Shown here: piece by piece, positions 1 through 57,140 of the stretch
Position numbering within the stretch: the stretch's first letter is position 1
Layout: the number at the start of each line of letters is the position of its first letter
Assembly (NCBI GenBank): GCA_002269645.1
Contig: NIVC01004166.1
Coordinates: forward strand, 1 to 57,140
Reading direction: 5' to 3'
DNA: 57,140 nt
DNA from: Macrostomum lignano
Taxonomy: Eukaryota
Translations under genes and position numbers: made by a program
The notes under the pieces: generated by a model
Database searches by the model: none
Seen by the model: the letters and a program-made list of their open reading frames with translations, nothing else
What the model was told of the DNA's origin: nothing

Positions 1-340
1 AAAGACAGGCAGCCAAAGACAGGCAGCCAAAGACAGGCAGCCAAAGACAGGCAGCCAAAGACAGGCAGCCAAAGACAGGCAGCCAAAGACAGGCAGAAAG
101 ACAGGCAGCCAAAGACAGGCAGCCAAAGACAGGCAGGCCAAAGACAGGCAGCCAAAGACAGGCAGCCAAAGACAGGCAGCCAAAGACAGGCAGCCAAAGA
201 CAGGCAGCCAAAGACAGGCAGCCAAAAAACAGGCGGACAGGCAGCCGACAGGCAGGAAAAGACAGGCAGCCAAAGACAGGCAGCCAAAGACAGGCCGCCA
301 AAGACAGGCAGTCAAAGACAGGCAGCCAAAGACAGGCAGC
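1..340. repeat. 14-bp minisatellite (AAAGACAGGCAGCC)n, truncated by window start
   Basis: About 24 near-identical tandem copies read directly. Confidence 0.97.
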
Positions 341-782
341 AGACAGAGACAGGACAGGCTGTACTCAACAAACCACGAGCATCAAGGCTCCACCATTTGC
401 AGTCCCTAGGATCCCAGGTCCGCGCGGATGACCCGTCTGCTTCACCCCCGGATCGCTAATTCCGAATGTCAGGGATGTCCTGGAGATGGATAAAATAAGC
501 TTTTCATTTCACCTCAGCGTGTTGAAGTATTTAAGATTAAGAAGATTATTTAATTATGAAAGGAAGGCGGCTCGTCAAAATACTAGGACAGCCATTAACT
601 GGGTTGATTCTCACAGGTTTAACGATGCTCCTCATCAAATAGGTCAGATTGATTTGTTTTGGGTGAAAGCTGTCTGTCTGTGTGTCCGCTTTGTAGAAAG
701 CTTTAGAATAAATACAGAAAGACTTTTGCATCCGATGTGATATAAAAAGAATAGATGTAATGGCAGATGCAAAGGCAAAGAA

Positions 783-1500
783 GGGCATTGTGAGATGGGA
801 GAGAGACAGACTGAGAGGGGCATTGTGAGGGGGAGGGAGAGGCAGAGACTGAGAGGGGCATTGTGAGGGGAGGGAGAGCAGAGACTGAGAGGGGCATTGT
901 GAGGGGGAGGGAGAGGCAGAGACTGAGGGGCACTGTGAGGGAGGGAGAGGCCTGAGAGGGGCATTGTGAGGGGAGGGAGAGGCAGAGACTGAGAGGGGCA
1001 TTGTGAGGGGGAGGGAGGGCAGAGACTGAGAGGGGCATTGTGAGGGGGAGGGAGAGGCAGAGACTGAGGGGCACTGTGAGGGAGGGAGAGGCAGAGACTG
1101 AGGGGCACTGTGAGGGAGGGAGAGGCCTGAGAGGGGCATTGTGAGGGGAGGGAGAGGCAGAGACTGAGGGGCACTGTGAGGGAGGGAGAGGCCTGAGAGG
1201 GGCATTGTGAGGGGAGGGAGAGGCAGAGACTGAGAGGGGCATTGTGAGGGGGAGGGAGAGGCAGAGACTGAGGGGCACTGTGAGGGAGGGAGAGGCCTGA
1301 GAGGGGCATTGTGAGGGGAGGGAGAGGCAGAGACTGAGAGGGGCATTGTGAGGGGGAGGGAGAGGCAGAGACTGAGGGGCACTGTGAGGGAGGGAGAGGC
1401 CTGAGAGGGGCATTGTGAGGGGAGGGAGAGGCAGAGACTGAGAGGGGCATTGTGAGGGGGAGGGAGAGGCAGAGACTGGGAGGGGCATTGTGAGGGGGGA
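783..1500. repeat. G/A-rich minisatellite, ~34-38-bp unit (GAGAGGGGCATTGTGAGGGGAGGGAGAGGCAGAGACT and variants)
   Basis: Tandem units visible; accounts for the low-complexity ORFs 546-1509. Confidence 0.95.
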
Positions 1501-2094
1501 GAGCCGCATCTATAAAAAAGCAGACTGAGCTCAGCTAGTTGATTTAAGAGTGTACAATTCCTAATACAATAAAGTAGTAACTCTCTTTAGCAAGTTAGCT
1601 GAAAGAACTTTAGTGTATTTGTCGTGCACATCAAGTTCAAACAAGAACGCAGAAAATACAAATAGAATAGCGTGTTACACTGTATAGGCTAGACAGACGG
1701 TCTCCCTGGAATGCAGATTGACAGTTTTCAGGCAATCCGATAGTTCTATAGTCAGTGAATGTGTACATTGAACACAGAAGCAGACAATTGGAAAGCGCAA
1801 CTGGCGTCCATAGCAACGCGTTGTCCTGGGTAAGTGCATGGACGCAACTGCAGTACAAGGACGCTATACTCGACTTTCATAGAAATGGGCTGGAGGCCGC
1901 TAAAGAGCGCATATTAGTCGCATCGCCAGTACGCATTTAGAATGCCCAGAGAAAGCATAGCGCTGAATGGGGTTTTGCCATAGACAAATTCAGTCAAGAA
2001 AATCGAGTGTATCTTCCTTCTACTTCCAGTTGTCTATGGGTTCGATGTAGTGAGCGAAATCTTCTAGATCATGAATTCTGTTGGGTTGGTCCTC

Positions 2095-4889
<2,795 letters not shown>

Positions 4890-5469
4890 TGCCGTTTTCT
4901 CGGGCCCCGCCTGCTCGGGTGGGGATCGGATAAAGATGCGAACTGGAAATTCGGAAATGCATCCATAAAAACCGCTTTCCCAGCCGAAGCGTGGGGAATA
5001 GAATTCTCTACACAGGCAACCTGGGATCAGGAGGGAGGGAAAGGGATTCCAGCCTCCTTTACTCCTTGATCGCCAAAGCCAAGACTTATCTCAAGGCTCC
5101 CAGGGGAGCAGCGCCAAAGTGAATTAAGACTTTAGAAAGAGAAAAGGGGGCGGGGCGAAAATGAAGTAAGGCGGGAAGGAGAGTGGCGGCACTGGCGGTC
5201 AGGAAGTGGGGATGACCTGGTGGCGGCTCACGGGGAACAAAAGTCCTTTGCCGCCCGTGTTGCTCCCAGCTCTCCATCGCTCTGCAGGGATTTTAGTCAG
5301 CTCCGTTGCACTTTGCGTCTTCTGGGCTGGCTTTGACAGCTGAAGGATCGTTAAGGGCCTTTGGACTGTTGTTGATTGAGCGGCTTGAATTGAAACCTCA
5401 AAGTTGTGAGGTTTGAAACAAGAAAATGGCTTTAAGGTGTCCTGTTCCTTCAAATCTCTGAGGAAGGGA

Positions 5470-6230
5470 TGGGGGGAAGGGAGGAGAGGAAGGGAGGAGA
5501 AGAAGGGAGGAGAAGAAGGGAGGAGAAAAAGGAAGGAGAAAAAGGGAGGAGAAGAAGGGAGGAGAGGAAGGAAGGAGAGGAAGGGAGGAGAGGAAGGGAG
5601 GAGGAGAAGGGAAGAGAAGAAGGGAGGAGAAGAAGGGAGGAGAGGAAGGAAGGAGAGGAAGGGAGGAGAGGAAGGGAGGAGGAGAAGGGAAGAGAAGAAG
5701 GAGGAGAAGAAGGGAGGAGAGGAAGGAAGGAGAGGAAGGGAGGAGAGGAAGGGAGGAGAGGAAGGGAAGAGAAGAAGGGAGGAGAAGAAGGGAGGAGAGG
5801 AAGGAAGGAGAGGAAGGGAGGAGAGGAAGGGAGGAGAGGAAGGAAGGAGAGAAAGGGAGGAGAGGAAGGGAGGAGAGAAAGGGAGGAGAGGAAGGGAGGA
5901 GAAGAATGGAGGAGAGGAAGGGAGGAGAAGAAGGGAGGAAAAGAATGAAGGGATGAGAAGAAGGGAGTATAGGAAGGGAGGAGAAGAAGGGAGGAAAAGA
6001 TGGAAGGGAGGAGAAGAAGGGAGGAGAGGAAGGAGGAGAAGAAGGGAGGAGAAGAAGGGAGGAGAGGAAGGGAGGAGAAAAAGGGAGGAAAAGAAGGAAG
6101 TAGAAGAAGGGAGGAGAAGAAGGGAGGAAAAGAAGGAAGGAGAGGAAGGAAATAGAAAAAGGGAGGGGAGGAAGGGAGGAAAAGAAGGAAGGAGAGGAAG
6201 GAAATAGAAAAAGGGAGGGGAGGAAGGGAG
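5470..6230. repeat. Polypurine (GGA/AGG/GAA) low-complexity tract
   Basis: Almost exclusively G and A on the + strand; accounts for ORFs 5413-6244. Confidence 0.97.
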
Positions 6231-6589
6231 CAGGTAGTCAGCAATGCAGACCGTAAGGCATTCCTTAATTCACTGCAACTAACTGCTGTGGTCGGGCAAA
6301 ATTAACACGAAGAGGCGTGTCAATTATTAACTCGGCTACCCAAGAGCGGCGGTGCACTTTAGACCGCCGCCTACGGATCAGCAGAGTCGCTTTCCAGCTT
6401 CCAGCCGAAGATGAGGAGACTGGGGATGGGGGACTTAGACTCCCGCCTCGCTGAATGCAATGAAATTCTTTACCCGGATAGGAGAAGGCATAGGGAGGGC
6501 CGGTAAGTAACGGTAATGCGACACGATAAGCAATTTTCGCTGGGCGTAGGGAAGGCGGAGAATGCGAGCAAGAAGGACGGCAGTCAGGC

Positions 6590-7010
6590 CAGCCGATCAG
6601 GTGCCCGGTTATTGCAATAATATGGATAGCCTACTTGTAGCATTGTCCCCCGCAGGTACACGCTTACACAGCAGCCTTGACTTGCTCATAGCCCCCACCC
6701 CCCTCAGCCGTTGTCAACCACTCGGATCAACCAGTGGGTGGCTTCTAAGCACAAGGAGAGTTGGTCTAACAGTCCGCTGTCCTTCCCCCGCTCTCAGCAA
6801 GGCCCTGCCGCAACCGCAGGGACATCAGGGCGGTGACAATGGCGCTCTCGGGTCATGTCTGTTTTGCCAGACATCGCCAACTCCAGGGCAAAATGCGTAG
6901 CGAGGAATGCCCATTCTGCCTCTCCGGTGTTGAGAATCTGTGAATGCCCCCCGCCTTTACCTCGGCCCAAAGCAGGACCTCACCACGCAGTATCAAGTGT
7001 CTCATGAAAC
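6590..7010 (+). mobile_element. Decayed Loa-like LINE remnant (RNase H tail and CCHC region of ORF2)
   Basis: Translation pieces TRINQWVASKHKESW and DIRAVTMALSGHVCFARHRQLQGKMRSEECPFC align by eye with DIRALTMTFTGHGCFARH...ELCPFC of ORF2 at 16072-19776; frameshifted. Confidence 0.75.
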
Positions 7011-8104
7011 CCGACCAGAGAGAGCTAACCTGAAAACTAGGAATCGAGCCTGGGTCCTCTGTCGGAAGAGAACAATCTGCGATGCAATAACCTGCCGCTT
7101 CCCACCATGCCTAAGGAGACAGGCAAAGAGAGAAGAACGAAAATAATGAGGGATAGGCAGCAGATGAGAAGCCTCAAGTTGCGTGCCAGGCCCTACTGGG
7201 AGCCTAAAAGGAAGATTCACTTTTCTCCGGCAGTCGATCACACACACACACCCTCATGAGCACGCGGGCGCCATCTATTGGTCAGTGGCCCCTCTCCCTC
7301 CCTACCATTCATTCCATGGCGAAGTCTCTAAGCCTTTGTGTGTGGGCCAGTTTTTTACTCTAGCACTCTCTCTTCCTCTCTCTCTCTCTCTCAACTTTCA
7401 AGAGGGGAGCAGCGGTCGGGTCTACCCGACCTGCATGGCGCGCACGCAATTCGGCCGCAGGCCTCCGCGCAGATGCCTGCGCTCCAGGTTGAGATCATCC
7501 CGAGGTGGCTGGCTTTGGTTCCCGGTGAAGTCCGTTGGCACACGGGTGGCCCAGGGTTTTTTTTCAATTTCCGTCCCGCAGGCAGCCGCCGCGGCCTTCA
7601 TTATTCATGACCGATTGGGGACGGGGGCGGAGAAGGCGGGACCGCCATTCCAAACAGGGAATTCTCCAGCACTGGTCTAGCTATCCATGCCGCAGAGCGC
7701 GGGGCTTACAAATTCAGGACTTTATGGAAGCCACGTCGAACCCACTCGTACTACTCTCCTCTTCAAGTCAGTTCCTTTTCTTTGGTGTTTTTCTTAAGCC
7801 TGGAGAGTCTACTCAGCTGAGTCCTTCGCTGCGTCCGCTCCGCACCCGATTCTAATTCAAATTCTCTTTCTATTTTCCGCACAAAGCTTTCCAATATGAG
7901 AGGCGCCAGTGCGGGGGAGGGCTTTCTAGACTGAGGGGAACAAATTGAGCCATCAGATTCTGTGTTCAAATGCCCTCTGACTGTTAAATGCCGGTGTTAG
8001 ATAAACTGTAGATAAATCAAAGAGATACCCTCAGGGCAGCCAAATAATATCAATAATAACTGCAAGAAGGCTGCGGACACCCGGCGACATCCTGCCTATA
8101 CAGC

Positions 8105-8280
8105 TGACTCCTGAGCACATGCAAGCGCGCCAATACTGTGCGCAGACACTGCACTCATGCACACGCTCACACAGGGTGTACAGCGGCCCTTTGAATTTCT
8201 AATCGTCAGGCATGTACACTCTCTGCGCCTTGGAGGCTGGCCCTGATGCCTGTGAATCGCCCTTAGGCCAATTTTCTTGC
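8105..8280 (-). mobile_element. SINE fragment (central domain shared with the SINE at 48985)
   Basis: Reverse complement contains GGCCAGCCTCCAAGGCGCAGAGAGTGTACATGCC...GGGCCGCTGTACAC...TGTGTGAGCG...GCGCGCTTGCATGTGCTCAGGAG. Confidence 0.8.
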
Positions 8281-8305
8281 ACTCGCAAGCCCCAAATAAA
8301 TGAGC

Positions 8306-8511
8306 AGTGAGCACCATGAGTGAGCACCATGAGTGAGCACCATGAGTGAGCACCATGAGTGAGCACCATGAGTGAGCACCATGAGTGAGCACCATGAGTG
8401 AGCACCATGAGTGAGCACCATGAGTGAGCACCATGAGTGAGCACCATGAGTGAGCACCATGAGTGAGCACCATGAGTGAGCACCATGAGTGAGCACCATG
8501 AGTGAGCACCA
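8306..8511. repeat. 13-bp minisatellite (GAGTGAGCACCAT)n
   Basis: About 16 perfect copies. Confidence 0.98.
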
Positions 8512-8926
8512 TGCTCCTGAAAAACTCAGCAGCCGGCAGCCACAGCGGCAGATATCAGAGCTCACGCAAGTCGCCGAGGCTTTGGCGAAGTCCGACTGCT
8601 TCGCCAGAGTCCCCTGCTGCTCGGTCACCGTCCCGACGACGCCGCCGTCGCCGCTTCCACCGGGGCCGCCACCACCCAAATCAACAGCGCAGGCCCACAG
8701 ACAAGTCATGTTCTGATTGGCTGACAGATAAATGATGAGAGTACAGCTCGACTCAAATTGCCGCCTGATGCTGCCAGAGGTCTCTGATAAACGAGTTCTG
8801 AACAACTTTGAGCCCGGGAAACGAACGCAAAAGTAAAGCATCGGCGAGGGGACTTTAAAGGCAAACCGAATCCAATGGGAGGCGTTGGCCAATCAGAGGT
8901 CGCTATGGATTGAGTGCAGAGCTAGC

Positions 8927-9380
<454 letters not shown>

Positions 9381-9743
9381 GGCAGGCGGGTAACTTCTGA
9401 ATTTACTGCCAGTAGATTTAGCAGGGAAAGAGGAAATTCCAATTGAAATTACTCTGATTCAAGATGGCTTTTGCAGTTATGAAAGCTACGAGCGTACAAC
9501 ATGCTATATTTTGTCGCTCAGTGTATTAATAACCGTGTATGATTTATAGTCTGCATAATTTATATTTAGAAAATTCCAGAAAGTAAATAGAATCTCTTGC
9601 TAATCCTTGCTTTCGCAGATGCCGTGAAGGAAACAGACAGCAATGGAGGATTATAAGTGACGCCAAACTGCGCATTAGTAAAATTCAGAAAAGTAATTAT
9701 TAATTAAAGAAAGCACGAAGCCTTAATACCCACGTAGATGAGT

Positions 9744-10205
9744 CCATCATTGCCTGTCTGTCACTAGCTGTTTAACTAAAAACCTGTCCATCATTGCCTG
9801 TCTGTCACTAGCTGTTTAACTACAAACCTGTCCATCATTGCCTGTCTGTCACTAGCTGTTTAACTAAAAACCTGTCCATCATTGCCTGTCTGTCTCTGGC
9901 TGTTTAACTAAAAACCTGTCCATCATTGCCTGTCTGTATCTGGCTGTTTAACTAAAAACCTGTCCATCATTGCCTGTCTGTATCTGGCTGTTTAACTAAA
10001 AACCTGTCCATCATTGCCTGTCTGTATCTGGCTGTTTAACTAAAAACCTGTCCATCATTGCCTGTCTGTATCTGGCTGTTTAACTAAAAACCTGTCCATC
10101 ATTGCCTGTCTGTATCTGGCTGTTTAACTAAAAACCTGTCCATCATTGCCTGTCTGTATCTGGCTGTTTCCCCTAAAAACCTGTCCATCATAGCAACGCC
10201 TGTCT
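9744..10205. repeat. 43-bp minisatellite (AAAACCTGTCCATCATTGCCTGTCTGTATCTGGCTGTTTAACT)n
   Basis: About 10 tandem copies with a variant gradient. Confidence 0.97.
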
Positions 10206-10642
10206 GTCAACACCAACCCTTAGTCTCATCCAGTTCTCTCCATGCTCAGCCCAAAATACACCTGTTGAGAGTTTGGGCGGATAATTTTTTTCACAAATCC
10301 ACCAAGCTAAGGGAGTGCTGAATATCCTTATGGGAAATATATATCCCAACTCTAAAGGCTGCTTCTTTAATTATGCATGGAAACATAAATATTCTATAAG
10401 CAAATTTCTTTGCATACTGGAAACCGCCCTGCATCCTATCTACAGTTTGCAATGCATTTATTTAAGCTTCAGTCAACTTCGAGATGGAATGCAATAGCTG
10501 TGCGAATATAACCAGCAGCAGACATCCCAGCCCTACCATCCCAGGTTAAAAATGGAATAAGCACTAAAATTTTTATTTGCTCAATATAGATAGAGGAAGA
10601 ACTCCCAGAATGCTATCTAGCAGCACTAATTGCTGCCAGAGT

Positions 10643-10683
<41 letters not shown>

Positions 10684-11117
10684 TGAACTCAAATCTCAAT
10701 AGCGGTACAATTTCAGTTCTTTTAAGATAAAAAAGCTGTCTTTGCAAACGGCGTTTTTCGAGTACAATGTAGCAGCTAGGGGTTATAGTGCGGCAGATAC
10801 AGAGAATATCATTATTATGCTTTGGTTTTCTCTCCTTTTAATTGGAATAATGCTAATATTAATAATCATTCGTGTTAAAAACATATGCGACATAAAAGTT
10901 CTAAAGTGTTCAACCTAATTAGTCAAAACCTAATTAGCTTTAAACACAAGATGCCGTTCTGACTATACATACTGTACATGAAGTTTAAAAACTTTCCAGC
11001 TAGTTAACCTAAAAAATCCACTTAATTAACAATAAACAAACTAATAAGCCTAAATTAGACCCATTTATTAGCCTGAAAATACATGTAGCTACCAAATTAG
11101 TCGGAAAGTGGCTAACC

Positions 11118-11340
11118 AATTAGCCTGAAAATGGCTACCCAATTAGCCTGAAAATGGCTACCCAATTAGCCTGAAAATGATTACCCAATTAGCCTGAAAA
11201 TGGCTACACGATTAGCCTGAAAGAGGCTACCCAATTAGCCTGAAAATGATTACCCAATTAGCCTGAAAGTGGCTACCCAATTAGCCTGAAAATGGCTACC
11301 CAATTAGCCTGAAAATGATTACCCAATTAGCCTGAAAATG
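11118..11340. repeat. 23-bp minisatellite (CCAATTAGCCTGAAAATGGCTAC)n
   Basis: About 10 tandem copies. Confidence 0.96.
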
Positions 11341-12733
11341 GCTGCATGGCTGAATATGACAATTGTCACAAGTACTCTCGCACTTAAACAGCGAACCCAA
11401 CTGCAAAGGTGCAGCGTGACATCACGTGACACTAAATACTCACGGGCGTCTCCGCGGTCGAACAGGAGCACGAGCAAAGATTGTCGCGAAGCCGTCGGCG
11501 AAACGATTCGCCAAGGCTCGGCTGCTGGTGCATGCTCAGGCTTTCAACTAATCAGTTAAAGGCACTTAGCCTGTCATTTTCTTGTTCTTTTCTTCCGTCT
11601 CAATTCCAGAAGAGGTTGCCTGCTCACCAGTTTGTTTAATACTGTCGTGCTGCCATTCTATGACTTGAAAGACCTCAAAGGGCACAAGTGTTCCGATGTG
11701 AACCTGGCGTGAGCGATCTCTCTCCTCTTCTGTTCTTCGCTTTCGAAAAGCTGCAAGCGTGCTGCCTTTCACCCCACCCCGCCAATTCTCTCTCTATCTG
11801 CCGCAATTCGCGGGTACCGCAGCAGCGGCATTCGACCCGAGCTACCCTCCGCCCTACCCAGACACGCGCACAAGCCCACCACCCAACCACAGGTCGAGAG
11901 CGAGTGGTTTCTCTCTGTTCGCCATCAACCCCAACCCCCCCTCCCCCCCCCTAAGCAAGCTCATATGGTTCATATGGCTCGGCCCAGGCATGAGTCATGA
12001 ATTCTCCGGCCGGCAGGCGAACGGCTAACCAGACCATTGCTCTGGCAGCGGTACATGTACGCCCTCCAATATTGCAGTGTACATGCATTTGCGGCGAATT
12101 AAAACTTGGCGATTTAATGTACAAGGGTGCAATGCTCTTGACTCCGTGTTGATCGAATGAAGACACAACTAACTTGTTCTTGGATTAACATAACAATAAA
12201 ATGCTTCAATTATGGAAACAAAGTACATTATGTATATTCCTTTCGGCAGGGCCTAAAACCTGACAATGTAAAAAATTTGACAAAAAATCAATAAAAGATG
12301 AACATATTTAACATATAGTATTCTCACACGCAAATGATATGCACTCTATTATAGTTTATTTGTTTTAATAAATATACAATAAACACAAAAGCAGAATTGC
12401 ATATCAGGTGCGATCGGCACTCTTAGCTTAGCTTAATTTGACAGCGAATTTCATATAAAAATATCTCCCCACGAAATGCAGTTGAATGAAACACTACTGG
12501 AGTTAGCTGGGCTGAGTCCAAGTATTTTTAATCTACTCCTACTGAGTGCCGCCCCGGTGCTATCTTGTACCTATTAAAAAATCACAAATCAAACAACACG
12601 TATCTATTTATGAACGGAACGAGTAGTTATATTTTTCTCAAGCAAACGGATTTGGATACAATAAATATCAAATATCAATCATAAGCGGTTTCAGTGAATA
12701 AGCAAATGTGCTGTGAATTTGTACGAAGCTTGA

Positions 12734-15700
12734 TCAGCGATAGTGCACAACCCGTTGCTCGCGCTGGCCACCGGCGAAGACGCGACAAATGATGTACATT
12801 CTAAGAATTTGAGAGGGTGGAAATCCGCGCGGTTGATTGATGCAAGCATTCTAGCCGTTTAAATCACCCGAAACCACTGAGATAATCCTGCTGGGATTGC
12901 AATAACACTGAGATAATCCTGCTGGGATTGCAATAACACTGAGATAATCCTGCTGGGATTGCAATAACACTGAGATAATCCTGCTGGGATTGCAATAACA
13001 CTGAGATAATCCTGCTGGGATTGCAATAACACTGAGATAATCCTGCTGGGATTGCAATAACACTGAGATAATCCTGCTGGGATTGCAATGATACTGAGAT
13101 AATCCTGCTGGGATTGCAATGATACTGAGATAATCCTGCTGGGATTGCAATGACATTGAGATAATCCTGCTGGGATTGAAATAACACTGAGATAATCCTG
13201 CTGGGATTGCAATGATACTGAGATAATCCTGCTGGGATTGCAATGATACTGAGATAATCCTGCTGGGATTGCAATGATACTGAGATAATCCTGCTGGGAT
13301 TGCAATGACATTGAGATAATCCTGCTGGGATTCCAATGGCACTGAGATAATCCTGCTGGGATTGCAATGATACTGAGATAATCCTGCTGGGATTGCAATG
13401 ATACTGAGATAATCCTGCTGGGATTGCAATGATACTGAGATAATCCTGCTGGGATTGCAATGATACTGAGATAATCCTGCTGGGATTGCAATGACATTGA
13501 GATAATCCTGCTGGGATTCCAATGGCACTGAGATAATCCTGCTGGGATTGCAATGATACTGAGATAATCCTGCTGGGATTGCAATGATACTGAGATAATC
13601 CTGCTGGGATTGCAATAACACTGAGATAATCCTGCTGGGATTGCAATAACACTGAGATAATCCTGCTGGGATTGCAATAACACTGAGATAATCCTGCTGG
13701 GATTGCAATGATACTGAGATAATCCTGCTGGGATTGCAATAACACTGAGATAATCCTGCTGGGATTGCAATGATACTGAGATAATCCTGCTGGGATTGCA
13801 ATGATACTGAGATAATCCTGCTGGGATTGCAATGATACTGAGATAATCCTGCTGGGATTGCAATGATACTGAGATAATCCTGCTGGGATTGCAATGACAT
13901 TGAGATAATCCTACTGGGATTGCAATGACAGATAATCCTGCTGGGATTACAATGACACTGAGATAATCCTGCTGGGATTGCAATGATACTGAGATAATCC
14001 TGCTGGGATTGCAATCACGCCTATGCAGAAGCTGAAAAATGGGGAAAGAAAATTCCCTAAGAAACTAATGCTTTTCCCAGCCCCAATGACCTATGCAGAT
14101 TTTAAAAACAGTGTCAGACAAATCTAATCGCCTTGTCCAAAAATAATAGAATGGAAAATTGAAATTATGTGTTCTCAGCTGCATGTTCAGTATTAGATTC
14201 GTCAGTTGCGCCATTGCAAGTAGTGAAAACAATTGCGTAACAAGAGCAGGCATCAATTGCAAAGTTTAGAGCATAAATTTAAGGGCGTCATAAAATGCTG
14301 TACATTATTAGATAGAAATTTTGGCAGACAACTCAAATGTACATATTTATTGAGATCTATTGTGATTAAGGGATTGAGAAACAATGAATAGACTATGTAC
14401 ATTCATAAAGTAGAACATGCCTCTTATCACAAGTTTGCTAACACGCAGACTTCCTTTGAAAATAAAGTTGCAGTCAATTGAAACAATTACCCTCAGTACT
14501 CAAATCAGTTCTCTGGCCTCGCGATGCCAAACTTTCGACGCACACATGAAGAGAATCGTATCTGGTGCTGCATCCTCTGCTTCCGCAAAGCCGATCGCGT
14601 TATTTCAGCTGCTCAAGCAGAACTCATCGAGCAATTTATCCTGCCAGAATTCTGTCATGCCTACATCCGTAATACTCTGCCAGGAGGCATGTGCAGCTGC
14701 TGCAGCAAGAAATTGCAGTCACAGACGTCACCTGTACCGCAAGAACTGCCTGCTCGACTGCCATACCTTCAAATTGTTGCAGATTTGGAGGTTTTGCCAC
14801 AACTCACACGTGAGCATCCGCACTGCTCCTGCTGTATCTGCCAGGTAGTTTCCAGCCCATCAAACAAGCGGGTGGCGGTCTGGCACCCATACATGTCTGA
14901 CAGCAGCCGGGCCAACCATAAATTGCCCCAAGGACGACCTGCAGAAACAACTCGAAGCCAGGACAGAGACTCGGAGAAGCGCTGCACTAGGTGCCACTCA
15001 CTTGTGGGCAAAGGCCTAAGGCACAAGTGCAGCGTCTCCAGCAAGTTGCAGTACCTGCGCACGCTCAGCCCTACATCAAAAGAGCACATCGCTCATGACG
15101 TGATGCGTGAAAAGCTAAGAGCAGCAGCAGCATCAGGACATGGATCAACGGCTTCTATTTCCAGCGCCACCGGTGGCCCACCAATGCAGCTGAGGCATGC
15201 AAGTGATTCAAATGAGCAGAGAGCGCTGAGGACCGAGACACTAGTAACGTTAAAGACATCTCTCAATCTGAGTGACCGGCAGACAAACATGGCAGCCACA
15301 ATTATCAGGCAGGCGGAGGGCAGTCGTAAGGCCGTGCAACCCGGACTGCGGGCAGCTCTGGCAGCCGCAGGCAGCATCGCAGAGAGTTTTTTTGAGATGC
15401 GGCAGCTCAAATTCACTCAAAAGTCCTCAGGTGGCAGCTTTACTGATACCACAAGATGTTCCGTCATATGCCCCGATCTGCAGGGCCTGCTGAGCTTCAT
15501 TTGCTCAAAGCGAGGATTTAGTGAGTTCGATGTGAGATTGAAGCTAGGGATGGACGGAGGTGGTGGCTCGCTAAAAATCTGCCTTAGTGTCGCCCCAGTA
15601 CTGCCTACCGAACCACAGGCAGAGTCCACACCTAAGAAGCTGAGCAGGGAGTCGCGAATAAGCAACTTTGGCATAAAAAAACTGTTTATCATCGCGATTG

Positions 15701-18700
15701 CTGAGGATGTCCAGGAGAACTATGCAAATGTGCGAGCACTTCTAGATGAGCTAGACTTGACATCGATTAAGTTCACAGTCGCTTGCGACTTCAAGCTAGC
15801 CAACATCCTGTGTGGCCTTCAAAGTCATGCCGCAGCTCATCCTTGTCTCTACTGTGAGGGGCAGGCGCCGTGGCAAGTTGCCGGTTCCATGAGAACCCTT
15901 GGATCCATTCGTCGGATGGCCACGGCATTCGAGGCTGCTGGTAGCTGCCAGCGACTGGCACTTACTTAACTTAACTTAGCTGCAGGGCGGTCCGAAGACG
16001 CAGCGGGGAGGCGAGCGTCGCCCATTCCGCTAATCCCTGAAAGACCCGCATAGGCTAGGGCGCGGGGCCGGTCAGGGAGGTCTGCCGGTCCTGTCTGCAG
16101 CGTTGTCTTCGGTGGGGAAGACGGAGGCTCGCTTGGTGGCCCGGAGGAACCGGATGAGCCGTGGGATGTTCTCGGGCCGGCAAACGTCGTCCAGGGACGG
16201 GTTGGGCCCGAGGTGGTTGAGCCGGTCTCGGTTGAAGGCCGGGCAGTAGCAGACGAAGTGCATGGCATCTTCATTCTCGAGGCTGCAGAAGGGGCAGAGT
16301 TCACTCCGGCGAACACATCGGAGGAAGCAGTGCCTGGCAAAGCAACCGTGACCTGTGAAGGTCATAGTGAGAGCGCGGATATCTTTTCGATTTTGATTCA
16401 AAAGGATTCTCCGCAGCTTGAGGGACGGATTGGGCACTGCCGCACGAGATTGGCGGCAGTTGGAGATACCATCCCATCTGCGCAAGTGCAGGATGTCCGC
16501 CCAGTCGTTAATCTGACGATTAATGACTGTGGCGGGGATGGGGGCCAGGGGCACGGGGCCAAGGGGCGAGCCGGAACAGCCCGCCTTAGCGAGGGAGTCG
16601 GCGAGCTCGTTACCTTTGAAGCCGGCGTGTCCTGGGATCCACGTGAGCCGGACGGTGTTCCTCCGAGCCAGCTTGTTGAGCTGCCCGATACAGTCGCGGA
16701 CTGTTCGGGAGTTCGTAGTGGTGTGACACAGGGCCTGTAAAGCGGCCTGGCTGTCAGAGTGGAAGAAGATTCTTCTGTCCTTGAAGTCCTTGCGGTGGAG
16801 CTCAGCTGCACAGGAGCTGATGGCAAGGACTTCATTCTGGAAGACGCTGGAGAGTCTGCCAGTGTGTTGGGCGTGAGTAGCAATCACGCGGCCGTTGATA
16901 AGGATGCAGACTCCAAAGCCGGATAAACCGTCTTTGGAGGATCCGTCAGTGAAGCAGTGAACCTCCTGAGGGGCCCAGCTGTCGTTGGCGTTCTCCCTGG
17001 AGGGGATCGTGACCTTGAAGCGTTGGTAGAGGTTGAGGGAGCGCGGTTCAGCGTCCGAAAGGACAGCCGCACTCCCACTCTCCTCCAGAACTTTAAGGCA
17101 CAGGTCAGAGTGCGGCAGGAGCTTGCGCTTCGCCATCGCTCTTTGTGGCTTGAAGCTAACACCAGCCTCGATGAGCCGGCGGGTGGTTTTAGCAGCCTCG
17201 CGACGGACAAAGATGTCCAGAGGCGGGAGGCAGAGAAAGGCGTTGAGGCCGTCAAAGGGAGCAGAGAGCGGGGCATTCAGGATCATGCGGCACGCACGTC
17301 CCTGCACCTTTTTGAGGGCTTCGTGGCAGGTTTTAATCTGCAAGGCGCTGGTCCAGACCAGGCCGGCGTATGTAACGGCCGGTCGGACCATTGCGGTATA
17401 GATCCACCAGAGACGCTTTGGGGTGAGGCCCCAGGTGGTGCCGACGGCTCTGCGCAGCTGCGCAAGAATCGCGAGGGCTTTTTTGGTTTTGGCCTGGACG
17501 TGGGTGGACCAGCTCAGCCGGTGGTCCAGCGTAACGCCGAGACACTTGGTTTGCTTGCAGGATGGAATTTCCACCCCGTAAAGCTTTAGTGGGCGAATAC
17601 GCCAGTTTACCCTGCTGGTGAACATGATCGCGACAGTTTTGGTCTCGGAGAGCCTGAGGCCGCACCTGTCCGCCCAACGTTCAGCAGAGCGAATGAAGTT
17701 TTGCAAAAGATCTCTAAGGGTTTCAGGTGACGGTCCGGATGCCACGGCTGTGACATCATCGGCGTAACCGACCTTGAGGATGGGGTCAAGATGGCTGTCC
17801 TGGAGGAGCTCATCGATGACCATGTTCCAGAGAACTGGAGAGAGGACACCGCCCTGGGGGCTGCCTTTGCAGACGGTTACCGTCCGTTGGTGGCCCAACA
17901 GGTGTGCGGTGGCAGTACGGTGGCTGATCATATACATGATCCACCGGGTGAGGTGCGAGTGGGTTCCTCTAGCACGTAGAGCTCTGTCAAAGGCCTCAAA
18001 GAGGACATTATCGAAGGCTCCAACAATGTCGAGGAAGACAGCGAGAGCGTAGCCATTACCAAGAACGGCTTTCTCCAGCATGTCAACCAGAACGTGAAGC
18101 GCGCTCTCCGTGGACCTGCCTGCCCGAAAGGCATGCTGGTTCTCACTGAGCGGCTTGTTCTTCAGTTCCACAGAGAGGAGGCGCCAGAGCACCAGTCTCT
18201 CTAACAGCTTCACCAATGAGGAGGTGAGGCTAATTGGTCTGAAGGATTTAATGGACCGGTAGTCCGGTCGGCCAGGCTTGGGGATAAAGACCACCTTGGC
18301 CTCGGTCCAGGATTTCGGAACAAAGCCGAGCACAATGCAGGCTTTCAGAAGCCGGCAAAGGTTCCGCAGGAAACCGGTGCATTTCACCGCCTCCCGCAGG
18401 AAGGCTGGCACAACGCCGTCCGGTCCTGGGGATTTGAAGGGTTTGAAGGAGGAGACAGCTTTAGTAACGCGGTCCTCCGTGATGATTGAGTCAGCCAGTA
18501 CGTGTCCGCCCACTGAGTGGTCAGGGGGGCCGGGCCTAGCTGGCTCGTTCGGGAAAAACGCTGTTAGCATCGCTTCCAGTGTTTCTCCTGGGTTCTCAGT
18601 GAGCGAGCCGTCGGCTCTCTTGACTGAGGAGAGTTTGGACATTTTGTCCAGGGTGAGGGCTTTAACGATTCTGGAGGTGGGGCGGGAGCCCTCAAGTTCC

Positions 18701-21700
18701 TCACAGTATTCGCGCCACTTGTTGGTTTTGGCGTTCCTAACCTGCCTCTTGAACTCGTGGATAGAGTTCAGGTAGGCGGTTTGGTCGGCCGGGTTTTTAG
18801 TTTTTTGGGCCCTGCGGTGAAGCCTTTTGGCTCTGCGACGGAGGTCGCCAAGCTGCGGGTTCCACCATGGGGCCGACTGTTTGCCTTTATATGCCTTTAG
18901 TGGGCATGAGGCTTCGAAGGCAGCAGTGAGCGAGTCCGTAAGTGCGGCCGCAAATTCATCTGCTTCTTCGCAGGTGTTGATGGAGACTGGAGCGCTAGTG
19001 CAACGATAGGTCTCCTCCAGGGCAAGCCTGAAGGCGGTCCAGTCGGTATTCCTAGCATTCCGTTTCCAGTAAAGCTGGCCTGCGTTACGGGCGCTGGCCA
19101 GCGTGAAAGAGATGAACTTGTGATCGGAGAGGGACGCCTCAGGAAGCACCCGCCATTCCCTAGTGCTCTGGAAGAGCCTGGGCGTGGCGAGGGTGGCATC
19201 CAGCACCTCCGATCGGCGTCCGTTATTGAAGGTAGGGGTACTACCCGAGTTACAGAACTCAAGGGTTGTAGTAGCAATATAAGCCAGGAAGTCTTCACCT
19301 CTCTGGTTTATATCAGAACTGCCCCAGTGGGTGTGGTGGGCATTGATGTCACCTGCCACGAGCAGCTCATAGTTTCTGGTGGAGCAGAGCTCGACCAGTG
19401 TGACAAGCTCTACTGGGATCATCTCGCCGTCGCCCGGTAGGTAAACCGAGGCGATGAGGGTAGTCCTCCCAGGGAGTATGTCTTCAGACTGGATGACACA
19501 GATGTCCCTGGTGGACAGGTCTGATCTGAGCCATGCGTTAATAGAACTGGACACCATGATGCAGGATCTTGGTGCCAGGTTTCCCTCCCGGGTACCAGCG
19601 GTTAAACACTGGTAGCCGGTGGGGACATGTTGGGGGCTGCCCCTAAGCGTCCAAGGTTCCTGGATAAGGATAATCCCTGGCACGTATTGGTCAGTGTGCT
19701 TCAAGAGGTTGACTGAAGCAGCAATGCTGTGCTGCAGGTTGACCTGCAAGCAGTGGATGCCCTGGGAGACAGTCATGTCTACTGTCCAGGGGAGGAGAAA
19801 AGCAACTCATTCTCAGCCTCATCGGTGAGAGTTGAGTCGCCAATTTCCATTGGCTCAGGCTCAGCCGCCTCCCCAGCCGCCGCGGAGGCGGACACGGCGC
19901 CCACGGCAGGTGAGTCACCTAGCCGCGCTACACCGCCCTCCTCCCAGCGACTGGGGTACGGCTGCTGCCTTCGCCTTGCGCCCCGCCGTCGGGAGTCTGA
20001 GCTCGGCCGGCAGCGTCCTCCTGGTGGTAATCCCACCAGTTGGAAGGCTGAGCCGTGCCGTCGTCCAGTTCCCTCGGCTGGCTTTCAGTGTTTTTTCGAG
20101 CGGCACGAGTCTGCTCGAGGTGAAGTCTCAGAGACTGAGCTTCGTCAAGTGCGCGCTGGATTAGACCGGACCGCCGGCTACTGCGGGCGGGTCTACGTCC
20201 GCGCGAGGCGGACTCAGCAGCGCGAATAGCCTTGTTAGGCTCGGGATCGGGTTGCTGCTGCCGCTTGGCCGGCGGGGCATGAGCCCCAGCTCCGGGAGCG
20301 GCGCGCTTCCCGTCTTTCTTGGTCTCCACCTTGCCCTCCTCACAGCGGAGGATGGTCAGTTGATGGAGACCAAGGTGGAGGTTTGTGCCGTGCGGTAGCC
20401 GCTTGGCCCATCCCTCCGTCAGGCCGAGGATGACTGTGGCCCCGGTCGTGCCCTTGCGGACCGTGCTGTGGTACACAAGACCACTGGCGTCGAGATCCGG
20501 GTGCCGCTTGAGCAGGAGCTGCCGCAGCTGCTCCCCGGACTTGATTGCACTGTCGGCCGGGACCCAAATCCGATGGCGGATGGTCTTCGGCCGCTCGCTC
20601 TCCAAGGCGAAGGTCAGCTGGCCCAGGTCGCTGTGCCAGTCGAACTTGGGCAGCTGATCCCGCAGGAGCTGGGTGCTCTCCTCGGATTTGCACCACAGTA
20701 GGATGCACCCGTTCGCCTTGGTGGACTTGACGATGTCCACGAAGACGCCCTCCAGGGTTAGATTGAGCAAGCCCTCGTCGATGGTACGCCACGCGACGTC
20801 GAGCTGCTCGGGCGTCAGGTCGAAATCCCCGCCGAGGATCATCACGGCGGGTTGCAGCGGCTGCTTGACCTTGGACGCGTAGGACTCGGAGGTCTTGAGC
20901 GGGGCCGCTTTGTCTTTGGAAGGCGGTAGGCCGGCAGGGTTGCCCCCTGAGAGCCCGAGGACACGGCGGTTCCTGACGGCCCAGCCGCGCCACCGGACTC
21001 CCCAGAGGGCCTCCCCGCTGCGGTGGCTCCCGAAGGCCTCACCGCGGCTTGCGTGCCCTCCTCAGACGCAGCAGCAGCCCGCTTCTCCTGCCGCTTACGG
21101 TTGCGGCGGATGTTCCGCTGTCGTCGAGACTCGGCCGTGCGCGGTCGGCTAGACTGGCGGCCAGGGTGATCGGCGGCAGCGTCAGCTGGCCCGGTTGGAC
21201 CAGGTTGGGCGTTGGTGCTACCAGTGGTAGCTACCGGAGCGGCTGATCCCGGTGAGCCAGAGGCGACCGGGTCAGTTTCTTTAGGGATGGTGGCGTTAGT
21301 GGCCATAGCTGAAAAGCGGGGGAGGGCTACTCGTTATGCGAGTTGAGTACCCGACTGGCCGACACCTCAAGCCAGCCGGTTTGAAAAAAGGACCGCTAGC
21401 GACCGGACTACTCCCCGGCCTTCCAGCCCATCGGCACGGTCAAACACCTTAGGCATTAGAGGGTACGTTAAGCAGTACCACGGCCTGCAGGCTGGTGAGC
21501 CAGACCCGCATACCCAAATTCGGCCGAAGCCACTGGATAGGGTCGCCAGCGCCGGAGCCCAGTCTGTCCAGCAGCCCTAGGGTCTGCCTTGAACACACGC
21601 GGGGACGAGTACCCCTGGGTCGACTTGCGAGACAGCGTGGGGGAGTCTGCGGCTGCCAGAGGCAAATAGAGGGTGCAGACCTCCCACCAGCCTTGACCTG

Positions 21701-24700
21701 CTGAAGATGGGGGCAGGCGTGAAGCATCGCAGACCTTAGCTCGTAGGCCTAGTCTGTCTCATACTTCACTGGCATGCTGAATACGCCTTCGCGTGCCAGC
21801 GACTGGCAAGAAACTACGCAAGCTGTGTCAGACGGCCTCTTCTCCCTGGGGCTGATTCTACGCCAATGCTGGACCTCGTGCCACCACCAGAGCTGCACAT
21901 CATGCTTGGTGTGACCAACAAACTGCTCGATCAGCTGAACTCAGCTTGGGGCGACGACAAGGCATACAAGTGGGCGCATTCAGCTGGAATCTGTCGCGAG
22001 CAGTACCACGGCGGGTGTCTGGAAGGCCCTGCGTGTGTCAGATTGCTGCTTAAAGCTCAAGAGCTCAAGAGCAACCTGCCATCAAGGCTCCAGGGCTATG
22101 CGTCTGCTCTTATGGCATTCGATGCTGTTCGCCAAGCATGCTTTGGGCAACAGCTGATGAGCGACTTTTGCCAGAAGATTGCCCAGCTGGAATCCTGCTG
22201 CGCTGAACTGAAGCTGGTGCCGACACCTAAGATGCACGCCCTTTTCCACCATGTTCCGGAGTTCTGCGAGCGATTCAACTCAGGCCTTGGGACCTTCAGT
22301 GAGCAGGCAGTCGAGTCTGCACACAGCGACTTTCGTTTGACGTGGCAGCGGTTTCGCAGGCCTCTGGGGCATGTGCAGTATGCAGAATGCCTGCTGCGCG
22401 CAGTTGTTAGCTACAATTCCAGCCATATTTGATGTCAAGCATTTTTATGCCTGCCAAGATTTCTAGGATTTAGCTTGTGTACTTAACATCCATGCGCACT
22501 TTATTCCATACGGACATTAGCAATAATAAGTGCATGGTTCTCATTTTATAATATTAATACTAATACATTTGCACGTTCCTTTAATGATTAAAAATAATAT
22601 TAAAACTACGAACTTATATTAACATTAATATTATCGATGGGTTTCGCCTTAAATACCTATCATATTACATGTAATTTGCATATAATATAAAAAATTCATA
22701 TTACCATTTTTGACAAGGCGATTAGATTTGTCTGACACTGTTTTTGAAATCTGCATAGGTCCTTGGGGCTGCGAAAAGCATCAGTTTCTTTGGGAATTTT
22801 CTTTCCCCATTTTTCAGCTTCTGCATAGGCGTGCAATGATACTGAGATAATTCTGCTGGGATTACAATGACACTGATATAATCCTGCTGGGATTGCAATA
22901 ACACTGAGATAATCCTGCTGGGATTGCAATGATACTGAGATAATCCTGCTGGGATTGCAATGATACTGAGATAATCCTGCTGGGATTGCAATGACACTGA
23001 GATAATCCTGCTGGGATTGCAATGATACTGAGATAATCCTGCTGGGATTGCAATGACACTGAGATAATCCTGCTGGGATTGCAATGATACTGAGATAATC
23101 CTGCTGGGATTGCAATGACACTGAGATAATCCTGCTGGGATTGCAATGATACTGAGATAATCCTGCTGGGATTGCAATGATACTGAGATAATCCTGCTGG
23201 GATTGCAATGATACTGAGATAATCCTGCTGGGATTGCAATGATACTGAGATAATCCTGCTGGGATTGCAATTACACTGAGATAATCCTTCTGGGATTGCA
23301 ATGATACTGAGATAATCCTGCTGGGATTGCAATGATACTGAGATAATCCTGCTGGGATTGCAATGATACTGAGATAATCCTGCTGGGATTGCAATGACAC
23401 TGGGATAATCCTGCTGGGATTGCAATGACACTGAGATAATCCTGCTGGGATTGCAATGATACTGAGATAATCCTGCCGGGATTGCAATGATACTGAGATA
23501 ATCCTGCTGGGATTGCAATGACACTATGATAATCCTGCTGGGATTGCAATGACAGATAATCCTGCTGGGATTGCAATGGCACTGAGATAATCCTGCTGGG
23601 ATTGCAATGACACTGGGATAATCCTGCTGGGATTGCAATAACACTGAGATAATCCCACTGGGATTGCAATGACACTGAGATAATCCTGCTGGGATTGCAA
23701 TGATACTGAGATAATCCTGCTGGGATTGCAATGATACTGAGATAATCCTGCTGGGATTGCAATGACATTGAGATAATCCTACTGGGATTGCAATGATACT
23801 GAGATAATCCCCACTGGGATTGCAATGATACTAAGATAATCCTGCTGGGATTGCAATGACACTGAGATAATCCTGCTGGGATTGCAATGACACAGATAAT
23901 CCTGCTGGGATTACAATGACACTGAGATAATCCTGCTGGGATTGCAATGACACAGATAATCCTGCTGGGATTGCAATGACATTGAGATAATCCTACTGGG
24001 ATTGCAATGACAGATAATCCTGCTGGGATTCTAATGGCACTGAGATAATCCTGCTGGGATTGCAATGACACTGGGATAATCCTGCTGGGATTGCAATGAC
24101 ACTGAGATAATCCTTCTGGGATTGCAATGGCACTGAGATAATCCTGCTGGGATTGCAATGACACTGGGATAATCCTGCTGGGATTGCAATGGCACTGAGA
24201 TAATCCTGCTGGGATTGCAATGACAGATAATCCTGCTGGGATTGCAATGGCACTGAGATAATCCTGCTGGGATTGCAATGACACTGGGATAATCCTGCTG
24301 GGATTGCAATGACACTGAGATAATCCTGCTGGGATTGCAATGATACTGAGATAATCCTGCTGGGATTGCAATGATACTGAGATAATCCTGCTGGGATTGC
24401 AATGATACTGAGATAATCCTGCTGGGATTGCAATGACACTGAGATAATCCTGCTGGGATTGCAATGATACTGAGATAATCCTGCTGGGATTGCAATGATA
24501 CTGAGATAATCCTGCTGGGATTGCAATGACACTGAGATAATCCTGCTGGGATTGCAATGATACTGAGATAATCCTGCTGGGATTGCAATGACACTGAGAT
24601 AATCCTGCTGGGATTGCAATGATACTGAGATAATCCTGCTGGGATTGCAATGACACTGAGATAATCCTGCTGGGATTGCAATGATACTGAGATAATCCTG

Positions 24701-27700
24701 CTGGGATTGCAATGATACTGAGATAATCCTGCTGGGATTGCAATGATACTGAGATAATCCTGCTGGGATTGCAATGATACTGAGATAATCCTGCTGGGAT
24801 TGCAATTACACTGAGATAATCCTTCTGGGATTGCAATGATACTGAGATAATCCTGCTGGGATTGCAATGATACTGAGATAATCCTGCTGGGATTGCAATG
24901 ATACTGAGATAATCCTGCTGGGATTGCAATGACACTGGGATAATCCTGCTGGGATTGCAATGACACTGAGATAATCCTGCTGGGTTTGCAATGATACTGA
25001 GATAATCCCACTGGGATTGCAATGATACTAAGATAATCCTGCTGGGATTGCAATGACACTGAGATAATCCTGCTGGGATTGCAATGACACAGATAATCCT
25101 GCTGGGATTACAATGACACTGAGATAATCCTGCTGGGATTGCAATGACACAGATAATCCTGCTGGGATTGCAATGACATTGAGATAATCCTACTGGGATT
25201 GCAATGACAGATAATCCTGCTGGGATTCTAATGGCACTGAGATAATCCTGCTGGGATTGCAATGACACTGGGATAATCCTGCTGGGATTGCAATGACACT
25301 GAGATAATCCTTCTGGGATTGCAATGGCACTGAGATAATCCTGCTGGGATTGCAATGACACTGGGATAATCCTGCTGGGATTGCAATGGCACTGAGATAA
25401 TCCTGCTGGGATTGCAATGACAGATAATCCTGCTGGGATTGCAATGGCACTGAGATAATCCTGCTGGGATTGCAATGACACTGGATAATCCTGCTGGGAT
25501 TGCAATGACACTGAGATAATCCTGCTGGGATTGCAATGATACTGAGATAATCCTGCTGGGATTGCAATGATACTGAGATAATCCTGCTGGGATTGCAATG
25601 ATACTGAGATAATCCTGCTGGGATTGCAATGACACTGAGATAATCCTGCTGGGATTGCAATGATACTGAGATAATCCTGCTGGGATTGCAATGATACTGA
25701 GATAATCCTGCTGGGATTGCAATGACACTGAGATAATCCTGCTGGGATTGCAATGATACTGAGATAATCCTGCTGGGATTGCAATGACACTGAGATAATC
25801 CTGCTGGGATTGCAATGATACTGAGATAATCCTGCTGGGATTGCAATGACACTGAGATAATCCTGCTGGGATTGCAATGATACTGAGATAATCCTGCTGG
25901 GATTGCAATGATACTGAGATAATCCTGCTGGGATTGCAATGACATTGAGATAATCCTGCTGGGATTGCAATGACACTATGATAATCCTGCTGGGATTGCA
26001 ATGACAGATAATCCTGCTGGGATTGCAATGGCACTGAGATAATCCTGCTGGGATTGCAATGACACTGGGATAATCCTGCTGGGATTGCAATAACACTGAG
26101 ATAATCCCACTGGGATTGCAATGACACTGAGATAATCCTGCTGGGATTGCAATGATACTGAGATAATCCTGCTGGGATTGCAATGATACTGAGATAATCC
26201 TGCTGGGATTGCAATGACATTGAGATAATCCTACTGGGATTGCAATGATACTGAGATAATCCCACTGGGATTGCAATGATACTAAGATAATCCTGCTGGG
26301 ATTGCAATGACACTGAGATAATCCTGCTGGGATTGCAATGACACAGATAATCCTGCTGGGATTACAATGACACTGAGATAATCCTGCTGGGATTGCAATG
26401 ACACAGATAATCCTGCTGGGATTGCAATGACATTGAGATAATCCTACTGGGATTGCAATGACAGATAATCCTGCTGGGATTCTAATGGCACTGAGATAAT
26501 CCTGCTGGGATTGCAATGACACTGGGATAATCCTGCTGGGATTGCAATGACACTGAGATAATCCTTCTGGGATTGCAATGGCACTGAGATAATCCTGCTG
26601 GGATTGCAATGACACTGGGATAATCCTGCTGGGATTGCAATGGCACTGAGATAATCCTGCTGGGATTGCAATGACAGATAATCCTGCTGGGATTGCAATG
26701 GCACTGAGATAATCCTGCTGGGATTGCAATAACACTGGGATAATCCTGCTGGGATTGCAATAACACTGAGATAATCCTGCTGGGATTGCAATGACACTGA
26801 GATAATCCTGCTGGGATTGCAATGATACTGAGATAATCCTGCTGGGATTGCAATGATACTGAGATAATCCTGCTGGGATTGCAATGATACTGAGATAATC
26901 CTGCTGGGATTGCAATGACACTGAGATAATCCTGCTGGGATTGCAATGATACTGAGATAATCCTGCTGGGATTGCAATGACACTGAGATAATCCTGCTGG
27001 GATTGCAATGACACTGAGATAATCCTGCTGGGATTGCAATGATACTGGGATAATCCTGCTGGGATTGCAATGATACTGGGATAATCCTGCTGGGATTGCA
27101 ATGATACTGGGATAATCCTGCTGGGATTGCAATGATACTGAGATAATCCTGCTGGGATTGCAATGACATTGAGATAATCCTGCTGGGATTGCAATGACAC
27201 TGAGATAATCCTGCTGGGATTGCAATGATACTGAGATAATCCTGCCGGGATTGCAATGATACTGAGATAATCCTGCTGGGATTGCAATGACACTGAGATA
27301 ATCCTGCTGGGATTGCAATGACACTGAGATAATCCTGCTGGGATTGCAATGACACTGAGATAATCCTGCTGGGATTGCAATGATACTGGGATAATCCTGC
27401 TGGGATTGCAATGATACTGGGATAATCCTGCTGGGATTGCAATGATACTGGGATAATCCTGCTGGGATTGCAATGACACAGGAGCTGGGAATACAATGAC
27501 ACTGAGACAAAGAACTCACGAGGTGGCACCCAGCAGGAAGGAGGCGGCATGGCTGATCCAGCTTAGTAGCACAGAGCCGTCGCGCACCAGGCGAGTCTTG
27601 CGCAGACTGAGAAAGCGCCAGATTTGAAATTGGCGCGAGCCTGCCGTCTGGGAGCTGAAAAAATACCGCTCATTTATATCACGATTTGAGCTACTTATAG

Positions 27701-30255
27701 TAGCACGGTGCAGTTGTAAAAATTAGAAATTTCTACACAAAAAACTCACACGACAAATCTGGTGGGCCAGTCGCGCTGCCAGTCGCCGGCACCGCCGCTG
27801 CTCTGCAGTTGCGCACCGGCCTGTGGAGATGCGGGATGGACAGGGGGCTGTAAGGGATTCTCAATCAGGATTTGAAGGAAAATTCCTAATAGGGATTTAT
27901 GGTGAGATAATAGCAATAGAAATTCAAGGAGCCAGATTCTCAATGGAGGATTGGGGAAGATCTTGAATAGGGATTCTCAATGGGGATTCGAGGGGAGATT
28001 CTCAATGGGGATTCGATGGGAGATTCTCAATGGGGATTCTCAATGGAGATTCTCAATGGGGATTCGATGGGAGATTCTCAATGGGGATTCTCAATGGAGA
28101 TTCTCAATGGGGATTCGAGGGGAGATTCTCAATGGGGATTCTCAATGGAGATTCTCAATGGGGATTCGAGGGGAGATTCTCAATAGGAAATTGAAGGGAA
28201 ATTCTTAGTGAGATTTTTGAGGAATTTTCCTATTCACGATTTGATCACGAGGAAAGACCATACACCAACACCATATTAAAAAGATGAAAATAGAAACAAT
28301 AGTTAAAAACAGTAACATGAGTGCTACTTACAGCCAGAACTGCTGGGCTGTGACTGCCACTTCCAGCTATAGCCGGACTGGCACTGCCAGACTGGGCCAG
28401 TGAGGATTGGCCACTCTCTCTTTGGGCATCTATCAACAGCTTCTCCATAGCCTGGGAGCCACCAGCTCCAGTTGCTTGTGGGTTAGGGTCAGCAGCAAAC
28501 TGTACCTCTATCCAGGTGGCAGATGTGGCGGCATCTACATGAATACAAGTTACAAAAATAGTATTAAGTGAATATTCTAAATGTCTATAATATCTCTTAT
28601 TAAAAATTCAATATAAATCAATACCAAAGATATAATTGCATAAATTTCCTTAGAATAAATATTTTTAAAACCTTAACTGAAAGTAAATATTTTTGTAAAT
28701 TCTTAGACCCCTACTGATTTGCTTGATTCTTGAATAAAGACTATAATTATTATGCTTGCATAATAGTTGGACATTTTAGTAACAAGACATTTCAATAACA
28801 ACCTTTTTCTTTAAACTTGAAACAATATGAAATCTGATTTTAATATAATAACAAAACCAATCAATGTACTCAAAATTAATAAAGACAATGAATATTAAAA
28901 TTATGGGTATTATCCTTTTTAAATTAGCTTGACTTTGCAAATAAAGGCCTATTATTAATCAATAGACCCTATATGCTACAATTTTATTTGAGAAATGTCA
29001 TTGAAAAGGTTATCACCAAAACATGTTGTTACCAAGGTGTCTAGGGACTAGCTAACTAACCTATGCTTAACTGAACTATAATAAAATTTTATATTTTTAG
29101 GCATTTTATTAGATTATAAACTTATCATTTATATTTTTATGATCACCTTTGATCATCTCAAAGGTATTTAATTTACTAATGTTCATACCATTAGAAGGGC
29201 CACAATGACAAAATTGCAAAGTATTCCCAAAGAAGCCTTCTAGGGCTACATGGAGGCCTGGTGCAGAAGAATAGACAAGTGCATTTGGCTTAGGCAAAAG
29301 TATTTTGAAGGAGCCAGATTTGATTCTAATTGATTTTTGCTCTTAAATTTTCTATGAGCCCAAGTCCTAGAACTTTTCTAATATACATTGAAGAAAACAA
29401 AATTATCTTTCAAATAACACCAAACCAATATATTTGCACTAAAAATCATTAAGTTATATGTATTAGAACAAAAAATTAATTTTTGCAAAAAAGTTTTGCT
29501 TTTCTATGTATTTTTCTATTAAAAAATATATACAAAACTTATCACTAAAATCTTCATAACTTTTTTATTCAATCAATTTTCATTCATAAGCCCATTTTTG
29601 GAATACTATTAATGTACTCTATCATGTTTGATAATCATACTATCAAAATAAAAAGTTTTATTTTTTAAATCTTATTGACAGCCTATTATTAGTTATTTAC
29701 TTTGAATTTTGCAATCAATTTTCATTCTAAATAAAAATAAACACATATATCACAAGCTAGCTATCCTATAGAATCATCTGTTAATTTATTTTCTCATTGT
29801 TAAGTTATTCTTAGCATTTGAGTAGTCCAAAAAGCTTATTAAATCAATATTAAAACATTAGAATTAGAATAGAAGAACAGAGCAACTTTGTTTTCCTAAC
29901 GACCTAAGCAATAGAGCAACCACAGTCAACTTTTACAGAGTTAGGCCTAATAATTCATGGTTTTTAGATGCACCTCACTGGAAAGCAAGAATTTTTTCAC
30001 TTCAAAAGTTTTGTCTTTTTATACTTTTATATACTTTTATATGCAAATCATAATTAATAATTATAAACAAAAGGTAGGCCTAAGACGAAAATCGGCCAAC
30101 TTTTATATCCAAATCATAGGGGCCTAATAAATATTTATAAACAAAAGGTAAGACACCTTAAAAAAACTAAAGCAAGTAGGCCTAGTCTATAGAGAGACAG
30201 TAGTAAAGTTTAATAAAATCTTACCAATTGAAGTCTCAGCTCCAGTCAAAGACAT
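12734..30255 (-). CDS. BNIP3: BNIP3/NIX-like mitophagy receptor, 5 exons: 30225-30255, 28332-28534, 27750-27847, 27520-27654, 12734-12800; 177 aa
   Basis: GT-AG introns with matching phases (1,0,2,2) sum to 534 nt with a terminal TGA. The protein has LIR-like ATWIEV, MEKLLIDAQRESGQSS (cf. BNIP3 ILLDAQHESGRSS), DWQRDWPTR (cf. DWIWDWSSR), LSLRKT (cf. LSMRNT) and a C-terminal TM anchor SVLLSWISHAASFLLGATSMYIIC with the SHxx(A/S)xxxG motif. Comparison made from memory, not by search. Confidence 0.85.
12875..14015. repeat. 31-bp satellite (GAGATAATCCTGCTGGGATTGCAATRAYACT)n, left arm, ~37 units
   Basis: Read directly; ends exactly at the TSD of the DNA transposon. Confidence 0.98.
14524..22432 (+). 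CDS. DDE transposase split by LINE insertion: 14524-15960 + 21809-22432, 686 aa when rejoined
   Basis: 14524-15960 is exactly 479 codons, and 21809 continues in frame (RNYASCVRRP...) into the 188-aa ORF. N-terminal H-x7-C-x2-C...C-x2-C...H-x2-C zinc finger; candidate catalytic D (GMDGG), D (ACDFKLAN) and E (FSEQAVESAH); C2C (CLYC), LH (PELHIMLG) and H3H (KMHALFHH) motifs typical of CMC/Transib/RAG1. Confidence 0.88.
16072..19776 (-). CDS. LINE ORF2 (1234 aa): AP endonuclease + reverse transcriptase + RNase H + CCHC finger, uninterrupted
   Basis: QVNLQH...LIQEPW, GDINAHH, SDH (APE); KSPGPDG, FRPISLTS, QHAFR, FLDIVGAFD, GSPQGGVLSP, YADD (RT); FTDGS, EVLAI, SDSQAAL, WIPGH, GNELAD (RNase H); CPFC...H...C. 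Confidence 0.97.
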   Translation of the reverse strand: MTVSQGIHCLQVNLQHSIAASVNLLKHTDQYVPGIILIQEPWTLRGSPQHVPTGYQCLTAGTREGNLAPRSCIMVSSSINAWLRSDLSTRDICVIQSEDILPGRTTLIASVYLPGDGEMIPVELVTLVELCSTRNYELLVAGDINAHHTHWGSSDINQRGEDFLAYIATTTLEFCNSGSTPTFNNGRRSEVLDATLATPRLFQSTREWRVLPEASLSDHKFISFTLASARNAGQLYWKRNARNTDWTAFRLALEETYRCTSAPVSINTCEEADEFAAALTDSLTAAFEASCPLKAYKGKQSAPWWNPQLGDLRRRAKRLHRRAQKTKNPADQTAYLNSIHEFKRQVRNAKTNKWREYCEELEGSRPTSRIVKALTLDKMSKLSSVKRADGSLTENPGETLEAMLTAFFPNEPARPGPPDHSVGGHVLADSIITEDRVTKAVSSFKPFKSPGPDGVVPAFLREAVKCTGFLRNLCRLLKACIVLGFVPKSWTEAKVVFIPKPGRPDYRSIKSFRPISLTSSLVKLLERLVLWRLLSVELKNKPLSENQHAFRAGRSTESALHVLVDMLEKAVLGNGYALAVFLDIVGAFDNVLFEAFDRALRARGTHSHLTRWIMYMISHRTATAHLLGHQRTVTVCKGSPQGGVLSPVLWNMVIDELLQDSHLDPILKVGYADDVTAVASGPSPETLRDLLQNFIRSAERWADRCGLRLSETKTVAIMFTSRVNWRIRPLKLYGVEIPSCKQTKCLGVTLDHRLSWSTHVQAKTKKALAILAQLRRAVGTTWGLTPKRLWWIYTAMVRPAVTYAGLVWTSALQIKTCHEALKKVQGRACRMILNAPLSAPFDGLNAFLCLPPLDIFVRREAAKTTRRLIEAGVSFKPQRAMAKRKLLPHSDLCLKVLEESGSAAVLSDAEPRSLNLYQRFKVTIPSRENANDSWAPQEVHCFTDGSSKDGLSGFGVCILINGRVIATHAQHTGRLSSVFQNEVLAISSCAAELHRKDFKDRRIFFHSDSQAALQALCHTTTNSRTVRDCIGQLNKLARRNTVRLTWIPGHAGFKGNELADSLAKAGCSGSPLGPVPLAPIPATVINRQINDWADILHLRRWDGISNCRQSRAAVPNPSLKLRRILLNQNRKDIRALTMTFTGHGCFARHCFLRCVRRSELCPFCSLENEDAMHFVCYCPAFNRDRLNHLGPNPSLDDVCRPENIPRLIRFLRATKRASVFPTEDNAADRTGRPP
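19779..21306 (-). CDS. LINE ORF1, broken by two apparent 1-nt deletions (~509 aa if restored)
   Basis: The 154-aa ORF joins the 305-aa ORF if the C5 run at 20943-20947 gains one base (...QGGNPAG...SESYASKVK...VMILGGD). A second -1 shift between 20036 and 19928 would add the tail ending EPMEIGD...SSPGQ, whose TAG lies 2 nt before the ORF2 ATG. The central domain resembles Loa-type ORF1 (DUF4780-like, from memory). Confidence 0.75.
21555..21796 (-). ncRNA. HDV-like self-cleaving ribozyme at the LINE 5' end (long J1/2)
   Basis: P1 GCACGCG (21796-21790) / CGCGTGT (21601-21595) with G1-U wobble; P2 CCCAG / CTGGG; P3 GGG / CCC; 7-nt L3 TACTCGT; P1.1 AC / GT; P4 GCAGACCC-TA-GGGCTGC; J4/2 CAGA (C-N-R-A) with the candidate catalytic C at 21566. 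Elements occur in canonical order. Folded by hand, not tested. Confidence 0.82.
22834..27510. repeat. 31-bp satellite, right arm, ~150 units with ~1.2-kb higher-order repeats
   Basis: Same unit and orientation as the left arm; the rare variant TCTAATGGCAC recurs at 24031, 25228 and 26482. Confidence 0.98.
27960..28190. repeat. Minisatellite of GGGATTCTCAATG / GGAGATTCTCAATG / GGGATTCGA units in BNIP3 intron 2
   Basis: Composite tandem units read directly. Confidence 0.92.
29185..29390 (+). mobile_element. Decayed mariner transposase 3' end
   Basis: Translation IRRATMTKLQSIPKEAF*GYMEAWCRRIDKCIWLRQKYFEG matches the mariner C-terminal pattern L..IP...F....W..R..KCI....YFEG; contains an in-frame stop. 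Confidence 0.6.
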
Positions 30256-30542
30256 TTGCAAAATTTTGACTTGTTTGTTGTCAAGTGTAAATAATTCTTC
30301 AGTCAGACAAATTAAAAAAGTCTTTAAGAAATTAGACACTTAGTCTTATTATTATGCAGTTTATGCAGAATATATTCTTTCTGATAATTAGGCCAACAGG
30401 TAATTTTGTTTAGTAATAGATATTGCAAATTTATAAGATCAATTCAGTCCTTTTAGGCCTATTTCAATTATGGTCAGTCAATCAAATCCATCTTCGTCAC
30501 GCAGCTACGATGTGTTGTGTCGCGTTGAGTGGGGGGCGGGGG

Positions 30543-30596
<54 letters not shown>
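30543..30596. repeat. (AGT)n microsatellite
   Basis: Direct. Confidence 0.98.
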
Positions 30597-30949
30597 AGTT
30601 GGCTCAGGCAAGAAGCCTGTTTGGCCAATATATTTCTATGTATTTAAGATTGCTTCAGGAATAGGAGACAATATTTTAGCACTAGTTATTTAATTATGAT
30701 TAGTACGAGTTTTGCAAAATGGTATTTGAAAGAACGCGGAAAAGTTATTAACGATACTTGGACGACTAACGAAGCGAAAGAAAAAGCAAGGAGTTAAAAA
30801 AAAGTATTGCAGTTAATAAAAGTAAAAACGAAAGAAAAATGAACAAAAACGAACTTCGAAGGGACTTTACGTTAAGCGAATGACGACGATTTAAATAGGT
30901 ATTAGATAGGAAACTAATTAAATACTAATTAAGTGCTAATTTAGTAGGA

Positions 30950-31990
30950 AATTAAAAATGGGAAAGGCGGATTTATTTCACTGCTGATATGTCTGTTTCA
31001 GTTTGCATAACTGTTTTAGCTATTCATGACTTCATATATTTTAGCTACACCAGTGAGCTCTTTTCTGACTCTTTTTTCATTTGTAGCATATCCTAACTTG
31101 TGTACTTGCTTGTCATTTAGGAGGTACTGACAGAAGTATTTTTTTCTGAACTTTTCGGTTTGTGGACATTCGGTCAAGTAGTGTAGGATATCGGAACCAT
31201 TTCTCGCTCCACACAGTCTACATGGTTCATGAGAGAAAATGTTGGGTGTAATTTCGCATTTCAGTTTTAGGAGGGTTGTTAGGAATTTTTTGTTTCTAAA
31301 AGTGCATGGAAAGTAATCTGAAAGGTCAGGCCTGCAGATTTTTTTGTAGAGATAGGCGTTTTTATAGAGTTTAATATGTTGCTGATTCTCTAGCTTTTGG
31401 CTAAGTTCTCTTTCTCTGTGTATCTTGAGGTGCTTTTTCACTAGTTATTTCTCGTTATTAAAGCTTTGGGAAAGTTTATCTTCAGTTAGTGCTTTTAAGT
31501 CTATACTTTCCAGTTTCTTTAGTATATTTGTTTTCCATGGATTTTTTTGGCTGGTGTTTGAGTAGAAAATTTCTAGTGTCGTTTGGCAAAGTTTTTGATG
31601 TCTAATCTTCAGCCAGTAGGTAAGATAGGTTTTAGCAATTCGTTGGGAGATTGGAGTAAGCTCAAGTTCTGATGATATCACACTGTTGCTAGCAAATTTT
31701 GGTAGATTGAGGAGATATTTGTAGAATTTCAGCTGAATGTTATCAATAGCTTTTGTTTCAGAAATGGTAGCCAGAGGGCCCCAGAGCTCACAGCCGTACG
31801 TGATAACGGGGGTGACAAGCGCGTCGAATAGTCTGCGAATGAGAACGAATGAGGTAGTAGAGAGCAGATCAGCTGATATTTTAGGATTTTTTCATGCCCA
31901 TATTGAAAACTTTGCCACAAATCTTAAAGTTCTTATTTACAGGAAATTTATTAAATCAAGAATGGTTCTTAATCCGATATTTCGTTAGAA
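30950..31990 (-). mobile_element. Decayed AT-rich LINE 3' fragment (CR1/L2-group-like RT C-terminus and zinc finger)
   Basis: FDALVTPVITYGCELWG...IDNIQLKFYKYLLNLPK...SELELTPI and CRLCGARNGSDILHYLTECP, interrupted by stops. Confidence 0.8.
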
Positions 31991-33055
31991 AAATGTTTTT
32001 GTTATACATGGTATTTCTGCCGTAAAATTTATCAAATGAGCACAATCGCCCTAATACAAAGGAATCAAATTTTATGTACAAGTTATGTGATCACACGAAA
32101 TTGGCCCTATTTGATGGCGGTGTGAACGAGCCTTAACTGTTGGGCAATCGAGCCCCCTTTTTGCCTTCGTGCCCCACCCCAAGCCTTTCACGCTGCCCCA
32201 CCCCCATATTTTTCTCTATCCATAATCAATTCGTACGCTGTCGCTGTTCACGCCACCTTGCACCTCACCCCGTCCCCCCCATACCGTACATTTGTTCCTA
32301 ATTTATTTAAAATTCATGTACGCGTAATTATTAATTAAGAATACTGTAATATAATGAAGTCGCTGTGTGGTGGGCAGCCCCCCCCCCCCTGCTCGCGTTT
32401 GGTCCGCCTCCGCGTTGGCTATTGAACAAAACTTCGTCTACCATATGAAAAGTGCACGGCGAACTGCATCGGCTAAGTTCTTGAGTAACTGTTGATGAGG
32501 ACGCACCTTTTTTCAATCTTAAAACCGCACATTTAGCTCCGATGCGCTTTTTCCCCTACTGTCAGTAGGCTAGCTTAGGATTTTCTCTCTATTCTCTCAT
32601 CTAGCGAGTCCTATGTTATTTTATGACATTTATACTCTTAATTATGTTAGGGACTTAATGTATTTCCTTTAGGACTCTATTTTTGGGTGTTTACGCTTGA
32701 TTGAAGGTCAAGGCCGTCTGGGTCTAAGTCGGATCTTGACCTCTAACAGTCTAGACAGGCGACACTAAGTCTGGAAGGAATGTTTTTATCTTATTCTGAC
32801 CCCCCGATTTATGACTTTTTCACTATTTTTAGTGATTTATTGCGGTCTAGCTGTCACTTTTGGCTCCAGCCTGTCTGGGTCAAAGAGGTCTTTCCAGCCT
32901 CCTTCCCACTCGCTCTATTGCCTGCTCCTTTGAGTTATGGGTTTTCTGCAGTCACTTTCGGCGCCAGGATGTCTAGACAAGTGACTTTTATTCAGTTTTG
33001 TTCATGATTTATGACCGCACCTGGGTCTGGAGGCCACCTGGTGGGGTGGGTTTTG

Positions 33056-33271
33056 GGGTCTGCCTTGAACACACGCGGGGACGGATACCCCTGGGTCGAC
33101 TTGCGAGACAGCGTTGGGGGGTCTGCGGCTGCCAGCGGCAATAGAGGGTGCAGACCTCCCACCAGCCTTAACCTGCTGAAAATAGGGGCAGGCGTGAAGC
33201 ATCGCAGACCGTAGCCCATAGGCCTAGCCTGTCTCATACTTCACTGGCGTGCTGAATACACCTTTGCGTGC
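33056..33271 (-). mobile_element. Isolated 5' end of a related Loa-like LINE, including a truncated HDV-like ribozyme
   Basis: Strong similarity to 21581-21796, starting at the same GCACGC; diverges inside P4, and no J4/2 plus P2 3' strand was found. Confidence 0.85.
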
Positions 33272-34097
33272 AATCTGTCGACGTGTTGACACATTTAGGG
33301 CCAAAAGCGTGCAGTTACGTGTACTTGTACATGTACTTCCGGGAATTTGGTAATGAGGTAGTGCATTGGGCGGTGCTTGAAAGCTCACCACCGCAAGAAC
33401 CCCCTGCAGAAGTCCTCTCTGTCCCTGCATGGCCAATGCGATCTTAGTCCCAGCAGTGTCCCTTCTATTCGGCTATGACTTCGAGATTTAGACAGCTAAA
33501 AGACACTAGATGCCAGGTAAGCGCAGTGTCCTTCTAGTCGGAAGTCCGATTTCGACAGCTCCGGTTTGGTGAGCCGGGGCGCACGGACTGGTGGCAGCGG
33601 GTTAGTTAGCCTGCCGGTTAGCTAATTTCTACCTTTCAAATTCCCCATGCTTGTCTCTCGCTGTCTTCTCTTAGCTATAGGACCTTGCTGCTCACCCACA
33701 ATCATAGCTACCTCGGGACTGACCATCTGACAGGAGTGAGAGGCCAGAGCTTTAAGAGATTCATTTCTGAGTTCTGAGGCCCGAAGCTACAGGCTTAAAA
33801 AGGCCGAACCCATCACTGTTCTTTTCCTGCTTCTCCCTATGGCGCAGGACGGGAGCCCAGCTGGACTGGGGACCTGAGGGTCGCAGCTTCCGACATGGTT
33901 AGGCTCGCTCCGAAGGGGCTCGGGGCTCACAACATAAGATCACAGCTGTAATTGAAATCACGTCACTAAACGTGCGCGAGTCGACTTATAAAACCCCATT
34001 TATCCCATTTCTCCTCATAGAGATCCCCAAATTCGAAAGTGTTCGGTTTTAGGCACGGGAGCTATTTTGGCTCCAAATGAAGACATTGGCGTAGACG

Positions 34098-36277
34098 TAG
34101 GGGTGTTCGGGGTTCGGGTTTCGGGTCGGGTTTCGGGTCGGGTTTTGGCACCGGGTTCGGGGTTCGGGGTAGGCGGTCGGGTTCGGTTTTCGGGTCGGGT
34201 TTTGGGTTTTCAGGGTTTTCGGGTTTTTTATATTTTTACGAGTTGAAACGAAATCAAGCGTAAACTGACTTGACTTACTTGACTTAGCTGCAGGGGGCGT
34301 CCGGCGGATGCAGCGGGGAGGCGGAGGAGACCGCCCATTCCGCTAGCCCCTGGCGACCAATGACTTCCGTTGAAGTGAAGTCGCTCAGGGGGACCCGTCG
34401 GTCTCGCCTGCAGCGCGATCCTCCTCACCGACAGTGGGGAAGAAATCAGCTCGTCCGGTGTCCCTGAGGTACCGGGCGAGCAGCGGGATGCTCTCGGGCC
34501 TGCAAACGTCGGAGAGAACCGGGTTTGGCCCGAGGTGAGTGAGCCTGGCCCTGGTGAAAACCGGGCAGTGGCAGATAAAATGCTCGGCGTTTTCACTGCC
34601 AGAGCGGCAGAAGGGGCACCGCTCCTCGCGTACCTGGCCCTGAAGGAAGCGGTGGCGAGAGAAGCAGCCATGCCCGGAGAGGGCCATGCTAACTGCTCTG
34701 AGGTCTCTGCGGTTGAGCCTGAGGAGGGCTCTACGCAGGAGAGGGGAGGGGCAGGGGACGGCCGCCCGGGATTGCCTACAATTCCGGGTGTCGTGCCACC
34801 TGCGGAGATGCTCGGAGTCAGCCCAGCGCTTAACGCGGGAGTTGATCACCGAGGCGGGGATGGGGGCCCCGGGCCCGGTCCCAGCAACGCGCCGGCGGAG
34901 CCAGCCTTGGCCAGCAGGTCGGCGCGCTCGTTGCCGAGGAAACCGGCGTGGCCCGGGATCCATCTGAGCTCTACCTGGTTGCCTAGCGCAAGCCCGTTGA
35001 GCTGGGTGTTGCAGTCCAGGACGGACCTGGAGCTGGTGGTGCAGCGGCAGAGGGCCCGAAGGGCTGCTTGGCTGTCAGAGTGAAAAATAAGCTTCCGACC
35101 GCTAAGCTGCCTTCGGCGCAGTTCTGCCGCGCAGGAGCTGATGGCAAGCACCTCGCTCTGAAAAACACTGGAGTTGAGCCCAGTGTGCTGGGAGTAGCTC
35201 CACGCCACTTCTCCCTTGAAGAAGACGCACGCTCCGAAGCCTGAAAGACCATGCTTCATAGAGCCGTCAGTGTAACAGTGGACTTCAGAATCGCTCCAGC
35301 TGTCACTCGCCTCATGTCGAGGCTGAATAGTGACCTTATACCTTTGGCTCAGGAGAAGGGTGGCTGGGATCGAGTCCGAGAGGATGTTGAGCCCGCCACA
35401 TTCTTCTAGAGCCTTGAGGCAGAGGTCAGAGTGCGGGATAAGCGACCGCTTCTTAAAGGCCCGCACTTTCTTGAAGGCCACCCCAGCATCCAGAAGACGC
35501 CGGGTGCTCTTCGCCGCCTCTCCTTTGATATATGAAACTGAGTATTTCCAGGTTTTTTCGCGTATGTTTAGTTTTTTAAATCGTTATAAATATCATTCTA
35601 GTATGCTACCTTACCTTATAATGCGCAACAATTTACACAAATGACAAATTAAGGCTTTGTCAAGAATCCGTTTAGAAAAAAACTGAATTTATAATATTAT
35701 AGCCTTCTCCGAGCAAGAGAAGACCATATTGGTATTATGGTATGTAGAGCCTGTCACTATTAGTGAGTGAGAGAGTCAAAGAGAGGCAGTGCTAAATAAA
35801 ATGTAAAGCCGGTACGAAACGATACCATCTTTGGAGAAAAAAGATTTCGTTGAATAGAATGGAGTCGAAAAAAATAGAAAACTTGTTTTTTCTCGCCTTC
35901 ATTCCTTTGAAACAGTTTTTGATTCAGCTTATGACTTATGGTGTGATGAAGCCTTGGACGTTAGAGAACTTGGAGCCCTTGAAGAAAAGCAGATAATATA
36001 ACCCTTTGCAGTGTCTCGACATGATACTGCAGTGTTACGAGCTGTTACGAGTGTTCAAGCGCGCTTAAAAATACGAAAAATAGTGCAACTATTTTGATTC
36101 TGATTGAGTATTGATGTTTTTTCGGGTAGAATTTCGAGGTCGGGTCGGATTGGATTTTGGGTCCGGGTCGGTTTCGGGTTCGGGTAGGGTGTTCGGGTCG
36201 GGTTCGGGGTTCGGGGTTATAGCTTCGGGTTTGAGTTCTACTCCGAACCCGAAAAAATGGAAACCCGAGCACCCCTA
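34098..36277. mobile_element. Non-autonomous hAT-like element (~0.9 kb without the LINE insert)
   Basis: 14-bp TIR TAGGGGTG(T/C)TCGGG at 34098 and ending 36277; subterminal CGGGTT/CGGGTC repeat blocks at both ends; imperfect flanking duplication GCGTAGA (34089-34095 and 36278-36284). Confidence 0.65.
34269..35532 (-). mobile_element. 5'-truncated Loa-like LINE copy (RT C-terminus, RNase H, CCHC, 3' UTR, (CAAGT/TAAGT) tail)
   Basis: HCYTDGS, SVFQSEVLAI, SDSQAAL, WIPGHAGFLGNERAD, CPFC...H...C; 3' UTR homologous to 15961-16040; possible 7-bp TSD AAACTGA (34262-34268, 35535-35541). Confidence 0.92.
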
Positions 36278-36673
36278 GCGTAGAGAAATCGGGACCAAAT
36301 GTTTCGGGTTTCTCGATCATTTTGACTCTTGTACATAGAATGCTACTGTCAGTAGATCAACGCACACATACGCAGCAAAACTTAAACTATGAATCATGCT
36401 ACTATTTATAGAGAAGAAATGAATCATGTTACTATTTATATCGAGAAGATGAATTATGTTACCTTCTATGGCGAAAAGATGAGATTTATGCACTCGATGA
36501 ATATATTGGATTTCTTCTGCACTCGAAGAATATATTGACGTCGACGGATTGAATTGTTACGTCATTAAAGTGCTCTCATATTCGGCCGATTTTATTAGAA
36601 GTCAAGAAGACAACTCCGGAGGAAGACTACATTGAGGAAACGAGCTCTACAGACCTGCCTGACAAAGAATAGG

Positions 36674-36706
<33 letters not shown>

Positions 36707-37460
36707 TCTCTCTCTCTTTCTCTCTCTCTTTCCGTCTCTCTGTCTAGTGTGCTAAAGCGAACTCTTCACTCTTAAGTTCACATCCTCTTCAGATTCTACC
36801 AAAGACAACTAACTATATTCCCACAAAATTTAGATTTTTCATTCATTTTCTAAAATAGTTTTTATCCAGTGGATTCATACATCTGGCTGACATGACAGTG
36901 GCCATGCACTCATCATTTGTATAGGGTATGAGTCGATAACGTGTTTGCTTCCAGAAAATCGACGATGGACTCATGTAGTCAGCTGTTATATAGAACAGGT
37001 ACCACTGCAGCACACACTACGGCAGGACGGAACACTCGTACATGTACATTGTATTTCCAGGAAAATGTATAGACACGATTCTGATCGTTTGACAGCAGTT
37101 ATAGATCGTACTAGCAATCTAGCGCCCCCCTTCGGGGTGGCCAATAAGCAAGGGACGAATCCTTTAAAATGAAAAAAAAATTCTTAGGGAGGGGGGCTAG
37201 GAATCGAATTCTCATTTTAATTCCAGGCTTATGTACCAATAAAACATGTTTGTGCAGAATTTTATAACAGACATTGAAATTCAACCATACTTGCCTTCTT
37301 TCAGAGCTACTTCTACCAGTATGCTTCAGTACGCTACCAGTACCCTTGTAAGCCTTGACATGTCAGCAATCCCCCCCACAAGCCTTAACATATCAACTCC
37401 CCCTTGACATCTCAGCAATGCTCCCATAAGCCTTGAAATCTTAAAAAATCTGTCTACTTT

Positions 37461-37487
37461 CTAACCCTAACCCTAACCCTAACCCTA
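37461..37487. repeat. Short interstitial telomere-type tract (CCCTAA)4
   Basis: CTAACCCTAACCCTAACCCTAACCCTA read directly. Confidence 0.8.
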
Positions 37488-38324
37488 AAGCATTGAAATT
37501 TCAGTAATTCTCTCTAAGAGTCTATAGCACTACTACAGCATTATAGCGATTCCCTGCAAGCCTCGACATCGTAGGGATTCCCAAATTAATCTCTTAACTT
37601 TGACATGAAGCTTCTTTTTTTACATTACGCTTTTTCTATCAGCGATCCCTCCCATGAGGAGCCAACAAATAATGTAATAACTTTTTTCCAATAAACTACA
37701 TGTAGCTTCTGACATTAGCCTTGACATCTCATTTATTCCCCGTGAGCCTTGACATCTCAGCTATAGATAGATAGATAGATAGATTCCCCTCGTAAGCCTT
37801 GACATGTCAGCGATGCCCCCCATAAACCTTGAAATCTAAAAAATCCCCTGTTAACCTTGAAACGCGCTAAAATCTAACCCTCAACCCAAACCTGACGTAA
37901 ACCTAACTTTCACCCAACCTAAAGCCTTGAAATCACAGCAATTCTTCTTCCCTAAGCCTTGGCATTTAAGTGATTCCTTCTTTAAGAATCACAGCACTAT
38001 AACGATTCCCTCCAAGCTTTGACATCGTAGCAATTCCCAAATGAATCTTTTAACTTTGACATGACTTTTATTTTATGTATACATAGTGCTCCTTTTATTT
38101 TTACATGACTCTTCTTCTATCAGCGCCCCCCCCCACCGTGGCAAGCCAACAAAGAATGCAATAAAAAAACTTAAGTAAAGTACATGTACTTTGAAGTAGC
38201 TTCTGACTTTTGCTTTAACATCTCAGAAACCCCCCTGTAATCTCAGTTATTCTCTGTGAGCCTTGACGTCTCAGTGATTCTCCCCAGCACAGCACAATAG
38301 CTTCATTTAATTTTTACATGACAC

Positions 38325-39275
38325 TTCTTTCATGTCTGACATGACGCTTCTTTTGATTTTTACGTTACGCTTCTTTTATTCTTCCATGATGCTTCTTCAT
38401 TTTTTAAATGACACTTCCGTTAGTTTTTATATGAGGCTTCTATAATTTTTTCATGACGCTTCTATGTTAACATGACGCTTCTATGCTTGTTTACATGACG
38501 CTTTTATGATTGTTTACATGACGCTTCTATGATTGTTTACATGACGCTTGTATGATTGTTTACATGACGCTTCTATGATTTTTTACATGACGCTTCTATG
38601 ATTTTTACATGACGCTTCTATGATTTTTACATGACGCTTCTATGATTTTTTACATGACGCTTCTATGATTGTTTACATTACGCTTCTATGATTGTTTACA
38701 TGACGCTTCTATGATTGTTTACATGACGCTTCTATGATTTTTACATGACGCTTCTATGATTGTTTACATGACGCTTCTATGATTTTTTATGACGCTTTTA
38801 TGATTTTAACATGACGCTTCTATGATTTTTTTACATGACGCTTCTATGATTTTTTACATGACGCTTGTATGATTGTTTACATGACGCTTCTATGATTGTT
38901 TACATGACGCTTGTATGATTGTTTACATGACGCTTGTATGATTTTAACATGACGCTTCTATGATTGTTTGCATGACGCTTCTATGATTGCTTGCATGACG
39001 CTTCTATGATTTTTTTATGACGCTTTTATGATTTTAACATGACGCTTCTATGATTTTTTACATGACGCTTCTATGATTGTTTACATGACGCTTCTATGAT
39101 TTTAACATGACGCTTCTATGATTGTTTACATTACGCTTCTATGATTTTTACATGACGCTTCTATGATTTTTACATGACGCTTCTATGATTGTTTACATGA
39201 TGCTTCTATGATTGTTTACATGACGCTTGTATGATTGTTTACATGACGCTTGTATGATTGTTTACATGACGCTTC
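38325..39275. repeat. ~22-24-bp minisatellite (ACATGACGCTTCTATGATTGTTT)n
   Basis: About 40 copies. Confidence 0.97.
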
Positions 39276-39412
39276 CATAATTTTTTTTGTCTTGGCGTTA
39301 AAAAGCTTTAATTAAAAAAACTCTACTCTCTAAAAATTCGAACCATCGTCCCTGCATTTAGCAGTTTAGTCTGTTTACCTCTAGGCTAGCTCTCATGAAT
39401 TTTAGTCATTAC

Positions 39413-42400
39413 CCCTAAATAGAAAATATTCCCAAGACAGCAAGCATCCCCCCAGTAGCAAGCATCTTGCAGATAGCAAGCATCTTGCAGATAGCAAGCA
39501 TCTTGCAGATAGCAAGCATACCCCAAATAATGTAGAAGCATCCTTCCAGATAGCAAGCATACCCCAAATAATGTAGAAGCATCCTTCCAGATAGCAAGCA
39601 TCCTGCACATAGCAAGAATCCCTAAATAGCAAGCATCCCTGGATAGAAATAATCCTATACATGTAGCCAAGCTTATCAAGCGCAGTAATCCTTGGCTATC
39701 GAGTGCAGTAATCCTTGGTTTATTAATAGCAATAATCCATGGCTTATCGAGTGCAGTAATTCTTGGTTTGCCAAGTGCAGTAAGTAATCCTTGGTTTATT
39801 AATAGCAATAATCCTTGATAAATCAAGTGCAGTAATCCTTGGTTTGCCAAGAGCAATAGTCCTTGGTTTATTGAGTGCAGTAATTCATGGTTTATTAATA
39901 GCAATAATCCTTGGCTTATCGAGTGCAGTAATCCTTGGTTTGCCAAGTGCAGTAATCCTTGGTTTATTAATAGCAATAATCCTTGGCTTATCGAGTGCAG
40001 TAATCCTTGGTTTATTAATAGCAATAATCCTTGGCTTATCGAGTGCAGTAATCCTTGGTTTATTAATAGCAATAATCCATGCCTTATCGAGTGCAGTAAT
40101 CCTTGGTTTATTAATAGCAATAATCCTTGGCTTATCGAGTGCAGTAATCCTTGGTTTATTAATAGCAATAATCCTTGGCTTATCGAGTGCAGTAATCCTT
40201 GGTTTATTAATAGCAATAATCCTTGATTAATCAAGTGCAGTAATTTTTGGTTTGCCAAGAGCAATAGTCCTTGGTTTATTGAGTGCAGTAATCCTTGGTT
40301 TATTAATAGCAATAATCCTTGGCTTATCGAGTGCAGTAATCCTTAGTTTGCCAAGTGCATAATCCTTGGTTTATTAATAGCAATAATCCTTGGTTTATCG
40401 AGTGCAGTAATCCTTGGTTTACAATAATCCTTGGCTTATCGAGTGCAGTAATCCTTGGTTTATTAATAGCAATAATCCTTGGCTTATCGAGTGCAGTAAT
40501 CCTTGGTTTATTAATAGCAATAATCCATGGCTTATCGAGTGCAGTAATCCTTGGTTTGCCAAGAGCAATAGTCCTTGGTTTATTGAGTGCAGTAATCCTT
40601 GGTTTATTAATAGCAATAATCCTTGGCTTATCGAGTGCAGTATTCCTTGGTTTGCCAAGAGCAATAATCCTTAGCTTATCGAGTGCAGTAATCTAAGTGT
40701 TTTTATTTAGTCCTTTAATAAAAGCTTTTAATAAAAAATTTTACACTACTACTTAGATTCGAACCCAGGTCGCTGCATTAGCAGTCTGGTCTGTTCAGCT
40801 CTAGGCTAGCTCTCATCGAAGTTATCAGTGAATTTGTACCACTTATATAATTCAACACTCACACCAAGTCAGGTAGAGTAAAAAGTCACGCGAAGCAGTT
40901 ATGACATAATCAATTTCTTAGGCAAGTCAGTACCAGTGTCTATGAAAGCTAACAATATGGTTACGTAATATAAATTCAGTACTGCACTATACTTTCACAC
41001 TCAAAGCTGTGACGCAATTCAATTGAGTGTCAAATTCAGCCAGTACACAGACGATAAATAAAGTGTATTGTGATGCAATCTATTTCAGAATCAGAATTCA
41101 ACCAGTCAGTTTTTTCTCTAGCATTTTTACAGTGCGTTTCAAGTCGAAATAGCTGCTTGACCTTTGCAAAAAAGCATGTTTTTCGAATATTTAATCCCTT
41201 TAGCATCGAGCAATTTCTTAGCCACGATGCATGTACTGTCACGGGAAAATTTCTGATCGAACAGTGCAAGTTCGAAGAAAATCGGTTGAGCCGTTTTTGC
41301 TAAAATCGATCACACACACACACATACACACACACACATACCGACAGACCATTTTTAGTATATGGACTAGCAATCTAGTGCGGCCCCCTTCGGGGCGCCC
41401 AATAAGAAAGGAGCAAAAATAGTTCATGGAAAACAATAAAAAAACACATTTTCTTAAACACTAATTCCTTCTTCACATTTTAAAAATCACCTTATTCGTG
41501 TAAAATTGTCACGGACTAAGATGTTTGCAAAATTAAAAAATCACTTTTTCTCTAAAATTAACAAACAGTCAACAAAATATCGTTTCCCTAAATAGAAAAT
41601 ATTCCCAAGACAGCAAGCAACCCCCTCCAAAAGTGAACAATCGCAGATAGCAAGCATCCTCTAATGCTCATAGCAAGAATCACCACAGATAGCAAGCATC
41701 TGCAGATTAGCAAGCACCCCCCAGATATTATAGAAGCATCCACCCAGATAGCAAGCATTCTGCAGATAGCAAGCACCCCCAGATATTATAGAAGCATCCA
41801 CCCAGATAGCAAGCATTCTGCAGATAGCAAGCACCCCCAGATATTATAGAAGCATCCTGCAGATAGCAAGCACCCCCCAGATATTATAGAAGCATCCACC
41901 CAGATAGCAAGCATCCTGCAGATAGCAAGAATCCCTAAATAGCAAGCATCCTGCAGATAGCAAGAATCCCTGAATAGCAAGCATCCCTGGATAGAAAGAA
42001 TCCCATGCATGTAGCCAGTACCCCCTCTCCCAAATAGCAAGTATCCCCCCTCGAGAGCAAGCATCCACGAGACAGCAAGTAGCTAGTGCAAATGTTACTT
42101 CCGCTAATGCAATAATCGCTTTCTCAGGTTGTGCAACAATCCACGTCTCAGCGAGCGCAATAATCTCTTTTTTAGACAGCGCAGTAATCAGCTTCTCAGC
42201 TAGTGCAATAATCCTTGGTTTATTAATAGCAATAATCCTTGATTAATCAAGTGCAATAATCCTTGATTTATTAAGTGCAATAATCCTTGGTTTATCTAGC
42301 GCAGTAATCCTTGGCTTATCAGGTGCAATAATCCTTGGTTTATCAAGTGAAATAATCCTTGGTTTATCAAGTGCAATAATCCTTGGCTTATCAACTGCAA

Positions 42401-44240
42401 TAATCCTTGGTTTATCAAGCGCAGTAATCTTTGGCCTATCAAGTGCAATAATCCTTGGTTTATCAAGTGCAGTAATCCTTGGCCTATCAAGTGCAATAAT
42501 CCTTGGTTTATCAAGTGCAATAATCCTTGGTTTATCAAGTGTAATAATCCTTGGTTTATCAAGTGCAATAATCCTTGGCTTATCAAGTGCAATAATCCTT
42601 GGTTTATCAAGTGCAATAATCCTTGGTTTATCAAGCGCAGTAATCCTTGGCCTATCAAGTGCAATAATCCTTGGCTTATCAAGTGCAATAATCCTTGGTT
42701 TATCAAGTGCAATAATCCTTGGTTTATCAAGTGCAGTAATCCTTGGCCTATCAAGTGCAATAATCCTTGGTTTGCCAAGAGCAATAATCCTTAGTTTATC
42801 GAGTGCAGTAATCCTTAGTTTTCCAAGTGCAGTAATCCTTGGTTTATTAAGAGCAATAATCCTTGGCTTATCGAGTGCAGTAATCCTTGGTTTGCCAAGA
42901 GCAATAATCCTTGGTTTATCAAGTGCAATAATCCTTGGTTTATCAAGTGCAATAATCCTTGGTTTATCAAGTGCAATAATCCTTGGTTTATCAAGTGCAA
43001 TAATCCTTGGTTTATCAAGTGCAATAATCCTTTGTTTATCAAGTGCAATAATCCTTTGTTTATCAAGTGCAATAATCCTTGGTTTATCAAGCGCAGTAAT
43101 CCTTGGCTTATCAAGTGCAATAATCCTTGGTTTGCCAAGAGCAATAGTCCTTGGTTTATCGAGTGCAGTAATCCTTGGTTTTCCAAGTGCAGTAATCCTT
43201 GGTTTATTAATAGCAATAATCCTTGGCTTCTTGAGTGCAGTAATCCTTGGTTTGCCAAGAGCAATAGTCCTTGGTTTATCGAGTGCAGTAATCCTTGGTT
43301 TTCCAAGTGCAATAATCCTTGGCTTCCTGAGTGCAGTAATCCTTGGTTTGCCAAGAGCAATAGTCCTTGGTTTATCGAGTGCAGTAATCCTTGGTTTTCC
43401 AAGTGCAGTAATCCTTGGTTTATTAATAGCAATAATCCTTGGCTTCTTGAGTGCAGTAATCCTTGGTTTGCCAAGAGCAATAGTCCTTGGTTTATCGAGT
43501 GCAGTAGTCCTTGGTTTATTAATAGCAATAATCCTTGGCTTATCGAGTGCAGTAATCTAAGTGTTTTTATTTAGTCCTTTAATAAAACCTTTTAATAAAA
43601 TAATTTACACTACTACTTTTAAACTACTTAGATTCGAACCTAGGTCGCTGCATTAGCAGTCTGGTCTGTTCAGCTCTAGGCTAGCTCTCATCGAAGTTAT
43701 CAGTGATGTTGTACCACTTATATAATTCAACACTCACACCAAGTCAGGTAGAGTAAAAAGTCTCACGAAGCAGTTATGACATAATCAATTTCTTAGGCAA
43801 GTCAGTACCAGTGTCTATGAAAGTTTACAATATGGTTACGTAATATAAATTCAGTACTGCGCTATGCTTTCACACTCAAAGCTGTGACGCAATTCAATTG
43901 AGTGTCAAATTCAGCCAGTACACAGATGATAAATAAAGTGTATTGTGATGCAATCTATTTCAGAATCAGAATTCAACCAGTCAGTTTTTCTGCTAGCATT
44001 CTTACGATGCATTTCAAGTCGAAAGAGCTGCTTGACCTTTGCAAAAAAGCATGTTTTTCGAATATTTAATCCCTTTAGCATCAAGCAATTTCTTAGCCAC
44101 GATGCATGTACTGTCACGGGAAAATTTCTGATCGAACAGTGCAAGTTCGAAGAAAATCGGTTGAGCCGTTTTTGCTAAAATCGATCACACACACACACAT
44201 ACACACACACACATACCGACAGACCATTTTTAGTATATGG
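39413..44240. repeat. Tandem duplication (39413-41365 and 41587-44240); each unit = 18-bp GCAAGCATC array + 21-bp AATCCTTGGTTTATCAAGTGCAAT-like array + tRNA-like segment + ~0.67-kb unique tail
   Basis: Shared start CCTAAATAGAAAATATTCCCAAGACAGCAAGCA; unique parts 40695-41365 and 43558-44240 are nearly identical. Confidence 0.92.
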
Positions 44241-44949
44241 ATATATTGTAGCTCAATAGACAGTATTTCAGACTTCAGGTATTAAGCAAAAGCTATATAG
44301 GGGTCATTTTTGGACGTATGATTTAAAAGTATTCTAGACAATCCTTTCAAGCAACATTGTGACAGAAATTTTTTAATTAAAAATAAGCTTGATAAATGCC
44401 TTCGCGGTATTCTCTCCTTGGTTGACGCACTTTATCTTTAGCCACAGTGTCTGGAGAACTGCACACCCCGGCATAGAGGTAGGCTTCCTCTTTGCCATGA
44501 CTGCAATTTCCCGCACCTCTCAAGAAGTACAATAAAGTTAAAATTCCCAAGTCACAATCCGACCCCCCCCCAGTGCATTGTGTAACGGTCAGCTCTTGTA
44601 GAGCATCTAGCTTCATTTTGCTCTTCTGAAGATGTAGGTGTAGTAAGATCGAGAGAGTGTGCGCAGCTGCTAGTGAGTGATGAGTTTGCTTTGGGGGAGA
44701 CGACGGGGTCTTGAGCACAGTGACTTGCTATATGTCAACTGGCTAATGTTATGCTAAGAAAGCAGGCGGGACCCTAACTTGACAGACGTGGCTATATAAA
44801 TGGTAAAGTAAGCAGGGGAAGCTGGAGAGAAACTGGAGGGAAGCAAGCAAGTGCTGAGCTCATACTGGAACGCAGACGAAGGAATTTCAAGTAAAAATTT
44901 GTACCCGAGACTCGCTAGACTTAGCAGTTGCTGCCTCACAACTAAAATA

Positions 44950-47925
44950 ATGGCAGCCAGGCGTAGAGCGCAAGAACGGGACTTCAATAGGCGCAGACGG
45001 CTGATTCTGGACCGCGGCATCGACTTAGCCTACAATCAGAAGGACACGGCGTTCGGCGAATGCCTACTAAAGGTGAATGTGCGCGAGGGCACCAGATTGG
45101 AGAGGCGACAGTTGGCGTTAGCAAAGCAGCAGGGGCAGGTGGCGGCTCACCGGGACCAGGAGAAGAAGCGCTTTGTGGCGCTGCGCGATCAGGCAATCCG
45201 GGAGCCGACTCTGCTGCTGGAGAGACTGCCCAGTGCCGAGCAGTATCCGGACTTTATTGACATGAGCTTGCCCAGGTAAGGCCTTTGGTGCCGTGCTCAC
45301 TCGTAGGTATGGATAGGATGCTTCAGATAGATTTCTATCAGTCTACAACCAAATGCAACGCCAGGGACTGTACGAGTGTGTTAGTGAGGGAAAGCAATAT
45401 TGTTACCGAGGGAGGCAGAGTGCGGTAAACACGAATGACTCTCGCGCGCCACGACCCCTGGTTCGATTCCGTGCGCGGCCGCATTCGTTTGGAGCTTTTG
45501 CGCAAAAATTGGCCGAGGGGATGCCGTGAGATCCAAACCCATGAAGGCCAGCCTCCAGGGTACAGAGAGTGTACATGCCTGACGATTGGAAGTAAAGACC
45601 GCTGTACAACCCTAAACACAAGTAGAATTTAACGATCAAAAATCGCAAGGAAGCACCTCGAATTGACCTACGAAATGTGAAAAGCATCGCTAGCATCAGC
45701 TATAGGGCAAATCGAAATAGAGCAAAAACCTTTGATTCCCTACCCCAGTATTGAAAATGATATAATATTAGTTAATTCAATCAGAAGATGGGAAGATTGC
45801 ATTCAGGGAAAGTTTCCGCATAACTTCTGAAAGCTTATAGACTCTTTATGTTGTAAATGAATTGTAAATTTCGCGCTGCTTTGCAGGTTCATGCGCCCGC
45901 TGGAGGCGCGCCAGTCTAAGGCGCCGGAATTCGCCACACTGAGCGTGTTTCAAGCCGTGAAGAAACGCAAACGCAACCCCTGGGAGGAGGCGGTTCGATC
46001 TAAGGTCCAGTTCCGGCCGACCCTGTGCCCCTGTCCCCGCCTGAGCCGAGGCGACACAGAAAAGTTGACGGCCGACTGGGCCCAAGTGGCCGAGCTGCAG
46101 AGCCGGGCGCTGCAAAGTGGATCAGCGGTGAGCAAAACTGAAACAAATGCTGTGCGGTGTTTTCGATGCGGTTAATGCTTGACTCGAGTTGCTTTCAACG
46201 GCTGACTGTAGCCACTCAATGTGAATGGGATGAGATTAATAAAACCATGCCTAAACTAGTTATCACCGTAACTAAGGGGGGTTTGAGCCCAGTGATTAGA
46301 GCGTCGGACTCACGACTTGAAGGTCGGGGGTTCGATTCCCGATTCCACTGGAACAATTTGCATCCTTGAGCAAGACACTTAACTCTGCATTGCTTCAGTT
46401 CACCCAGCTGTAAAATGGGTACCAGCATTAGCTGGGGTAATTGAGGGTGTGTGGCGACCCCCTGCAGTCCTTGGACTGAACAGCCGTACGCAGCCTTCAG
46501 ATGCGCCGTGCAATCAAAGACTACTTAAGTATACGTTACTTTAGTCGTCCTTGCGTGCAATAGCTGCGGCTGAGCTGTCGCTTGCACATCTGGCCCAATT
46601 GGGGCAGATGTAATCAATTATTATTATTAATTATTATCATTATTATTAATATTATTAATATTATTATTATTATTATTAATATTATTATTATTAAGCTGAA
46701 ATAAACTTAAAAAAAAGTGAAAAATTAAAATAAAAATAACAGCTAATGAGTACTAACTTGTGTACTAACCGGTATGTGAAGCAGCCGTACCTGCACGTGC
46801 CTCAACCGCAGTAAACACAGCAGTTTTTCTTGGCTTATGGCTCAACTAAATCGAACATTCAATAAACCCCGACCTTAAATCTGAAAACTCACGCAGCCCT
46901 CAGCGCCGAATCGCTCGCTCACCACCAAGCCGTACGTCGCAAACCCGGCCACCAACCCGTTGGGTTTGCCGTCCCGCCTGAACTCAGCGTTGCATCGCCT
47001 GGCTCGCGACCTGTTCGACGATATGCCATCAACGTCTGGCGGCCTGGCGTCGGCTTCCTCCACGTCGGCAGCATCGAGGAAAAGTCCTCTGGCGCCGGTC
47101 GATGAGACGCCGCAGCAGTCGCCGATTTTCATCACCCAGATGAGCAACGGACAGCTAAGAGGACCGAGTGAGCCGGTGTTCGATTTCGAGCGGCGAAGGA
47201 GCGACAGTCGGAGACGGGAGAAGGAACAGGTGAGCACTGGGTTGCTTGACCGTTGCAACGTGTGGCCCCCATGAGGGCCAATCCCCAAGGCACAGAGAGT
47301 GTACGAGTACATGCATGAAGATTAGAAAGGGCCGCTGTACACTCTGTGTGAGCGGTGTGTATGAGTGCGTGCCTGCATAATTCTTGGCGCGCTTGAATGT
47401 GCTCAGGAGTCATTGAAATGGGGAGAATTGCCTCAGCTGTGCAACAGTGTCACCGAAGACGTTGCACCTATGTGCCCTTCTGAAAATATGCCGGTAACTA
47501 TTTACTATCAAAAACTACTTTGAGTAGCTGGGAAGCAAGTGAAACAGCACTAACTCTTGCCTATTCCACACGATTACAAGGCGGTGCGCAAGCAGCAAGT
47601 GGACCGCGCTCTCACCAGCATTTACCAGCTGCTGGACGGTCGGCGCGCCGCCGGTCAGCCGCACCTGCGCTCAGTGAACAGCCGCCGCCACCGTGGCCTT
47701 CTCGACGAAGTCGGCGGAAACAACGACGAAGACGACGGTGTCGACGTTGATGACGAAGCGGCCCCGGTTGATTTCAGAAGTCAGCATCCAACAACGTGCA
47801 GGACGGCGGAGAATCAGCGAATCCTGACGGAGGCCAGGCGAAGCCGGGTTGTCGTCACGAGGAGGCGGCTGGTGCGGGGCGATGAAGACAAGCAGCTTGG
47901 GAGTGCAGAGCGGCTGAGCCAATAA
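44950..47925 (+). CDS. Uncharacterised 4-exon gene: 44950-45275, 45887-46127, 46897-47229, 47581-47925; ~414 aa, charged/coiled-coil N-terminus
   Basis: Donors GTAAG, GTGAGC and GTGAGC; acceptors TTGCAG, ACGCAG and TACAAG (the last preceded by a CTAAC branch motif); phases 2,0,0 are all compatible with no stops. No family recognised. Confidence 0.65.
45408..45625 (+). mobile_element. Diverged tRNA-headed SINE carrying the shared central domain
   Basis: Box B GGTTCGATTCC at 45460-45470, followed by GGCCAGCCTCCAGGGTACAGAGAGTGTACATGCC...CCGCTGTACA. Confidence 0.7.
46276..46500 (+). mobile_element. tRNA-derived SINE with CORE (MIR-like) domain
   Basis: Box A-like TGAGCCCAGTG and box B GGTTCGATTCC (46329-46339), then CCTTGAGCAAGACACTTAAC...CAGTT...CTGTAAAATGGG resembling the CORE consensus. 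Confidence 0.75.
47272..47430 (+). mobile_element. Headless SINE fragment (shared central domain)
   Basis: GAGGGCCAATCCCCAAGGCACAGAGAGTGTAC...GGGCCGCTGTACACTCTGTGTGAG...GCGCGCTTG..TGTGCTCAGGAG. Confidence 0.78.
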
Positions 47926-48984
47926 TGCTGAGGAATTCTGCGCTACGAATATCTGAAGCCTGATTGATATTGCGATTTACTCTCGTAAGAAAGTCTTTAA
48001 AAGAAAAAAGTTGTGTCCGATGTTTGTGACTTTAATCACCATAATGTTGTGGGCCCCGTCCTCCGCAGCGACGCCTACAGCTGAACCCTGTTGGGTAACT
48101 GCGACCCCCAGGTCCCCAGTTAGAGCTCCCGTCCCGCGCCCTAGAGAGAAGCAGTAAAAAGGTCAGAAAAGAACTCGCGAGCTTCTGTGTAAAGCAGTCC
48201 ACACTTGTTATGGTAGACAAAAAGTTTGTTTTGAAGTAGCCAAAGATAGGACCAAGAGGACCCAAGGCCGCGGCTGCCCACTAGACAGCAAAGGACCTGT
48301 CAACTTAGCTTAATCTCATAAATTGGAGCCCCAGTAACCTATGTACACAAATGCTACGTCATTCTGCTCACGGTGACACTAGGATTAACGGAAGCTGGGT
48401 TTGGCAAAAAACGACGAAAACGAGCATATTGGACTTGGGATAGCCGGATAGGGGAGAACAAGCATGGGGATAATTAGGGACCCGACATCATGAGCTTAAG
48501 TTGACATGCCCTTTATTCTATATTTTTTATCTGACCTACGAGTACTTGAATACTAAGTACTTTAAGAACTAATGTACGGTACGGTAGGGGCAGGTGGTGC
48601 GAGGTGGCTTGCTCGGCGTACGCATTGATTATTGATTGGAGGGTTGGGCAGACTGGAAGGGTTGTTGGGGCGGGGCAGGAGGGCGGGCACGATTGCACAA
48701 CAAAAAAATGGTCTGCGTTTTTGACATCGGATTGACCGGGTTGCTGAAATTTGAGCTTTCAGTGTCGAGTTAGCGATGAAAAAACCGGCGTCCCGGGGTT
48801 CCCAGCGCCGGAGTCAGTCATTCGATAGTCAACGAGACTGAAAAATAATGAGCAAAGTCAATACTGAATTTCAGATTTCCCAGAATTTTTTCTCTTGTAC
48901 TTGTGTTTCATGTTTATTCTGAACAGAAGTTTTTTTTTCTACTCGTACAACGAGATTTCGAGATCTATAACGGTGTTGCGGAAA

Positions 48985-49344
48985 GGGGGGCCGTAGCCCA
49001 GCGGTAGCGCAGCTGCTCTGGTGTGCCAGCGACCCAGGCTCGATTCCAAGTGCAGTCACATTAATTTGGGGCTGAATTGGAATCTCGGCCCGGCTCTGCT
49101 CGTGCAATTAACGGCCTTGAGAGCCAACCCCCCAAGGCGCAGTGAAGTGTACATGCCTAACGATAATATATAGTTAGGGCCGCTGTACACTCCTGTGTGA
49201 GTGTGTGTCTGCGTACGTATCCGCGCGCTTGTATGCCTGCTCAGGGGAGTCGGCGGAATGGGCAGTAATGCCTCTCGCCGGTTGTGTGCCTATGTCGCTT
49301 AAAGTGCGCCAGGGTGCACACAACCCCCTGCCTTTAATAAAAAA
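48985..49344 (+). mobile_element. Full-length young tRNA-derived SINE (~360 bp)
   Basis: Box A TAGCCCAGCGG, box B-like GGCTCGATTCC, A-rich tail, 16-bp TSD AACGGTGTTGCGGAAA (48969-48984, 49345-49360). Confidence 0.93.
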
Positions 49345-49879
49345 AACGGTGTTGCGGAAAAGTGAAAAAGAATAATTACTCTGTTTTGCGTAGAAATTAT
49401 AGGCTTAATAAAGTGACTCGAAAATTACGCTCGTATAAATAATATGAGCAGCTTACGGGGTACTTTTATGCATAGTTTACTTATTTTCGTTTATTTGTTT
49501 ATAAAAGTACATGTAGTAAGAGCGTAATATATCAACTGTAAAGTTTTTATATAGTCTTACAAATCGGTTAACAGTTTGACTGCTAACCTATTGTTTTTGA
49601 GAAGACTCAAAGGGGTAAACTAAATTACAATGAGTCTTAAAGAAAAGGTGTCGCCATGGTTTTTATGGTCGGAGATAAAGCCAAGAATTCTAAAAGACTA
49701 AACTCCTACATTATTTTAGGAATCCGTGTTGTTAGCACTCATTTTGGCGCCCAGACACTCATTCTGGCGCCAAAGGCGCTATATTTAGGCGCCCTGAAGC
49801 AAAAGAATTGGTTTCCATAATGGGTCACAAGGTGGGGCCAGGGGAAGCAAAATCATTGGCATGTCCCCTCATAGCTTTT

Positions 49880-49928
49880 ACTGAGGGGGCATGCCCCCCC
49901 TGCCCCCCCCCCGGTGGCGACGCCCCTG
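49880..49928 (-). mobile_element. Possible terminus of a non-autonomous DNA transposon (CAGGGGCGTCGCCACCGGGGGG...)
   Basis: Resembles common hAT-MITE ends with G-runs and a GGGGGCATGCCCCC palindrome; partner end not found. Confidence 0.35.
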
Positions 49929-50079
49929 ATATACAGTTTGATTGAATCTATACTCAATCCAAGTTAGATCTCTATGGAATCCTAGATATATAATACCTAT
50001 TACGAATCACTAATATATAAAGTTACTAGAATTCATAATAAACAAATGAACTCTCCGGTTAACTAAAGAAGCTGTAATT

Positions 50080-51959
50080 CTAAGAGAAATTCTCGCCCTC
50101 CGCCTCGCCGTCGTCTCCGTAGCCCATGATCCGGGCGAACTCCTCGTAGCTGACCTGTCCGTCACGGTCCGTGTCCGCCTCTTCAATCATGGCGTCCACC
50201 TGCAAATTGGCTATTTATTGAACGATCAAAAGATTTCTCACTGACAGCCAAAGTAAAATGACGCTACACGTTTACTCTGCGAAATTCATTAGAAAGTTGG
50301 GAAGTTTTCCCTCTTTTAGCACTTAACTGACACAAACCTCACCTTCTGAAGTTCCGCATTGCAAATCAAGCGTGTATGCGTTTGGTTCAATTTTTATTAC
50401 ACAAGTTGATGTAATTCTTTATTAGAGGCAGGGGCTGTGTGCACTTTTTAAGTGACATTGTCGCACGACCGGCGAGAGGCATTACGAGTACTGCCCTTCC
50501 GCCGACGCCCCTGAGCAGGCACACAAGTCATACGCGCAGGCACACACTCACACAGGAGTGCACAGCGGCCCTAACTTTATATTATCGTTCGGCATGTACA
50601 CTTCACTGTGCCTTGGCGGTTGGCCCTCAAGGGCGTTAATTGCACGAGCAGAGCCAAGCCGAGATTCCAATTTAGCCGCAAACTCGGTCGAGGAAAATCC
50701 AAGAACTAGCAACAAAATACATTTTCAGCCAGTCAAGCGTGTGAAAATGTAACAGGGCGCGTTTTAAGGCCTGGGCGCGAACGTAGGCAGCACCGCCAGC
50801 AGTGTCCGGGGCGCCGGCATCAGCCAGCAGGCATTCGATAAAACGACGAGTGCGCGCCTGCCCCCGCGGGTAGGGTGCCTTCAGCGTCAGCAGCAGCGCC
50901 TCCTGTACCGGCTGTGAGTAGTACGTCTCGGCTCGGATAATATGGACTGACAGCTGGAGTCGCCGACGGTGCAACAGTTCGCGTGGACGGAACAGGCCGG
51001 TGCCGCATTCGTGACTCGCTCGTAGCCGATCTTGGAGGCGGCCCGCAGAAGGCCAGCGTGCGCCACATCGATCTGCTGTTCGAGCGATTTCGTCAGTGTC
51101 CAGGTCTCGGCGTTGTACAGCAGGACGGTCTCGATCACCGCCTGGAACAACGCCGCCCTCTGGCGGTCAGGCAGGGCCTCCGACTGCAGGACAGCCCTCA
51201 CGTAGTGGAAGGCAGCACAGGTAAGTCCACGGCGACGTCGCAGAGAGAGATGCAGCCAGTAACTATAAATTCTCCAATAAGTTGCTTGCTTTCGGGTCTC
51301 TAGTTGCATTTAAAAAATAGCTTTAATAACACGTGAAAGAACTTTTTGAAAAAAAACACATGTTGACTTAATTTGCAATTCGGAAGTCCAGAAGGTGAGA
51401 TATTGTCAACAAGGTGCTAAAAACATGAAAACCGCTTTTCTCGGTAACGATTAGCAAGTGTAGCAGCCAGCGGGGTTTCACCTCCTCCTTGGTGAGCCGC
51501 TCCCCAGGTTCAGCATGACTTGGCGCAGCTCAGCGGGGCTCAGAAATCCGTCTCCGTCGGCGTCGAACAGGCGAAACGCCCGCCGCAGCTCGTCCTCGGA
51601 GTCGGCGTTGCGCATCTGCTTCTTCATCATCTCCAGGAACTCGTCGAACTCGATGCTGCCGGAGCCGTCCTGGTCAACTTCCTTGATCATCTCCTGCGTG
51701 TCGGGTGGAGATTGATTCGTTGCAGAAGACTATGCAAAAAAGAATTGATGTTTTCACCAGTAACCTTGAGCTCATCTGGCGTCGGCTGCTGACCGAGCGC
51801 CCGCATCACAACAGCCAGCTTCTTGTTGGTGATGGCGCCGTCTCCGTCCTTGTCAAATAGCGAGAATGCTTCCCGGAATTCGCCGATCTGATCTTCGGTC
51901 AGCTCGTCGCTGTTGCCACTGCCTCCGGGTCGACGAGCGCTTCCGGCAGACATCTTCAT
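50080..51959 (-). CDS. Calmodulin-like 4-EF-hand protein, exons 51765-51959, 51482-51693, 50080-50199; 175 aa after restoring one base at 51502-51505
   Basis: [59 protein letters not shown]; GT-AG phase-0 introns. Too divergent to call canonical calmodulin. Confidence 0.9.
50418..50690 (-). mobile_element. 5'-truncated copy of the 48985 SINE family
   Basis: Collinear with the SINE body and tail; tRNA head missing. Confidence 0.88.
50760..51260 (-). mobile_element. RTE-like LINE 3' fragment in calmodulin-like intron 2
   Basis: [29 protein letters not shown]...LLR pattern typical of the RTE-clade RT C-terminus; frameshifted. Confidence 0.75.
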
Positions 51960-52016
51960 CTTCCGGGTGTTGAGTACGTTCTGGGTATTCAGTTTGCAGA
52001 GTATTTAGAAACTTCA

Positions 52017-52287
52017 CTTGAATCACTCAGGAACTGAATCACTCATGAACTGAATCACTCATGAACTGAATCACTCATGAACCAAATCACTCATGAACCG
52101 AATCACTCATGAACTGAATCACTCATGAACCAAATCACTCATGAACCGAATCACTCATGAACTGAATCACTCATGAACTGAATCACTCATGAACTGAATC
52201 ACTCATGAACTGAATCACTCATGAACCGAATCACTCATGAACTGAATCACTCATGAACCAAATCACTCATGAACCGAATCACTCATG
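52017..52287. repeat. 16-bp minisatellite (TGAATCACTCATGAAC)n upstream of the calmodulin-like ATG
   Basis: About 17 copies. Confidence 0.97.
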
Positions 52288-53489
52288 CACTAACTGACTT
52301 GTTCAATAGTCACACACTCACCTTTGCAGCAACCGTCAGGAGGTGCCTATCGTCAATTCAGCCGAACTAAAGGTTGGAAAGATGTTTATCTAACTAAAAC
52401 GGCCCTATCTGCACCTTAAAATTAGCCTATAGCTGACGAGTATCTCGGATATTTGTTATTGAGCCTCAGCGAATCGCTGGTGGTTTTATTGTTCGGTTTT
52501 TTGCTATGGATTTAATAGGAAGAGGACAGGCATACGCAAATTTGTACTCATTTGCTTACAGTTTGGGATTTGTGTGAATGCCAGTCGCGCCAGGTAGAAC
52601 AAATGCCGAACCAGCAGCCGGCATTGATCAGGCTGGTAAATGTACGGACACAGTTTTATTCTCTGCAAACAGTTTCTAACCCTTCGGTTTCCGACAAAAT
52701 CTCTCTCTCTACTACACGCGTCGCGAGGGAAGAAGCGAGTCAGTCCTCTTTTGTTGACTGCACGCTTGCCGTTACTAGCACAGGCATTGGCCAGTCTGAG
52801 CAGGGCCTAAAATCAATGCTCCAGGGGGTAACGTCGAGGGTAAATTGGGAGAATGCGCTTGTAAAATGAAGGGAAGAGAGCGGTGAACTGTAGCCGGTGC
52901 TCACTCCAGAGTGGGGGGGGGCAATTCTCTAGTCCTCAAGGCGACTTGGTAGAGGAGCTGGTCTGCCTGGGAAAAAAGCCGGTGGTTATAATAGAACATA
53001 CTAGGAGGGTGCGAGAGCGAAGAGAGAGAGAGAGTCGACCAGACAATGGAAGCAAATGAGAATGTAGAATCTAAAAATTAAATCGAAAACTCAGAGCTTG
53101 ACGAGGGAGATGAGGCTGAGAGGGAGAGACAGACAGCCCGCATTGTGCCGTTGTTGTGGACCCGCGCAGCTCCTGCCACTAACTAGATAGTGAATTTGAG
53201 ATGTTGTTCTGTTCTGTTCTGTTCTGTTCTGTTGTTCTGATTTGTGTGATGCTCGGCTCAGTGCACACGGGTCGATCTGGTCACAAAACTCATAGAAACT
53301 AAAACAACAGTCTCCGATAACCTGCCTCAGTTGAATGCATACATTATTATTCTCTAGTTTGTTCTCAGTCAAATCGTGCTTCGATACTGTTAATAATTAA
53401 TTCGTAAGGACTAAACAAAAGTGGCTAGCGCAGAAGTCAGGGCTTCCACAATTGAAGACAACGCTTAGCTATAGGCTTATACGTTAGCA

Positions 53490-54944
53490 ATGAGCGCTCT
53501 GCAAGGAACAGATGGTAAGGAAGAAAAGATACCGACGATCTTTGATGCCGCGCTAGCCGACTCCACATTGGGAATTGCGTTCGCCATTGACACATCGGGC
53601 AGCATGCACGCCAAGTTCGAGCCCTTGCTGGACGAGCTTGCAGAAGCTTTTAGTCAGCTGACGCGCACTGGTCGACGCTACTTTCTGCTTCGATTCGGGG
53701 CCGGTCGGGTCGACCGATGGTGTACGATGCTGAATAGACGGCACGAAGCTGGAGTTGACGCTTGTGGTGAAGATGAACCGCATGCTAATGTGGATGCGGA
53801 TGCGGATGCGGATGCGGCAATCAGATGGCTTCGCCTATGCGGCTGTCGGGGCGATTCCCGCGGCGCTAGGGCGGCTCTATCTGCCGTTCTATCTGCCGAC
53901 GGCTGCGACGCTGCCTGCCTTGTAATGGACGGCCTTCCGGAAGGTGGTCAACAAGCCGAATTGGCTGCTTTTGTGAGCGCCAGTCGTCAGTCCAAACGCC
54001 GAATCCACTGCGTGTGTCCAGAGTTGACTGCTGTTTCAGTCCAGGCGGGCCTGACAGAGTTTTTTAACCGGCTGGCGGTCGCCACCGCTGGCTCGCTCAC
54101 CATTTCCAGAATCGGCATCAGCAGCGTTGGCAGAGACGGGCTCAACCGTGTGGGCCCGGTGCTACGCGTGTCGCACGCCTGGTCACCTGCACGCGGCGGC
54201 AGCCATAGTCTGCCGAGCCGGTATCCAGTCACTGCTGCACTGTCCGGCGATCCTTTGCTCAACGCGCAATCCTGGATCAAGTTTCAAACCTCGCGACGAT
54301 CGCGGCCACGTCCACCGTCACCATCGTTGGCACCTTCTCAAAGTGCTGCTGTCGGTACACTCATTGGACAGCGGGTCCTTGCCAGACGTCAGTCGGATGG
54401 CCAGTTTTACGAAGGCATTGTGCGCGACTGTAGCAGCTGTGATCAGGTTTGATTTCATACTTTAGCTCACATCTTGGCGTTGTAACTATGCCTCATACGT
54501 GATACCAGTGCGTCTACTATATCTATTTAGACCAACGTTTCACCGATCTATCGAGTGGAGTTCGGTCCGGTTGAGGCGCCAGATGGATTCGCCGTCTACA
54601 CTTACCGCTTCGTGCCGCTTTGCGACTTGATCTGCCTGGACGATGGACTGAGGCGGAGCATCCGGCTAGGCGACTGGGTGTTGGCTCCGGTGTCGATGAA
54701 CAAGAGAAAAACAGTCAGCGGTGCCTACCTTACGGCTAGAGTTCTGCAGTGCGACACTAAACAGCGCTCTGCGACTTCGTTAGTCATTGCTTTCGACGAT
54801 GTTGAAGCAGCTGGCGGAGTCTGTAGCGTGGCTGTCTCGGCGGACAGTGTAGTCCGCATCGACAACGATCTACATCGCCGGCTAAACATGGAGGCCGTTC
54901 TTCGACAGAGCCGCGTAAGCTTAATGACGAAGTCCGATTCGTAG
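53490..54944 (+). CDS. VWA domain + DUF4537/Tudor-like protein (VWA3B/C11orf16-like); exons 53490-54446 and 54531-(54914 or 54944)
   Basis: MIDAS-like IDTSGSM and VMDGLP; GQRVLARRQSDGQFYEG and GDWVLAP repeats; phase-0 GT-AG intron 54447-54530. 3' end uncertain because of a possible donor GTAAGC at 54915. Confidence 0.72.
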
Positions 54945-55768
54945 ACTGCAATGTAACGTTCTTCGATAGACACGTCATTCCTCACTGATTGATTCGCTGG
55001 AAAGCGTCTAAAAATGTATTTTTTCTATCATCAAATGAAGTTATTTTAAAGCATCGGTCTGATACTAGTTCATTCATGAGTGTATCTTCTCAGAAACCTG
55101 TTTGGCGAATAATTCCAAGAATTAAAAGTCGAAACTGAAATCAGTGCAAAACTTTGCAAAACAGTGTTAACACTACTAGTCAAACTGTCAACCACTTGCT
55201 GTCTCCAGTTCCTAAAATGGGCATTGTTATATTCGAAGTCTTTTCCTCCGGGACTCTCTACCGGGGCTGAACGAACGGGCATGTGAAAAAATTAACTAAT
55301 GAATCGAATCAAAAGCACGGCTTTCTAAACTGTTGATGAAAACAGTATCCTTTAAATAGTGTAGAAGTTTATAAACTTGTTTTATTTGATTGCTAAGACC
55401 AGCTTATTTGCAGTTTCTCAGAAGCGTAAAAAGCTTCAATTTTAGTACAGACTAAAAATTATTTTTTAAAGAGTAAATAATTTGAAGAGTCTTTCGTTAT
55501 AGATATCGGCTGATGTATTCATATAAATATATGAGAGCATGACTCATCGTACGAGCGTACTTTCTACGCGTAGGGCCAACACCACACCATGAAAACATCT
55601 ATAAAGCAGAAAAGTGACAAAAAGGGACAACTGTAAATCAGTTGGTACTAATAGGGAATAGATAGAAGGATGCTTGTAATGCATTTTTTAACCTTTAGGG
55701 GTGTAATTTGACACCCATCCCGCCATTTTGCCAGGATTTCAAACTATAGGAACGTTTCCAACGAGATT

Positions 55769-56128
55769 TTTTTATTAGAGGCAGGGGGGTTGTGTGCACC
55801 CTGGCGCACTTTAAGCGACATTGGCACACAACCGGCGAGAGGCATTACTGCCCATTCCGCCGACTCCCCTGAGCAGGCATACAAGCGCGCGGATACGTAC
55901 GCAGGCACACACTCACACAGGAGTGTACAGCGGCCCTAACTTTATATTATCGTTAGGCATGTACACTTCACTGCGCCTTGGGGGGTTGGCTCTCAAGGCC
56001 GTTAATTGCACGAGCAGAGCCAAGCTGAGATTCCAATTCAGCCCCAAATTAATGTGGCTGCACTTGGAATCGAGCCTGGGTCGCTGGCACACCAGAGCAG
56101 CTGCGCTACCGCTGGGCTACGGCCCCCC
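55769..56128 (-). mobile_element. Full-length young tRNA-derived SINE, same family as 48985
   Basis: Near-identical to 48985-49344; 14-bp TSD TTTCCAACGAGATT (55755-55768, 56130-56143). Confidence 0.93.
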
Positions 56129-56470
56129 TTTTCCAACGAGATTATTCTTACGCAAAATATTTTACCATAAAAATTGAAGCACTCGTATTACTGTATGAAA
56201 TTTTACTGAAGAAGGTTATAAAACTACCGCTTTCCCGTCTAATTTTTCTAGATTTTACACCTGCATCAGGACACGCACATCCTTGATCAGGGTACCCAGC
56301 CATTCTCATCATCAGGGATAGTCAGGTTGCTCAAACGGTGCCTAGCATTCAAATAGTCTTGGCGTTAACTACAAACGAGGAAAATAAATCGAAAACAAGC
56401 AATGCTATGGCGGGAAAATGAGACAGCAGCGAATAAAATTTCTCAGTCACAAGCGAAGCTTGATTAGTTT

Positions 56471-56718
56471 TCACTTGCCCTCCATCAGCTGGACCTTCTT
56501 CAACAGCAGTAGGCTTCTGTCGCAGTCGGCAGCTCAGCGAAGGCCGCGTCCTTGTCTAGATCGGCCAGCGGCATTCTGGCGAACAGCGGCGTGGCGCAGT
56601 CCTCCATCTGGCGGCTGGTGTGCCGTCTGGCCAGCAGGAAGCCGCGCACTGGCGACATCCGGCCGGCGCGCATCCCGGCAACCAGGACGCGCTCAGCCGT
56701 GGCCTTGAGGTTCGGCAC
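56471..56718 (-). CDS. Probable last exon of a BTB/POZ (SPOP-like BACK helix) protein, with one 1-nt deletion near 56527
   Basis: Acceptor ACAACAG, then VPNLKATAERVL...GFLLARRH...MEDCA resembling the post-BTB L..LK..CE..L...A..H pattern. Adding one base gives an 82-aa exon ending LLLLKKVQLMEGK*. Confidence 0.5.
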
Positions 56719-57140
56719 CTGTTGTCGGTCGGCAATACACGAACGCGTTTGAGCTTATTTATTCTCTGAGTCACCCACAGTTAATTCAGAAATGACTGCT
56801 TAAACGGTAGGTTTTATAAGACTTTGCCACCGAGTCGTCTTCAACATGAAGGCATCTGCTCATTAGGGAGTCTTGAGTAAAAACATTGTTCTTACAAGTA
56901 TATGGTTGTCTCTCTCCGATCCGTACCTAAGAACACCTCAAGGCATGAACTAATATTTGTAAATGCGGTTCTGGCCACTGTCAGAGTCGACTCGGAGAGC
57001 CATTTTATAATAATTCATCATTCCAACATTATTCTGCAAACCGAACAGCTTGTACAGTGCTAACTCTGCGGAATCTCAACTTGAAACCTCGGTGTTGCTA
57101 ACACTGTCCCATCAGATGAACTGGAGCTGACCTTAACTGA

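Follow-up and report, generated by a model that had tools for sequence, protein, structure and literature searches.

BNIP3 and NIX (BNIP3L) are tail-anchored mitophagy receptors, which are targeted to the mitochondrial outer membrane and bind Atg8/LC3. Among mobile elements, the CACTA-Mirage-Chapaev-Transib group of DNA transposons also gave rise to RAG1, and several LINE clades, such as R2, RTE, L1Tc, and Baggins, are known to have HDV-type ribozymes at their 5′ ends. The HDV-like fold is a nested double pseudoknot in which P1 (about 7 bp), starting from the cleavage site, is followed by P2, P3/L3, the 3′ strand of P1, P4, J4/2 with the catalytic C, and the 3′ strand of P2, and cleavage leaves a 5′-OH at position +1; the HDV-type families of Rfam include HDV and CPEB3. 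Perere-3 LINEs of flatworms (Schistosoma) carry twister variants, the T-variant core of which comprises L1 UAA, P2, P4 with GUCCCAAGC, GUAAA, and GAGGG, and their 3′ tail consists of GTAA repeats (PMC8501958). Transposons of the CACTA-Mirage-Chapaev-Transib group have 5′-CA(C)...(G)TG-3′ inverted-repeat ends and a 2-5 bp duplication (PMC12730594), and Chapaev proper encodes an N-terminal "Chapa" zinc-finger domain (PMC4411706). The assembly of Macrostomum lignano is highly redundant through recent genome and chromosome duplication, and the mean intron of this species is 1.1-1.4 kb (PMC5730564).

The window analyzed here is the 57,140 nucleotides of M. lignano contig NIVC01004166.1. With a probability of roughly 0.85, we regard the last intron of a BNIP3-like gene in the window as an expanded satellite with a nested transposon and LINE, present in one gene copy and carried as passive cargo, with the boundaries, duplications, both empty-site reconstructions, empty sites in other copies, strands, and protein families demonstrated.

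The BNIP3-like gene and its last intron

The gene, BOX15_Mlig016490g1, lies on the minus strand, and its annotated protein is PAA48361.1 (168 aa). Introns 1-3, also on the minus strand, are 1,690, 511, and 95 bp long, and the remaining parts are as follows.

30255-30225, minus strand: exon 1, beginning at the ATG at 30255
28534-28332, minus strand: exon 2, from the splice reading and translation
27820-27750, minus strand: exon 3, from the splice reading and translation
27520-27654, minus strand: exon 4, coding for ...RFLSLRKTRLVRDGSVLLSWISHAASFLLGAT and the first two bases of a Ser codon, and corresponding to the initial portion of the membrane helix
12801-27519, minus strand: intron 4, the last intron, 14,719 bp, phase 2, GT-AG
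12734-12800, minus strand: coding part of exon 5, with the last Ser base, then MYIICRVFAGGQREQRVVHYR and the stop codon

Translation of the five-exon splice reproduced the annotated protein exactly, and all exon borders are GT-AG. Intron 4, whose donor is GTGAGT at 27519-27514 and whose acceptor is ...TTCTTAG at 12801, interrupts the codon of Ser147 as TC/A in ...LLGAT-S-MYIIC, within the C-terminal membrane helix, and is about ten times as long as the mean intron of the species. Its unique flanks, 40 bp past the donor and 74 bp ahead of the acceptor, are untouched.

PAA48361.1 is, as judged from its sequence, a divergent BNIP3-family protein. Its own score against the Pfam BNIP3 family PF06553 was 22.0 bits (E = 1.4e-4), under the gathering cut-off of 26 bits, and only five non-self relatives were found among 1.84 billion representatives; each of these has a Pfam BNIP3 match at E ≤ 0.01, the strongest being 9.5e-42. 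A six-sequence profile built from PAA48361.1 and these relatives matches the BNIP3 transmembrane structure 2J5D with E = 7e-5, and this alignment, in which ISH...LG is matched, spans the stretch that holds intron 4. The splice, the translation, and the 2J5D alignment thus bear out the original prediction that a 14.7-kb intron splits the BNIP3 membrane anchor at a Ser. The protein shares with BNIP3 and NIX the MEKLLxDAQRES, DW..DW, and LSLRxT blocks, a W-x-x-[ILV] motif in the form of TWIEV, which is a candidate Atg8/LC3-binding motif, and a C-terminal helix with Ser-His and a small-residue face (SHAASFLLGAT). It differs from them, however, in being short and very divergent, with DWQRDWPTR where others have DWxWDWSSRPE.

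Layers of the nest and their order

The features found in intron 4 are given below in the order of their coordinates (TSD, target-site duplication).

12875-14015: acceptor-side arm of a 31-bp minisatellite, 36.9 copies, the last four bases of which (CAAT) are one copy of the transposon TSD
14012-14015 and 22834-22837: the 4-bp transposon TSD, CAAT
14016-22833, plus strand: DNA transposon, 2,970 bp without the LINE, termini 5′-CACGCC...GGCGTG-3′
14016-14138, plus strand: left terminal inverted repeat, about 122 bp, sharing ~95% identity with its right-hand counterpart
14524-15960, plus strand: transposase frame, N-terminal 479 codons, interrupted by the LINE
15946-15960: 3′-side copy of the LINE TSD, TGCCAGCGACTGGCA on the plus strand
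15961-21796, minus strand: full-length LINE, 5,836 bp, sense to the host gene
15961-15981, minus strand: 3′ tail of the LINE, a (TAAGT)n-like simple repeat without poly(A)
16072-19776, minus strand: LINE ORF2, intact, 1,234 aa, with AP endonuclease, reverse transcriptase, RNase H, and a Cys-rich tail
19782-21306, minus strand: LINE ORF1 region, ATG at 21306, which changes frame at least twice, whereas ORF1 of the related contig L004 is a single frame of 525 aa
21797-21808: 5′-side copy of the LINE TSD (whole 15-mer, 21794-21808), TGCCAGCGACTGGCA on the plus strand
21809-22432, plus strand: C-terminal part of the transposase, joining the N-terminal part in the same frame
22711-22833, minus strand: right terminal inverted repeat
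22832 (or 22838)-27479: donor-side arm of the minisatellite, ~150 units (151 copies), period 31, 93% matches

The two arms of the minisatellite add up to about 188 units, although errors in the long-read assembly could have altered their apparent length. Excision of the transposon in silico leaves the 31-bp phase of the satellite exact; the terminal G is counted as the transposon's own because its relative, L119, likewise ends in ...GGGGCGTG. When the LINE and one of its duplications are removed, a single continuous transposase frame of 686 aa is restored on the plus strand, antisense to the gene. The transposase has a Cys-rich N terminus and the motifs D-19 aa-CxxC and HxxxxH...E, and ACDFKLANILCGLQSHAAAHPCLYC, followed by KMHALFHH and then FSEQAVES, are conserved motifs in the alignment with its relatives; a search of 5.8 billion proteins yielded only eight of these, all unnamed. 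A Pfam search gave no RAG1 or transposase match whatsoever. When its AlphaFold2 model (mean pLDDT 74.6) was used for a Foldseek search, the top 21 matches were RAG1-containing RAG complex entries (best E = 6.5e-11; target TM 0.54 for the RAG1 core), followed by HzTransib at 2e-7, and nothing besides these had an E value below 0.1. The predicted structure is that of a RAG1/Transib-like fold, and the element looks Chapaev-like on the basis of its 4-bp duplication, termini, and modeled fold rather than phylogeny. Its 5′-CAC...GTG-3′ termini and a duplication inside the 2-5 bp range of the group (PMC12730594), together with the Cys-rich N terminus and a predicted fold like those of the RAG1 core and HzTransib, constitute the likeness to Chapaev and Transib elements, whereas the long inverted repeats of 122 bp and the transposase without a Pfam match set it apart, and classical Transib differs in making a 5-bp duplication.

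The LINE is flanked by a target-site duplication identical at 15/15 bp, the last three bases of which (21794-21796) are also the first three of the LINE and represent microhomology. Its 5′ end was set by another copy, copy B, and by the start of L004, against which full length was judged. The Pfam matches of ORF2 are Exo_endo_phos_2 (2.8e-20), RVT_1 (2.3e-34), and RNase_H (1.9e-12); these domains, the duplication, and the simple-repeat tail all fit an RNase H-bearing non-LTR retrotransposon, as which the element is classified from its sequence. Its closest full-length relatives are unnamed elements. Either genuine frameshifts or indel errors of long reads may account for the frame changes in ORF1. 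As the original prediction held, the LINE is on the strand of the BNIP3-like gene: both are read from the minus strand, and the transposase from the plus strand.

There are at least three copies of the divergent BNIP3-family gene in M. lignano. In the two others from the same assembly, L002 and L003, intron 4 is 713 and 580 bp long, respectively, and holds the satellite only, which provides empty sites for the transposon and the LINE. The presence/absence comparison that had been proposed for the nest was thus carried out between gene copies, and the insertion of the transposon and the LINE is specific to the copy in the window. The proposed order of satellite, transposon, and LINE follows from the nesting of the duplications, and it holds also because the homologous introns of the two other copies contain satellite only; with the restored satellite phase and transposase frame, the three-level nest stands as predicted, but the description of its innermost layer as a ribozyme LINE does not, for want of any match or fold.

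The events can be considered as follows. The ancestral intron would have been ~0.6-0.7 kb long, nearly all of it 31-bp minisatellite, and would already have lain in the Ser codon of the membrane helix, so that its position there would be ancestral and not caused by the insertions. Only in the copy in the window, the minisatellite would then have expanded to about 188 units (5.8 kb), and an autonomous cut-and-paste element of 2,970 bp, belonging to the CACTA/Mirage/Chapaev/Transib group, would have entered one satellite unit with duplication of CAAT. Finally, the 5.8-kb LINE would have been inserted into the transposase frame by target-primed reverse transcription, sense to the gene and with 12-15 bp duplicated, an event that would have inactivated the transposon. 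With splice sites spared and coding sequence intact, the nest would be passive cargo.

The LINE 5′ end and competing explanations

The start of the LINE has the following position and structure.

21696-21796, minus strand: beginning of the LINE 5′ UTR, conserved and structured, with hairpins at nt 3-14, 28-78, and 79-101; not HDV-type

The original prediction placed an HDV-type ribozyme at 21796, so that the sense pre-mRNA would cut itself within intron 4 and transcripts could end before the tail-anchor exon unless splicing tolerated it. A full-length LINE with a strongly conserved and structured 5′ terminus is a point of likeness to R2, RTE, L1Tc, Baggins, and Perere-3 elements, and the flatworm host and the short simple-repeat 3′ tail are further likenesses to Perere-3; the LINE in the window, however, is without the double-pseudoknot fold, the twister core, and an Rfam match. 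Rfam gave no ribozyme match at the gathering score in the whole window, and none, twister included, at E ≤ 10 in 21200-22000 or at E ≤ 5 in 12700-27700, nor does the LINE 5′ sequence contain the twister core (…GUCCCAAGCCCGG…GUAAA…). A permissive HDV descriptor, which permitted one P1 mismatch, a J1/2 of ≤30 nt, and a P2 of ≥4 bp and recovered the CPEB3 control, gave no solution from nt 1-4 in copy A, copy B, or L004, and its only nearby solutions, which borrow bases from the target-site flank, occurred at chance frequency (34/250 positions versus 47 ± 14 in shuffles). A formally HDV-shaped fold can be drawn from 21802, but it was rejected: the 5′ strand of its P1 is borrowed from the target-site duplication, it is missing in copy B, whose flank differs, and it conflicts with the covarying long hairpin. 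Comparative folding gave an unknotted structure in which the first hairpin takes up the bases needed by an HDV-type P1; no covariation was found for HDV P1/P2, nt 3-14 being paired among themselves with two compensatory pairs, and the T23C change of copy B would disrupt the only conceivable P1. The LINE carries no recognizable self-cleaving ribozyme, and Rfam, the descriptor, and the comparative fold all speak against a self-cleaving RNA in the pre-mRNA, so truncation by an HDV-type ribozyme is hardly credible, and the earlier remark that a G at position -1 would slow cleavage becomes moot. It is also quite improbable, in our estimation, that the first ~100 nt are an undescribed, non-HDV-like 5′-end processing element, possibly a new class of self-cleaving RNA, that cuts the host co-transcript at or near 21796. 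Conservation begins exactly at nt 1 and is far above what the 60% protein identity of ORF2 to L004 would predict, nine predicted pairs in the hairpins show compensatory changes, promoterless LINEs need release from co-transcripts, and flatworm LINEs are known to use ribozymes (PMC8501958). The covariation is thin, however, coming from three sequences (copy A, copy B, and L004) of which two are 93% identical; the folding stability of the full 161-nt stretch is unremarkable (z = -1.09), a metagenome search recovered no relative, and a DNA-level internal promoter or a binding site for a LINE protein predicts the same conservation. The three hairpins may serve as an internal promoter, may bind a protein, or may act in translation. 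If they were a processing element, they would cut the BNIP3-like pre-mRNA inside intron 4, given the sense orientation, and would play the role in flatworm LINEs that twister variants play in Perere-3.

Another explanation takes the copy in the window to be a decaying duplicate whose giant intron is poorly or never spliced, the gene model having been built from the short-intron copies. The redundancy of the assembly through recent duplication and an intron ~10 times the species average (both PMC5730564), the two near-identical short-intron copies, and the presence in the intron of a LINE on the gene's strand and of a few AATAAA/ATTAAA motifs would agree with this. Two points count against the passive-cargo reading: no Logan transcript contig on record codes for exactly PAA48361.1, and the gene model could have been built in part from multi-mapping reads of the two short-intron copies. 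We consider the decaying-duplicate explanation unlikely, because no damage is seen in the reading frame, in any of the eight splice sites, or in the flanks, and the coding sequence looks constrained, with 3 nonsynonymous and about 9 synonymous changes relative to L002 in 507 nt by a hand count. The transcript-evidence-based annotation links exon 4 to exon 5 over the whole nest, and it was made by BLAT of de novo transcripts with near-best filtering, in which alignments are retained only if within 1% of the best, and by StringTie on STAR-mapped reads (PMC5730564). In the 3′ flank, the copy in the window differs from L002 and L003 by ~3% and several indels by our own count from the alignment, which exceeds the 1% filter, and a transcript of another copy should therefore not be placed here. 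Copy-specific bases of the window copy are T27606, G27585, and AA27564-27563 in exon 4 and A12755 in exon 5. From the deposited annotation, we infer that this gene copy is transcribed and spliced in the animal.

Place among nested intron insertions

The passive nest shares with nested insertions of transposable elements in the introns of repeat-rich genomes its layers, an order that can be read from intact target-site duplications, the sparing of the splice sites, and growth in one copy, and there is no difference in kind. What is unusual within that class is the 20- to 25-fold difference in intron size between recent duplicates and a site inside a codon of a membrane helix. For the repeat-rich genome of M. 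lignano, the last intron of this BNIP3-like gene is an ordinary nested insertion and a well-documented one.

The last intron of the BNIP3-like gene

The exons of BOX15_Mlig016490g1, the BNIP3-like gene on the minus strand, when conceptually spliced, match one database protein with 100% identity and 100% coverage, and the gene annotated on NIVC01004166.1 has the same coordinates as those found in the window. The five exons, which have GT-AG borders throughout, join to 507 nt, and their translation is identical to the annotated 168-aa protein (PAA48361.1).

30255-30225, minus strand, exon 1
28534-28332, minus strand, exon 2
27820-27750, minus strand, exon 3
27654-27520, minus strand, exon 4
12800-12734, minus strand, exon 5
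Introns 1-4, minus strand, by splice-site reading: 1,690, 511, 95 and 14,719 bp

On the minus strand, the end of exon 4 and the donor read ...TTC CTG CTG GGT GCC ACC TC/GTGAGT at 27520/27519, and the acceptor and the start of exon 5 read ...CTCAAATTCTTAG/A ATG TAC ATC ATT TGT... at 12801/12800. These splice sites and the match to the annotated protein confirm that the originally predicted interval, 12801-27519, is exactly the last intron, which is in phase 2 and cuts the Ser147 codon as TC/A in ...LLGAT-S-MYIIC. The mean intron length in M. lignano is 1.1-1.4 kb (PMC5730564). A search of the literature for Mlig016490 found nothing.

The intron had also been placed within the membrane helix of a BNIP3-like protein, and the split Ser147 codon and a profile alignment of the helix to 2J5D, the solved BNIP3 transmembrane domain, bear this out. 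The score of the window protein against Pfam BNIP3 is 22.0 bits (E = 1.4e-4), with a curated cut-off of 26 bits. Searched exhaustively with phmmer, 1.84 billion representatives yielded no more than five relatives besides the protein itself (E = 1.7e-6 to 4e-4), all five of which match Pfam BNIP3 at E <= 0.01 (best 9.5e-42). The alignment contains the family blocks SW[VI]E[VL], MEKLLxxAQRES, LSLRxT and the helix ISHAxSFxLGA, while the block DWxWDWSSRPE of the family reads DWQRDWPTR in the window protein. The profile built from the six sequences matches 2J5D with E = 7e-5 and covers exactly the intron-bearing helix, in whose C-terminal third intron 4 is positioned. Because of the Pfam score, the relatives, the shared blocks and the profile match, the window protein is called here a putative divergent member of the BNIP3 family, for which functional statements are made by homology.

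A nest of three repeats and the order of its assembly

Intron 4 holds a 31-bp minisatellite, whose arms were called by Tandem Repeats Finder, with a DNA transposon between the arms and a LINE within the transposase gene.

12875-14015, 31-bp satellite, arm 1, 36.9 copies, 95% matches
22832-27479, 31-bp satellite, arm 2, 151.4 copies, 93% matches
14016-22833, DNA transposon, flanked by CAAT at 14012-14015 and 22834-22837
14524-15960 and 21809-22432, plus strand, transposase frame, joined halves
15961-21796, minus strand, LINE, 5,836 bp
LINE 5′ UTR, minus strand, 490 nt
LINE ORF1 region, minus strand, start ATG at 21306
19776-16072, minus strand, LINE ORF2, intact, 1,234 aa, with AP endonuclease, reverse transcriptase and RNase H
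LINE 3′ UTR, minus strand, 111 nt, terminating in (TAAGT)n

Each insertion can be undone on paper. The transposon has the termini CACGCCTATGCAG... and ...CTGCATAGGCGTG and inverted repeats of ~122 bp that are ~95% identical, and once it and one CAAT are taken away the satellite motif keeps an exact 31-bp spacing over the joint. The alternative of a 5-bp duplication, GCAAT, as in a classical Transib element, was rejected because the termini would be asymmetric and because the related transposon at locus L119, a metagenome relative with 51% identity, also ends in ...CGTG (...GGGGCGTG), so the terminal G is part of the transposon and the duplication is 4 bp. The flanks of related transposons are uninformative, as the left end at L119 enters a (GC)n stretch and L120 is cut by the contig end. 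The plus-strand frames 14524-15969 and 21866-22432 are halves of one gene: excising the LINE along with one duplicate of its target site leaves a continuous 686-aa transposase frame across the joint (...SCQRLA/RNYASCV...). The same 15-mer, TGCCAGCGACTGGCA as read on the plus strand, borders the LINE at 15946-15960 and again at 21794-21808.

Real empty sites exist in the same assembly. Two further gene copies, on NIVC01004116.1 (locus L002) and NIVC01001111.1 (locus L003), encode proteins each 98% identical to that of the window, and alignment tools and inspection by eye showed that their last introns have the same codon position, donor flank and acceptor flank as the window copy. These introns measure 713 bp (L002) and 580 bp (L003) and consist solely of the 31-bp satellite, slightly fewer than 20 units in each. 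The nest is therefore present in the window copy and missing from the other two, and because both share the intron and the satellite, these are older than the divergence of the copies. The empty sites uphold the predicted order, in which the satellite came first, the transposon later and the LINE last. Without the nest the window intron would still measure 5.9 kb, so that expansion of the satellite contributed as much as the insertions, although the satellite copy number depends on a PacBio-based assembly. Overall, intron 4 of the window has grown more than 20-fold in one gene copy with the coding sequence untouched.

In the 3′ flank, by our own count from the alignment, the window copy is ~3% and several indels away from L002 and L003, which are almost identical to each other. 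Coding differences between the window and L002, counted by hand, comprise three non-synonymous and about nine synonymous changes, a pattern that fits constraint, if on small numbers. Bases specific to the window copy are T27606, G27585, A27564 and A27563 in exon 4 and A12755 in exon 5. The strain carries a recent genome and chromosome duplication (PMC5730564), and for this reason the three copies may be duplicated loci rather than alleles. Their relationship is a mosaic: in exon 2 (28332-28534) the window equals L003 bar one base and L002 has four private synonymous changes, and across exons 4-5 and the 3′ flank the window stands apart from L002 and L003, which match each other. This suggests gene conversion or recombination. 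The UniRef100 cluster of the protein from L003 bears the title "Cytochrome c oxidase assembly protein COX20, mitochondrial," apparently a misnomer or the product of a fused model from a different annotation.

Many further minisatellites occur elsewhere in the window, an abundance to be expected because tandem repeats make up 15% of the M. lignano genome (PMC5730564). Those at 1-11400 and 38300-43600 have periods of 4, 13, 14, 23, 24, 35, 37 and 44 bp, and several fall inside introns of the neighbouring kinase gene; at 1-3000 and 5000-7000, GA-rich arrays give one strand a strong purine bias. Intron 2 contains a 25/51-bp tandem repeat (27966-28205 in the window; L002:12300-12700); here L002 has the longer array and the window the shorter, a difference opposite in direction to that of the intron-4 satellite.

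The transposase has only eight relatives, all unnamed, among 5.8 billion proteins; they come from metagenome and run assemblies and one NCBI genome (GCA_041192925.1). It has no match in Pfam, where one relative alone gave a weak match to DUF1280 (0.015), and a sequence-based profile search of the PDB returned nothing meaningful. Alignment revealed the conserved blocks LKLGxDGGGG, AxDxKLANILxGxQSHxSxHPCxYC, PPPELHxMLG, TPKxHxLFxHVPEFC and FSEQAxES, with the motif order D, then a second D with CxxC 19 residues on, HxxxxH and E. An AlphaFold2 model (mean pLDDT 74.6) has as its top matches 21 RAG complex entries that contain RAG1 (best E = 6.5e-11, target TM 0.54), followed by the Helicoverpa Transib transposase (E = 2e-7), and nothing else fell below E = 0.1; the relationship is seen by fold comparison only. 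The CACTA/EnSpm-Mirage-Chapaev-Transib group is defined by C(2)C and H(3-4)H motifs, 5′-CA..TG-3′ termini and duplications of 2-5 bp (PMC12730594), all of which the window transposon matches exactly. Chapaev has been described as a remote branch of the Transib superfamily, marked by a zinc-finger domain at the N-terminus (PMC4411706). Because of its 4-bp duplication and the Cys-rich N-terminus of its transposase, the window transposon is best described as Chapaev-like, in a comparison by features.

The 5′ end of the LINE and the ribozyme hypothesis

G21796 is the true 5′ end of the LINE because two relatives begin there. Homology with a partial, 92.6% identical copy at 33271-33056 (copy B) starts at the LINE 5′ end behind another flank, and a 6,492-nt contig (L004), which carries a relative with 60% ORF2 identity, begins at the position aligned to G21796. 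It follows that target and element share the final three bases of the 15-mer, as microhomology. ORF1 is one 525-aa frame in L004, and the homologous frame of the window LINE (copy A) shifts at least twice, which may reflect real frameshifts or long-read indels in the PacBio-based assembly. The 1,551-aa Macrostomum UniRef entry P0006, titled "non-specific serine/threonine protein kinase," is a chimera produced by gene prediction over 2098-21306 of the minus strand; it combines ORF1, its frameshifts bridged by invented introns, with pieces of ORF2 and the adjoining kinase gene (~11521-2098), and leaves out exon 5 of the BNIP3-like gene. LINE truncation normally removes the 5′ end, and copy B is therefore unusual as a 5′-only fragment, covering LINE nt 5-221 and breaking off after ~217 nt. 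Just upstream of it, at 34278-35520 (minus strand), is the 3′ part of a more distant LINE, which lies within a GC-rich block at 32-36 kb and shares 66% identity with the 3′ end of the intronic LINE across 1.27 kb.

The original prediction assigned an HDV-type self-cleaving ribozyme to this 5′ end, and the tests did not sustain it. A search of the whole window with the 4,227 Rfam families gave no match at the gathering score, and Rfam ribozymes were absent at E <= 10 from 21200-22000 and at E <= 5 from 12700-27700; the matches seen were only chance snoRNA, miRNA and lncRNA. Because HDV-type ribozymes often escape sequence models, a structural descriptor was written (P1 of 7 bp with at most one mismatch, J1/2 up to 30 nt, P2 of at least 4 bp, P3 of 3 bp, L3 of 4-10 nt). 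A looser version gave 880 solutions in 650 nt, and a start-anchored version with CPEB3 and shuffle controls was used instead. This descriptor recovers the cellular CPEB3 ribozyme with its helices as published, and found no fold starting at LINE nt 1-4 in any of copy A, copy B and L004. The closest solutions begin at 21802/21803 and draw the 5′ strand of P1 from the target-site duplication, on which a LINE that is not site-specific cannot rely. The fold from 21802 (P1 TCGCTGG/CCAGTGA, P2 AGGCG/CGCCT, J4/2 UCA) was rejected for this borrowed strand, and also as it is not conserved in copy B or L004 and overlaps a covarying hairpin; neither solution can form in copy B, which has another flank and carries C in place of T in the presumptive P3. 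Permissive solutions, found at 34 of 250 positions versus 47 +/- 14 in dinucleotide shuffles, are uninformative. Schistosoma Perere-3 LINEs carry a twister-variant core (PMC8501958), and this core is missing from the 5′ end of the window LINE. A ribozyme that cuts the mitophagy-receptor pre-mRNA is thus not supported.

What the 5′ end does contain is a conserved element. Conservation over its first ~100 nt (21696-21796, minus strand; L004:1-101) far exceeds that of the proteins: blocks such as GTATGAGA, AGGCC, GCTAAGGTCT and CGATGC recur within the first 75 nt of both copies and of L004, as against 60% identity in ORF2. RNAalifold predicted a hairpin at nt 3-14, a long hairpin with internal loops at nt 28-78 and a hairpin at nt 79-101, with nine pairs changed on both sides; the covariation is only suggestive because two of the three sequences are close. 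The hairpin at nt 3-14 occupies the bases required for an HDV-type P1. Folded singly, the sequence shows no exceptional stability (z = -1.09). A metagenome scan with the LINE motif GGCTAMGGTCTNCGATGC, a pattern that also misses copy A, gave 114 stretches, and these are regarded as chance matches because the second motif was in none of the fetched loci. This small element could possibly be an internal promoter, a binding site for proteins of the element or a processing element.

A probable passive cargo of the intron

Most likely, the nest would be passive cargo of intron 4. Both splice sites match, or nearly match, their counterparts in the short-intron copies, the donor over GTGAGT and 40 unique bases and the acceptor over 74 unique bases that include a pyrimidine tract, and in the GenBank annotation exons 4 and 5 are linked across the nest. 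That annotation was built only from transcripts, using de novo transcripts whose BLAT alignments came within 1% of the best hit, and StringTie on STAR alignments (PMC5730564). None of the transcript contigs on record encodes exactly the window protein, and for this reason expression of the window copy is only inferred. Some premature termination within the intron is possible because its sense strand contains two AATAAA and three ATTAAA motifs.

All components are of known kinds, namely an intronic minisatellite, a transposon of the CACTA-Mirage-Chapaev-Transib group, a LINE bearing RNase H and a tail-anchored protein of the BNIP3 family. The individual members are new, being unnamed in any library searched, and the architecture is ordinary for the M. 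lignano genome; the reading that would have given the locus its interest, a self-cleaving RNA in the pre-mRNA of a mitophagy receptor, failed its tests. The transposon adds a compact, recently intact flatworm transposase with a predicted RAG1 fold, which has few relatives and belongs to a family outside Pfam. The intron itself is a clean, resolved case of intron growth in a repeat-rich, recently duplicated genome, and the presence or absence of the nest, along with copy-specific bases, provides a marker for comparing the expression of duplicates with unequal intron loads.

What the first reader, a model, noticed from the sequence alone, without database searches (positions are those of the whole stretch)
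21555..21796. Complete HDV-like self-cleaving ribozyme defines the 5' end of the Loa-like LINE
Seen (minus strand): P1 GCACGCG/CGCGTGT with a G1-U wobble, P2 (GA)CCCAG/CTGGG(C)TC, P3 GGG/CCC, L3 TACTCGT, P1.1 AC/GT, a P4 hairpin and J4/2 CAGA, all in nested double-pseudoknot order. A ~170-nt J1/2 separates the P1 5' strand from the core, so simple motif scans would miss it. An independent copy (33271) begins at the same GCACGC with different upstream DNA. Known: HDV-like ribozymes process the 5' ends of R2, L1Tc/Ingi, RTE and Loa-clade (Baggins) elements. Inference: this element is transcribed by read-through from host or transposon promoters and cuts itself out 5' of G21796.
Basis: partly seen in the sequence, partly recalled or inferred. 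Interest (0 to 1): 0.85.

Follow-up and report, generated by a model that had tools for sequence, protein, structure and literature searches.

The report
HDV-like ribozyme at LINE 5' end
The first ~245 bases of a full-length LINE retrotransposon in the flatworm Macrostomum lignano fold into the double-pseudoknot of an HDV-like self-cleaving ribozyme whose predicted cut site is exactly the element's first base; this is a well-supported new example of a known trick, not a new kind of thing.

Summary
On the minus strand, 21796-21551 contains every element of an HDV-like ribozyme in the right nested order. These are a 7-bp P1 with a G1-U pair, P2, a 3-bp P3, a 7-nt L3 (U..CG), a 2-bp P1.1, a P4 hairpin and J4/2 CAGA, with a ~165-170 nt structured J1/2.

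A strict descriptor finds only this site in both strands of the window, and 0.01 sites per shuffled window. G21796 is independently the LINE's first base, shown by a 12-nt target-site duplication, a 700-aa host ORF restored when the insert is removed, a second 5' fragment (33271), and a related contig (L001) that starts at the homologous G.

Between the window and L001, P1, P1.1 and P2 carry five two-sided compensatory changes and no internal break. L3 U1, C5 and G6 and the J4/2 C are invariant in every copy that includes them.

Caveats:
- No Rfam model matches.
- Only two relatives could be fetched.
- Both relatives keep the C but not the RRA of J4/2.
- This copy has a poorly cleaved G at -1 and a frame-split ORF1.
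- Cleavage itself is untested.

Long J1/2 loops and 5'-end cleavage are already described for R2, Baggins, RTE and L1Tc. This is a new member of a known kind.

The parts
15961..21796 (-). Full-length non-LTR retrotransposon. It has the 5' UTR with the ribozyme, ORF1 and ORF2, and a 3' tail GCTAAGTTAAGTTAAGTAAG.
   Evidence: Pfam finds APE, RT and RNase H in ORF2. The TSD and the restored empty-site ORF fix both ends.
21797..21808 (-). 5' copy of the 12-nt target-site duplication TGCCAGTCGCTG. The 3' copy is at 15949-15960. A further GCA (21796-21794 and 15948-15946) is shared as junction microhomology.
   Evidence: Joining the flanks with one TSD copy gives a continuous 700-aa + strand ORF.
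21790..21796 (-). P1 5' strand GCACGCG. The predicted cleavage is 5' of G21796.
   Evidence: It pairs 7/7 with 21601-21595. Positions 3 and 4 covary with their partners in L001.
21783..21794 (-). Competing local 5' hairpin ('Alt-P1'): ACGC (21794-21791) pairs with GCGT (21786-21783), loop GAAG.
   Evidence: The equivalent hairpin in L001 is CCTGC/GCAGG, with two compensatory changes.
21625..21789 (-). J1/2 peripheral domain, ~165 nt, with three conserved hairpins at about 21769-21719, 21718-21696 and 21686-21639.
   Evidence: RNAalifold on window A, copy B and L001 predicts 49 pairs, 7 with two-sided changes. Single-sequence fold.
21615..21624 (-). P2 5' strand: extension GTCG (21624-21621), loop A21620, core CCCAG (21619-21615).
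   Evidence: The core and the extension are both present in L001 and L002, with compensatory changes.
21602..21614 (-). P3 GGG (21614-21612), L3 TACTCGT (21611-21605), P3' CCC (21604-21602). L3 positions 2-3 (A21610, C21609) form P1.1.
   Evidence: P3 and L3 positions 1, 5 and 6 (U, C, G) are invariant in window A, copy B, L001 and L002.
21593..21601 (-). P1 3' strand CGCGTGT (21601-21595) followed by the P1.1 3' strand GT (21594-21593).
   Evidence: All five substitutions in this 9-nt block between the window and L001 keep the pairing.
21567..21592 (-). P4 hairpin: GGCAG-A-CC / loop CTAG / GG-CTGCT (21588-21570). TC/GA closing pairs are possible at 21592-21591 / 21568-21567.
   Evidence: -8.9 kcal/mol. 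L002 has nearly the same stem and L001 has an unrelated 11-bp hairpin in the same place.
21563..21566 (-). J4/2 CAGA. C21566 is the predicted general-acid cytosine.
   Evidence: It fits the CRRA descriptor (PMC6326823). In all three complete cores the C lies 3 nt after P4 and 3 nt before P2'.
21551..21562 (-). P2 3' strand: CTGGG (21562-21558), loop CTC (21557-21555), extension CGGC (21554-21551).
33056..33271 (-). Copy B, a solitary 5' fragment (element nt 1-217, 92.6% identity). It has the same first base and different upstream DNA, and it ends inside P4.
19931..21306 (-). ORF1, split over two reading frames in this copy. The ATG 21306 frame closes at 20844. The conserved-domain frame is open from 21061 to 19931.
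   Evidence: ORF1 is uninterrupted in L001 and L002.
16072..19776 (-). ORF2, 1234 aa, intact: AP endonuclease, reverse transcriptase and RNase H.

Best explanation
The 5' UTR of this Macrostomum lignano LINE encodes an HDV-like self-cleaving ribozyme with a large structured J1/2 insertion.

The proposed mechanism is inferred. When the element is transcribed as part of a longer RNA, the first 7 nt pair with a strand ~190 nt downstream to form P1. P2, P3, P1.1 and P4 complete the nested double pseudoknot. C21566 in J4/2, together with Mg2+, then cuts the backbone immediately 5' of G21796. This releases an RNA whose 5' end is the first base of the element and carries no flanking sequence, and that RNA is copied back into DNA. 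By analogy with R2 and L1Tc, the cleaved fold may also help translation of the uncapped RNA.

What is shown: the fold, its rarity, its position at the exact element end, and its conservation with compensatory changes.

What is inferred: catalysis, co-transcription and any role in translation.
For: 1. All helices and junctions are present in the canonical order.
2. The window copy meets the published sequence descriptor (PMC6326823) for G1-Y, L3 U/C/G and J4/2 CRRA. P1.1 keeps its 2 bp but as A-U + C-G instead of the descriptor's fixed C-G pairs.
3. The strict descriptor gives a single hit in both strands of the window and 0.01 hits per shuffled window.
4. The P1 start coincides with the element's 5' end, which was mapped independently. 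The evidence is the TSD, a 700-aa host ORF restored by removing the insert, copy B with a different flank, and contig L001 beginning at the homologous G.
5. Window versus L001 (ORF2 60% identical) shows compensatory change. Two pairs change in P1 (A-U to C-G, C-G to U-A). Both pairs change in P1.1. One pair changes in P2, and P2 also gains an inserted pair. G-U becomes G-C at pair 1. There are no internal disruptions.
6. L002 shows a further compensated change and an inserted pair in P2, and the same P4.
7. P3, L3 U1/C5/G6 and the J4/2 C are invariant in every copy that includes them.
8. J1/2 folds into three hairpins that also covary. This matches the activating peripheral domains and extended P2 of large HDV-like ribozymes (PMC4908430). 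J1/2 loops of 216-498 nt are documented in active R2 ribozymes (PMC3774820).
Against: 1. No Rfam HDV-type covariance model matches. This holds at gathering threshold and at E<=10 on the 701-nt region or the 86-nt core, and in the relatives.
2. Only two relatives could be retrieved. One of them lacks the P1 5' strand, so the covariation rests on very few sequences.
3. L001 and L002 keep the C but have CTGC and CGTG instead of CRRA. L002 has only one P1.1 pair. L001 has intact ORFs, so the fold may tolerate this, or it may serve a non-catalytic role there.
4. In this copy the -1 base is G, the worst substrate for HDV ribozymes (PMC8495972).
5. The 5' strand of P1 can be sequestered in a conserved local hairpin.
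6. More distant relatives (ORF2 <=36% identical) show no such motif.
7. There are no biochemical data.
Confidence: 0.78

Rival explanations
1. The 5' end is set by an internal RNA polymerase II promoter that starts transcription at G21796. The conserved double-pseudoknot-like fold would then be a structural 5' UTR element, for example for translation initiation or for binding the element's own proteins, and it would not cleave.
For: - Many LINEs use internal promoters, and L1Tc has both a promoter and a ribozyme in the same 77 nt (PMC3383444).
- L001 and L002 lack the RRA of J4/2.
- No upstream sense promoter is evident for this copy, which lies antisense inside a TIR element within a satellite.
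- R2 ribozyme folds are also reported to bind R2 protein and to act like an IRES (PMC6765202).
Against: - The window copy matches the catalytic descriptor at every fixed position except one P1.1 pair (A-U for C-G), including G1-U, L3 U/C/G and CRRA (PMC6326823).
- P1 pairs from exactly nt 1, which a non-cleaving structure has no reason to do.
- The C is invariant at a fixed distance from P4 and P2'.
- The two explanations are not mutually exclusive.
Confidence: 0.13
2. The fold is a genuine family ribozyme, but this particular copy is a dead relic that no longer cleaves or transposes.
For: - ORF1 is split across two frames.
- The -1 base is G (PMC8495972).
- P4 has a bulge and a G-U pair relative to L002.
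Against: - ORF2 is intact over 1234 aa.
- The ribozyme core has no mismatch in this copy, and it is the best match to the canonical descriptor of the three sequences.
- The frame split could be an assembly error.
- This is a sub-case of the best explanation rather than a true alternative.
Confidence: 0.3
3. The match is a chance assembly of short complementary segments in a GC-rich 5' UTR.
For: - The region is 64% G+C.
- Relaxed descriptors hit GC-rich DNA often.
- The whole-region MFE is no better than shuffles, z = -0.01.
Against: - 0.01 hits are expected per window for the strict descriptor.
- The additional coincidence with the mapped 5' end is worth a factor of roughly 1/300 (inference).
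- There are five two-sided compensatory changes in L001 and more in L002.
Confidence: 0.02

Closest known systems
R2 retrotransposon HDV-like ribozymes, especially the silkmoth and honeybee forms with very long J1/2
   Same: - The double-pseudoknot fold lies at the 5' end of a non-LTR element.
- P1 is 6-7 bp, and P3 and L3 are conserved.
- P4 is variable and J4/2 is poorly conserved apart from the C.
- J1/2 is hundreds of nt long (216-498 nt in silkmoths, P1-P1' up to >700 nt in honeybee; PMC3774820).
- Microhomology at the 5' junction occurs when cleavage is at the element end.
   Different: - R2 is site-specific for 28S rDNA, has a single ORF with a C-terminal restriction-like endonuclease, and is co-transcribed by Pol I.
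- This element has two ORFs, an APE-RT-RNase H ORF2, and inserts at non-rDNA sites.
- There is no detectable sequence similarity to the Rfam models.
Baggins (LOA clade), RTE, R4/Dong and L1Tc/ingi 5' HDV-like ribozymes
   Same: Cleavage is at the very first nucleotide of a dispersed non-LTR element, which releases it from a co-transcript (PMC3774820, PMC6765202, PMC3185411). ORF2 contains an RNase H domain here, as in LOA/I/ingi-type elements (my own knowledge).
   Different: - Those ribozymes are compact. L1TcRz is 77 nt.
- This one carries a ~165-nt three-hairpin J1/2 domain and an extended P2.
- Clade membership of this LINE was not tested.
- Distant ORF2 relatives fetched here show no motif.
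drz-Agam-2 type large HDV-like ribozymes with a P1.2/J1/2 peripheral domain
   Same: Both have a structured J1/2 domain and an extended P2. [quoted passage not shown]
   Different: The J1/2 here is much larger and multi-branched. There is no match to the Rfam drz-Agam models.

Membership tests
HDV-like self-cleaving ribozymes | Nested double-pseudoknot order: P1 - J1/2 - P2 - P3 - L3 - P3' - P1' - P1.1' - P4 - J4/2 - P2' | tested here: met
   All segments are found in this order at 21796-21551 on the minus strand.
HDV-like self-cleaving ribozymes | P1 of 6-7 bp whose first nucleotide is G1 paired to a pyrimidine (PMC6326823, PMC8495972, PMC3774820) | tested here: met
   The window has 7 bp with G1-U. 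L001 has 6 bp with G1-C. Copy B has 6 bp plus a terminal A-C mismatch.
HDV-like self-cleaving ribozymes | 3-bp P3 closed by an L3 carrying the conserved U...C-G (U-G reverse wobble) | tested here: met
   P3 is GGG/CCC. L3 is TACTCGT, TATCCGT, TCTCCGT and TTCTCGT in the four sequences. U1, C5 and G6 are invariant in 4/4.
HDV-like self-cleaving ribozymes | P1.1: L3 positions 2-3 pair with the two nucleotides that follow P1' | tested here: met
   The window has A-U + C-G, copy B has A-U + U-G, and L001 has C-G + U-A (both pairs compensatory). L002 has only 1 of 2 pairs. The canonical form is two C-G pairs.
HDV-like self-cleaving ribozymes | Catalytic C in J4/2, consensus CRRA directly before P2' | tested here: met
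   The window has C21566-A-G-A. In the relatives the C is kept at the same spacing, but the next three bases are TGC (L001) and GTG (L002). The feature is therefore met for the window and only partly met for the family.
HDV-like self-cleaving ribozymes | Covariation supporting the long-range helices P1 and P2 | tested here: met
   Five two-sided compensatory changes plus paired insertions across P1, P1.1 and P2, with no internal break. The sample is very small: one to two informative relatives.
HDV-like self-cleaving ribozymes | Match to curated covariance models (the Rfam HDV-like ribozyme families) | tested here: not met
   There were 0 hits at gathering threshold on the window and on 8 loci. 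There were no HDV-type hits at E<=10 on 21300-22000 or on the core 21545-21630. Likely causes are the 165-nt J1/2 and the fact that these models do not score pseudoknots (inference).
HDV-like self-cleaving ribozymes | Mg2+-dependent self-scission giving 5'-OH and 2',3'-cyclic phosphate ends, abolished by mutating the C | not testable with these tools
   This needs an in vitro transcription and cleavage assay.
Retrotransposon 5'-end ribozymes (Baggins, RTE, R4, L1Tc type) | The cleavage site coincides with the first nucleotide of a non-LTR retrotransposon | tested here: met
   Shown by the TSD, the empty-site ORF, copy B and the start of contig L001. There is a +/-3 nt ambiguity from the GCA microhomology in copy A, which copy B resolves.
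LOA-clade LINE | Phylogenetic placement of the RT with LOA/Baggins reference elements | not tested
   Only the domain architecture APE-RT-RNase H was verified. No reference LINE set is available in these tools.

The most novel reading that the evidence does not exclude
The ribozyme may be a regulated switch rather than a constitutive cutter.

The P1 5' strand has two mutually exclusive partners that both covary between species. One is the distant P1' strand (active fold). The other is a local hairpin partner at nt 11-15 (Alt-P1, inactive fold).

Relatives with intact ORFs have lost the RRA of J4/2 yet keep the whole pseudoknot. This suggests that in this LINE family the HDV fold has a second, selected, non-catalytic role at the RNA 5' end, such as translation or binding of ORF proteins. 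Cleavage timing would then be controlled by the hairpin and by the large J1/2 domain.
Probability: 0.2. Interest if true: 0.55.

Novelty: new member of a known kind. Interest (0 to 1): 0.45.

Why it matters
It extends 5'-end processing by HDV-like ribozymes to a two-ORF LINE with an RNase H domain in a free-living flatworm, Macrostomum lignano, which is a regeneration and transgenesis model. The held literature yielded no paper describing HDV-like ribozymes in Macrostomum, and the Rfam models miss this one completely.

It is a concrete example of a class that motif scanners overlook: a canonical core split by a ~165-nt structured J1/2. It therefore suggests that ribozyme-terminated LINEs are under-counted.

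Practically, it gives an exact RNA 5' end for annotating this TE family. It also offers a compact, testable case of a conserved competing hairpin at the cleavage strand.

Tried and rejected
**Rfam**
- Rfam cmscan gave nothing HDV-like. This covered the whole window at gathering threshold, 21300-22000 and the 86-nt core at E<=10, and 8 related loci.

**Searches for more relatives**
- The metagenome scan with the core pattern GCAAGNCGNCNCAN{1,2}GGGTNNNCGTCCC gave 7 hits. All are GC-rich, apparently bacterial, chance matches with no homology outside the pattern. That collection does not even hold L002's contig.
- ORF1 protein searches, with a single sequence and with a 3-sequence profile, returned only the two relatives already in hand.
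- ORF1-based scans of viral contigs and genome contigs found no relatives.
- Exact look-ups of six window ORFs found none in the collection.
- P0002 had no DNA available, P0006 is not on record, and P0004's contig lacks the 5' UTR.

**Distant relatives**
- ORF2 relatives at <=36% identity (L003, L004, L012-L015) gave no descriptor hit in their 5' regions. A clade-wide ribozyme could not be shown.

**Methods that did not help**
- The MAFFT alignment of the four 5' regions mis-registers the L001 core by one base. Pair counts were therefore made from anchored coordinates in a script and not with the count of structure pairs.
- Plain MFE folding cannot represent the pseudoknot. The window region's z-score is -0.01, so thermodynamic stability alone is uninformative here.

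**Ideas rejected**
- That nt 1-217 is a separate module, as copy B might suggest. L001 and L002 are homologous straight across that point.
I prefer the conserved 1x3 loop + GYCG/CGGC.


Full report
**What is there**

On the minus strand the window holds a full-length non-LTR retrotransposon running from 21796 down to about 15961.
- ORF2 (16072-19776, 1234 aa) has AP-endonuclease, reverse-transcriptase and RNase H domains.
- ORF1 starts at ATG 21306. In this copy it is split over two frames: the ATG frame closes at 20844, and the conserved-domain frame is open from 21061 to 19931.
- The 3' end is a short repeat tail, GCTAAGTTAAGTTAAGTAAG.
- The host is Macrostomum lignano. One UniRef protein of that species is 100% identical over 39% of ORF2, and many others are 51-75% identical.

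**The 5' end is independently defined**

The element is flanked by a 12-nt target-site duplication, TGCCAGTCGCTG (21808-21797 and 15960-15949). A further GCA is shared between target and element as junction microhomology.

Joining the flanks with a single TSD copy restores one continuous 700-aa + strand ORF across the junction. The insertion boundaries are therefore not in doubt.

A second fragment, copy B (33271->33056), is 92.6% identical and begins at the same G, with unrelated DNA upstream. This resolves the GCA ambiguity in favour of G21796.

A related contig, L001 (Logan ERR14788467; ORF2 60% identical, ORF1 and ORF2 intact), begins at exactly the homologous G.

**The fold**

Reading 5'->3' on the minus strand:

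| Element | Coordinates | Sequence |
|---|---|---|
| P1 5' strand | 21796-21790 | GCACGCG |
| J1/2 | 21789-21625 | about 165 nt |
| P2 extension, 5' | 21624-21621 | GTCG |
| loop | 21620 | A |
| P2 5' strand | 21619-21615 | CCCAG |
| P3 | 21614-21612 | GGG |
| L3 | 21611-21605 | TACTCGT |
| P3' | 21604-21602 | CCC |
| P1' | 21601-21595 | CGCGTGT |
| P1.1' | 21594-21593 | GT, pairing with A21610 and C21609 |
| spacer | 21592-21589 | TCAA |
| P4 hairpin | 21588-21570 | GGCAG-A-CC / CTAG / GG-CTGCT |
| spacer | 21569-21567 | GGA |
| J4/2 | 21566-21563 | CAGA |
| P2' | 21562-21558 | CTGGG |
| loop | 21557-21555 | CTC |
| P2 extension, 3' | 21554-21551 | CGGC |

P1 is 7/7 paired with a G1-U first pair.

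The window copy satisfies the descriptor distilled from sequence comparison of HDV-like ribozymes: G1-Y, L3 U/C/G with the U-G reverse wobble, a 2-bp P1.1 and J4/2 CRRA (PMC6326823). The one departure is that one P1.1 pair is A-U instead of C-G.

**Chance**

I coded a strict descriptor with these requirements:
- a 5-bp P2 abutting a 3-bp Watson-Crick P3;
- a 7-nt L3 with U1 and G6;
- a 2-bp P1.1;
- a C four nt before P2';
- a 7-bp P1 starting with G-U, within 300 nt.

It hits only this site in both strands of the 57-kb window. In 200 shuffles that preserve dinucleotides within 2-kb blocks it hits 0.01 times per window.

The P1 5' strand is also exactly the first seven bases of the element as mapped by the TSD. 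That adds a factor of roughly 1/300 (inference).

**Covariation**

Only two relatives with usable 5' regions could be fetched:
- L001 is complete.
- L002 (JGI contig; ORF1 58% identical) starts inside J1/2 and so lacks the P1 5' strand.

Window versus L001:

| Helix | Window | L001 | Changes |
|---|---|---|---|
| P1 | GCACGCG/CGCGTGT | GCCTGC/GCAGGC | A-U to C-G; C-G to U-A; G-U to G-C; terminal 7th pair lost |
| P1.1 | A-U + C-G | C-G + U-A | both pairs compensatory |
| P2 | CCCAG/CTGGG | CTCAGA/TCTGAG | one compensatory pair; one pair inserted on both strands |
| P2 extension | GTCG/CGGC | GCCG/CGGC | U-G to C-G |

All five substitutions in the 9-nt P1'+P1.1' block are accounted for by pairing.

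L002 has P2 CCCAAA/TTTGGG (G-C to A-U, plus an inserted A-U), the same extension, and nearly the same P4 as the window. L001 has an unrelated 11-bp hairpin at the P4 position.

P3 and L3 U1, C5 and G6 are invariant in all four sequences. In all three complete cores the J4/2 C lies 3 nt after P4 and 3 nt before P2'.

**J1/2**

The ~165-nt insert is not a random spacer. RNAalifold on window A, copy B and L001 gives three hairpins, at about 21769-21719, 21718-21696 and 21686-21639. Seven of the predicted pairs change on both sides.

Large natural HDV-like ribozymes with structured J1/2 domains and an extended P2 are known. [quoted passage not shown]

Active R2 ribozymes have J1/2 loops of 216-498 nt, and P1-P1' separations exceed 700 nt in honeybee (PMC3774820). 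The long J1/2 explains why simple scans and Rfam miss this site, but it is not itself new.

**What speaks against, or limits, the claim**

- No Rfam family matches at any threshold tried, in the window or in the relatives.
- The comparative sample is tiny, and further searches found nothing more.
- L001 and L002 have CTGC and CGTG where the window has CAGA, so the purine-purine-A after the C is not conserved. L002 also has only one P1.1 pair. R2 ribozymes likewise conserve little in J4/2 beyond the C and one A (PMC3774820). Even so, L001 has intact ORFs, so either RRA is dispensable here or the fold has another role.
- In this particular insertion the -1 base is G, the least cleavable for HDV ribozymes (PMC8495972).
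- ORF1 is frame-split in this copy, so the copy may be inactive.
- ORF2 relatives at <=36% identity show no motif.

**An extra feature**

The P1 5' strand can also pair locally: nt 3-6 ACGC with nt 11-14 GCGT. This hairpin appears in the MFE fold.

L001 has the equivalent CCTGC/GCAGG hairpin, and the same two positions are compensated there as well.

The P1 duplex is more stable than the hairpin, at -10.4 versus -5.1 kcal/mol. Two mutually exclusive, co-varying partners for the cleavage strand suggest a folding switch (inference).

**Context of this copy**

The LINE sits antisense inside the 700-aa ORF of an element with 127-nt terminal inverted repeats (14016-14142 and 22707-22833). That element is itself inserted in a 31-bp satellite (12875-14015 and 22832-27479).

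Nothing upstream looks like a sense-strand gene, so the read-through model remains an inference for this copy.

**Comparison with the known**

HDV-like ribozymes that cut at the first nucleotide of non-LTR elements are established for R2, R4, Dong, Baggins, RTE and L1Tc (PMC3774820, PMC6765202, PMC3185411).

In function and architecture this is one of them, closest in form to the long-J1/2 R2 ribozymes and the drz-Agam-2 type with peripheral domains.

The structural membership criteria are met, the curated-model criterion is not, and catalysis is untestable here. The 'Loa-like' label was not tested.

The held literature yielded no paper describing HDV-like ribozymes in Macrostomum. For Schistosoma LINEs only twister variants had been linked (PMC8501958).

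**Verdict**

This is a new member of a known kind and is of moderate interest.

Noticed in passing
window 21783-21796 (-); L001 2-15: A conserved local 5' hairpin sequesters the P1 5' strand (window ACGC/GCGT, L001 CCTGC/GCAGG). It covaries at the same two positions as P1, so it may act as a folding switch.
   Followed up: partly
window 14016-14142 and 22707-22833; ORF pieces 14482-15960 and 21809-22429 (+): The LINE interrupts a 700-aa + strand ORF with no Pfam match. That ORF belongs to an element bounded by 127-nt, 95% complementary terminal inverted repeats, which is probably a DNA transposon.
   Followed up: partly
window 12875-14015 and 22832-27479: A 31-bp satellite (about 37 and about 151 copies, 93-95% matches) is split by the TIR element. 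The apparent 1402-aa ORF at 23271-27479 (-) is only an open frame through this satellite.
   Followed up: partly
window 33056-33271 (-): Copy B is a solitary 5'-terminal 217-nt LINE fragment with unique flanks on both sides. Ordinary target-primed reverse transcription yields 5'-truncated copies, not 3'-truncated ones. A later deletion or a template-switch chimera is therefore implied.
   Followed up: partly
window 34268-35532 (-): This is a 5'-truncated copy of a sister LINE family, covering ORF2 residues 856-1230 at 60-63% amino-acid identity (66% at the DNA level).
   Followed up: partly
window 20845-21061 (-): ORF1 of the full-length LINE changes reading frame somewhere in this low-complexity stretch, whereas ORF1 is uninterrupted in L001 and L002. 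This is either a real frameshift or an assembly error.
   Followed up: partly
L001 1 and 5965-6492: The Logan contig begins exactly at the element's first base but reads ~530 nt past the element's 3' end. That pattern is expected of a 5'-processed, 3' read-through transcript if the run is RNA-seq. The run type could not be checked.
   Followed up: no
window 1-12000 and 38000-44000: The window carries many other tandem arrays: periods of 4, 13, 14, 23, 24, 37, 44 and 48 bp, including perfect (CTAT)67 at 4492-4761 and (AGAC)114 at 8928-9385. It is a very repeat-rich region.
   Followed up: no
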